Made by a program: the position numbers and the translations under genes
Shown here: one piece after another, positions 1 through 33,567 of the stretch
How positions within the stretch are numbered: position 1 is the stretch's first letter
How the letters are laid out: the number at the start of each line of letters is the position of its first letter
Notes under the pieces: generated by a model
What the model saw: the letters and a program-made list of their open reading frames with translations, nothing else
The model's database searches: none
What the model was told of the DNA's origin: nothing
Origin: Verrucomicrobiales bacterium
GTDB taxonomy: Bacteria; Verrucomicrobiota; Verrucomicrobiia; Verrucomicrobiales; V1-33
DNA: 33,567 nucleotides
Direction: 5' to 3'
Assembly: GCA_028293305.1 (NCBI GenBank)
Contig: JAQGPD010000285.1
Coordinates: 1 to 33,567 of the forward strand

Positions 1-208
1 GGTCCGCACAGTCCTCTGTGCGGTTCCGGAGCCCCGGTTTCCCAAAAGCCCCGGCTCCAAAAGCCAAATCCGCCACGAACGCGTCCGCTCACCCCGTCCT
101 CCCAGGGCTGCTTCACCGCAGCGCCATTTCCCATCATAGCATTATAATATCGCAACTTTCTCTTTGCACGCGCTTGCAATACGGGCTTTTCTTCGCGTTC
201 GAAAACAT

Positions 209-994
209 ATGTCAGACCTTCCGGCCTCCAGTGCTCCCCGTCGCGCCTACAAACGTGTTGTTTTAAAATTAAGCGGGGAGGCGCTCCGCGCGGATGGCAG
301 CCTGGATAATATTTCCCCACCCATCGTGGAGGACATCGCCCACCAGATCAAAGCCGCCTATCAAACCGGCCTGGAAATCGGCATCGTCGTCGGAGGCGGG
401 AACTTCTGGCGCGGCCTCGCCGCCGCCAACAAAGGCATGGAGCGCACCACCGCCGACTACATGGGCATGCTCGCCACCATCATGAATGCCCTCGCCATCC
501 AGTCCATGCTGGAAGGCATCGGCGTCCCCACCCGCGTCCTCAGCGCCCTCGAACTCAAAAACGTCGCCGAGCCCTTCATCCGCCGCGTCGCCGTCCGCCA
601 CTTGGAACTCGGCCGCGTCGTCATCTTCGCCGCCGGCACCGGCAATCCCTATTTCTCCACCGACACCACCGCCGCCCTCCGCGCCAGTGAGATCGATGCC
701 GATGTCATCCTGAAGGCCACCAAGGTGGACGGCATCTACTGCAGCGACCCCAAGAAAAATCCGGACGCCAAGCGCTTCACCCAGGTCAGCTACCAGGACG
801 CCCTCGCCCGCCAGCTGAAGGTCATGGACTCCACCGCCTTCAGCCTCTGCATGGACAATCACAAGCCCATCATCGTCTTTGACATGCACCAGCCGGACAA
901 TATCCGGAAAGCCCTCGCCGGCGACCCCATCGGCACCCTCGTCAATGCGGGCCCCACTCTCCCTGCGGAAATGGCCATGGCCGTCCCCGCCTGA
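209..994 (+). CDS. pyrH: UMP kinase (uridylate kinase)
   Basis: ORF 164..994. It has amino-acid-kinase-fold motifs '[12 protein letters not shown]' and '[12 protein letters not shown]' typical of PyrH. Start moved to ATG 209 (MSDLP...) because the 15 upstream codons look non-homologous. Followed by frr (conserved pyrH-frr synteny). Confidence 0.92.
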
Positions 995-1090
995 GCCCCG
1001 CATTTCCGCCCTGGCCGTCACGTCCCGGCGGACGTATGTATTGCATTCACCATCCCTGACCGACCCATCGACCGACCGCCCCCACTGATT

Positions 1091-1657
1091 ATGGACATCG
1101 AATTCGCCATGCTGGAACTTGAGGAAGACATGCGGAAATCCCTGGACTTCACCATCAGCGACTACGCCAGCATCCGCACCGGAAAAGCCAACCCCAGCAT
1201 GGTGGAAGGCGTGGAAATCCACGTCAACGCCTACGGGATGAACATGAAACTCAGGCAGTTGGCCAATATCACCACGCCCGAGCCCCGCATGATCATTGTC
1301 GAGCCCTTCGACTTTTCCAACATGAAGGACATCGAGCGCGGCATCCGCGAGAGCCGCCTCGGATTCAACCCCGTCACCTACGGAAAAATCCTCCGCCTCC
1401 CCGTCCCGGAACTCACCCAGGAACGCCGCAAGGAAATGGTCAAGCTCCTCAAGGAAAAATCCGAGGACGGCAAAATCCGCCTCCGCGGTCTCCGGCGCGA
1501 TGCCATCGAAGCCGTCCGCAAAGCCGAAAAAGCCAGCGCCATCACGGAGGACGACCTCAAAGGCGCGGAAAAAGCCATTCAGGACCTAACGGATAAATCC
1601 ATCAAGGAACTGGAAACCGCCACCCTGAAAAAAGAAGCGGAAGTCATGCAGGTCTAA
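1091..1657 (+). CDS. frr: Ribosome recycling factor
   Basis: 188-aa ORF of typical Frr length. Frr-like sequence ('IRTGKANPSMVEGVEI', 'RLPVPELTQERRKEMVK', 'RRDAIE..K'). Lies directly downstream of pyrH. Confidence 0.93.
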   Translation: MDIEFAMLELEEDMRKSLDFTISDYASIRTGKANPSMVEGVEIHVNAYGMNMKLRQLANITTPEPRMIIVEPFDFSNMKDIERGIRESRLGFNPVTYGKILRLPVPELTQERRKEMVKLLKEKSEDGKIRLRGLRRDAIEAVRKAEKASAITEDDLKGAEKAIQDLTDKSIKELETATLKKEAEVMQV

Positions 1658-1685
1658 CCAGAGGAATGCGGGGTTTTCGAACCAG

Positions 1686-1730
1686 GAAAATTTCCAAATT
1701 TCTCAATTTCCAAATTTCCAAATTTTCCCA
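1686..1730. repeat. AT-rich periodic tract (AAATTTCC-like units, ~8-bp period, 5 units)
   Basis: Read directly: ggaaaatttccaaatttctcaatttccaaatttccaaattttccca, sitting in otherwise GC-rich DNA between the frr stop and the HD-gene start. Confidence 0.8.
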
Positions 1731-1742
1731 CTGCCCCGTTCC

Positions 1743-2549
1743 ATGAAAGTTGGCACCCTGAAAAGAGACGAACTCGACCGCGCCCTCCTCGCCATGGTCG
1801 AGGCCAAGCCCCGCGCGATCCTTGAAAAACTTTGTCAGGACCCCAAGGTCAAGCTTTGGCAAAATCAGGCAAACCACGTCTCCATCGTCCGCCTAGGCTA
1901 TAATGACCACGGTCCCGTGCACATGCGCATCGTCACCCTGCACGCCCTGCGCATCATGAATCTGCTGAAGGAAGGCGGCGTGCGCTCCACCATGGAGTTC
2001 GAGGAAATCGGCACCTACGAGGACTCCAAAGTCGCCGTCGTCCTCGCCGCCATGCTCCACGACATCGGCATGGGCGTCACGCGGGACAAACACGAGTGGC
2101 ACAGCGTGCACATGTGCATGCCCTTGGTGGAGAGGTATTTGGCGGAAATTTATCCTGACGACGAGGAAAAGCAGCTGTCCATTTCCTGCATGGTCCGCGA
2201 AGCCATCGTGGGGCACATGGGGCACGATAAAATCCATTCCGTGGAAGCCGGCGTGCTCCTCGTGGCCGACGGCACCGACATGACCAAAGGCCGCGCCCGC
2301 ATCGCCAAAATGCTCGCGCAAAAACCAACCTTGGGCGACATGCACCGCCACTCCGCCGACGCCATCAAGGAAGTCATCCTAACCAAGGGCGAGGAGCGCC
2401 CCGTGCACATCGCCGTGAAAATGGACGACTACTCCGGCATCTTCCAGGTGGAGGAAGTCCTGATGCAAAAAATCAGCTATTCCCCCATCCGCCAACACGT
2501 CGAACTCAGCGTCATCGTCCACGACGACCCACCCCGCCGGTATCTGTAG
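1743..2549 (+). CDS. HD-domain metal-dependent phosphohydrolase (function unknown)
   Basis: 268-aa ORF with an 'HDIGMG' HD motif preceded by 'GPVHMRIV' (upstream His) and further His/Asp clusters ('GHMGHDKIHS', 'LVADGTDM'). GC3-rich codon usage like the neighbouring genes. Confidence 0.7.
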   Translation: MKVGTLKRDELDRALLAMVEAKPRAILEKLCQDPKVKLWQNQANHVSIVRLGYNDHGPVHMRIVTLHALRIMNLLKEGGVRSTMEFEEIGTYEDSKVAVVLAAMLHDIGMGVTRDKHEWHSVHMCMPLVERYLAEIYPDDEEKQLSISCMVREAIVGHMGHDKIHSVEAGVLLVADGTDMTKGRARIAKMLAQKPTLGDMHRHSADAIKEVILTKGEERPVHIAVKMDDYSGIFQVEEVLMQKISYSPIRQHVELSVIVHDDPPRRYL

Positions 2550-2555
2550 GCAAGT

Positions 2556-2676
2556 CGGAGGGCGGACATTCTGTCCGCCGGGGCAAAGGAACCGCGTCGA
2601 CAGAATGTCGACTCTCCGGAGGGCGGACATTCTGTCCGCCAGGGCAAGGAACCGCGTCGACAGAATGTCGACACTC
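2556..2676. repeat. Tandem (2 x ~60 bp) REP/BIME-like element; each unit carries two hairpin-capable palindromes
   Basis: GGCGGACATTCTGTCCGCC at 2561-2579 and 2622-2640. GTCGACAGAATGTCGAC at 2596-2612 and 2656-2672. The units are nearly identical. Located between convergent genes. Confidence 0.85.
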
Positions 2677-2766
2677 CGAAAAACGGCGTCGACTTTGCGG
2701 GCTGGATTCGTGGTCGTTTTTCACCGGACCTGCCAAGAATGCATTCAGGCTTTTCCCCGCTCTAAA

Positions 2767-3321
2767 TCAGCTGGGTGGGGTTTTTCCCGCAACCATTTCC
2801 ATCACGCGCTCCACGATGCCCTCCACGGGCCACAGCCGGCCGGGGCCTTCGTAACCGCAGGCGAGCATGCCTTCCTCCGGGCCGATCCAATGATGCCCCC
2901 AGGCGGTTAGAGTTTCCACGTTCCGCCGCGTCGCGGGATGGGACCACATTTTGCCATTCATGGCCGGGGCATGGAGAATGGGGGCGCGGGTCGCCAGGCA
3001 GATGGCGGAGAGGGCGTCGTCGGAAAGGCCGGCGGCGAGCTTTGCCAGGATGTTGGCGGTGGCGGGGGCGATGAGCACCAGGTCCGCATGATCCGCCAGG
3101 TGGATGTGCCCAGGCCGCCAGGATTGTTTTTCATCGTAAAGGCCGGTGACCACCGGGTTTTTGGTCAGGACCTGCAGAGTGAGCGGCGTGATGAATTCCT
3201 GGGCATCCGTCGTCATCACTGCCGTGACGTCGCACCCACGCTTGGTGAGTTGGCTCGCCAAATCAGCCGCTTTGTAAGCGGCGATGGAACCGGTGATGCC
3301 GAGGAGGATGCGCGGGGACAT
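2767..3321 (-). CDS. coaC: Phosphopantothenoylcysteine decarboxylase (stand-alone CoaC-type HFCD flavoprotein)
   Basis: 184 aa. N-terminal 'ILLGITGSIAAYKA' FMN-binding start, 'PAMNGKMW' (PXMNXXMW) motif and 'LACGYEGPGR' substrate clamp, all typical of the CoaC half of Dfp/CoaBC. No CoaB domain is attached. Confidence 0.8.
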   Translation of the reverse strand: MSPRILLGITGSIAAYKAADLASQLTKRGCDVTAVMTTDAQEFITPLTLQVLTKNPVVTGLYDEKQSWRPGHIHLADHADLVLIAPATANILAKLAAGLSDDALSAICLATRAPILHAPAMNGKMWSHPATRRNVETLTAWGHHWIGPEEGMLACGYEGPGRLWPVEGIVERVMEMVAGKTPPS

Positions 3322-3344
3322 GGGAGGGGGAGGGGGGGAGGGAG
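3322..3344 (+). other. G-quadruplex-capable G-run (GGG A GGGGG A GGGGGGG A GGG); it is the poly-C/CT leader of coaC on the - strand
   Basis: Read directly: four G-runs of at least 3 separated by single A residues, immediately adjacent to the coaC start codon (3319-3321). Confidence 0.7.
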
Positions 3345-3372
3345 TTATTAGTTATTGGTTATTAGTTATTAG
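3345..3372. repeat. AT-rich heptamer tandem (GTTATTA/GTTATTG x4)
   Basis: Read directly: ttattagttattggttattagttattag, between the gmk stop and the coaC start. Confidence 0.8.
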
Positions 3373-3446
3373 GGGGGCGGTCGGAGGCCTCGGCGGGGGT
3401 CAAGGTAACCGTCTTATCGGTGAGGGTTTTGTGGATTTTGGCGGGG

Positions 3447-4058
3447 TCAGGTGGCGGGGAAGCGGAGGCGGGAGCTGCGGTGGCGCTCAGCTTCGAGGAT
3501 GGCCAGGAAATGCGTTAGGTCCTCGTGCTTGCTGCGGCTGACGATGGTGTAGGCGTAGGTCGGCCAATGCTGCATTTCATCCAGGGCATTGAGCAGACGG
3601 AGCTGGAGTTCAGCATCGGATTCCGACCGCCGTCCCGTCAGGCGGGCGCGGAGTTCCTCGATGCTGCCGGGCAGGATGAAAACGTCCACCAGGCTGTGGC
3701 GGATCGCCATGTCCGTGCAGGCCCGGAGCTGCGCCGCGCCCTGTGGATCCAGATCCATGATCACATCCTCACCGTTGGTGAGGCGGGGCAGGACCTCGCT
3801 TTTCAGAGTGCCATAGCGGCGGCCGTGCACGAGGGCGTGTTCCAGAAAATCCCCGGCCTCGATGCGTTCCTGGAATTCATCATCGCTCAGAAAAAAGTAA
3901 TCCTGGCCATGCACTTCGCCCGGCCGCTGGTTCCGCGTGGTGCAGGAAACCGTGTAATAAAGCGGCGTCCGTTCCGATGCCCCGCGGCAGACGGTGGTTT
4001 TTCCGGAGCCGGAAGGGCCGGAGACGACGCAAAGAATGCCGGTGCGGTGAAGAGACAT
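3447..4058 (-). CDS. gmk: Guanylate kinase
   Basis: 203 aa. P-loop 'GPSGSGKTT', 'TTRNQRPGEVHGQDYFF' GMP-binding segment. Typical length and conserved yicC-gmk neighbourhood. Confidence 0.92.
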   Translation of the reverse strand: MSLHRTGILCVVSGPSGSGKTTVCRGASERTPLYYTVSCTTRNQRPGEVHGQDYFFLSDDEFQERIEAGDFLEHALVHGRRYGTLKSEVLPRLTNGEDVIMDLDPQGAAQLRACTDMAIRHSLVDVFILPGSIEELRARLTGRRSESDAELQLRLLNALDEMQHWPTYAYTIVSRSKHEDLTHFLAILEAERHRSSRLRFPAT

Positions 4059-4170
4059 GGATAGGGAAAGGCAGGTGGGGTGATGAAAAAATAAAGCGCG
4101 TGATCAGTGCCGAATGCCGATACTGTTTCGGCAAAACACGACTGGCTAGCAATATACGGGTGTTGTTATG

Positions 4171-4226
4171 TTCTATTTTCTATTTTCTAATTTCTAATTT
4201 CGAAATTTTCAAATTTTCCATTTCCC
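4171..4226. repeat. AT-rich periodic tract (TATTTTC/TAATTTC/AAATTTTC units, 7-8-bp period, ~7 units)
   Basis: Read directly: ttctattttctattttctaatttctaatttcgaaattttcaaattttccatttcc, between the yicC stop (4231) and the gmk start (4058). Confidence 0.8.
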
Positions 4227-4230
4227 CCGC

Positions 4231-5109
4231 CTATTCGACATTCTGGACTTGTTCACGCAGTCGTTCCACTTCGGTTTTGCCGGCGACGACGAGGTGTTGA
4301 ATGGGGGCGTGATTGGCTTTGGCGCCCATGGTGTTCAGCTCGCGATGCATTTCCTGCGTGAGGAAGTCCAAGGGGCGGCCGGAGGGAGTGTCGGTTTCCA
4401 TGAGGCGTTGGAATTCCACCAGGTGGCCGCCCAGACGTGTGATTTCCTCGGAAATATCGCATTTGTCAGCAAAGAGCGCGATCTCACGGACCAAGCGTTC
4501 ATCCTCCATCGGGATGGGGAGGCCGGCTTCCTCCAGTCGGCGGCGCAGCGCGTCGCGATGCAGGGGGGCGACTTTCGGCGCTTCGGCGGAAATTTGTTCC
4601 AGGAGCTGGCGGAGGTGGTCCAGCTTCGAAACCAGGTCCGCATGAAGATGGGCGCCCTCGCGGACCCGGGCTTCGTCCCAAGCGATGAGCGCTGCGGACA
4701 CGGCGGAAAAAACCATGGGCTGCAGGGCTTCCGCCGTGGCGGGTTCCCGGCCTTCGACCGTGAAAATGCCGGGAGCGCGGAGCAGGGCATCGGGCGTCAA
4801 TTCCAGCGGCGTTCCCAGGGAAGCGCCCAGTTTTGTCAGGGCCTCGGCGTATTGGCGGGCCAGGGATTCATCGACGCGGAGGGTGGCGGTGGATTCCTGG
4901 TCGGACTCGCAGGTGATCACGCCATGCAGCCGTCCGCGGGAGAGGACACCGGTCAAAAGCTGGCGGATCCCTGCTTCCAGTGGCTGCCAGTCGCGGGGCA
5001 GGCGGAGGTCGATATCCGCCTGCTTGCGGTTCACCGAGGAGAGTTCCACGGCGCAGCGCCCCCCGGGGCCGCCGGCCTCGCCTCTTCCAAATCCAGTCAT
5101 GCTTTTCAT
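4231..5109 (-). CDS. yicC: YicC/YloC family stress-induced protein (putative endoribonuclease)
   Basis: ORF 4231..5274. The N-terminus 'MKSMTGFGRGE' is the canonical YicC start, so the start is moved to ATG 5109. The C-terminal 'DISEEITRL..H...F' and 'REINTIGSKA-like (RELNTMGAKAN)' DUF1732 region is recognisable. Confidence 0.85.
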   Translation of the reverse strand: MKSMTGFGRGEAGGPGGRCAVELSSVNRKQADIDLRLPRDWQPLEAGIRQLLTGVLSRGRLHGVITCESDQESTATLRVDESLARQYAEALTKLGASLGTPLELTPDALLRAPGIFTVEGREPATAEALQPMVFSAVSAALIAWDEARVREGAHLHADLVSKLDHLRQLLEQISAEAPKVAPLHRDALRRRLEEAGLPIPMEDERLVREIALFADKCDISEEITRLGGHLVEFQRLMETDTPSGRPLDFLTQEMHRELNTMGAKANHAPIQHLVVAGKTEVERLREQVQNVE

Positions 5110-5462
5110 GCCGCGCACCGTGGCAGGCCCGGCGCGGGTGACAACGGGGAACGTGCGCCGCCAAGCCGGTCGGGAAAAGGTGGCAGGAATCCGGAACAGG
5201 TGCGAGATTCCCGTTCCGCCTATGGTGCCGTGTGGAAATGAACATATAAAACAGCCTCGCGGCGCCTGCTCCACCCTATCAGGAATCGCTGATCCAGACT
5301 GTATTTTCGGTCAATTCCACTCCATCCGCGTTCCCGTATGCATCCCGGGCGTTCCCGGTGCCCGTTTATGCCAAGTGAGTCACCGGGTCGTCCCACGATT
5401 TTCCCCGGCGGCGGCATTCGCAGCTTGAGGGGAATCCGTCCCGCCTTTATGATCCGATCCAT

Positions 5463-8093
5463 ATGTCCGGTTCCGCTTATTTTCCGTGGTCCTTTCCTTT
5501 GCGGAAATCCGGCGGGCTTTTACTGGCAGGGCTGTTCCTATCAAGTGGCGTGCTGCGCGCCGCCCCCGATGTGGAAGCCGCCCGCACGTTGCTGCGCCAA
5601 GGAAATTACTCCGCCGCATTGACCGCCGCGGAGGCGGCCTTCACGGATCCATTCCATGACCGGGAAGCCTGGCATCTCATGCGGATCGAGGCCCTCATGG
5701 CCACGGGACAATATCCGGAAGCGCTCCAGGCCGTGCAGGAAGCGCTCGGCATCGACCCCCGCAGCCTGCGTCTGAAATGGGCGGCCAGGGACGTTTTCCT
5801 AGCCAATGGCGACAAGGCCGCCGCGGATTCCATCCCTGCGGAAATCCAGCAGTTCGTCACCATCCGCAGCCGCGCCTACCGCGATGTCAAAAGCATCGTG
5901 GTCTATGGGCAGGCGCTCGTTGAGTTGGGGGAGGATCCCAAAATCGTCCTCGACAAAGTCTACACCGTGGCCGCCAAAATGGACCCTGCCGCGCGCGAAC
6001 CGCTGCTGGCCGCCGCGAATCTGGCCCTGCGGAAAAACGATTTCGCCCTGGCCGCTAAAAAGTTCCAGGCGACGCTGAAACTGTTCCCGGATGATCCCGA
6101 TCTCCTCCACGGACTCGCCCTCGCCTTTGCCTCGGGCGACCGCCGCAGCATGGCCGCGAATCTCGACGCCGCGCTCGCTGTCAATCCCTCGCATGTTCCT
6201 TCGCTGCTGCGCCTGGCGGATTACCGGATCGACGCGGAGAAGTATGCGGAAGCCGAGGAGTTGCTGGTCAAGGTGCAGAAAGTGAATCCCCACCGGCCGG
6301 AACTATGGGCCTACCGCGCGGTGCTGGCGCATCTCAAAAACGATCCCGCCGCCGAGTCCGCCGCCCGCGCGGCCGCCTTGAAATTTTTCCCCGCGAATCC
6401 GCTTCCGGACCACCTCATCGGCCGGAAGCTTTCCCAGAAATACCGCTTTGCCGAAGGTGCCGCCCGCCAGCGCCAGGCTTTGGAATTCGATCCCGCCTAT
6501 CTTCCCGCCAGGGCGCAACTATCCAATGATCTTCTTCGGCTCGGCGATGAGGATGAAGGCTGGAAACTCGCGGCCACCGTGCGCGACGAGGATGCCTACG
6601 ACGTGGCGGCGTTCAATCTCATGACGCTGCACGACGCCATGACCGCCGGTTTCACCACCCTCCATAACGAAAATTTCCAAGTGCGCATGAAAGCCTCGGA
6701 AGCGGCCATCTACGGGCCACGGGTGCTGGAGCTGCTGGATCAGGCCCGCGAAAAACTGGGCAGGAAATATGGCATTGAAGTCGTGCGACCCACCATCGTG
6801 GAAATCTTTCCGGAGCAAAAAGACTTCGGCGTGCGCACCTTCGGCATGCCTGACAATCCCGGCTATCTGGGCGTTTGTTTTGGCCGGGTCGTCACCGCCG
6901 TCAGCCCCGCCGCCAACCAGGGCCGCGCGGTCAATTGGGAGGCCGTGCTCTGGCATGAATTTTGTCACACCGTCACCCTCCAGGCGACCAGGAACAAGAT
7001 GCCGCGCTGGCTCAGCGAGGGAATTTCCGTTTACGAGGAACGTCAGGCCGACCCGTCCTGGGGCGAACACATGGATGCGGATTACCGGCGGAAAATAGTG
7101 TCAGGAAAGCTCACGCCCATTGCTTCCATGAGCAGCGCGTTTCTCTCGCCGCCCACGCCGCAGGACCTGCAGTTCGCTTATTTCCAAGCCGGCCTGGTGG
7201 TCTCCTGGCTGGTGGAAAAACACGGTCCGGATGTCCTCAAATCCATCCTGTCCGACCTTGCCGAAGGCACGCCCATCAATGAGACCCTGACAAAACGCGC
7301 CGCCCCCATGGAAGCGATCGAGCGGGACTTCGCCGCCTACGCCCGCAGTCTCGCCGACCGGTTCGGGCCGGCTTTGAATTGGGATCCGCCCCCGCCGCCG
7401 CTGCTCCTCCCCGGCGCGGAGGAGGCGCTGGCGGATTGGGTGAAATCGCATCCTGACAACTACTGGATTTTCCTCCGCGAGGCCGACCGCTTGATCGGGG
7501 AAAAACAATACGCCGCCGCCAAAGCCCCGCTGCAGTCCCTCATCGACCGCGCGCCCGCCCTAACGGGAGTCGACAGCCCATGGCGCATGCTCGCCGCCGT
7601 CCACCGCGCCCTCGGCGAGACTGAATCCGAACGCGCCGTCCTCACCAAACTCACCGCCGCGGACGCGGCCGCTCCGGACGCCAATCTCCGCCTGGCCGAA
7701 CTCGCCGCCGACGCCGGTGATTGGACCACGGCCGAAACCCAGGCCCGCCGCGCCCTGGCCGTGAATCCGCTGATCGCCGCCCCGTGGCGCACCCTGGCGC
7801 GCGCCGCGGAAAGCAACCGTCACCTCCCCAACGCCATCTCCGCATGGCGGACCCTGCTCGCCCTGGAGCCCCCGAATCCCTCCTCCGTCCACTATCAACT
7901 CGCCCGCCTCCTCCACCAATCCGGTTCCCCGGAAGCCCGCCGCCAAGTGCTCATGGCGCTGGAGGAAACGCCGCGCCACCGCGCCGCCCTGGAGCTGCTT
8001 CAAAAAATCTCCTCCGATTCCCCCACCCCACCCACGCCACCTTCCAGCGCCACCTCCCCCCTTCCGGCACCTCCGCCCAAATTGCCTGAATGA
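5463..8093 (+). CDS. Secreted TPR-repeat protein with central gluzincin (Peptidase_MA_2-like) domain
   Basis: 876 aa. N-terminal signal-like segment (LLLAGLFLSSGVLRA). Multiple TPR-like helices on both sides. 'WHEFCHTV' HExxH (His-Glu..His codons 6954-6968) followed 17 residues later by 'WLSEGISVY', which resembles the M1/MA 'WLNEGFA' third-ligand motif. Confidence 0.7.
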   Translation: MSGSAYFPWSFPLRKSGGLLLAGLFLSSGVLRAAPDVEAARTLLRQGNYSAALTAAEAAFTDPFHDREAWHLMRIEALMATGQYPEALQAVQEALGIDPRSLRLKWAARDVFLANGDKAAADSIPAEIQQFVTIRSRAYRDVKSIVVYGQALVELGEDPKIVLDKVYTVAAKMDPAAREPLLAAANLALRKNDFALAAKKFQATLKLFPDDPDLLHGLALAFASGDRRSMAANLDAALAVNPSHVPSLLRLADYRIDAEKYAEAEELLVKVQKVNPHRPELWAYRAVLAHLKNDPAAESAARAAALKFFPANPLPDHLIGRKLSQKYRFAEGAARQRQALEFDPAYLPARAQLSNDLLRLGDEDEGWKLAATVRDEDAYDVAAFNLMTLHDAMTAGFTTLHNENFQVRMKASEAAIYGPRVLELLDQAREKLGRKYGIEVVRPTIVEIFPEQKDFGVRTFGMPDNPGYLGVCFGRVVTAVSPAANQGRAVNWEAVLWHEFCHTVTLQATRNKMPRWLSEGISVYEERQADPSWGEHMDADYRRKIVSGKLTPIASMSSAFLSPPTPQDLQFAYFQAGLVVSWLVEKHGPDVLKSILSDLAEGTPINETLTKRAAPMEAIERDFAAYARSLADRFGPALNWDPPPPPLLLPGAEEALADWVKSHPDNYWIFLREADRLIGEKQYAAAKAPLQSLIDRAPALTGVDSPWRMLAAVHRALGETESERAVLTKLTAADAAAPDANLRLAELAADAGDWTTAETQARRALAVNPLIAAPWRTLARAAESNRHLPNAISAWRTLLALEPPNPSSVHYQLARLLHQSGSPEARRQVLMALEETPRHRAALELLQKISSDSPTPPTPPSSATSPLPAPPPKLPE

Positions 8094-8145
8094 TTGGCAG
8101 GAAATCCGCGCGTAGTCATCCCTGCCGACCGCCTCCCGAGCATCC

Positions 8146-8985
8146 ATGAAACGCCGCCGCCTCCTGCTTCCGCTCCTGCTCCTCGCCATCGGCATGGCCT
8201 CCGCCCAACGCTGGGGCCGGCGCGGGGAGATCGGCGACGCGCGCACCGCCCGCGAAGTCCCCTCCGGAAGCACCGGGACGCCCGTCTGGGAATATCCGGA
8301 AGCTTTTAAAACGGACGTCTTCACCTTCACCCGGATCCGTTATGAACGCGGCGGCTGGGGTCGCGGCGGAGGCTGGTCCACGGACCTTCCCGACAGTGAT
8401 CTGAACCTGTCCTGGCGGCTCCAGCAGATGACCAGCATGAAGGTGGATCCGGATGCCCGCATCATCCGGCCCACCGATCCCGAATTGATGGACTATCCAT
8501 TTGTCTATATAGCGGAACCCGGGGCGCTGTCCTTCTCGGAGGAGGAGGTTCTGGCCATGCGGAAGTATTTGGAAAACGGCGGATTTTTGCTTCTCGACGA
8601 TTTCTGGGGCGAGGAGGAATGGGAAAACTGCGAAGCCGTCATCAAGCAGGTCCTGCCTGAAAAAACCTTCGCCGAAATTCCCCTGACACATCCCATTTAC
8701 CGCAGCGTCTTCACCATCAAGGAGAAAGCCCAGGTGCCGAATATCGATCTCGGCGCCGCCAGCGAATATGGCGGCCGCACTGCGGAGCGCGAGGATGCCG
8801 GGGAGGTCCATCACCGCGGCATTTTTGATGACAAGGGCCGCCCCATGGTCATTGCCCTGCATAACACCGACAACGGTGACGGTTGGGAACGTGAAGGGGA
8901 GAGCGCCTATTACTTTAAACAATTCTCCGAACGCACCGCCTATCCGCTAGCGATCAATATCATCTTTTACGTCATGACCCACTGA
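8146..8985 (+). CDS. Secreted DUF4159-like protein (amidotransferase-like fold)
   Basis: 279 aa. Signal peptide (LLLPLLLLAIGMASA). 'YPFVYIAEPGALSFSEEEVLAMRKYLENGGFLLLDDFWG' matches my recollection of the DUF4159 core. Its stop abuts the moxR start. The family assignment is from memory. Confidence 0.6.
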   Translation: MKRRRLLLPLLLLAIGMASAQRWGRRGEIGDARTAREVPSGSTGTPVWEYPEAFKTDVFTFTRIRYERGGWGRGGGWSTDLPDSDLNLSWRLQQMTSMKVDPDARIIRPTDPELMDYPFVYIAEPGALSFSEEEVLAMRKYLENGGFLLLDDFWGEEEWENCEAVIKQVLPEKTFAEIPLTHPIYRSVFTIKEKAQVPNIDLGAASEYGGRTAEREDAGEVHHRGIFDDKGRPMVIALHNTDNGDGWEREGESAYYFKQFSERTAYPLAINIIFYVMTH

Positions 8986-10002
8986 ATGAGCACCCATCCC
9001 CTATCACCCAGCCTGCCCTCGCCCGCGGAGTCCGACCACCAGCTCCTCGAGCGCCTCATGGCCGGCCGCGCCCGCATCAGTGAGGAACTTGGCAAAGCCA
9101 TCGTCGGACAGCACGCCGTGATCGAGCAGATCATGCTGGCGCTCCTGGCGGGCGGACATTGCCTCATCACCGGCGCGCCCGGGTTGGCGAAAACCCTGTT
9201 GGTGAAAAGCATCTCCCGCATTTTCGATCTCCACTTCCAACGCATCCAATTCACCCCCGACCTCATGCCGGCGGACATCACCGGCACGGAGATCCTTCAG
9301 GACTCCGGGCATGGCCGCAGCATGACCTTCGTTCCCGGCCCCATTTTTGCCAACATGGTCCTGGCGGATGAGATCAACCGCACCCCGCCGAAAACCCAGG
9401 CGGCCTTGCTGGAGGCCATGCAGGAACATCAGGTCACGGCCATGGGGGTGCGCCATCCGTTGGCGGAACCCTTCTTTGTCCTGGCCACCCAGAACCCTAT
9501 CGAAATGGAGGGGACCTATCCATTGCCGGAGGCGCAGTTGGACCGCTTCATGTTCAATGTCGTCATGGATTACCTGCCGGAAAATGAGGAGGTGGAAGTG
9601 GTTATGCGGACCACCGGCGGACGGCCGCTGAAAATAGAATCCCTCTTTTCCGGAGCGGACGTGCAGCGTTTCCATCACCTCGTGCAGCAGGTTCCCGTCA
9701 CCACGGAACTGGTCACCCACGCCGTCCGCCTGGCCGCCGCCTCCAGACCGAACCAGCCCGGAACGCCCGGTTTCATCAATGACTGGGTCAGCTGGGGCGC
9801 CGGCACCCGTGCGGGACAATCCCTCATCCTGGGGGCCAAGGCCCGCGCGCTTTTCCATGGCCGCGTGCATGTCAAACTCGAGGACATCCAAGCTCTCGCC
9901 GCCCCTGTTCTCCGTCACCGTGTCCTGCTGAATTACCGCGCTGAAGCCGACGGCGTCAAAATTGATGATGTTATCACTAAGCTCATTGAACATGTGAAAT
10001 GA
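8986..10002 (+). CDS. moxR: MoxR-family AAA+ ATPase
   Basis: 338 aa. Walker A 'GAPGLAKT', Walker B 'VLADEINR', 'LEAMQE..VT', 'FFVLATQNPIEMEGTYPLPEAQLDRF'. This is a canonical MoxR/AAA_3 signature. Confidence 0.93.
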   Translation: MSTHPLSPSLPSPAESDHQLLERLMAGRARISEELGKAIVGQHAVIEQIMLALLAGGHCLITGAPGLAKTLLVKSISRIFDLHFQRIQFTPDLMPADITGTEILQDSGHGRSMTFVPGPIFANMVLADEINRTPPKTQAALLEAMQEHQVTAMGVRHPLAEPFFVLATQNPIEMEGTYPLPEAQLDRFMFNVVMDYLPENEEVEVVMRTTGGRPLKIESLFSGADVQRFHHLVQQVPVTTELVTHAVRLAAASRPNQPGTPGFINDWVSWGAGTRAGQSLILGAKARALFHGRVHVKLEDIQALAAPVLRHRVLLNYRAEADGVKIDDVITKLIEHVK

Positions 10003-10135
10003 AGAAAGGAGCACGGGCGTCCCGCCCGCGTGTTTCAAACTTCTGTCCCTTCCTCAATCTTTCCGACTCAAACAAAACCTTCCTTGAATCTGATCGAAAC
10101 ACACGGGCCAGAGGTCCGTGCTCCCTTCTTTTTTT
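10002..10135 (+). promoter_or_regulatory. Structured intra-operon spacer: imperfect 15-bp inverted repeat closed by a T-run (possible attenuator or processing site)
   Basis: AAGAAAGGAGCACGG (10002-10016) pairs with CCGTGCTCCCTTCTT (10116-10130), 14 of 15 bp. A run of T residues (10129-10135) follows, directly before ATG 10136. Inner hairpin GGGCG-tcc-CGCCC lies at about 10015-10027. Confidence 0.4.
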
Positions 10136-11086
10136 ATGCCGCCCATCCCACCCTCCGACAACGCCACGGCCCCGCCGCCGGCGTCCCGGATTGATACGGC
10201 TGCGCTGATGTCCATTCGCAGTCTGGAGCTGCGTGCCCGGGCGGTGGTGGAGGGTTACCGCGCCGGCCTGCACCGCAGTCCCTGGCATGGGTTTTCCGTC
10301 GAGTTTACCGAATACCGCCAATACACGCCGGGCGATGATCTCCGGCATTTGGACTGGCGCGTTTATGGCCGCAGCGACCGGTATTACATCCGGAAATTCG
10401 AGGACGAAACCAACCTCCGCTGTCATCTCATCGTGGACCAGAGCCACTCCATGGACTTTGGCACGGTGGGATGGACAAAGGCCGCCTATGCCGCCACGCT
10501 CGCCGCCACCCTGGCAAGATTTCTCCACCTCCAGGGCGATGCCGTGGGGCTGCTCAGTTTTGACGATCAGCTGCGCGACTATCTTCCCGCCCGTCAGCGC
10601 GTCGGCCACCTGCGGCAAATCATCATCGCCCTCGACAAGCCGCCCGGCGGCCGGTCCACCGACCTCATCAAACCCCTGCAGCGCACCGCCGAAATCATCC
10701 GCCGCCGTGCCTTGCTGGTGCTCGTTTCCGATTTTCTGACCCCATTGGACGAGTTGGAAAAAAACCTCATCAGCCTGACCGCGACCGGTCATGAAGCGGT
10801 GCTTTTCCAAGTCCTTGATCCCGCTGAAATTTCCTTCGGTTTTTCCAAAGCGTCCGTCTTCGAGGACGCGGAAACCGGGCGTGCCCTCTACATTGATCCG
10901 GCCGTGGCGAGGGAAGGCTATCTGCAAAAATTCCACGCGCACCAGGACGCCCTGGCCGTCATCTGCAACAAGCTGGGCGCCGCCTTCCATCCGGTGTCCA
11001 CCGAGCGGCCGCTGGAATTCGCCCTGACGGATTTTTTCCAGGACCGGCTGCGGCGCGGTCGTCTGGTTAGAAGGGGGGCGCGGTGA
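10136..11086 (+). CDS. DUF58 domain protein (VWA-like, MoxR partner)
   Basis: 'LELRARAVVEGYRAGLHRSPWHGFSVEFTEYRQYTPGDDLRHLDWR' is the hallmark DUF58 N-terminal motif. DxSxS 'DQSHS' at 10436-10450. The start is uncertain: GTG 10118 (inside the hairpin arm), ATG 10136 or ATG 10208. Confidence 0.85.
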   Translation: MPPIPPSDNATAPPPASRIDTAALMSIRSLELRARAVVEGYRAGLHRSPWHGFSVEFTEYRQYTPGDDLRHLDWRVYGRSDRYYIRKFEDETNLRCHLIVDQSHSMDFGTVGWTKAAYAATLAATLARFLHLQGDAVGLLSFDDQLRDYLPARQRVGHLRQIIIALDKPPGGRSTDLIKPLQRTAEIIRRRALLVLVSDFLTPLDELEKNLISLTATGHEAVLFQVLDPAEISFGFSKASVFEDAETGRALYIDPAVAREGYLQKFHAHQDALAVICNKLGAAFHPVSTERPLEFALTDFFQDRLRRGRLVRRGAR

Positions 11087-13218
11087 ACTTTCTGGCCCCC
11101 TTGTTTTTGCTGGGCGCCCTGGCCATCGCGGCACCGGTGATCTTTCATCTGATCCGCCGCACCACGCGGGAAAAAACCAGATTCAGCTCCCTGCTTTTTC
11201 TGAAGCCGGATCCCCCGCGGCCCTCCAGCCGGAGCCGGGTGGAAAATTGGTTATTGCTGCTGCTGCGGGCCGCCGCGCTCGCCTTGCTGGCTTTGGCTTT
11301 TGCCCGCCCGTTTTTTCCCGCCACCCTGCCGGTCGGCGCTGCCTCGGATACCCTTCGGCGCGTGGTGATATTGGTGGATTCCAGCGCCAGCATGCAGCGT
11401 CCGGGCCTAACGGAAGCTGCCCGCGCCAAGGCCGGCGAATGGCTCCGCAACGCGGCTCCGGGTGATCAGGTGGCAGTCTGGACATTTGATAGCGCGGTCC
11501 ACCCGCTCATGGATTTCGGCCAATGGACGGAACTGCCCGGCGGAGTCCGCGCGGAAACCGCCGCCGCCAGACTAGCCGATTCAGTGATCGCGGGTGGCGG
11601 CACCGGTCTTGCCAATGCCCTGACCACCGCCGCCGGTGTCCTGACGGAAATTCCGCCCGGCCGCGCCGCTGCCCCGGGCGGGGAAATCATCGTCATCAGC
11701 GATTTTCAGGAAGGCAGCCGGACCGAGGGTTTGCAGGGGTGGGAATGGCCGCGCGATGTCCGGGTGAAACTTGTTTCCCTAACGTCCGATCCCGTTGGCA
11801 ACGCGGGGCTGCAAATCGCGCCGGAATCCCTGATTTCCCCCGCCGTCGAAGGAAGCGGAAATGCCGTGCCTCCGCCCGCCCGGGTGCGCGTTTGGAATTC
11901 GCCGGACAGCCCGGTGCAGGATTTCCAGGTCGGCTGGGCCGCGCCGGGTGGGATTGATTTTGCCGGAAAATCCATGGACGTCACCGTGCCCGCCGGTCAG
12001 TCGCGGGTCGTGGAGTTGGCCTGGCCAAACGGCCCGGCCGCGGGTGGTGGCGCGATTTTGCTGAAAGGCGATGCCGCCGTTTTTGACAACCTGGTGACCG
12101 TGACCGCGCCGGTGGTGCAGGAGGTGGACGCCTGGTATTTCGGGGACGAGGCCCTGACGGATTCCCGGCGTCCGCTATATTTTCTGCAGCAGGCCCTGCC
12201 ACAAAGTCGTCGGCTGAAAGTCAATCTTCTGCCCGTGCCCCCGACCGCCGCCGTCCCGGTCCTGACACCTTCGCGGCCGGCCGTATTTTTTGTGACGGGC
12301 AATCCCCCGGCGCCTCAGGCGGAGTTTCTAAAATCGCAACTCGCGGCCGGGCGCAGTATTTTGTATTCGCTCACCACACCTGCGCCGGCGCCGGCTCTAG
12401 CCACTTTGTTGGGACGTGAAAAGGTGGACATAGGGGAAGTGAAGCCGGCCTCTTATGCCATGTTTTCGGATATCGATTTCCGCCATCCGCTCTTCGCACC
12501 GTTCGCGGATCCGCTCTACAGCGACTTCACCAAAATCCGCTTCTGGCGGTATTTCAAACTAACACCCGCCCTGCTGGATGGGGCGCGGACCGTCGCGAAA
12601 TTCGACTCCGGGGACCCCGCTGTGTTGGACATTCCCGTGGGGCCGGGGCGTGTCATGCTGTGGGCGGCGGGGTGGCAGCCGACGGATAGCCAACTGGCTT
12701 TGTCCTCCAAATTTGTGCTGCTGCTATCATCTTTCCTGGAATGGAGCGGCACCACCCTGACATCACCCTCGCAATTCCTCGCGGGCCGGCCTGTTCCCCT
12801 GGCCATGCCCGGACTGAATGCCAAAGCGGAGGTTAGGGTCACCGCTCCGGACGGCAGTGTCGGGGCGGTCAGCGGCACGCCTCCCCTTCTTCAGGCCACG
12901 CAGCGGACCGGATTGTATTCCTTCACGGACGGCAGCATCACGGGTTATTTTGCGGTGAATCCCGATCCGGCGGAATCCCGCACGCAGCCCATGGCCGCGG
13001 ATGAATTGGAACGGCTCGGGGTGCCGGTGTGGAGGGAAAAATCCTCCGCCGCGGATCGCGGAGACGGGGCGGGCGGTCTGGCGGGCGTGCAGACGGAAAG
13101 CCGGCAAAAACTTTGGCGATGGATCATCGTCGCGGCGCTCGCCGTATTGTTGATTGAAACCCTGCTTGCCGGTCTGAGCGCCCGGCGGGTGCCCACCCCG
13201 GGAGGAACTGTGTCATGA
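11083..13218 (+). CDS. BatA-type membrane protein (N-terminal double-TM 'aerotolerance' domain plus VWA domain, C-terminal TM)
   Basis: 711 aa. 'FLAPLFLLGALAIAAPVIFHLIRR' BatA_N-type start. MIDAS 'DSSAS' at 11377-11391. C-terminal TM 'WIIVAALAVLLIETLLAG'. GTG start overlaps the DUF58 stop (GTGA, 11083-11086). Confidence 0.8.
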   Translation: MNFLAPLFLLGALAIAAPVIFHLIRRTTREKTRFSSLLFLKPDPPRPSSRSRVENWLLLLLRAAALALLALAFARPFFPATLPVGAASDTLRRVVILVDSSASMQRPGLTEAARAKAGEWLRNAAPGDQVAVWTFDSAVHPLMDFGQWTELPGGVRAETAAARLADSVIAGGGTGLANALTTAAGVLTEIPPGRAAAPGGEIIVISDFQEGSRTEGLQGWEWPRDVRVKLVSLTSDPVGNAGLQIAPESLISPAVEGSGNAVPPPARVRVWNSPDSPVQDFQVGWAAPGGIDFAGKSMDVTVPAGQSRVVELAWPNGPAAGGGAILLKGDAAVFDNLVTVTAPVVQEVDAWYFGDEALTDSRRPLYFLQQALPQSRRLKVNLLPVPPTAAVPVLTPSRPAVFFVTGNPPAPQAEFLKSQLAAGRSILYSLTTPAPAPALATLLGREKVDIGEVKPASYAMFSDIDFRHPLFAPFADPLYSDFTKIRFWRYFKLTPALLDGARTVAKFDSGDPAVLDIPVGPGRVMLWAAGWQPTDSQLALSSKFVLLLSSFLEWSGTTLTSPSQFLAGRPVPLAMPGLNAKAEVRVTAPDGSVGAVSGTPPLLQATQRTGLYSFTDGSITGYFAVNPDPAESRTQPMAADELERLGVPVWREKSSAADRGDGAGGLAGVQTESRQKLWRWIIVAALAVLLIETLLAGLSARRVPTPGGTVS

Positions 13219-16200
13219 TCAATCCCTATCTAAAAGCCCGCCTTCTTCCCGTGTGGCAACGCCGCCGCCGTTGGCTGCTGTTTTCGCGTGCCGCGGGCTG
13301 GTTGGCGTTTTCCGCGCTGACAGGCGCGGCCATGAAGGAGTTTTCCGCCGATGGTTTGGCGGGCCGATCCCTGGGAATCTGGGCGGCGGGGACAGCTGCT
13401 GGACTGGTTATCGTGCTACTTCTGTGGCTTTTCCAAAAGCCGGACTATCAAAAAATCGCCCGGAGGATCGAGTCCCGGCATCCTGGTCTGGAGGGCCGGC
13501 TTTTGACTGCGGTGGAGATTTCCTCCGCGGAGGAACCGGCCTTCATTCAGGAGCGGTTATTGCAGCAAACCATCCAGCACGGCCTGGATCACGACTGGAA
13601 AAATCTTGTCAGGCCCCTGCCCATGGATGCCGTGCAGGCAGTCTCCGTTTTGGCGGCGGGCGCCTGCGTGGCCTTGTTTGTCCTGGCTCCGGACGCGCCT
13701 TCCGTCATGCCTTCCGCACCGGCGCCGGATGTTGTGTTGCTGCCGGATGGCATCGAAATTTTTCCTGGCGACACGGAAGTGGAAAAAGGCAGCGCCTTGC
13801 TCGTGACGGCGCGTTTCACGGAGGCGCTGCCCACCACGGTGGAACTGGTCACTGGCAACACGGCCGGGTCCGAGCAACGGAAATCACTGGTTAGGAATCT
13901 GAATGATCCCTTGTTCGGCGGTTCATTGCCGGAAGTTAAGGAGGACTTCAGATACCGCGTCGATTACGATGGAAAGCGCACCCGTGACTTCTCGGTGAAG
14001 GTTTTTGAATACCCGAAACTGGAGCGTTCCGACATCACTCTAACCTATCCTGCCTGGACCGGGCTTCCGGAAAAACGCACCGAGGACACCCGCCGCGCCA
14101 GTGCCGTCGAGGGCAGTCGGCTGAGGTTGGATCTGCAACTGAACAAGCCCGTGGCCGCCGCCGTGCTCCAGCCCCGCGACAAGTTCGCACCCGCCGTGCC
14201 TCTGACTGTGGAGGCAGGCAAAGCGGTGGCGGTCCTGACGGGTTTCACGCTGGTCTCCTCACAGGTTTACGAACTCATCCTGACCGATGAATCCAAGCGC
14301 ACGAATCAGTCCCCGGAAGTCTTCACGATCGATGTTGTGCCCAATCTTCCTTCCAAAATACAACTGGCCACGCCCCGCGGCGACCAACGCCCGTCCGCTT
14401 TGGAGGAGATGTTATTTTCCGGCACGGTGTCGGATGATTTCGGCGTGCTCGCCTGGGGCCTGTCCTTCACCAAGGGCGGCGGTGCGGAGGTCCTGTTGGA
14501 GTTGGGAAAAGCGGCTGCCGCCGGAGCTCCGGTCGCTTTCTCTCATTTGCTGAAGTTGGAGGAGGAGAAGGTCGAGCCGGATGATTTGTTGTCATGGTAT
14601 GCCTGGGCGGATGACATCGGGCCTGACGGAAAAACGCGGCGCACCCGGAGCGATTTGTTCTTTGGAGAAGTCCGTCCCTTCGAGGAGATTTTCCGTCAGG
14701 GCGAGGCGGCGTCCGGTGGTGAATCCCCGCCGCCCGGCGGCGCGGGTGCGGGAAGTCCCAGCACTAAATTGGCGGAGCTTCAGAAACAAATCATCAACGC
14801 CACCTGGACTCTGCAACGCACCATGGCCCCGCCCTCGGCCGATGTCGGAGTGGTCAGGGATTCCCAGAAGGACGCCTTGAACCAGGCGGTGGAAGCCTCG
14901 GCTGAAGGCGGCACCGACCCCCGGCTTTCCGCGGCATGGGAGGCCGCCAAAACCGCCATGACCACTGCGGTGGGAGAGCTGGAAAGCGTCGTAAAAAATT
15001 CCGCTCCGCTGACCGCCGCCTTGTCCGCCGAGCAGGCGGCCTATCAAGCCCTGCTGTCCCTCCGCGCCCGGGAGACCAGGATTTCCCGGAGCAAAAGCCC
15101 GCCCGGTGCCGGCAGCGCCGCCGAGCAGGCACGTCAGGAGGAACTGGAGCAGATGGAGCTGACCAAGGAGGAAAACCGCTATCAACTCGAGAGCGAGGCC
15201 AAGGCACCGCAGGAGGAGGCGCAGCGCGAGCAACGGCAAGTCCTCAGCCGCCTGCAGGAGTTGGCGCGGCGGCAGGAGGAGGTGAATGAAAAATTGAAGG
15301 AGCTGCAGACCGCTTTGCAGGCCGAAAACACGCCGGAAAAACAGGAGGATCTGCGACGCGAGTTGAAACGTCTGGAGGAGGAGCAACGGCAGATGCTGGC
15401 GGATGTGGATGAGTTGAATCAACGCATGGAAAAGCCGGAAAACCGCGAGGCCCTGGCGCAGGAAAAGAAGGCGCTGGAGGAGGCCCGGAAAAATGTGCAG
15501 GACTCCGCCAAAGCCGCCGCCGAAGGTCAGGTGGGTCAGGCATTGTCCGCGGGAACCCGCGCGCAACGACAGCTTCAGGACATGCGTGAGGAACTCCGGA
15601 AAAAAAGCAGCAGCGCTTTCAATCAGGAGCTCCGCGACCTCCGCTCGGAGGCCCGCGATGTGGCGCGCCGGCAGGAAAAAGTCACCGAACGCATCCAACA
15701 AATCGACCAGCCGAAACAACCCTCCCTCAGCACCGCGCCGGAGCTGGAGACCGCCCAAAAGGAGCTGGCCGATCAACAGGCGCGCACCAACAGCCTGACA
15801 AAGAAGGCGGCGGAGCTGTCCGAGTCCGCGGAGGCTTCGGAGCCTTTGGTTTCGCGCTCGCTTTATGACACCATGCGGAAGTTTTCGCAGGAGGACACGG
15901 CAGGCGTGAAGGAAACCCAGCAAAAGTTGTTGGCGGAGGGGCGCATGACCCGCCAGTTGATGGATGAGCTGAGCGAGTTGCAGCAGCGCAAGGAGGGAGC
16001 GAAAACGCTGGAAATGACCTCCGGATTGTTGGAACAGGATTTGTTGGAGGAAGCCAAATCGGGAGGAAAATCCGCGGCGTCCGGATTGGACGATCTCAAG
16101 TCAGGCATCGAACGCGCCGCGGAAAAAGTGTTGGGCGACGACACCGAAGCCATCAAACGCGCGGACCGGGAACTGGAGCAACTGACCCGCGAACTTGAAA

Positions 16201-17288
16201 AAGAAATCGCCCAGGCCGGAGGCGCTCAAGGGGATCCGTCATTGGATCCTACGCGCAAGAGCCCCGGTGAATCCGCGTCGGACGAAACCACTGAAAATGA
16301 AAGCGGACGCGCGACCGGGACGGAGGAATCGAACAGCAAGCGCGGCGCCGGCACGCCATCGGATGACGCAGAAGCCAAGGACGGAGCGGCGTCGGGTCCG
16401 GAAAAATCCGGCGTTCCGGGCGAGGAGAAAATGCCTGCCGACGCGGCTGACAAGGGGCAGGCTGAAACCTCCCGCGAAGGCCAGGAACCCGTCGAAGCGA
16501 AAGGTCCGGGAGAAGGTGATGATTCGGCCAAATCCAAGGAGCAAGGCGAAGGTGACGCAAAGGGCGAAGGAAAAGGGCAGGGGCCGGAGGCTGGCAACGG
16601 TCAGGAAAAAGGCCAAGGCGAAGGCGAAGGCAAAGGAGAAGGCGAAGCCCAGGCTCCAAGTGAAGGTCAGGGCGACGGAAAAGGTGAGGGCCAAGGACAA
16701 GGGCAAGGGCAAGGGCAAGGACAGGGCCAAGGAAAAGGTGAGGGCCAGGAAAAAGGTGAGGGTGAGGGACAAGGACGGGGTGGCCAAGGAAAAGGCGGGT
16801 CTCCGGATGGCGAGCCGCAGGATTCCGACGCCGATGGTCAACAACCCGGAAAAGGTCAGGGAGGCGGCGAAGGTGGCGGAAGTGGTGGTGATAACAACTC
16901 CCGTGGATCGTCCGGCAGCCGCATGGCGGGCGGGCGTGGCGGCTCCTCCGCGCCTATGACCGGCGATGGTTATGCGCCCTGGTCGGACCGCCTGCGGGAG
17001 GTGGAGGAGATCGTGGATTTTCCGGATTTGAGGGACAGCATCGCCACCGCGCGCGAGCGGGCGCGGCAGATGCGGGTGGAGGTGAAGCGTGATTTGAAAA
17101 AACCGGACTGGGCGGTGGTTCGGGCGGAGGTGATGACGCCGCTGGTGGAAGTCCGGCAGCGGTTGAAGGAGGAATTGGCCCGGCGGAACTCCAAGGAATC
17201 CCTGGTGCCGATCGACCGGGATCCCGTGCCGGGACGTTATACGGAGTCGGTGCGCCGCTATTATGAGCAACTGGGGAAGGAGCCCTAA
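13215..17288 (+). CDS. Giant (1357 aa) membrane-anchored coiled-coil/low-complexity protein (DUF4175-like?)
   Basis: ATGA overlap with the upstream gene. Two or three N-terminal TM helices. A ~400-aa E/Q/K/R-rich heptad-like region. A G/E/Q/K low-complexity block. Conserved-looking C-terminus '...PVPGRYTESVRRYYEQLG'. Coding-like GC3 throughout. The family name is a recollection only. Confidence 0.8.
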   Translation: MINPYLKARLLPVWQRRRRWLLFSRAAGWLAFSALTGAAMKEFSADGLAGRSLGIWAAGTAAGLVIVLLLWLFQKPDYQKIARRIESRHPGLEGRLLTAVEISSAEEPAFIQERLLQQTIQHGLDHDWKNLVRPLPMDAVQAVSVLAAGACVALFVLAPDAPSVMPSAPAPDVVLLPDGIEIFPGDTEVEKGSALLVTARFTEALPTTVELVTGNTAGSEQRKSLVRNLNDPLFGGSLPEVKEDFRYRVDYDGKRTRDFSVKVFEYPKLERSDITLTYPAWTGLPEKRTEDTRRASAVEGSRLRLDLQLNKPVAAAVLQPRDKFAPAVPLTVEAGKAVAVLTGFTLVSSQVYELILTDESKRTNQSPEVFTIDVVPNLPSKIQLATPRGDQRPSALEEMLFSGTVSDDFGVLAWGLSFTKGGGAEVLLELGKAAAAGAPVAFSHLLKLEEEKVEPDDLLSWYAWADDIGPDGKTRRTRSDLFFGEVRPFEEIFRQGEAASGGESPPPGGAGAGSPSTKLAELQKQIINATWTLQRTMAPPSADVGVVRDSQKDALNQAVEASAEGGTDPRLSAAWEAAKTAMTTAVGELESVVKNSAPLTAALSAEQAAYQALLSLRARETRISRSKSPPGAGSAAEQARQEELEQMELTKEENRYQLESEAKAPQEEAQREQRQVLSRLQELARRQEEVNEKLKELQTALQAENTPEKQEDLRRELKRLEEEQRQMLADVDELNQRMEKPENREALAQEKKALEEARKNVQDSAKAAAEGQVGQALSAGTRAQRQLQDMREELRKKSSSAFNQELRDLRSEARDVARRQEKVTERIQQIDQPKQPSLSTAPELETAQKELADQQARTNSLTKKAAELSESAEASEPLVSRSLYDTMRKFSQEDTAGVKETQQKLLAEGRMTRQLMDELSELQQRKEGAKTLEMTSGLLEQDLLEEAKSGGKSAASGLDDLKSGIERAAEKVLGDDTEAIKRADRELEQLTRELEKEIAQAGGAQGDPSLDPTRKSPGESASDETTENESGRATGTEESNSKRGAGTPSDDAEAKDGAASGPEKSGVPGEEKMPADAADKGQAETSREGQEPVEAKGPGEGDDSAKSKEQGEGDAKGEGKGQGPEAGNGQEKGQGEGEGKGEGEAQAPSEGQGDGKGEGQGQGQGQGQGQGQGKGEGQEKGEGEGQGRGGQGKGGSPDGEPQDSDADGQQPGKGQGGGEGGGSGGDNNSRGSSGSRMAGGRGGSSAPMTGDGYAPWSDRLREVEEIVDFPDLRDSIATARERARQMRVEVKRDLKKPDWAVVRAEVMTPLVEVRQRLKEELARRNSKESLVPIDRDPVPGRYTESVRRYYEQLGKEP
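16545..16800 (+). repeat. In-frame Gly/Glu/Gln/Lys low-complexity block including a (GGN-CAR)7 = (GQ)7 microsatellite at 16689-16730
   Basis: Read directly: GEGDAKGEGKGQG...GEGQGQGQGQGQGQGKGEGQEKGEGEGQGRGGQGKGG; ggccaaggacaagggcaagggcaagggcaaggacagggccaa. Confidence 0.85.
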
Positions 17289-17291
17289 CTG

Positions 17292-19766
17292 ATGAATCTG
17301 ACATCCGATATTGTATTTTCAGGCGCGTCCTGGCGCGGGCCGGCGGCCGCTTTTTTCCTGGCAGGGTGTGTGTTGGTGTGGTGGAGTTACCGCAGCGCGC
17401 CGGTCGGACGGCGGGGTCTTTGCGCGGCTTTGAAACTCGCGGGTCTCGGGCTCCTGATCCTGTGCGTGCTGGAGCCGCAATGGTCGCAGCCGAAGGCCCG
17501 GCCGGGATCGAATGTCATGGTGGTCCTGGCGGACAACAGCAGCAGTTTGCTAGTCTCGGATGAAGGCGCATCCGTTCCCCGGTCGGTTGGATTGCGGACC
17601 CTGCTGGATCCTGCGTCCTCCGCGTGGCAGGGCGAATTGGAGAAGAATTTCGAGGTCCGGCGCTATCAATTCGACCGCGGTTTGCAGCCGGTCGAGGCCT
17701 TTGGCGCGCTCCGTTTTGAGGGTCGAGCCTCCGCGCTTGGCAGCGCATTGGACACCGTGGCCACGCGCTTCCGGGGACGTCCTTTGGCGGGGGTGGTGGT
17801 TCTGACGGATGGCATCGCCACCGACCTTGCGGCGCTTCCGGAGAACTTGTCAGGGTGGCCTCCGGTTTATCCCGTGGTCATTGGAAAAAAGGGTCCGGCG
17901 CGTGATTTGTCAGTGAGAAAAGTGTCGGTGACGCAGACCGCGTTCGAGGATGCGCCGGTGACGGTGGATGCCGAAGTGGGCGTCGCGGGCAGCACCGCGC
18001 GGAGTGTCGTGGCCCGGTTGACGGATGCGTCAGGAAAGCTGGAGGAGGAGCAGACCCTGGAGTCCGGCGCGGGGAATGGCGCGGTGTCCTTCCGTTTCCG
18101 GATCAGGAATGCGCCGCCGGGAATTTCCTTCCACCGGCTTTCCGTGAGGGAGGCCGGGGAATCCGGGCCGGAGACGGCGGAGGCCACCCTGGCCAACAAT
18201 ACCTGCGTGGTGGTGGTGGACCGGGCGCAGGGGCCCTATCGGTTATTGTATGTGGCGGGCCGGCCGAATTGGGAGTTCAAATTCCTCAACCGCGCCCTGG
18301 AAGCGGACGATCAGGTGCAGCTCGCGGCATTGGTCAGGGTGGCGCGGCGGGAGCCGAAGTTTTCTTTTCTGGGCCGCGCCGGGGAGACCAGCAATCCCTT
18401 GTTCCGCGGAACCGAGGACCAGGCGAAGGGGGAGGTGGCGGCCTATGATCAACCGGTTTTGGTCAGGCTGAACACACGGGATGAGGCGGAACTCCGGGCA
18501 GGATTTCCCACCACGGAGGAGGAGCTGTTTGGTTATCACGCCATCATTCTGGACGATGTCGAAAGCGCCTTTTTTACTCCCGCGCAGGCCGCCCTGATCC
18601 AGCGTTTTGTGTCTTCGCGCGGGGGTGGATTCCTGATGCTGGGCGGGATGGAGTCGTTCTCGGAGGGCGGTTATGCCAGGACTCCGGTGGGGGAGATGCT
18701 GCCGGTGACTTTGGATAGGACTCCCGCCGTCGGAGGACCGGTGGAACTTGGATTCAATCTTGACCGCGACGGCTGGCTGCAGCCGTGGGCGCGGCTGCGG
18801 GAGAATGAGGCGGATGAAAAATCGCGTTTGTCAGGAATGCCGGGACTGCGAGTGGTGAATCGCGTGCGGGGCGTGAAACCGGGCGCGGGTGTGATCGCGA
18901 CAGCTGACGATGCCACCGGTCAGCGGGTGCCGGCCCTGGTCGTGCAACGGTTTGGGCGCGGGCGGTCGGCGGCGCTGATGGTGGGGGATTTGTGGCGGTG
19001 GGGAATGAAGAGTCCGGAGGCGCGGGTGGATTTGGAGAAATCGTGGCGGCAACTGGTGCGATGGATGGTGGCGGACGTGCCGGGGCGTGTTTCTCTGGCG
19101 ACGGTGCCCAAGCCGGCGGACCCTGCTGGGGCCATGGAAATCCAAGTCAGGGTGGCGGACAGCGGCTATCTTCCGGTGGAGAATGCCACGGTCAGTCTGG
19201 AGGTCGAGCCGGTGCTCATGGACGCGCCCGCGGAGGCGCCCGCGGCCGACTTGTCAGGTAAAAATGTGTCTGGCGTGGTGGCGATTCCAGGTGCCGCAAC
19301 CAACAATGCCGGGGCTGCGGACAGTGGTGGCGGCGTTTCCGGCGGTGGAGCCAGGCCCGGCGTCCTAACTTTGCAAGCCGAGCCGTCCGCAACGGAGCCG
19401 GGCTTGTATGTGGCGTCCTATGTGCCGCGCGAAACGGGGGGTTATAAAGTCACCGCCAAGGCCGTCAACGCCGCCGGTGCCGAGCAGGGGCGGGCCACGG
19501 CGGGATGGGCCACGGATCTGGCCGCGCAGGAATTGCGGTCGCTCACCCCTGACCGCGCCTTGTTGGAGGAGCTGGCCCGGAAAACCGGAGGTGCGGTCGT
19601 GGAGCCGGATGGGTTGAGTGCCTTCGCGGCGCGGCTGCCCTCCTTGAAAGCGCCCGTTATGGAGCCGCATGAGGAGCCGCTCTGGCACACGCCATGGATT
19701 TTTCTAACAGCCGTTGCCTGTCTCGCCGGGGAGTGGGGACTGCGCCGAACCCAGGGTCTGCCATGA
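17292..19766 (+). CDS. Membrane protein with VWA-like (MIDAS) domain and class-I glutamine-amidotransferase-like domain
   Basis: 824 aa. N-terminal TMs. MIDAS 'DNSSS' at 17532-17546 and 'VVVLTDGIATD'. 'HAIILDDVESAFFTPAQAALIQRFVSSRGGGFLMLGG' is GATase1/ThuA-like. C-terminal TM 'WIFLTAVACLAGEW'. AAGGAG Shine-Dalgarno about 13 nt upstream of the start. Confidence 0.8.
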   Translation: MNLTSDIVFSGASWRGPAAAFFLAGCVLVWWSYRSAPVGRRGLCAALKLAGLGLLILCVLEPQWSQPKARPGSNVMVVLADNSSSLLVSDEGASVPRSVGLRTLLDPASSAWQGELEKNFEVRRYQFDRGLQPVEAFGALRFEGRASALGSALDTVATRFRGRPLAGVVVLTDGIATDLAALPENLSGWPPVYPVVIGKKGPARDLSVRKVSVTQTAFEDAPVTVDAEVGVAGSTARSVVARLTDASGKLEEEQTLESGAGNGAVSFRFRIRNAPPGISFHRLSVREAGESGPETAEATLANNTCVVVVDRAQGPYRLLYVAGRPNWEFKFLNRALEADDQVQLAALVRVARREPKFSFLGRAGETSNPLFRGTEDQAKGEVAAYDQPVLVRLNTRDEAELRAGFPTTEEELFGYHAIILDDVESAFFTPAQAALIQRFVSSRGGGFLMLGGMESFSEGGYARTPVGEMLPVTLDRTPAVGGPVELGFNLDRDGWLQPWARLRENEADEKSRLSGMPGLRVVNRVRGVKPGAGVIATADDATGQRVPALVVQRFGRGRSAALMVGDLWRWGMKSPEARVDLEKSWRQLVRWMVADVPGRVSLATVPKPADPAGAMEIQVRVADSGYLPVENATVSLEVEPVLMDAPAEAPAADLSGKNVSGVVAIPGAATNNAGAADSGGGVSGGGARPGVLTLQAEPSATEPGLYVASYVPRETGGYKVTAKAVNAAGAEQGRATAGWATDLAAQELRSLTPDRALLEELARKTGGAVVEPDGLSAFAARLPSLKAPVMEPHEEPLWHTPWIFLTAVACLAGEWGLRRTQGLP

Positions 19767-21091
19767 AATTGTTATCTGTTCCAATTATTCCTTTTTTTCC
19801 GCTGATTTTCGCCGCGCTGCATTGCGCATGCCCAGCTGCCTTCGCGCAGCAGGACCCACCTGCCGCACCCGCCGCACCTGCCGCACCTGCCGCACCTGCC
19901 GCACCTGCAGTTCCGGCAGTTCCCTCGGCGGTCCCGGTTGTGGTGGAATCCGTGTCCGATGCCCGGCCTGTGGTGATTTTTGTGAGGGGCGCGGCGGGCA
20001 GTGCGGAATACGCCCCGCGTTTCGCGGCGCAGGAATTGGCTTGGAAAAAGGCTGCCGGGCGCGCCGGGGCGGAGTGGAGGACGGTGCCGGGCGGAGAAAT
20101 CCAAAACGCCGATAACAATCTCCAACCTGCCGCGGCGACGGTGGTTCCTGACGCATCCGCGGCTGCCGCGCCGGCTGTGGTGGCGAATGGAAACGGAGCT
20201 GCACCCGGAGCTGGAACCGGAGCCGGAGCCGGAGCTGCACCCGCACCCGGAGCCGCACCGGGAGCTGGAGCTGGAGTGGACGGCGTGAAGCAGGGCGGAA
20301 GTGATCATGCGCTTTTGGAAAAAATCCTGACAGAAATCGGGAAATCCGGCCCTGCGGCGGTTTGGATTGTTTTGGTGGGACACGGCACCTGGGATGGCAG
20401 GGAGGCCCGGTTCAATCTGGAGGGGCCGGACCTTTCCGCCGGGGAGTTGGCGGGCTGGCTGAAGCCTTTGACCCGGCCGGTGGTGGTGGTGAACACCTCG
20501 GCTTCCAGTTCGCCTTTTGTGAATATTTTGTCAGGACCGGGACGCATCGTCATCAGCGCCACCCGCAGCGGAAACGAAAGAAACTACGCCCGGTTCGGCG
20601 AGGAAATGGCGGCCAGCCTGGAGGATCCGGCGGCGGATTATGATGAGGATGGGCAGGTCACTTTGTTGGAGTTGTTTTTGCGCGCCTCCAGCCGCACCGC
20701 CGAATTTTATTTGGCCGAAGGCCGCCTCCTGACCGAGCATGCGCTGATGGATGACAACGGCGACGGCAAGGGCACGCCGGCCACTTTTTTCCGTGGTCTG
20801 CGGGCCAATGTCACTGCCAAGGACAAGGCCGTGCCGGATGGCGCGCGGTCCCGCCTGACGGCTTTGATCCCGGATGCCGCTGCCAGGAAAATGTCCCCCG
20901 CACAACTCAGCCAACGGGATTTGTTGGAGGGCGAAATCGATACGCTCCGCGCGGCCAAAGCCACCATGGCGGAGGACAATTACTATCTGAAATTGGAAGG
21001 CATCCTGCGGCGCCTGGCCGCGTTGGAACTGGAGCCGGAGCCGGTCCCGGAGCGGGCCCCCGAGCCGGTGCCGGAAAACTCTCCGCGTTGA
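19763..21091 (+). CDS. Secreted protein with Pro/Ala and Gly/Ala linkers and a clan-CD-peptidase-like (legumain/caspase-fold-like) core lacking the Cys
   Basis: ORF 19694..21091 trimmed to ATG 19763 (MKLLSVPIIPFFPLIFAALHCACPAAFA signal peptide; ATGA overlap with the upstream stop). 'WIVLVGHGTWDG' (His codon 20381-20383) is followed about 40 residues later by 'VVVVNTSASSSPF' (20492-20512). Confidence 0.7.
   Translation: MKLLSVPIIPFFPLIFAALHCACPAAFAQQDPPAAPAAPAAPAAPAAPAVPAVPSAVPVVVESVSDARPVVIFVRGAAGSAEYAPRFAAQELAWKKAAGRAGAEWRTVPGGEIQNADNNLQPAAATVVPDASAAAAPAVVANGNGAAPGAGTGAGAGAAPAPGAAPGAGAGVDGVKQGGSDHALLEKILTEIGKSGPAAVWIVLVGHGTWDGREARFNLEGPDLSAGELAGWLKPLTRPVVVVNTSASSSPFVNILSGPGRIVISATRSGNERNYARFGEEMAASLEDPAADYDEDGQVTLLELFLRASSRTAEFYLAEGRLLTEHALMDDNGDGKGTPATFFRGLRANVTAKDKAVPDGARSRLTALIPDAAARKMSPAQLSQRDLLEGEIDTLRAAKATMAEDNYYLKLEGILRRLAALELEPEPVPERAPEPVPENSPR
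19857..19909 (+). repeat. In-frame 9-bp microsatellite (CACCTGCCG-like x ~5.5) encoding (PAA)n
   Basis: Read directly: cacctgccgcacccgccgcacctgccgcacctgccgcacctgccgcacctgcag. Confidence 0.85.
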
Positions 21092-21125
21092 AAAAATGCG
21101 GACCGCGAAAAATCCGTCGGCGATC

Positions 21126-21563
21126 CTAACGATGATAGGGTTCGCCCTTTTTGATGGTGTGAACGCGGTAGATTTGTTCCAGCAGGACCACCAGCGCCAG
21201 CTCGTGCTGAAGTGTCAGGGCGCTGAGGCTCCAGACCTCGTCCGCAGCATCGCGCAGTTCCTGGCTGTGGCCGTCGGCGCCGCCGATGATCAGCGTCACG
21301 CGTTTGGTGCCCGCGAGTTCCCACCGGTCCACGGCGGCATGCCACTCGGATGTTGTTAGCCGCTTGCCGCGTTCATCCAGGACGATGCGGCGGCTGCCTT
21401 CGCTGTTTTTCAGAAAGCGCTCCTCCAGCTGCGGGCGCGGGCCATCGCGGAGGTATTCGATTTCCACCTTGGCGTAGCGGTTGGAGCGGCGCAGGTAATC
21501 TTCGATTCCATCCCTTGCCCAGGTCAGGGCGGGCTTGCCGACGGCGAGAATTTTCCAATTCAT
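21126..21563 (-). CDS. rlmH: 23S rRNA (pseudouridine1915-N3)-methyltransferase
   Basis: ORF 21126..21800 trimmed to ATG 21563 ('MNWKILAVGKP...'). The resulting 145-aa protein ends '...IGGADGHS..L...A....SLS.LTLQHELALVVLLEQIYR', typical of SPOUT RlmH. The upstream part of the ORF overlaps the tRNA genes. Confidence 0.88.
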   Translation of the reverse strand: MNWKILAVGKPALTWARDGIEDYLRRSNRYAKVEIEYLRDGPRPQLEERFLKNSEGSRRIVLDERGKRLTTSEWHAAVDRWELAGTKRVTLIIGGADGHSQELRDAADEVWSLSALTLQHELALVVLLEQIYRVHTIKKGEPYHR

Positions 21564-21633
21564 GGGGGTGTGGGAAATTTTTGACCCGCCCCTTGCATCC
21601 GGGCCGGTATGGTATATGAAATTCCTCCACTCC

Positions 21634-21707
21634 TGCCCCGTGGTGTAAAGGTAGCACAAGAGATTTTGATTCTCTTTGTCAAGGTTCGAATCCTTGCGGG
21701 GCATCCA
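21634..21707 (+). tRNA. tRNA-Gln (anticodon UUG), CCA encoded
   Basis: Manual cloverleaf. Acceptor TGCCCCG/CGGGGCA. D-arm GTGT-AAAGGTA-GCAC. Anticodon arm AGAGA-TT[TTG]AT-TCTCT. T-arm CAAGG-TTCGAAT-CCTTG. Discriminator T plus CCA. Confidence 0.9.
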
Positions 21708-21725
21708 ACAGGAGCAGGCCAGTAT

Positions 21726-21799
21726 TGCCCCGTGGTGTAACGGTAGCACAAGAGATTCTGATTCTCTTTGACAAGGTTCGAATCCTTGCGGGGTAACCA
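21726..21799 (+). tRNA. tRNA-Gln (anticodon CUG), CCA encoded
   Basis: Same fold as the upstream copy. Anticodon loop TT[CTG]AT. Acceptor TGCCCCG/CGGGGTA (one G-U pair). T-arm CAAGG-TTCGAAT-CCTTG. Discriminator A plus CCA. Confidence 0.9.
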
Positions 21800-21974
21800 C
21801 CCCCGGGTCCCCCTCGGGGATTCGGTCATTCCAGCCTCGTTTACGGGGAAAACCGGGCGCTTTTCCGCGCCGGGACGTCCCTTGCGTAGGTTCCCGCCGC
21901 CGGACGGATGGGAGACATTGACCGCTCCAGACCCCGGCATGTGCTGCCTCCGGAATGAAAAAATGGCCGGCATT

Positions 21975-22649
21975 TTATCGCGCGGGAGCGGGTTCCACGG
22001 GTGGGATGACAGGCGAGGAGGGCGTGGGAGCGGGGAATTGCGGGGGCGCAGCCGGGTCTGCCTGCGGGGAAATAACCGGAATTTTGGATTCCGGGAGCGG
22101 CGTGGATTTGGCCAAAGCGGCGGCCTCCAACCCCGCCAGGCTGTCCTCGATATCTTTTTCCACCCATTTCCGGAACATCAGGCCAAAATACCGCCGACCG
22201 GTATTTCCGCCGAAATCCGTGCGGAATTTCCATTTCACCAGCGTGTGGGTCCGGTCCGCCGATTCCTCAAAACGGATCGCGCTCACGGCATCGCCGCGCT
22301 CGCCGAAATCGAACGCCAGCGCCACTTCGCGGCTTGGAGAGACGGCGGTGATTTTCGCGCGGCCTTCCCCTTCCGCTTTGCTGCGCCACGCCATCATGCC
22401 GCCCGCTCCGGTTTCCGGGCCGGCGTGCTCGACTTGTAAAAAGGGCTCGCGCTGCCACCAGGTCGCCCACTCCGGCCATCGGCGCAGACTGGACACGCGG
22501 TCATAGAGCTCCGGCGCGGGCAATGGCATGAGCCGCTCACGCTCGACGATGAGCGAGGCAGGCAGAAAAAATCCGCCGACCGCCACGGTCGCCATCAGCA
22601 CTCCGGCACCGACCGCGCCCCACCTTAACCATTTTCGCCAAGCTATCAT
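21975..22649 (-). CDS. Membrane-anchored SRPBCC (START/polyketide-cyclase-like) family protein with Pro-rich tail
   Basis: 224 aa. N-terminal TM 'WGAVGAGVLMATVAVGGFF'. 'PAPELYDRVSSLRRWPEWATWW' matches the SRPBCC N-terminal pattern. C-terminal P-rich segment. Last gene of the GT4-GT9 operon. Confidence 0.6.
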   Translation of the reverse strand: MIAWRKWLRWGAVGAGVLMATVAVGGFFLPASLIVERERLMPLPAPELYDRVSSLRRWPEWATWWQREPFLQVEHAGPETGAGGMMAWRSKAEGEGRAKITAVSPSREVALAFDFGERGDAVSAIRFEESADRTHTLVKWKFRTDFGGNTGRRYFGLMFRKWVEKDIEDSLAGLEAAALAKSTPLPESKIPVISPQADPAAPPQFPAPTPSSPVIPPVEPAPAR

Positions 22650-22680
22650 GGGTCCTTCATGCCATGGAAAAACCGGGCCG

Positions 22681-23718
22681 TCACGGGGAAGCTTTCGCGG
22701 ATGCCGCGCCCTGGCCTGCTCCTGCCGGGACCACCTGTTCCGCTGTTAGCAAACCGTCCGCCGCCGCCGCCACTGTCTGCCAATCCAACTCCGAAATCGG
22801 CCGGCCGGTCCGTTTTGGAACCAGGGCGGAACCTGCCGGGATGCCCGCCTGCAACACCACCGCGCGGTCGTGGCGCGGGGCCCAGTGGAAAGGATTCGTG
22901 GGTCCGAACAAGGCGACCTGCGGAACGCGGAACGAGGCGGCGAGATGCATCGCCGCCGTGTCCACGGTCACTGCAAGCGCGGCTCCGGCGATGACCCTGG
23001 CAAGTCCGGGAAGTGTCAGGGTGCCGCGAAGATTCCGGACCGGCGCCTGGGTCAGACTTGAAATCCGGGCGATCTGTTCCTGCTCGAAACTCCAGTCGCC
23101 TCCTGTTAGGAGGATCGGCAGGCCGTGCGTGTCATGCAGATGATCCAGCAAGGCCGCCCAGTGGCCCGGCGGCCAGAATTTTTCCTCCCGTGCCGTGCCG
23201 GGGTGGATCGCAATATAGCGGGCGGGCAGCGGGAAAGTGTTGGCTTGGTGCGGGATTTTCAAATGCCCGGCATCGCCCACCGTCGGCAGAATCAATCCCG
23301 CCGCATGTGCCAGGGCGTGGTGGAAATCGATGGTGTGGTTTTCCCTGACAGAAGCGGAGCAGGTCACGGTGCAGGAAAATCGGCGCAGTCCCCTGAGGGT
23401 CGTTTTGGCGTAGCCGGCGCGCACCGGAGCGCCGGAGACCAGGCTGAGAAACGCCGACCGGTCCGTGCCGGTGTAGTCCAAAACCATGTCAGGACGCCAC
23501 TCGCGGAGTCGGTGCAGAAGGGCGGCATTCCAGCTTCCGGATTTCCATGTGAGGACCTCATCCGCCTCCGCGAAAAGCGGTGCCAGGGAACCTGCCGCGC
23601 CCGCCAGGACCAGCATGATTTCCGCCGAAGGATCCGCCGCACGCAAGGCCCCGAGGGCGGGCGCGGTGAGCACGGCATCGCCGATGCGTTTGAGTTGGAG
23701 CAGGAGAATGCGGGCCAC
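22681..23718 (-). CDS. Glycosyltransferase family 9 (LPS heptosyltransferase-like)
   Basis: 345 aa. GTG start. 'ARILLLQLKRIGDAVLTAPALGALR' is the typical GT9 N-terminus. 'IAIHPGTAREEKFWP..HW' and 'VTVDTAAMHLAA' motifs. Confidence 0.85.
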   Translation of the reverse strand: MARILLLQLKRIGDAVLTAPALGALRAADPSAEIMLVLAGAAGSLAPLFAEADEVLTWKSGSWNAALLHRLREWRPDMVLDYTGTDRSAFLSLVSGAPVRAGYAKTTLRGLRRFSCTVTCSASVRENHTIDFHHALAHAAGLILPTVGDAGHLKIPHQANTFPLPARYIAIHPGTAREEKFWPPGHWAALLDHLHDTHGLPILLTGGDWSFEQEQIARISSLTQAPVRNLRGTLTLPGLARVIAGAALAVTVDTAAMHLAASFRVPQVALFGPTNPFHWAPRHDRAVVLQAGIPAGSALVPKRTGRPISELDWQTVAAAADGLLTAEQVVPAGAGQGAASAKASP

Positions 23719-23735
23719 GGGCGGAGGCGGGGATA

Positions 23736-23800
23736 GCGGGAGTGGAAAAGACGGGAGTGGGAAAACCAGGCTGAGGAGGAAGACGGGAGTGGAGGAAAAT
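23736..23800 (-). repeat. Three copies of TTTTCC(C)ACTCCCG-type motif in the GT9 5' leader
   Basis: + strand copies: gcgggagtggaaaag (23736-23750), acgggagtgggaaaac (23751-23766), acgggagtggaggaaaat (23783-23800). Confidence 0.7.
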
Positions 23801-23830
23801 ATGAGAGGAGAAGCGTGCCGTGGATTGGTG

Positions 23831-25075
23831 TTAGCTGATCCTTTCCTTGGCCAGGGCGTAACCTGTCAGGATACGGCGGCGAAAATGCTCCCAGGTGAAA
23901 TTGGCCGCCACATGCCCACGTGCGGCGACTCCCATCCTGGCAAAAAGATCGCGGTTTTTCCAGGCCTCCTCCATGGCCGCCGCCAGGGCGTCCTCATTGT
24001 TGGGAGGGATCTGCCGGCCGGTCACGCCATCGATCAAGGCGTCGCCGCTTTCCCTCGTCGTGATGAGGGGCAAGCCGCACGCGGCGGCTTCCAGGGTGAC
24101 TTTGGCGAAGCCCTCGCACTCGCTGGGGAAGACCAGCGCGCTGGCGGTTCGGAGGAGTTCCGGGACATTCGGTGTGAAGCCGGTGACGCGCACGGAGGGT
24201 CCGGCGCAGGCATCCAGCTCCTGCCTGACTTCCGGATGCGGCTCGCCCACCAACACCAGTTCGGCATCCTTCAGCCCCAGTTTTTTCCAAGCCCTCAGCA
24301 GCTGCGGCACCCCCTTCCGGCGGATCAGGGCGCCGACAAAAATAAGGCGGAACTTCTCCGGAGGCGGGCCCGGCGCATAACGCGTCACATCCACGCCGCG
24401 GCCTGTGTAGTGCAGGCGCTCAGGGGGAATCCCGGCATCCAAAAAAGTCGCCGCCGAACAACGCGATGGCATGAATAACAAGGTGGCCAATTCATACTCC
24501 ATCAACATCTGCTGCCGGGAAATCAGCAGCCGGTGCTTCCAGCCCGCCATGCCGCGCAGCTCGGAAGCCTCGCGCTCGGTCTTGGTTAGGAATGGTTTTT
24601 GCAGTCCTTTGTTGCGATGCCACGTCGGGATGTCCATCACCGAAGGAATCTCCCGCTGGCGCGCAGCGATCAGACTGCGCACCGCATCGCCGCTCCAGGT
24701 GTGGAGAAAATCATAACGTCCCGAGTTCACTTCCCGCGCCGTGATCCAGTCCACATATTGTTTTTTCGCCCCATAGTAGCGGGCGCTGCCCTGGCCGGAT
24801 AACAAACGCACCGGATGCCAGGCCAGGGACCTGATTTTGGAACGCGGGATGTCCTTCTGCTGGTTGGCATAACCAATCGCCCGTCCCAGAAAACCCGCTG
24901 CCGCGGACGCCTTGATCCCCTCCAGCGCGCTCACATCCAATCCACTGCCTCCGATTCTCGCGCTGGTGCTGTAGAGCAGCGCGCGCGGAAGCGGGCCCGC
25001 ATCCGGCACCGCCGGGGCGGGGAAGGAGGCGGGCGGAGGGGATGGGGTCAAAGGAACAGAAGCAGGCACGGTCAA
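23831..25075 (-). CDS. Glycosyltransferase family 4 (GT-B, RfaG-like)
   Basis: 414 aa. C-terminal 'LVFPSECEGFAKVTLEAAACGLPLITT' E-x7-E GT4 signature. 'FRLIFVGA...G' Rossmann repeat. Confidence 0.85.
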   Translation of the reverse strand: MTVPASVPLTPSPPPASFPAPAVPDAGPLPRALLYSTSARIGGSGLDVSALEGIKASAAAGFLGRAIGYANQQKDIPRSKIRSLAWHPVRLLSGQGSARYYGAKKQYVDWITAREVNSGRYDFLHTWSGDAVRSLIAARQREIPSVMDIPTWHRNKGLQKPFLTKTEREASELRGMAGWKHRLLISRQQMLMEYELATLLFMPSRCSAATFLDAGIPPERLHYTGRGVDVTRYAPGPPPEKFRLIFVGALIRRKGVPQLLRAWKKLGLKDAELVLVGEPHPEVRQELDACAGPSVRVTGFTPNVPELLRTASALVFPSECEGFAKVTLEAAACGLPLITTRESGDALIDGVTGRQIPPNNEDALAAAMEEAWKNRDLFARMGVAARGHVAANFTWEHFRRRILTGYALAKERIS

Positions 25076-25326
25076 TCTTACAGGAAAAACGCCGCATCCT
25101 CAATCCGGACCCCGGTTTTTTCCAGCCCGATAAATCGGACATCCGGGGCATCCCGTCGCCCTGCCACAGGCGTTTTATGGGTGGCGGAGGGAGTTTTGTC
25201 TTCAAAAATCCCGCTGCCCGTTCTCCGTGAAGGCACCGCGATGATTTTACGGAAATCGTATTTGAATTAACACGGCCGGGGGGCCGTCAGACCTGACGTT
25301 GCGATAAAACCATCACCCCCCGATCC

Positions 25327-27900
25327 ATGAAACTTCACGCCCATCCCGCCATTTTAATGGCCGCCGGTCTCTTCCTGGTCGCCTGCGATCAAGGAGGCCC
25401 CACCGTTGGCCTCGCGGCCGCCGCGCCGTCGGACACCACGTCCACCAACCCGCCGCCGGTCCCCGTCACCGCCGCGCCAGCTGAAGATCCCGCCGCGTTG
25501 GAAAAACAAATCGAGGACCTGAAGCAACAGGAAGCGACCCTCCGCCTCCAAATGCAGCAGGACGAACTTGCCGCTCAAAAAGCGGACCTTGAGCGCGACC
25601 GCGAAGCCCTCGCCAAGGAAAAGGAAAATCAGTCCACCGCGCCAGCCGCACCCCCGGTGGAAGCCGCCGACCCCGCCCCAAGGATCACCCAGGCGGGCTC
25701 CGCCACCCCACCCTCGGCGGACACGGATTCGCGTGACTATCAAATGTTCTACGAAGGCCTGGCTCCCTATGGCCGCTGGTTCGAAACTCCGGAATATGGT
25801 TATGTCTGGCAGCCTTCCGACCGCGACCAAGGCTGGCGTCCCTACACCATGGGCCGCTGGGCGGACTCCGATCAGGGTTGGACGTGGATCTCGGACGAGC
25901 CTTTCGGTTGGGCCACCTATCATTATGGACGTTGGGCCCTCATCCAAAACCGCGGCTGGATCTGGGTTCCCGGCGATACCTGGGCGCCAGCCTGGGTCAC
26001 ATGGCGGAACAATGAGGAATACGTCGGCTGGTCCCCGATGCCGCCGGAAACCGTCTATGTCGATGACACCACCTATGGTCCGTCCATCGACGAGGAATAT
26101 GGCATCGCGCCGGACTCCTACATCTTCATGCCCGTCAGGCATTTTGACGAGCCCGTCTATACCTACTGCCGGCCCGTCGCCGAGAATATCAGTTATTTCA
26201 GCGCCACCATCGCCATCACCAATATCATCATCCGCTCCGGCCGCGTGCATTGCGGAGGTCCGGACGTGGGCTGGGTGAATCGTTATGTTTCCCGTCCGCT
26301 AACCCATTACCGCCTGGATCGTGACCGCGGTTGGGACTACGGTGGCAACTACCGCCCCCGCTTTGACGGCGACCGCTTGAATTGTTATTCCCCCCGCATC
26401 CGGAACAGCTGGAACGAAGGCATCCGCCCCTCCCGCATTCAGGACCGCTGGGATGATGTCCGCGTCGTCCGCCGTCAGGATGCCTTCCGTGGCGACCTCG
26501 CCCGCCGCTTCCAGCAGGAGCATCGCAACCGCCGGGATCGCGCCGAAGCCGCGCTCCGCACCGAACCCGTGCGCCGCCTTGCCGAACGTCACGGCAGCCT
26601 GGAAAAAATCCGGTCCCAACGCGAACAATTGGCGACCCGTCAAACCGGAGGCCGTCCCCGCGAGGGCAGTTCCCGGAACGACGATCCACGTCAGGGCCGC
26701 AACGCCGACGCCCGCGATCTTGCCGAACGCAATGAGCGCAACGAACGTCTGGAGCGGGCCAAAAACGAATTGAAGACACGCCAGCAGGAAGTGGAGCGCC
26801 TCCGCCAGCAGCGGGAGTCCGCCGGCAATGGCCGGGGAAACCGCAATCCCGATGGCCGCCCTAACGAAAACACCCCGGGCAACCGCGGGAACAACAAGCC
26901 CGGAGCAAACGACAATAACAACGATCGCGATCCCGCCGAAGCCGCCCGCCGTGAGCAGGCCCGTCAACAAAACGAGGCCCGCCAAAAGCAGGAGGAGCAA
27001 CAACGCGGTCAGCGCGGCGACAACAAACCCGGCAACAGTAACAACGATCGCGATCCTGCCGAAGCCGCCCGCCGCGAACAGGCCCGCCAACAAAACGAAG
27101 CCCGCCAAAAGCAGGAGGAACAACAACGCGGTCAACGGGGCGACAATAAACCCGGCAACAATAACAACGAAAACGACCGCGCCGAAGCCGCCCGCCGTGA
27201 GCAGGCCCGCCAACAAAACGAAGCCCGCCAAAAGCAGGAGGAACAACAACGCTTCCAGCGCGGCAACACCAACCCCGGCAACAAAAATAACAACAACGAC
27301 CAAGCCGAAGCCGCCCGCCGCGAGCAGGCCCGCCAGCGTCAGGCGGCCGAGCAGCAACAAAACGAGCAACGCCAACGCCAGGCAGCAGAACAACAACAGC
27401 GGGGAAATCGGGACCGCGAGGAAAACGCCAAGCGTGAGCAATCGCGTCAGCAAAACGAATCCCGTCAGCGTCAGGCCCAGCAGGAACAACAACAAAACGA
27501 GGCCCGCCAACGTGGAGCCAACGAAGCCCGCCAGCGCCAGGCGCAGGAAAACGAAGCCCGCCAACGCAACGCCCAGCAACAACAACAAAACGAGGCCCGC
27601 CAACGCGGAGCCAACGAAGCCCGCCAGCGCCAAGCGCAGGAAAACGAAGCCCGCCAGCGCAACGCCCAGCAACAACAACAAAACGAATCCCGCCAACGTG
27701 GAGCCAACGAAGCCCGCCAGCGTCATGCGCAGGAAAACGAAGCCCGCCAGCGCAACGCCCAGCAACAACAACAAAACGAAGCCCGGCAACGTCAGGCCCA
27801 GCAGCAGCAACAACAACAACAGAACCAGCAACGCGGCGGCGGTTCGGAAAACAAAAAGAAATCCAACGACGACAAGCCCGACAAGAAAAACGGACGCTAA
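25327..27900 (+). CDS. Lipoprotein with Trp-rich (DUF6600-like?) N-terminal domain and very long Q/N/E/A/R repeat tail
   Basis: 857 aa. Lipobox 'LFLVAC' at residues 15-20. 'YHYGRWALIQNRGWIWVPGDTWAPAWVTWR' Trp-rich repeats. The C-terminal ~350 aa are built from two tandem arrays. A strong terminator follows. Confidence 0.8.
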   Translation: MKLHAHPAILMAAGLFLVACDQGGPTVGLAAAAPSDTTSTNPPPVPVTAAPAEDPAALEKQIEDLKQQEATLRLQMQQDELAAQKADLERDREALAKEKENQSTAPAAPPVEAADPAPRITQAGSATPPSADTDSRDYQMFYEGLAPYGRWFETPEYGYVWQPSDRDQGWRPYTMGRWADSDQGWTWISDEPFGWATYHYGRWALIQNRGWIWVPGDTWAPAWVTWRNNEEYVGWSPMPPETVYVDDTTYGPSIDEEYGIAPDSYIFMPVRHFDEPVYTYCRPVAENISYFSATIAITNIIIRSGRVHCGGPDVGWVNRYVSRPLTHYRLDRDRGWDYGGNYRPRFDGDRLNCYSPRIRNSWNEGIRPSRIQDRWDDVRVVRRQDAFRGDLARRFQQEHRNRRDRAEAALRTEPVRRLAERHGSLEKIRSQREQLATRQTGGRPREGSSRNDDPRQGRNADARDLAERNERNERLERAKNELKTRQQEVERLRQQRESAGNGRGNRNPDGRPNENTPGNRGNNKPGANDNNNDRDPAEAARREQARQQNEARQKQEEQQRGQRGDNKPGNSNNDRDPAEAARREQARQQNEARQKQEEQQRGQRGDNKPGNNNNENDRAEAARREQARQQNEARQKQEEQQRFQRGNTNPGNKNNNNDQAEAARREQARQRQAAEQQQNEQRQRQAAEQQQRGNRDREENAKREQSRQQNESRQRQAQQEQQQNEARQRGANEARQRQAQENEARQRNAQQQQQNEARQRGANEARQRQAQENEARQRNAQQQQQNESRQRGANEARQRHAQENEARQRNAQQQQQNEARQRQAQQQQQQQQNQQRGGGSENKKKSNDDKPDKKNGR
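26920..27340 (+). repeat. In-frame 123-bp (41-aa) tandem array, ~3.5 copies
   Basis: Anchor GAAGCCGCCCGCCG recurs at 26938, 27061, 27184 and 27307 (exact 123-bp spacing). Unit: DRDPAEAARREQARQQNEARQKQEEQQRGQRGDNKPGNxNN. Confidence 0.9.
27496..27810 (+). repeat. In-frame 93-bp (31-aa) tandem array, ~3.3 copies, about 3 mismatches per 93 bp between the first two copies
   Basis: Unit starts AACGA(G/A) at 27496, 27589, 27682 and 27775. Unit: NEARQRGANEARQRQAQENEARQRNAQQQQQ. Confidence 0.9.
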
Positions 27901-27911
27901 CCCCGCATCGC

Positions 27912-27949
27912 AAAAAAGCCCATTCCCACCCGGGAATGGGCTTTTTTTG
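27912..27949 (+). terminator. Rho-independent terminator (potentially bidirectional)
   Basis: Stem AGCCCATTCCC (27917-27927) pairs with GGGAATGGGCT (27932-27942), 11 bp. Loop ACCC. T7 run 27942-27948. An A6 run precedes the stem. Lies 12 nt after the stop of the 857-aa gene. Confidence 0.85.
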
Positions 27950-28202
27950 TGCCCCGCACCGTGGACTGCGGAGACTTGTCTCCGCTTTCCCGGACGAAGC
28001 TTGCTGAGTCGTTTCTCCTCCGCGTTCTTTCCCCAAAGCCCGTCAAGCCTCCGTCACGACGGCATGTTTCCGACGACTCAATGAATGAAGCCAGCCAAAT
28101 CCTATCAAGCCAAGGACTACTGTCCACTGCGCTGGAAGTTCCTGCAAAGCACGGTCCTGCTGAATCCTGCCAGGAATCTCCTCCAACTCGCCAGATCCTG
28201 AC

Positions 28203-28231
28203 AAAAAGCGGGTGGGGCCGCATCCGCTTTT
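28203..28231 (-). terminator. Candidate intrinsic terminator of the EEP gene
   Basis: - strand reads AAAAGCGG-atgcggccccac-CCGCTTTTT: an 8-bp stem (half A-U), a 12-nt loop and a T5 run. It lies 19 nt downstream of the stop at 28250. Weak stem. Confidence 0.4.
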
Positions 28232-28249
28232 CCGAAAACCTCAAAGCCC

Positions 28250-29278
28250 TCACAGACCCACGGTAATCAGCTGCCAGGCATGATCGTAGAAACCGGGCGT
28301 GCCTTTTTGCGCGCGTAGCGGGCGGAGGTCGGGCGACATCCAAATGTGGTCGATGGACAGGAGCGGCAGGCCCAGGGGCCATGTGGCATTCCCGGGAGAG
28401 CCAGGGGATTGGCTCAGGCCGTGGTTCCATGCGTGCCGCCACGGGTCAAAAGCGGTGGAATCGTAGGGGGTGTTGAAATCACCGATGACGAGAGTTCTCG
28501 GCGCTGAGCCGGCGAATTGGCGGACGGCTTCCGTGCGGTCCGTGCGGGGAAGCAGCGGCCATGGGCCAAGATCCGCGAGGATGAGCTGCCAATGTTCCGC
28601 TGGATTGTCGGTGAACTGGCAGTGGAGCCAAAGGGCGTTGGTGCGGCTGGGAAGGTGGATGGTTTTTTGCAATTGAGCCCGGCCCAGCACCGCCAGGAGT
28701 ATGCCGCCCGGCAGCCGGGAAATGTGATAGTCAGGATGCCGGACCCGCATGGCCGCGAGGTCCTCCGGTGACTGTTTCTCCGCCTCCGCGAGCACGAGGA
28801 TGTCAGGGCGGTGGCGCTGCAGGAGCTCATGAACCTGCGCGGGAACCTGCCTGGGATGGTTGATATTCCAAAACAGCACCGTGCGGGCAGGACCGGCCAC
28901 CGATCCGGGAGGGATGGGTGCCAAAGGCGGCGGAGCGGGGGAGAATTTCCAGCCGGCAAAAGTAACCAGCAAACCAAGCCCGGCCAATCCGAGTCTGAGT
29001 CGCAAGCCCCGGCGATTCAGGAAAGCCGGTAGCGCGAGCAGCGGCCATGAAACCAACAAAATGGGCCAGGGGCCGATGTAAAAAAACAGGGCGGACCAAT
29101 CGTGGGCATCCCTCACCGTCAGTCGGACGAGGAGACAAATCCATGTCAGGATCAGCAGTGCCCAGGGCAGCCGGGATGCCGCCAGGCGGTGCAGGCCACG
29201 TTTCCAACGGTTCGTCGCTAACATTCCATCGGCGCTCCTCGCGGCCGGGGCGCGGGAAGCACGCGAAGTGATAGGCAT
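28250..29278 (-). CDS. Membrane-anchored endonuclease/exonuclease/phosphatase (EEP) family protein
   Basis: 342 aa. About 3-4 N-terminal TM helices. EEP motifs 'VLFWNINH', 'ILVLAEAE', 'VIGDFNTP', 'SIDHIWMS'. Confidence 0.8.
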   Translation of the reverse strand: MPITSRASRAPAARSADGMLATNRWKRGLHRLAASRLPWALLILTWICLLVRLTVRDAHDWSALFFYIGPWPILLVSWPLLALPAFLNRRGLRLRLGLAGLGLLVTFAGWKFSPAPPPLAPIPPGSVAGPARTVLFWNINHPRQVPAQVHELLQRHRPDILVLAEAEKQSPEDLAAMRVRHPDYHISRLPGGILLAVLGRAQLQKTIHLPSRTNALWLHCQFTDNPAEHWQLILADLGPWPLLPRTDRTEAVRQFAGSAPRTLVIGDFNTPYDSTAFDPWRHAWNHGLSQSPGSPGNATWPLGLPLLSIDHIWMSPDLRPLRAQKGTPGFYDHAWQLITVGL

Positions 29279-29371
29279 GGCGGTCGGAGGCGTGGGCCGG
29301 TCAGGATTTCCATGGGCGGTCCATGCCCCCCCGGGGGAAGGCGGCCCGCCCTGGAATGAAGTGGACTTTTT

Positions 29372-30619
29372 TTAGCCGCGGATCATGCCGGCGGCGACGG
29401 TTTCGTTGGTGCCCGCATCGATGAGGATGAAGCTGCCGGTGATGCGGTTCTTGCTATAGGGATCGAAAATGATAGGGGCGCTGGTCCGAATGGAGATGCG
29501 GCCGATGTCGTTCATCTGGAACTCGAGGTCGTCCTCGATTTTATGCAGGGTATTGATATTGACCTTGTATTTGACTTCCTTGATGACGGCCTGGACCTCG
29601 CGGGTGGTGTGGCGGAGGATGAAGCGGCCGCGGGGATTCAGCGGTTTTTCGCCGAACCAACAGATCATGGCCTCCAGGTCCTGACCCACCTGGGGCGGGT
29701 TGTTAGCCTTCACGATCATGTCGCCGCGGCTGGTGTCAATTTCGTCCTCCAGGAGGAGCGTGACCGAGAGCGGGCTGTAGGCTTCCTCGAGCGGGCCGTC
29801 GAGGGTGTGGATTTCCTTGATGCGGGACTGGAAGCCGCTGGGGAGGACGGTGACGGCATCGCCAGGCTTGAAGACGCCACCGGCCACGCGGCCGCTGAAG
29901 CCGCGGAAGTCATGCCATTCATCGCTCTGCGGGCGGATGACCCATTGCACGGGGAAGCGCGCTTCGACGTGGTTTTCGGTGGTGCCCACATACACGGTCT
30001 CGAGATGATAGAGCAGGGTGGGGCCTTGATACCAGGGCATGGCTTCCGACTTGTCCACCACGTTGTCGCCTTTCAGCGCGCTGATGGGGATGAAGGTCAT
30101 TTCCACCAGGTTGTCGAGGCGGCTGGCGAAGCATTGGAAGGCTTCTTTGATTTCCTCGAACTTGGCCTCGGAGTAGTCCACGAGGTCCATTTTGTTGATG
30201 GCGATAACCACATGCTGGATCCGCAGCAAATTGGCCAGGAACGCGTGTCGGCAGGTCTGCTCGATCACGCCTTTGCGGGCATCGATCAAAATGATGGCCA
30301 GATTCGCCGTGCTCGCGCCGGTGACCATGTTGCGGGTGTATTGGATATGCCCCGGCGTGTCCGCGATGATGAATTTCCGCCGCGGGGTGGCAAAGTAACG
30401 ATAGGCCACATCAATAGTGATACCTTGCTCGCGTTCGGCGCGCAGGCCATCGGTTAGCAAGGCGAGGTCCACATGCTCGTCCCCACGCTTTTTGGAAAAA
30501 CGCTCCACCGCCGCGAGCTGGTCCTCGAAGATGGATTTGGAGTCGTAAAGCAGACGGCCAATGAGGGTGGATTTGCCGTCGTCGACGGAACCGGCGGTGG
30601 TGAAGCGTAGAAGATCCAT
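29372..30619 (-). CDS. cysN: Sulfate adenylyltransferase subunit 1 (GTPase), without fused APS kinase
   Basis: 415 aa. 'LRFTTAGSVDDGKSTLIGRLLYDSK' G1, 'DTPGH' G3, 'NKMD' G4. Typical CysN length and domain order. Confidence 0.92.
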   Translation of the reverse strand: MDLLRFTTAGSVDDGKSTLIGRLLYDSKSIFEDQLAAVERFSKKRGDEHVDLALLTDGLRAEREQGITIDVAYRYFATPRRKFIIADTPGHIQYTRNMVTGASTANLAIILIDARKGVIEQTCRHAFLANLLRIQHVVIAINKMDLVDYSEAKFEEIKEAFQCFASRLDNLVEMTFIPISALKGDNVVDKSEAMPWYQGPTLLYHLETVYVGTTENHVEARFPVQWVIRPQSDEWHDFRGFSGRVAGGVFKPGDAVTVLPSGFQSRIKEIHTLDGPLEEAYSPLSVTLLLEDEIDTSRGDMIVKANNPPQVGQDLEAMICWFGEKPLNPRGRFILRHTTREVQAVIKEVKYKVNINTLHKIEDDLEFQMNDIGRISIRTSAPIIFDPYSKNRITGSFILIDAGTNETVAAGMIRG

Positions 30620-30622
30620 GGT

Positions 30623-30680
30623 GGAAAATTGGGAAATAAGAAAATAAGAAATTAAGAAATTAAGAAATAGGAAGATAGGC
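30623..30680. repeat. AT-rich periodic tract (GAAATTAA/GAAAATAA units, 7-8-bp period, ~7 units; complement TTAATTTC)
   Basis: Read directly: ggaaaattgggaaataagaaaataagaaattaagaaattaagaaataggaagatagg, between the vapC stop (30693) and the cysN start (30619). Confidence 0.8.
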
Positions 30681-30692
30681 GAATTGGAAATG

Positions 30693-31094
30693 TTATGCTT
30701 GCCAGTCTTCGATTTTCAGGCCGGGGACGCGGGAGAATTCGTGGGTGTTATTGGTGACGAGCGTCATGTCATTAGCCAAGGCTATCGCCGCAATCATGGT
30801 GTCGTGTGGGCCGATTCGTGTGCCGGTTTGGCTCAGAAAGGCATGGATTTTTCCAAAAACGCTGGCTGAGGCGTCGTCAAAAGGACAACTCGGCAGGTCT
30901 TCAAAAATTTGGGAAAGACGGGCCAGACTGCGACCAGGGTCCGGGCTCTTCCAGGCACCGTATAGCATTTCCGCTTTTACAACGGAGCACAGAAAAAGGT
31001 GGCCCGGCGGGGTAGCTGAAATCCTGGCAGTGATTTGTGGACATTTGCCGCCAAGATGCCGGGAAACGGCGTTAGTATCCAGGAGCCACTTCAT
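30693..31094 (-). CDS. vapC: PIN-domain type II toxin (VapC family)
   Basis: 133 aa. 'WLLDTNAV' (Asp1), 'SVVKAEMLYG' (Glu), 'GPHDTMIAAIA' (Asp), 'LVTNNTHEF' C-terminal motif. ATGA overlap with the upstream small ORF. Confidence 0.85.
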   Translation of the reverse strand: MKWLLDTNAVSRHLGGKCPQITARISATPPGHLFLCSVVKAEMLYGAWKSPDPGRSLARLSQIFEDLPSCPFDDASASVFGKIHAFLSQTGTRIGPHDTMIAAIALANDMTLVTNNTHEFSRVPGLKIEDWQA

Positions 31095-31330
31095 GGGAAT
31101 GGGTCGCGGTCAGTTTCCCAGGGGGACTCCTCATAATCTTCCGGAAAATCCGGTAGCGAGCCTGCGGCGGCCACGAACCTGGCGTGCTTTTCCTCCAGGG
31201 TCCGCCCTGGCTTCCCCGCCTCCTGGGCAAAAAGGTCGATGGTTGCCCTCACCAAAAATTCCATTTCGGCGCGTTTGGCGGCGTCGAGTTGGTTGAGGGT
31301 TTGGTCCAGTTGGAGGGCAAGCGTGCTCAT
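31091..31330 (-). CDS. Putative antitoxin partner of VapC (family not recognised)
   Basis: 79-aa ORF whose stop overlaps the vapC start (ATGA at 31091-31094). Acidic C-terminus. Position and size fit a type II antitoxin. No DNA-binding fold recognisable by eye. Confidence 0.6.
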   Translation of the reverse strand: MSTLALQLDQTLNQLDAAKRAEMEFLVRATIDLFAQEAGKPGRTLEEKHARFVAAAGSLPDFPEDYEESPWETDRDPFP

Positions 31331-31336
31331 GGTGAC

Positions 31337-32254
31337 TTAAAAATAGCCTTCTTTTTTCCGGTCTTCCATCGCGGATTCGCTGCGTTGGTCGTCGGCGCGG
31401 GTGCCGCGTTCGGTTTGGCGGGCGGCGGCTACTTCGGCGATGATGTCGTCCAGGGTGGCGGCGGGGGATTCCACGGCGCCGGTGCAGGTCACGTCGCCGA
31501 TGGTGCGGAAACGCATGGTTTTTTCAAGGATGGGTTCCTCGGGTTGGGGTTGGGCGAATCCGGTTTCCGCATCCAGCCATGAGCCATCGCGTTGGAAAAC
31601 GCGGCGTTGGTGGCTGAAGTAGATATTGGGAAGCGGGATGTTTTCCTGACGGATGTAAAGCCACACATCCATTTCCGTCCAATTGCTCAGCGGAAAGACG
31701 CGGAATTGCTCGCCCTCGTGCATGCGGCCGTTGAAAAGATTCCACAGTTCCGGGCGCTGGTTTTTCGGATCCCATTGGCCGAAGTCGTTGCGGTGGCTGA
31801 AAAACCGTTCCTTGGCGCGCGCTTTTTCCTCATCCCGACGGCCGCCGCCGAGGCAGGCGTCGAATTTGTTATCAGCGATGGCGTCCAGAAGGGTCACCGT
31901 TTGCAGCTTGTTCCGGCTGGCGCGGTGGCCTTTTTCCTCCACCACCCGGCCTTGGTCGATGCTGTCCTGCACCTTGGCCACCAACAGGTTGGCCCCGATG
32001 TTCTTCACAAATTCATCGCGATACACCAAGGTCTCCGGGAAATTGTGACCCGTGTCCACATGCAGCAGGGTGAACGGAAGTCGTGCCGGATGGAAGGCCT
32101 TCCGCGCCAGCCAGGCCATGACGATGGAGTCCTTCCCGCCCGAGAAGAGCAGCGCGGGATTGCGGAACTGCGCCGCGGTCTCGCGGAGCACATAGATGGC
32201 CTCGGACTCCAATTGCTGGAGCAGGCTGACATTGTAGGATCGGATGGCGGACAT
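31337..32254 (-). CDS. cysD: Sulfate adenylyltransferase subunit 2
   Basis: ORF 31337..32299 trimmed to ATG 32254 (MSAIRSYN...). 'LLFSGGKDSIVM' PP-loop. 'RRDEEKARAKERFFS', 'DPKNQRPELWN', 'RTIGDVTCTG'. This is a canonical CysD signature. Confidence 0.92.
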   Translation of the reverse strand: MSAIRSYNVSLLQQLESEAIYVLRETAAQFRNPALLFSGGKDSIVMAWLARKAFHPARLPFTLLHVDTGHNFPETLVYRDEFVKNIGANLLVAKVQDSIDQGRVVEEKGHRASRNKLQTVTLLDAIADNKFDACLGGGRRDEEKARAKERFFSHRNDFGQWDPKNQRPELWNLFNGRMHEGEQFRVFPLSNWTEMDVWLYIRQENIPLPNIYFSHQRRVFQRDGSWLDAETGFAQPQPEEPILEKTMRFRTIGDVTCTGAVESPAATLDDIIAEVAAARQTERGTRADDQRSESAMEDRKKEGYF

Positions 32255-32572
32255 GGCGGAAATGGGACCCGACCATACCCCCGGTAAAACGCGCGGCAAG
32301 TGAATTCTCCTAATTTCCTATAGGGTTTTAGGGGAATTGAAATGAACTCGGTTACGCCGCCACCACGATGGCAGCCATGGGCACGGCGGAACGCCACCCG
32401 AGAGCGCCCATGGTAGGGCAGGCATTTCCCAGCCAGATTCAGGCGATATTAAAAAAACGGGCCGCGCTCCATCTCTAGCATGCCAGCCAGTGGCCGGTTT
32501 TTGGCAGGCTGGCGAACTCTTCCTCCAGGTTGGGAGCGAACCGAGGCAGGTGTTATGATGGCAACACCCGCG

Positions 32573-32624
32573 AGAAGAAAAAGTGCCGCAGTCCAGGGAG
32601 CGCGAATTCCAAGGACTGCGGCAC
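32573..32624 (-). terminator. Strong intrinsic-terminator-like hairpin with no credible upstream CDS (orphan terminator or attenuator)
   Basis: A perfect 12-bp stem: GTGCCGCAGTCC (32583-32594) pairs with GGACTGCGGCAC (32613-32624). 18-nt loop. On the - strand it is followed by TTTTTCTTCT. Lies about 330 nt upstream of the cysD start. Confidence 0.65.
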
Positions 32625-32791
32625 CAGGGCGGCGGGATTGCCATGCCCGGATTTTTCAGTGGCTGGTTAGGCCCGGGGGTGGTGGGGTGTGGCGGAGTGT
32701 TCGGCGGGGAGGGCGCTTTGGCGAGTGATGGATGGTAACAAGGTGGTTACGCGGGGTGGATGGATAGGAGGCAGATGGACAAAAGAGACCT

Positions 32792-32836
32792 AAAGGACGC
32801 AAAGGACGCAAAGGACGCAAAGGACGAAAGGGACGA
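32792..32836. repeat. 9-bp microsatellite AAAGGACGC x3 plus 2 degenerate copies
   Basis: Read directly: aaaggacgc aaaggacgc aaaggacgc aaaggacga aagggacga. Confidence 0.85.
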
Positions 32837-33049
32837 ACCGGCAAAGCCGAGGAAAAGGGTGAAAGGGTAAGGGTGAAGAGGGAAGGTAACCGCATTTTGC
32901 TAGTGGACGTGTTGGCACTGCCAATGCGCCTTTTTGTGTTCTCTGTGATCTTTGTGGCTAATAGCAATTTTTACCGGCTCGCGTGAAGGCCCGGCGGCAG
33001 TGTGGGATTTTTCTTGCCCGTGGCGGATGTGGCGGCGTTACTGCGCGGC

Positions 33050-33567
33050 ATGAAGTCCATGCGTTTTCCATTTTCTCCGGCAGGTGTGGCGGGCGGTTTG
33101 CTCGGGGTGGTTCTGGCGACGTGGGCGGTGTGGGCGCGGGAGGAACCGGCGAATGTCACCAAGGGTTTGCCGGGGCTGTGGAGGTCGGAAAAACGGGTGA
33201 TTGATCTGCATATGCATATCGATGGAACACCGGAGCGGTTTGATAGGGCGGTGCGGATCATGGATGAGGCGGGCGTGGGGATCGGGGTGAACTTGAGTGG
33301 GGGAACGGTGACGCCCGGGGAGGGCGGGGAGTCGGAATTCGAGAAGGTGAAGGCCTTGGCGGATGAGAAATATCCCGGCCGGTTCGTGCATTATATGAAT
33401 CTGGATTATGCGGGATGGGACGACCCGGATTTCAGCGCGAAGGCGGCGCAGCAGATTGTGGATGGTCACCGCATGGGCGCGGCGGGCTTTAAAGAATACA
33501 AAAGACTGGGTTTGTTTTTAAAAGATAAGAATAAGGATCTGGTCCGCATCGACGATCCGAGGTTGGA
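33050..33567 (+). CDS. Amidohydrolase-superfamily (TIM-barrel metallo-hydrolase) protein, 3'-truncated by the window end
   Basis: This open frame is not in the ORF track because it has no stop before the window end. Translation: MKSMRFPFSPAGVAGGLLGVVLATWAVWA (signal/TM) ...'VIDLHMHIDG' (HxH metal motif) ...'GAAGFKEYKRLGL'. In-frame stop upstream at 32984. ATG 33050 is the first ATG; GTG alternatives lie at 33002, 33020 and 33029. Confidence 0.7.
   Translation, partial: MKSMRFPFSPAGVAGGLLGVVLATWAVWAREEPANVTKGLPGLWRSEKRVIDLHMHIDGTPERFDRAVRIMDEAGVGIGVNLSGGTVTPGEGGESEFEKVKALADEKYPGRFVHYMNLDYAGWDDPDFSAKAAQQIVDGHRMGAAGFKEYKRLGLFLKDKNKDLVRIDDPRL

Follow-up and report, generated by a model that had tools for sequence, protein, structure and literature searches.

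The cooperation of MoxR ATPases with VWA proteins is presented as a general principle in the available parts of two accounts (PMC9976466, PMC13036017). The NorQ/NorD, RavA/ViaA, CbbQ/CbbO and CoxD/E pairs each combine a MoxR-class AAA+ hexamer with a VWA/MIDAS adaptor and have a defined, adjacently encoded enzyme client in the cytoplasm or membrane. The Bat loci (Bacteroides fragilis BatI, Leptospira bat and Borrelia bb0170-bb0176) encode an MRP-type MoxR, a DUF58 protein, a TPR protein and a membrane protein with a BatA_N double-TM and a VWA/MIDAS domain. This VWA domain is periplasmic, as found by experiment for the BatA-type protein BB0173 (PMC5700661). Papers that cite the work on the Rhizobium leguminosarum RL3499-RL3502 operon (Vanderlinde et al. 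2011, J Bacteriol 193:2684) treat it as conserved and Bat-related, and a Planctomyces plasmid carries an annotated simple core of a DUF58 protein, a BatA-domain protein and a VWA/GATase-like protein. Here, we analysed a window of 33,567 nucleotides that holds these MoxR, DUF58, TPR and BatA_N-VWA components within a cluster of eight genes, which, like those loci, has no known biochemical function. This kind of system is not new, since its simpler core is known from the Bacteroides and spirochaete Bat operons, and the module is best read as belonging to the known MoxR/DUF58/BatA-VWA operon class. However, no paper on the eight-gene cluster was found in the literature searched, in keeping with an earlier note on this DNA that had called its function undescribed.

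The ORF list and inspection of the junctions define a unit of eight genes on the + strand (5463-21091, genes 1 to 8), flanked upstream by a yicC-like gene that diverges from it and downstream by an rlmH-like gene that converges on it. The earlier note had described a seven-gene, translationally coupled unit from 8146 onwards. Its ORF coordinates are exact (8146-8985, 8986-10002, 10118-11086, 11083-13218, 13215-17288, 17292-19766 and 19763-21091), as are the five tight junctions that it listed: the TGA|ATG abutment of the DUF4159 and moxR genes (8985/8986), the GTGA overlap of the DUF58 gene with gene 5 (11083-11086), ATGA overlaps between genes 5 and 6 (13215-13218) and genes 7 and 8 (19763-19766), and a 3-nt gap between genes 6 and 7 (17289-17291). 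However, the gene count is eight, and the moxR and DUF58 genes do not abut but are separated by a structured 115-nt spacer, so physical coupling does not extend to every junction. The tight packing is not due to chance, since the gene order is repeated in 37/43 genomes and the independent gene calls of relatives also show 4-nt overlaps. The region 5463-21091 is a single operon of an uncultured Verrucomicrobiota bacterium.

All eight genes are collinear in 37 of the 43 species-level Verrucomicrobiota genomes with enough flank, and the giant gene 6 is carried by at least 476 species-level genomes. The architecture, previously thought atypical, is therefore the standard one in Verrucomicrobiota. 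In Gemmatimonadota (Gemmatirosa) the full set of eight occurs in a cyclically permuted order, shared by a long metagenome contig with 7/8 genes, and partial permuted sets are found on an Acidobacteriota (Pyrinomonadaceae) contig and on two metagenome contigs, each of which breaks off with the set incomplete. The permuted clusters of other phyla place the TPR-peptidase gene (gene 1) between gene 8 and moxR. Together with its adjacency in 37/43 loci, this bears out the suggestion that the module includes the TPR/gluzincin gene upstream, although no TPR-peptidase gene adjoins the cluster in the closest two relatives (L003 and L004). The flanking genes vary between genomes, and many aerobic lineages of soil and freshwater are among the carriers. 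The genes are thus co-conserved in Verrucomicrobiota and beyond, as one functional module in which a single MoxR accompanies DUF58 and VWA partners; it is common to at least three bacterial phyla and not restricted to the PVC phyla.

Pfam searches confirmed AAA_3, DUF58, BatA_N/VWA_2, DUF4159 and, in the 824-aa protein, GATase1_like, and the domains proposed in the earlier note are correct. Gene 3 (8986-10002) encodes a 338-aa cytoplasmic MoxR-type AAA+ ATPase with AAA_3 (E = 3e-62) and AAA_lid_2 domains, whose Walker A (GAPGLAKT) and Walker B (LADEINR) motifs are 100% conserved in 60 MoxR orthologues. Gene 4 (10118-11086) encodes a 322-aa cytoplasmic DUF58 protein, a VWA-like adaptor (Pfam DUF58, E = 8e-50; VWA_2) in which no hydrophobic segment was found. 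The residues D107, S109 and S111 of its MIDAS motif, DQSHS, are 100% conserved in 67 orthologues. Between the two genes lies a structured intercistronic element (10008-10124, + strand). Its 5' arm, GGAGCACGGGCGTCCCGCCCG, begins 6 nt past the moxR stop, and the 3' arm with which it pairs overlaps the GTG annotated as the start codon of the DUF58 gene; translation of this gene may in fact begin with the ATG at 10136. The predicted RNA fold, a strong hairpin of -47.8 kcal/mol (z = -6.15), was equalled by 0/200 shuffles. The 21-mer of the 5' arm occurs only once in the window and is present as a near-perfect inverted repeat in the orthologous spacer of L004 (z = -8.2).

Gene 5 (11083-13218) encodes a 711-aa membrane protein comprised of a BatA_N double-TM hairpin whose cytoplasmic loop is basic, a VWA domain on the periplasmic side, a C-terminal half and a C-terminal TM anchor (TM segments 8-24, 57-73 and 681-697). 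It matches Pfam BatA (E = 2e-18), VWA_2 and TIGR02226 (E = 2e-21), with VWA matches in the PDB at E = 3e-6, and D99, S101 and S103 of its DSSAS motif are 97-100% conserved. The conserved C-terminal half is probably GATase1-like, judging by weak DUF4350 matches in 5/14 orthologues and weak GATase1_like and Glyco_hydro_42M matches in an acidobacterial orthologue. Gene 7 (17292-19766) encodes an 824-aa membrane protein with an N-terminal TM hairpin, a VWA-like domain, a GATase1-like domain (aa 402-593; Pfam GATase1_like, E = 8e-9; PDB matches 3soz, 2gk3 and 3rht), a β-rich domain and a C-terminal TM anchor; its N-terminus shows weak profile similarity to gene 5. No Cys or His is invariant among the orthologues over aa 400-600, and the GATase1-like domain is predicted to be non-catalytic. 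Of the two amidotransferase-like modules proposed earlier, the one in gene 7 has a Pfam match, while that in gene 5 is supported indirectly, by weak orthologue matches.

The three MIDAS motifs (DQSHS, DSSAS and DNSSS) translate as had been read, and all three proteins carry one in the window, but family-wide there are only two. The third site, in gene 7, is DNSxG in 50/72 orthologues and DNSxS in 20/72; DNSSS occurs in three of the 72, all within the DNSxS class and including the window copy. DNSSS is lineage-specific, and the gene 7 MIDAS is mostly degenerate across the family. A further amidotransferase-like fold is predicted in gene 2 (8146-8985), which encodes a 279-aa secreted DUF4159 protein (signal peptide ending ...ASA|Q; Pfam DUF4159, E = 1e-49) with a class-I glutamine-amidotransferase-like fold and a match to PDB 4i66, an uncharacterised protein (E = 9e-5). 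The clan membership of DUF4159 is structure-based (PMC4702930).

The 1357-aa giant (gene 6, 13215-17288) has an N-terminal membrane anchor of 2-3 TM helices flanking a small helical loop domain (aa 78-131), followed by a large extracytoplasmic part that contains three tandem β-sandwich domains (aa 174-485), long predicted helices (aa 515-1001), a low-complexity tract rich in G/Q/E/K (~1000-1245) and, at the C-terminus, a conserved domain of ~110 aa. It had been described as a coiled-coil protein; the AF2 model (pLDDT 82) is better summarised as ~500 aa of long predicted helices. Its Foldseek matches are arrays of Ig, FN3 and macroglobulin domains (E about 1e-7), and orthologue comparison shows conservation along the whole length. 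DUF4175 matches cover the β-sandwich region in 8/21 orthologues, all below the Pfam cutoff of 27.3 bits (best E = 1.4e-5; <=16 bits in the three matches with scores read), and the window protein has no DUF4175 match; the giant is weakly DUF4175-like.

Gene 1 (5463-8093) encodes an 876-aa TPR protein with an embedded gluzincin domain (Pfam TPR_14/16/19; Peptidase_MA_2, E = 6e-14), periplasmic or anchored by an N-terminal hydrophobic segment (aa 18-34). The zinc site, HEFCH at aa 498-502 with E519 as third ligand, is 100% conserved in 47 orthologues (H498, E499, H502 and E519). Gene 8 (19763-21091) encodes a 442-aa secreted protein; its start was placed at 19763 rather than at the upstream ATG 19694 because the homologues begin at an MK... 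signal peptide. The window protein has no Pfam match, and its family, of about 4,660 cluster representatives, has no Pfam model; a few orthologues give weak Peptidase_C13 matches. The AF2 model (pLDDT 78, pTM 0.72) predicts a caspase/legumain-like (clan CD) fold, with Foldseek matches to GPI8/PIGK, metacaspase-9, caspases and legumain (E about 1e-4, prob 1.0), which agrees with the peptidase-like fold suspected for this terminal gene. Orthologues from three phyla all retain G206-H207-G208 and S249, and GHGT lines up with the GHGT that contains the catalytic His of metacaspases, with His-Gly on the equivalent strand. However, a conserved Cys was sought among the orthologues of three phyla and none was found; a Ser-rich loop with the invariant S249 replaces the catalytic Cys region. 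The protein also has two DxDxDG-type acidic loops, a C-terminal helical extension and, in the window lineage, an A/G/P-rich insert (about aa 110-180).

Signal peptides or TM anchors were recognised in all but two of the eight products, broadly as the earlier note had stated. Genes 5, 6 and 7 appear to encode proteins of the inner membrane whose cytoplasmic loops are short and conserved and whose extracytoplasmic parts are very large, and three products are predicted to be secreted (the DUF4159, TPR-peptidase and caspase-fold proteins). No outer-membrane or peptidoglycan-binding domain was detected in the eight proteins. The envelope-spanning assembly that had been suggested is not supported, since all of the parts are cytoplasmic, inner-membrane-anchored or periplasmic.

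We infer from synteny that the operon products form a complex, and propose, with a probability of about one half, that MoxR and DUF58 act as a cytoplasmic motor that remodels a periplasmic scaffold anchored in the inner membrane, for envelope maintenance. MoxR and DUF58 are cytoplasmic and almost all of the conserved mass is periplasmic, so coupling would have to go via the short loops. By analogy with NorQ/NorD, RavA/ViaA and CbbQ/CbbO, the MoxR hexamer would take DUF58 as adaptor, and the DUF58 MIDAS would grip acidic residues in the cytoplasmic loops of the gene 5-7 proteins, candidates being the BatA_N loop and the loop of the giant with its invariant E86. ATP-driven pulling on these loops could then assemble or switch the periplasmic assembly. 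The GATase1-like fold is a trimerisation domain in GH42 enzymes, and the non-catalytic GATase1-like modules of DUF4159, gene 7 and probably the C-terminal half of gene 5 may act as oligomerisation units. The periplasmic MIDAS/VWA domain and the β-sandwich array would bind ligands, the long helical stalk of the giant would carry the complex outward from the inner membrane, and the two peptidase-like subunits would hold or process an envelope substrate. The net role would be cell envelope maintenance or remodelling rather than a metabolic or defence function; a defence-system search gave no match. In R. leguminosarum, the MRP-subfamily MoxR RL3499 is reported to be needed for normal membrane integrity and cell morphology (PMC3893208). 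However, deletion of bat in Leptospira biflexa gave no morphological, growth or oxidative-stress phenotype (PMC3557215), so envelope phenotypes are not universal for related operons.

The conserved HExxH + E of gene 1 and the invariant H207 and S249 of gene 8 would also suit a regulated periplasmic proteolysis or processing machine, in which these two proteins are the effectors, the VWA, β-sandwich and GATase1-like proteins form a substrate-capture platform and MoxR-DUF58 gates it from the cytoplasm. Its output would be the cleavage or transpeptidation of specific envelope proteins, as by the C13 enzymes legumain and GPI8; a GPI transamidase subunit is the best fold match of gene 8, and genes 8 and 1 are direct neighbours in the permuted clusters. 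We consider this unlikely. The clan CD catalytic Cys is absent, so any activity of gene 8 is only putative, and a Cys-less caspase fold can be pure scaffold. Moreover, the closest two relatives lack the peptidase gene in the neighbourhood of the cluster, and a substrate was not identifiable.

The MoxR, DUF58, BatA_N-VWA and TPR components held in common with Bat raise a second alternative, an aerotolerance or oxidative-stress operon that supplies or protects periplasmic reducing power, as B. fragilis BatI. Bat stress phenotypes are known from Bacteroides, Riemerella and Francisella (summarised in PMC11834572), and the Borrelia bat-like genes bb0170 to bb0176, including bb0173, are oxygen-regulated. 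However, Pfam searches found neither BatD (PF13584) nor an SH3-type BatE, none of the eight proteins has a redox domain, many carriers are aerobic soil and freshwater lineages, and the Leptospira bat deletion lacks this phenotype (PMC3557215); we regard the idea as improbable. Somewhat more doubtful still is a maturation chaperone for an unlinked enzyme, performing metal or cofactor insertion or complex activation like NorQD, CoxD or CbbQO, with the remaining proteins as tethers. No other biochemical activity of MoxR-VWA pairs is as well documented in the available portions of the sources (PMC9976466, PMC13036017, PMC3893208), but the client genes of those systems are adjacent whereas the eight-gene cluster holds no client, the flanking genes differ from genome to genome, and six co-inherited envelope proteins totalling ~4,500 aa far exceed a tether. 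Least probable is a surface adhesion or matrix-binding apparatus, modelled on proposals for Borrelia BB0172 and the Bifidobacterium PFNA FN3 protein, whose VWA/MIDAS and Ig/FN3-like domains bind external ligands: VWA and β-sandwich arrays are classic adhesion modules, BB0172 binds integrin and PFNA, as partially described, joins MoxR and DUF58 to an FN3 protein, but the large proteins here are all inner-membrane-anchored without outer-membrane, secretion or sorting signals, diderm hosts would place the VWA/Ig-like domains in the periplasm, and the cluster is kept in free-living soil and water bacteria.

Finally, we compared the eight-gene module with its known relatives. The NorQ/NorD-type pairs are the mechanistic template for its MoxR and DUF58, but the cluster has no linked client enzyme and its partners are large periplasm-facing membrane proteins. 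Gene 8 shares the predicted fold and His-Gly motif position of clan CD (C13 legumain and GPI8/PIGK, metacaspases, caspases) and differs in having no conserved Cys, and in its Ser-rich loop, DxDxDG-type loops and helical extension. The giant resembles DUF4175 (PF13779) proteins, which include the essential Acinetobacter baumannii cell-division protein AdvA (PMC7481262), in that TM helices at the N-terminus lead into a long extracytoplasmic region; AdvA is a far smaller protein, and no association with MoxR genes is reported for it. Bifidobacterium PFNA (pkb2-fn3-aaa-atp-duf58-tgm), compared through the partial description available, also sets MoxR and DUF58 beside a β-sandwich (FN3) protein and a membrane protein with a peptidase (transglutaminase-like) fold, but belongs to another phylum and envelope type, includes a Ser/Thr kinase and, as described there, lacks BatA/VWA, GATase1-like and caspase-fold genes. 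RL3499-RL3502, compared through papers that cite it, shares an MRP-subfamily MoxR whose loss reportedly affects membrane integrity and morphology, but has four locus tags against eight genes and so cannot hold the giant, caspase-fold, TPR-peptidase and DUF4159 genes besides a MoxR core. Relative to the Bat loci, the cluster is without BatD and SH3-type BatE, its TPR protein is fused to a zinc peptidase, and its second VWA protein, of 824 aa, has a GATase1-like domain and a mostly degenerate MIDAS. MoxR takes third place in the gene order instead of first, and the cluster adds a DUF4159 protein, a 1357-aa protein with weak likeness to DUF4175 and a predicted caspase-fold protein.

The cluster is a co-directional block of eight genes on the + strand (5463-21091), since genes on the opposite strand lie on both of its flanks: a yicC-like gene (4231-5274) is the nearest upstream neighbour and an rlmH-like SPOUT methyltransferase gene (21126 to about 21560) the nearest downstream one. 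In order, the genes encode a TPR/Peptidase_MA_2 protein (gene 1), a DUF4159 protein (gene 2), MoxR (gene 3), a DUF58 protein (gene 4), a BatA_N-VWA protein (gene 5), a giant protein of 1357 aa (gene 6), a VWA-like/GATase1-like protein (gene 7) and a terminal protein of 442 aa (gene 8). The earlier note had described a seven-gene operon, and ORF analysis matched the positions of its + strand ORFs exactly; the count becomes eight with gene 1 (5463-8093, +), which it had raised as a possible member and which lies on the same strand, 52 nt upstream of the DUF4159 gene, and is syntenic in relatives. The close junctions are likewise present on the sequence, namely the abutment of TGA and ATG at 8985/8986, the GTGA overlap at 11083-11086, the ATGA overlaps at 13215-13218 and 19763-19766, and the 3-nt gap at 17289-17291. 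A gap of 115 nt between moxR and the DUF58 gene (10003-10117) had gone unmentioned. Scans for promoters and terminators were uninformative, with counts equal to the shuffled expectation; one promoter-like site, immediately before gene 1 (5425-5453), carries no statistical weight.

Beyond the rlmH-like gene are two tandem tRNA-Gln genes on the + strand (21634-21707 and 21726-21799, anticodons TTG and CTG), both of which overlap the N-terminal 79 codons of a mechanical ORF (21126-21800, -). Given this overlap, and a SPOUT domain that starts at aa 80, the true start of the rlmH-like gene must lie further downstream. The stretch from ~1.6 to 4 kb past the end of the operon encodes a GT9 heptosyltransferase-like protein (22681-23718, -) and a GT4 glycosyltransferase (23831-25075, -), whose genes look like LPS-core-type envelope biosynthesis; their linkage to the operon is not kept in the relatives examined. 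An 857-aa DUF6600 protein (25327-27900, +) is the second large low-complexity protein in the window. The C-terminal third of this protein consists of tandem Q/R/E/N-rich repeats (...AEAARREQARQQNEARQKQEEQQR...), which account for an AT skew as extreme as 0.74 at 27-28 kb.

We followed the cluster in other genomes through its giant. Relatives of this protein occur in at least 476 genomes in a scan of one genome per species; hundreds of full-length homologues are all labelled hypothetical, and the named ones belong to Verrucomicrobiota. The best 80 of the at least 476 giant-carrying genomes are nearly all labelled Verrucomicrobiota (best match 68% identical) and span Opitutales, Verrucomicrobiales, Limisphaerales and Chthoniobacterales; three Bifidobacterium-type labels among them look like mislabels. 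The 68% identity of the best match indicates an uncultured member of this phylum as the source of the window. Synteny was counted by tblastn of the eight window proteins against giant-carrying loci with enough flank. The eight genes keep their strand and order in 37 of 43 such Verrucomicrobiota loci (median span 15.6 kb), and upstream genes are absent from the others. In the two closest relatives, L003 and L004, the TPR-peptidase gene is not beside the cluster, so the adjacency of gene 1 is not obligatory; its place is taken by an unrelated SGNH/BNR gene, in L003 an SGNH-esterase/nucleoside-hydrolase/BNR fusion (447-4313). In some Opitutaceae, as in locus L001 (3994-5912), two tandem DUF4159 genes separate the TPR-peptidase gene from moxR; many other loci have a ~1-kb gap there.

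In Gemmatirosa kalamazoonensis (Gemmatimonadota), all eight genes lie together on the + strand of a 1.1-Mb replicon, ordered 7-8-1-2-3-4-5-6, so that the window order is cyclically permuted. A Pyrinomonadaceae (Acidobacteriota) contig, a 663-kb metagenome contig (L087) and two further metagenome contigs also show the permuted order, with the DUF4159 gene varying in position among them. A Planctomyces plasmid has a simpler core of DUF58, BatA-domain and VWA/GATase-like genes. A Rhizobium-type core on plasmids was discarded, the alphaproteobacterial matches being stand-alone amidotransferases and irrelevant here. Ahead of the permuted cluster of L087 are two WD40 beta-propeller genes (3414-7010), one of them fused to Peptidase_C14 (caspase), and this contig thus bears a second caspase-type gene beside the module.

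Pfam and NCBIfam searches confirmed the domains of five products: DUF4159, AAA_3 with its lid, DUF58 with VWA_2, BatA_N/TIGR02226 with VWA_2, and GATase1_like. MoxR matches the full AAA_3 profile (PF07726, E 2.9e-62) and AAA_lid_2 (PF17863, E 1.2e-15), and its Walker A (GAPGLAKT) and Walker B (LADEINR) motifs are 100% conserved in 60 orthologues. Its gene shares an operon with the DUF58, BatA-VWA and TPR genes, a synteny retained across phyla. Gene 4 combines DUF58 and VWA_2 (E 8e-50) with a 100% conserved DxSxS motif, and a search of this protein for a hydrophobic segment found none.

The moxR-DUF58 spacer folds as a long stem (-47.8 kcal/mol, z = -6.15), whose 5' arm begins 6 nt past the moxR stop and whose 3' arm overlaps the annotated DUF58 start, the GTG at 10118. 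DUF58 could alternatively start at an in-frame ATG at 10136. A 21-mer of the spacer is a near-perfect inverted repeat in the orthologous spacer of L004 (6697-6810, z = -8.2). It occurs only once in the window, and a dispersed REP-like repeat was rejected on this ground. The junction is a hot spot of length variation among relatives (loci L012, L016, L019, L022, L035, L038, L060, L077 and L078), with a 4-nt overlap at one extreme and more than 500 nt at the other, and it often carries long GC-rich hairpins of unrelated sequence, among them one in L035 with a perfect inverted repeat of 19 bp. Because a ribosome that terminates at moxR would open the 5' arm, the hairpin could couple, throttle or attenuate translation of DUF58, or it may be an element of mRNA processing or stability.

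Gene 5 matches BatA (PF07584, E 2e-18; TIGR02226, E 2e-21) and comprises a BatA_N hairpin whose loop is strongly basic, a VWA domain, detected as VWA_2, in which the MIDAS DxSxS is 97-100% conserved, and a conserved C-terminal half with a TM helix at its end. Translation gives DQSHS, DSSAS and DNSSS for the three DxSxS pentapeptides that had been read as MIDAS motifs. The third, in gene 7, is present in the window copy and unusual in its family, where DNSxG (50/72 orthologues) is commoner than DNSxS (20/72). Gene 7 consists of a TM hairpin, a VWA-like region with an invariant TDG and no Pfam VWA match, a GATase1-like domain (PF07090, E 8e-9; PDB matches 3soz, 2gk3 and 3rht), a beta-rich domain and a C-terminal TM helix. 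No Cys or His in aa 400-600 is invariant or at least 90% conserved among 14 orthologues, and from its sequence we do not expect gene 7 to perform the chemistry of the amidotransferase fold. Gene 2 has a signal peptide and a DUF4159 domain (E 1e-49; PDB match 4i66, a structural-genomics entry), a family that Pfam assigns on structural grounds to the class-I amidotransferase clan (PMC4702930). Without the Cys-His-Glu catalytic triad, genes 2 and 7 should not be annotated as amidotransferases.

A second amidotransferase-like module had been proposed for gene 5. Its C-terminal half gives weak DUF4350 matches in 5 of 14 orthologues, and an acidobacterial orthologue weakly matches DUF4350, GATase1_like and Glyco_hydro_42M; such matches make the module plausible and fall short of proof. 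Profile-profile comparison by hhalign aligned genes 5 and 7 only at their N termini, weakly (31% probability), and gave no support for a GATase-like C-terminal half common to both.

For the giant and gene 8, fold search alone was informative: neither window protein has a Pfam match, and sequence searches of both against the PDB returned nothing significant. The giant was modelled over aa 1-1010 from an alignment of 62 homologues (pLDDT 82). In the model, membrane helices surround a small helical loop domain and are followed by three predicted tandem beta-sandwich domains (aa 174-485), which resemble generic Ig, FN3 and macroglobulin arrays, and then by ~500 aa of predicted long helices. The C-terminal remainder comprises a G/Q/E/K-rich tract and a strongly conserved domain of ~110 aa. 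Over the beta-sandwich region, 8 of 21 giant orthologues, the window giant not among them, match DUF4175 (PF13779) below threshold (best E 1.4e-5); the three scores read lie between 14.6 and 15.8 bits and cover no more of the profile than positions 184-327, against a gathering threshold of 27.3 bits.

We propose, with a probability of about 0.5 and by analogy with related systems, that a MoxR-DUF58 motor remodels an inner-membrane-anchored periplasmic scaffold with a role in envelope maintenance. For the BatA-type protein BB0173, experiment has placed the VWA domain in the periplasm (PMC5700661); together with the positive-inside basic loops, this topology would put MoxR and DUF58 in the cytoplasm, and would put genes 1, 2 and 8 entirely, and genes 5-7 for the most part, in the periplasm. 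In a motor step modelled on NorQD, RavA-ViaA and CbbQO, MoxR would act through a DUF58 adaptor on conserved short loops that the three membrane proteins expose to the cytoplasm, and so assemble or switch the scaffold. Non-catalytic GATase1-like modules would serve oligomerisation, the VWA and beta-sandwich modules ligand binding and the giant as a stalk, and the two peptidase-like subunits would process or hold substrate. An envelope and morphology phenotype is reported for RL3499 (PMC3893208), which points to envelope maintenance as the role.

The peptidase-like subunits bear on the main rival. Gene 1 has an N-terminal hydrophobic segment and TPR repeats on both sides of a zinc site (HEFCH...E519; Peptidase_MA_2, PF13485, E 6e-14), with the gluzincin ligands H498, E499, H502 and E519 100% conserved in 47 orthologues. 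The AF2 model of gene 8 (31 homologues; pLDDT 78, pTM 0.72) is predicted to adopt a caspase/hemoglobinase fold, with matches to metacaspase-9, caspases, legumain and, among the best, PIGK, the GPI transamidase subunit (E 1e-4 to 1e-2, probability about 1.0). All 37 sequences compared, from three phyla, share G206-H207-G208, S249 and two acidic loops of the DxDxDG type, and GHGT aligns with the catalytic His motif of metacaspase-9. In clan CD peptidases the catalytic Cys comes after the next strand; in that region of gene 8 the loop at 245-250 reads TSASSS, with S247 at least 90% conserved. No Cys is conserved among the same 37 sequences, and gene 8 should therefore not be filed as a C13 peptidase. 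Proteolytic processing as the actual output of the cluster, with these conserved residues on one side and the missing Cys on the other, seems to us unlikely. Also unlikely is a cross-phylum envelope machine in Verrucomicrobiota, Gemmatimonadota and Acidobacteria, previously unrecognised and acting on envelope proteins, in which a cytoplasmic MoxR-DUF58 motor would gate, from the other side of the inner membrane, a periplasmic processing platform with a new Ser/His variant of clan CD as catalytic subunit alongside the TPR-zinc peptidase. If true, it would provide the first defined client complex for MRP-type MoxR ATPases and a new nucleophile for the caspase fold.

The gene 8 family is large: the scored candidates fall into 2,839 clusters at 90% identity, and clustering at 50% identity gives 4,660 representatives, 1,264 of them at E <= 1e-30, none with a recorded Pfam domain. 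Its long members gave no informative Rosetta-stone fusion. The window copy has an A/G/P-rich insert (20090-20300, about aa 110-180; pLDDT below 50) that is absent or much shorter in most of 30 aligned homologues, which are mostly about 320 aa. A conserved D-N-G-D-G loop is found in two of the secreted proteins, DUF4159 (HNTDNGDGWE; 8869-8883, aa 242-246) and gene 8 (DDNGDGKG; 20753-20767, aa 331-335). From their sequences, these loops may bind Ca2+ or supply acidic ligands for a periplasmic MIDAS site.

Few AAA+ systems in bacteria are as widespread as the MRP-type MoxR ATPases with DUF58 and BatA-type VWA partners, and to our knowledge no client or mechanism is known for them. Here, five more envelope proteins are inherited together with the MoxR-DUF58-BatA core in at least three phyla; they include two peptidase-like ones and one of about 1,300 aa that appears largely stalk-like, and this set is a concrete candidate parts list for a client complex. 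The module is common in genomes and annotated entirely as "hypothetical"; even if it served just as a structural scaffold in the periplasm, thousands of "hypothetical proteins" could be given names as parts of a single system. Three additions are useful and open to test, namely the conserved list of eight parts, its permutation across phyla, and the large Cys-less family with a caspase fold, which has an invariant His and Ser and no Pfam model. Culturable carriers such as Gemmatirosa kalamazoonensis open these questions to experiment.

Full-text literature searches gave no description of the eight-gene module, in agreement with the earlier view that its function is undescribed. The MUL1 mucin-utilisation locus of Akkermansia muciniphila, whose mul1A encodes a TPR protein and which we had presumed might be this MoxR cluster, was dropped as Sus-like. 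MUL1 is described as such, and as absent from aquatic Akkermansiaceae (PMC13174399). An anti-phage or conflict system of the MoxR-vWA-beta-propeller type was also rejected: PADLOC gave no match, the operon lacks a propeller, and the bpMoxR match of gene 3 (E 1e-10) is far weaker than that to AAA_3.

The remaining rivals are a Bat-style role, a chaperone and adhesion. Neither BatD (oxygen-tolerance) nor a BatE-type SH3 was matched in the eight proteins at E <= 0.01, and TPR occurs here only fused to Peptidase_MA_2, whereas BatE is TPR plus SH3. Thus, without BatD and BatE this is not a classical Bat operon. Published stress phenotypes of operons related to Bat conflict (PMC3557215, PMC11834572), and a Bat-style oxidative-stress role, with a BatA-type protein present and BatD unmatched, is improbable. 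More doubtful still is a chaperone that inserts a cofactor into an enzyme unlinked to the cluster. Adhesion is the least probable role. The scaffold-remodelling reading is our preferred one. Compared with BatB, the small second VWA membrane protein of Bat operons, gene 7 is a protein of 824 aa with an added GATase1-like domain and a MIDAS that is mostly DNSxG. A BatA-type protein, with a double TM and a VWA domain bearing a MIDAS, is common to the classical operon and this cluster, and by its core of MoxR, DUF58, BatA_N-VWA and TPR the cluster belongs to the known class of MRP-type MoxR/Bat-like operons.

Follow-up and report, generated by a model that had tools for sequence, protein, structure and literature searches.

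The window analysed here is a stretch of 33,567 nucleotides from a Verrucomicrobiales bacterium (contig JAQGPD010000285.1). Near one end, a small toxin-antitoxin (TA) pair lies between the two genes of the sulfate adenylyltransferase operon. Read in the direction of transcription, the locus comprises the following features.

31337..32254, minus strand: cysD, sulfate adenylyltransferase small subunit, 305 aa from ATG (TIGR02039, PAPS_reduct)
31331..31336, minus strand: 6-nt junction GTCACC, from the cysD stop to the antitoxin ATG (sequence)
31091..31330, minus strand: AT79, a 79-aa antitoxin candidate (open reading frame)
30693..31094, minus strand: VapC-type PIN toxin, 133 aa (PF01850; solved VapC structures)
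30620..30692, minus strand: 73-nt G-poor leader of cysN with a tandem 8-nt repeat (sequence, TRF)
29372..30619, minus strand: cysN, sulfate adenylyltransferase large, GTPase subunit, 415 aa (TIGR02034, PRK05124)

The gene order proposed in the first-pass annotation (cysD, a 79-aa reading frame, a 133-aa reading frame, a spacer and cysN) was recovered in full, with every feature on the minus strand. The cysD gene ends in a TAA stop at 31337-31339, cysN begins with an ATG at 30619, and an ATGA overlap at 31091-31094 joins the stop of the antitoxin candidate to the start of the PIN protein. CysD passes the NCBIfam cut-off of TIGR02039 (426.5 bits against 396.6) and matches Pfam PAPS_reduct at 8.9e-44. 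CysN likewise passes those of TIGR02034 (581.6 bits against the NCBIfam value of 336.1) and PRK05124 (600.5 bits against 590). The open frame of cysD reaches upstream to a TTG at 32299; its likely start is the ATG at 32254, which yields the 305-aa product called in relatives. Because only 6 nt separate cysD from the antitoxin gene, this junction is too short to contain a separate promoter. Most TA-bearing loci have a junction of about 5-7 nt, and four (L048, L010, L050 and L049) have a longer one of about 22-50 nt. Positions 28000-33567 gave no Rfam match at E <= 0.1, and no phage or integrase genes were found near the cassette, either in the window or on the contigs of relatives. A literature search on cysD, cysN and VapC together found only unrelated Mycobacterium and Klebsiella papers.

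The downstream gene of the pair is the more readily classified. Its 133-aa product contains a PIN domain (PF01850, E 1.4e-12, 48.7 bits against a cut-off of 23.6) and aligns over its full length with the solved tRNA(fMet)-specific VapC toxins 6ifc, 3tnd and 5ecw (E 1e-20). The acidic residues D6, E42, D98 and E119 align with those of the solved VapCs. D6, D98 and E119 are invariant across 11 VapC alleles, and E42 is present in the window toxin. A small partner gene lies directly upstream and is coupled to the toxin gene, an arrangement repeated in all intact relatives. The initial call, a PIN toxin of VapC type preceded by a small partner, thus holds; the protein is a predicted PIN RNase that belongs with the tRNA(fMet)-specific VapCs and keeps its acidic active site intact. 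Two NCBIfam models for tRNA(fMet)-VapC match it at 1e-35 and 1e-22, both below cut-off (NF047863, 122.9 bits against 140; NF010285, 80.4 against 143), so that the RNA target of the toxin is a guess. By sequence, tRNA(fMet)-VapC is its closest family, and the toxin is not a certified equivalog. If it shares the target of that family, it would cleave the anticodon loop of initiator tRNA.

The antitoxin candidate is more unusual. Pfam, NCBIfam and PADLOC scans of AT79 returned no family match, and 10 antitoxin members gave no hit to Pfam or NCBIfam models, including those for RHH, AbrB, Phd and HTH domains, even at E <= 10. A profile search of PDB sequences produced only chance matches to designed helical proteins, and a Foldseek search of the PDB with the AlphaFold2 model of AT79 produced none. 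These profile and fold searches bear out the impression, formed by eye in the first-pass annotation, that the protein is not of the AbrB, RHH or Phd type, and they placed it in none of the known VapB classes (AbrB/SpoVT, RHH, Phd/YefM, HTH). A DUF2281-like antitoxin, suspected at first, was dropped, as that family is present in Pfam yet unmatched. The AlphaFold2 model, of moderate confidence (mean pLDDT 71), consists of three helices (residues 3-14, 17-38 and 45-57) and is all-helical, with no N-terminal strand. Two segments stand out in the family alignment: the N-terminus MSTLALQL, which is invariant in protein while its synonymous sites vary, and a conserved acidic tail, GSLPDFPEDYEExPWETDR (residues 57-75).

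Relatives of AT79 are few. Among 5.8 billion protein clusters, a word-indexed search found 10, and profile searching of 1.84 billion representatives, done exhaustively, gave 7 hits at E <= 0.001. All clear relatives (E <= 1e-6) on a readable contig lie directly after cysD, in the order cysD-antitoxin-(PIN)-cysN; this context survey set aside the short-contig relatives P0007 and P0010 and the marginal matches P0011 and P0015. When 38 genomes of the family were searched in six frames, strong matches occurred solely at the cysD-cysN slot, in four genomes of the genus. AT79 belongs to a small, uncharacterised protein family. The description of the pair as a mobile TA module needs amending, since the clear antitoxin relatives with readable context all sit in one slot and the module does not act as a freely moving element would. 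An N-terminal module like that of AT79 also heads two small proteins that are paired with PIN toxins at other sites, in sister genera (L066 and L068).

Comparison with related genomes supports the reading of the TA pair as an insert between cysD and cysN, as first proposed. The slot is empty in 5 of the 11 species genomes of the genus (the window genome and 10 congeners), with cysDN intact in all; the empty gap in these five (G003, G004, G005, G008 and G009) is 50-56 nt. Other genera with adjacent cysD and cysN have a gap of 41-144 nt, and none holds a TA pair. The cysD 3' end does not differ between empty and occupied loci, no target-site duplications or scars were seen at empty sites, and only the TTCGCCTAT...ATG portion of the spacer is common to the window and the empty loci. 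The accompanying argument, that the cassette breaks an adjacency and uncouples the two genes, was overstated. The two genes never overlap in this genus, and in four sister genera they lie on different contigs. Given this lack of linkage in sister genera, any uncoupling by the cassette is not dramatic, and the argument from broken adjacency is weak.

Within the genus, the slot is found in several states: empty, occupied by at least nine divergent TA alleles, antitoxin only, antitoxin with another gene, or a gene for an IVS protein. The last of these encodes a four-helix bundle of the 23S-rRNA-IVS type, and a 187-aa reading frame is also among the occupants. TA alleles are 45-86% identical across the genus, against 91-99% for CysD and CysN. 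On a rooted tree of the flanks, the basal clade is empty, the presence of the antitoxin changes three times and that of intact VapC six times. In all five decayed loci the antitoxin is kept and the toxin lost, never the reverse (L043, by frameshift; G007, with antitoxin only; the P0003 contig; L044; and L049). This order of decay is an indirect hint that the toxin by itself would arrest growth and that its partner would neutralise it. Estimates of dN/dS are 0.08-0.37 for the antitoxin and, where estimable, 0.11-0.13 for VapC. Flank dS is already 0.7-1.0, and dS of the TA genes is saturated or not computable. Consequently, the question whether TA alleles predate their host species was approached through identity matrices and near-isogenic pairs.

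In those pairs, turnover is directly visible. Contigs L035 and L042 have 99% identical flanks, yet about 535 bp within their cassettes are just ~50% identical. Between L034 and L049 the whole cassette is replaced, while the flanks are ~99-100% identical over 3.8 kb. These are metagenome contigs, for which assemblers can collapse conserved flanks, and each configuration occurs in several independent samples. In L042 and L045, the flanks are 85% identical, the antitoxins 91% and the VapCs 87%. Since two near-isogenic contig pairs carry different cassettes, slot content is exchanged by recombination; the alignments show its replacement, by homologous recombination, between almost identical backgrounds. 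The cysD-cysN gap is a slot in which TA pairs are gained, swapped among strains of the genus, decay or are lost.

The AT-rich tract ahead of cysN is a separate matter. It is a tandem 8-nt repeat that reads ATTTCTTA on the sense strand. TRF reports a GAAATTAA array at 30633-30668 with a period of 8 and 4.6 copies, and a looser pattern stretches the array to 30622-30668. The tract is thus present in the 73-nt spacer, as first described, but is shorter than the 30623-30680 given for it then. RNA from the spacer is predicted to be unstructured (minimum free energy -2.2 kcal/mol for 96 nt, z-score 0.34). The tract is also not special to the cassette junction: the genome holds about 85 tandem-repeat tracts of this type, and 49 of them stop immediately ahead of a start codon, no more than 25 nt from a reading frame of 100 aa or longer. 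The AT-rich repeat did not arise as an insertion scar, and its suggested link with the insertion is corrected accordingly.

We consider that the two reading frames form a working vapBC-like type II TA cassette carried as a passenger in the cysDN gap of a Verrucomicrobiota genus, probably one of the Verrucomicrobiaceae, a reading to which we give a probability of roughly three in four on sequence evidence. No promoter-like or terminator-like site was found on the minus strand from cysD to cysN; for promoters, the search looked for sigma-70-like sites, from which the promoters of this phylum may differ. The cassette, in which neither a promoter nor a terminator can be recognised, would share the transcript that starts at the cysD promoter. 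Translation of the antitoxin would re-initiate 6 nt past the cysD stop, and that of VapC would be coupled through the ATGA overlap. Translation of cysN would be independent, from the unstructured, G-poor repeat leader of a type used before many genes in this genome. The acidic tail conserved at the antitoxin C-terminus may cover the VapC active site. VapC freed from it would cut tRNA, probably initiator tRNA, and translation would stop. The cassette would then owe its persistence to addiction, as other chromosomal TA modules do, rather than to any need of sulfate assimilation. A promoter within the cysD 3' end is a possible alternative source of the cassette transcript.

A bolder idea, raised in the first-pass annotation, is that the cassette has been domesticated as a regulator that ties translation initiation to the state of sulfur assimilation. 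If the cysDN transcript were the sole source of the pair, repressing the operon would cut off the supply of antitoxin and free VapC. The strict tie of the antitoxin family to the cysDN operon, the lack of a visible separate promoter and purifying selection on both genes all fit this idea. We nevertheless think it improbable. The slot is empty in nearly half of the species genomes and all outgroups, with cysDN intact; the toxin has repeatedly been lost or replaced by unrelated genes; and alleles only 45-60% identical swap in near-identical backgrounds, as is typical of selfish or conflict genes and untypical of a regulator. Further, the analogous relA-mazEF and dinB-yafNO arrangements showed no functional link to their host operons (PMC7167474). 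Many of the same observations bear on the notion that the pair is not a TA system and instead consists of conserved accessory proteins for sulfate activation. Their occurrence only between cysD and cysN would suit such a role, but they are missing from half of the congeners and all other genera. The larger protein, of 133 aa, is homologous to VapC over its whole length and carries the nuclease active site, and the pair diverges to 45-60% identity where CysD and CysN stay above 91%. These absences, the VapC homology and the divergence effectively refute the accessory role, and we regard it as hardly tenable.

Other readings accept a TA pair and differ over what controls or maintains it. AT79 might carry an N-terminal DNA-binding or dimerisation domain, possibly a degenerate ribbon-helix-helix, and regulate its own promoter in the last codons of cysD, in which case the pair would lie within the operon by chance. 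Its N-terminus is constrained as protein and not at synonymous sites, and the similar module in L066 and L068, found with other PIN toxins outside cysDN, matches the usual two-module architecture of antitoxins. Autoregulation is possible because the module recurs with other PIN partners, as a DNA-binding or dimerisation module would. Even so, Pfam RHH, AbrB, Phd and HTH models leave all 10 members unmatched at E <= 10, and the all-helical model lacks the N-terminal strand. No sigma-70-like site was found, and the cysD 3' end is the same whether the slot is occupied or empty. We regard self-regulation as doubtful. The gap could also be a small defence hot spot in which VapBC acts by abortive infection and turnover reflects a phage arms race. 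High allele diversity, fast turnover at one fixed position flanked by core genes and the entry of other small genes into the same slot are all in keeping with this. PADLOC, however, recognises neither member of the TA pair, nor the IVS-type protein, nor the 187-aa reading frame; phage and integrase genes are absent nearby, and we give little credence to anti-phage cargo.

Returning to a passenger TA cassette, we speculate, tentatively and with the odds against it, that the gap is a dedicated single-slot locus. A promoter-less VapBC would here depend on the host promoter and would have split into many alleles that do not neutralise one another. Balancing or frequency-dependent selection, through strain incompatibility or phage pressure, would maintain them, and swaps would proceed via the conserved ends of the cassette and the cysD and cysN arms. 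If true, this would make the locus a natural system for the diversification of TA specificity at one fixed chromosomal address.

Irrespective of that extension, the cysDN slot provides, at a single address in uncultured Verrucomicrobia, a natural series of unusual clarity. The series spans empty, intact, swapped, toxin-dead and antitoxin-only states, and its near-isogenic pairs pin recombination breakpoints. It includes an antitoxin family that, in clearly related form, is found nowhere outside this slot, and it extends the range of partners of tRNA(fMet)-type VapC by an uncharacterised antitoxin module.

Among characterised systems, the closest to the toxin are the VapBC modules of Shigella flexneri pMYSH6000 and Salmonella LT2 (3tnd, 6ifc, 5ecw). 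They share with the window the same four acidic residues, the VTNNTxEFxRVxGLxxEDW block at the toxin C-terminus, and an upstream, translationally coupled antitoxin gene. Unlike them, the window module is chromosomal and lies within a metabolic operon, its toxin misses the NCBIfam equivalog cut-offs, and AT79 has no detectable similarity to a solved VapB or a Pfam antitoxin domain. Antitoxins that lack a DNA-binding domain of their own are known: epsilon of the omega-epsilon-zeta system and PaaA2 of paaR2-paaA2-parE2. Like them, the modelled AT79 is small and largely helical or disordered, and its transcription would be under outside control. Those systems have a dedicated third regulator gene, whereas for a putatively non-DNA-binding AT79 the host operon promoter would serve.

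The cassette is not a new kind of system, as TA pairs between housekeeping cistrons are already known from Escherichia coli. There, TA pairs occupy the intercistronic gaps of relA-mazG and dinB-yafP, such sites are plastic, and strains without the TA pair (mazEF or yafNO) keep an undisturbed bicistronic operon; the origin and turnover of such pairs are unexplained (PMC7167474). The cysDN locus resembles relA-mazEF-mazG and dinB-yafNO-yafP in placing a TA pair between two host cistrons, with relatives that retain the undisturbed operon and its empty gap. It is similarly plastic, its variants here being empty gaps, other alleles, the IVS-protein gene and the 187-aa reading frame. It differs in that the AT79 family, with at least nine allele classes, is confined to one slot in public data, and in that near-isogenic swaps are directly visible, while co-transcription with the host genes is here a prediction. 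The slot provides a fresh instance of behaviour already known from selfish modules, and not a new system of sulfur control.

The cysD and cysN genes of the window are separated on the minus strand by a toxin-antitoxin (TA) cassette, in the order that the first-pass annotation had described:

31337-31339, minus strand: cysD stop codon TAA
between the cysD stop and the 79-aa ORF, minus strand: 6-nt junction, GTCACC
31091-31330, minus strand: 79-aa ORF, the antitoxin candidate
30693-31094, minus strand: 133-aa ORF, the PIN toxin, with an ATG that overlaps the 79-aa ORF's stop (ATGA)
30620-30692, minus strand: 73-nt spacer
29372-30619, minus strand: cysN

While this gene order holds, the earlier extent of the repeat in the spacer and the earlier cysD start do not. 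The most likely cysD start is the ATG at 32254, which yields a 305-aa protein, as annotated in relatives. Both CysD and CysN pass curated NCBIfam models, and no Rfam element was found at the locus.

The 133-aa protein is recognisably a VapC-type toxin, as had been claimed. It carries a PIN domain (PF01850, E 1.4e-12), and its top NCBIfam matches are the two models for VapC specific to tRNA(fMet) (E 1e-35 and 1e-22, both below the curated cut-offs). Its alignment with the structurally solved tRNA(fMet)-specific VapCs 6ifc, 9h6a, 3tnd and 5ecw runs over the full length (E ~1e-20), with D6, E42, D98 and E119 in register, together with a C-terminal VTNNTxEFxRVPGLxIEDW block. An alignment of ten cysDN-located VapC alleles and an outgroup shows no variation at D6, D98 or E119, and E42 is kept in all but one allele. 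That exception, found on two relatives' contigs (L040:952-1353 and L041:1422-1823), is the allele nearest the window's (81% identity); lysine replaces the active-site Glu42, and the toxin may be attenuated. The toxin family is large (1583 matches at E <= 1e-10), and at least six PIN genes occur in the window genome, which is 68% complete. An outgroup VapC at 54% identity lies in a mobile-element context beside a beta-rich partner unrelated to the antitoxin.

The antitoxin candidate is far less familiar. The 79-aa protein matched nothing in Pfam, NCBIfam or PADLOC, and relaxing the threshold to E <= 10 brought no Pfam match for any of ten members of its family. Searching PDB sequences with a profile returned only chance matches to designed helical bundles. 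AlphaFold2, given the family alignment, produced a moderate model (mean pLDDT 71) of three helices (residues 3-14, 17-38 and 45-57) and an unstructured tail, for which Foldseek found no similar solved fold. Within the reach of these profile and fold searches, the protein is indeed unlike AbrB, RHH and Phd antitoxins. Its strongest conservation lies in the N-terminus, MSTLALQ, and in an acidic tail, GSLPDFPEDYEExPWETDR, which by likeness to solved VapBC complexes would be the toxin-binding segment.

That the pair is an insert is borne out by comparison with relatives. A search for CysD across 40 relatives, followed by measurement of its distance to cysN, showed that the gap holds a variety of contents.

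Contents of the cysD-cysN gap in relatives (G, genomes of the same genus; L, contigs)
G003, G004, G005, G008, G009: empty, 50-56 nt
G006, G010: homologous pair, 45-63% identical to the window's pair
G007: antitoxin alone
G001 (L004): 125-aa four-helix-bundle gene of the 23S-rRNA intervening-sequence (IVS) type (PF05635, E 1e-26), bracketed by inverted GCGGTCAG / CTGACCGC repeats
G002 (L008): IVS-type gene truncated to 59 aa, then a long (CTGACCG)n 7-nt array up to the cysN start
L044 (metagenome): antitoxin, then an unrelated 187-aa ORF keeping remnants of both VapC ends
L049 (metagenome): degenerate antitoxin, then an IVS-type gene
L043 (metagenome): VapC with a one-base homopolymer frameshift

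CysD and CysN remain 91-99% identical across all of these states. In the five decayed states, the antitoxin is always kept and the toxin lost (5/5), the reverse never being seen, as toxin-antitoxin logic predicts. The 187-aa ORF (L044:1745-2308, plus strand) begins with a VapC-like MTWLID, replaces the VapC body and is followed by a degenerate VapC 3′ end; it matched nothing in Pfam, NCBIfam or PADLOC, and could represent a different cargo or toxin, or a spurious frame. The IVS-type genes of L004, L008 and L049, set between inverted GCGGTCAG...CTGACCGC repeats, belong to family PF05635 / TIGR02436, of which G001 has 6 copies, G002 14, G005 2 and the window genome none (E <= 0.001; several below the Pfam cut-off).

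A tree of cysD and cysN nucleotides, rooted with other genera, places empty slots in the basal clade of the genus and a mix of states in the remaining clades, requiring three changes for antitoxin presence and six for intact VapC. Where estimable, dN/dS values of 0.08-0.37 (antitoxin) and 0.11-0.13 (VapC) indicate purifying selection on both genes; dS is 0.7-1.0 in the flanks and mostly saturated in the TA genes. Identities of flanks and cassette genes are incongruent. L042 and L035 are 99% identical in their flanks, against 64% in the antitoxin and 71% in VapC; for L042 and L045 the identities are 85% in the flanks, 91% in the antitoxin and 87% in VapC. A sliding comparison of L035 and L042 reveals a ~535-bp block at only ~50% identity, which begins near antitoxin codon 5 and ends ~100 nt short of the VapC stop, with both sides 97-100% identical. 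Between L034 and L049, ~3.8 kb of flank is ~99-100% identical and the whole cassette differs, beginning at the cysD stop codon and ending at the start of cysN. These comparisons rest on metagenome contigs, each configuration recurring in independent samples. Slot content has therefore been exchanged by homologous recombination, through either the arms in cysD/cysN or the conserved ends of the cassette.

Relatives of the antitoxin are few: ten from a word-indexed search of 5.8 billion protein clusters, and seven at E <= 0.001 from an exhaustive profile search of 1.84 billion representatives. All those with E <= 1e-6 and a readable contig lie directly downstream of cysD, mostly followed by a PIN gene and cysN. 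This survey of contexts excludes P0007 and P0010 (short contigs), P0015 (a marginal match of 2671 aa) and P0011. The last, 77 aa on a 953-nt ENA contig, joins the consensus antitoxin N-terminus (25 residues) to an ExbD-like (PF02472) C-terminus and is most likely an assembly chimera. A VapC match at 60% identity led to three further contigs with the cysD-antitoxin-PIN-cysN layout. Across 38 genomes of the family, a six-frame search gave strong matches only at the cysD-cysN slot, in four genomes of this genus, and weak N-terminal matches in two sister genera. The small proteins of these sister genera resemble the antitoxin over their first 35-40 residues (MSTLALDLQATLRKLD...LERLVRD) and differ in their tails, which suggests that the N-terminus is probably a reusable antitoxin module. 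Each is paired with a PIN gene outside cysDN:

L066:1501-2153 (G014): free-standing PIN pair whose partner shares the antitoxin N-terminus
L068:920-1617 (G049), minus strand: free-standing PIN pair whose partner shares the antitoxin N-terminus

Given this shared N-terminus, and a PIN protein in G014 that is 48% identical to the window toxin, the cassette probably descends from a free-standing vapBC of the same bacterial family, with such sister-genus pairs as its likely source pool.

The first-pass annotation also tied the AT-rich tract ahead of cysN to the insert, and held that the insert uncouples cysD from cysN. Both points were overstated. The tract is an 8-nt repeat (30633-30668, 4.6 copies by Tandem Repeats Finder; about 30622-30668 overall) in a genome of 61.6% G+C, where tandem ATTTYYNN units were matched 116 times before merging and form 85 tracts after it, while base composition predicts 0.24. 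Two further tracts lie within the window (~1690-1729 and ~4182-4220). For 49 of the 85, the end lies no more than 25 nt from an ORF start on the same strand (ORFs of at least 100 aa), compared with 23% of random positions, and the median distance to the ORF start is 12.5 nt. The sense strand reads ATTTCYWA, usually ending ...AATTTTCCC, and many tracts lie between co-directional genes; before cysN, copy number differs among relatives (2 units in L007/L035, 4.6 in the window). Such tracts look like a clade-wide class of repeat leader or promoter. Folding of the 96 nt that span the cysN start yields only -2.2 kcal/mol, which is no improvement on shuffled controls. Taken together, the cysN tract is a single case of a G-poor, structure-free type of repeat leader that occurs genome-wide. 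The contexts ahead of start codons are C-rich (CCACC, TCCGCC, GATCC, GTTCC; e.g. 30620-30664, 32255-32299), with no Shine-Dalgarno-like GGAGG seen in the 45 nt upstream of the window's long ORFs.

As for uncoupling, congeners with an empty slot already have a pyrimidine-rich 50-56-nt gap, and cysD and cysN lie on different contigs in four sister genera, so that the subunit genes are unlinked in much of the family. A 720-nt separation is therefore no drastic change here. In the sister-genus genomes G013, G018, G016, G017, G011, G014 and G023, the two genes sit on separate contigs and unrelated genes follow cysD, such as one in L012 for a protein with a SWIM-zinc-finger-like motif.

On the minus strand between cysD and cysN, no promoter-like or terminator-like site was found. 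We propose that the cassette would be transcribed by read-through from the cysD promoter. The antitoxin would be translated by re-initiation 6 nt past the cysD stop and VapC by ATGA coupling, with cysN translated from its own repeat leader. The acidic tail would block VapC, and free VapC would cut a tRNA, by homology probably the initiator. A module that regulates itself from a promoter within cysD is possible and less supported. An anti-phage cargo and a sulphur-linked regulator are likewise possible, with less support than selfish persistence by addiction. The latter is the default reading, in keeping with the pattern of presence and absence, the turnover of alleles and the well-studied precedents in Escherichia coli. 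There, strains that lack the mazEF and yafNO inserts have intact relA-mazG and dinB-yafP operons, and the inserts showed no functional link to their host operon (PMC7167474). What stands of the earlier interpretation is the insertion of a PIN toxin-antitoxin pair whose antitoxin is unfamiliar; its idea of sulphur control found no support. As a single-address, multi-allele cassette site with visible recombination events, the cysD-cysN slot is a useful addition to the known inserted TA pairs.
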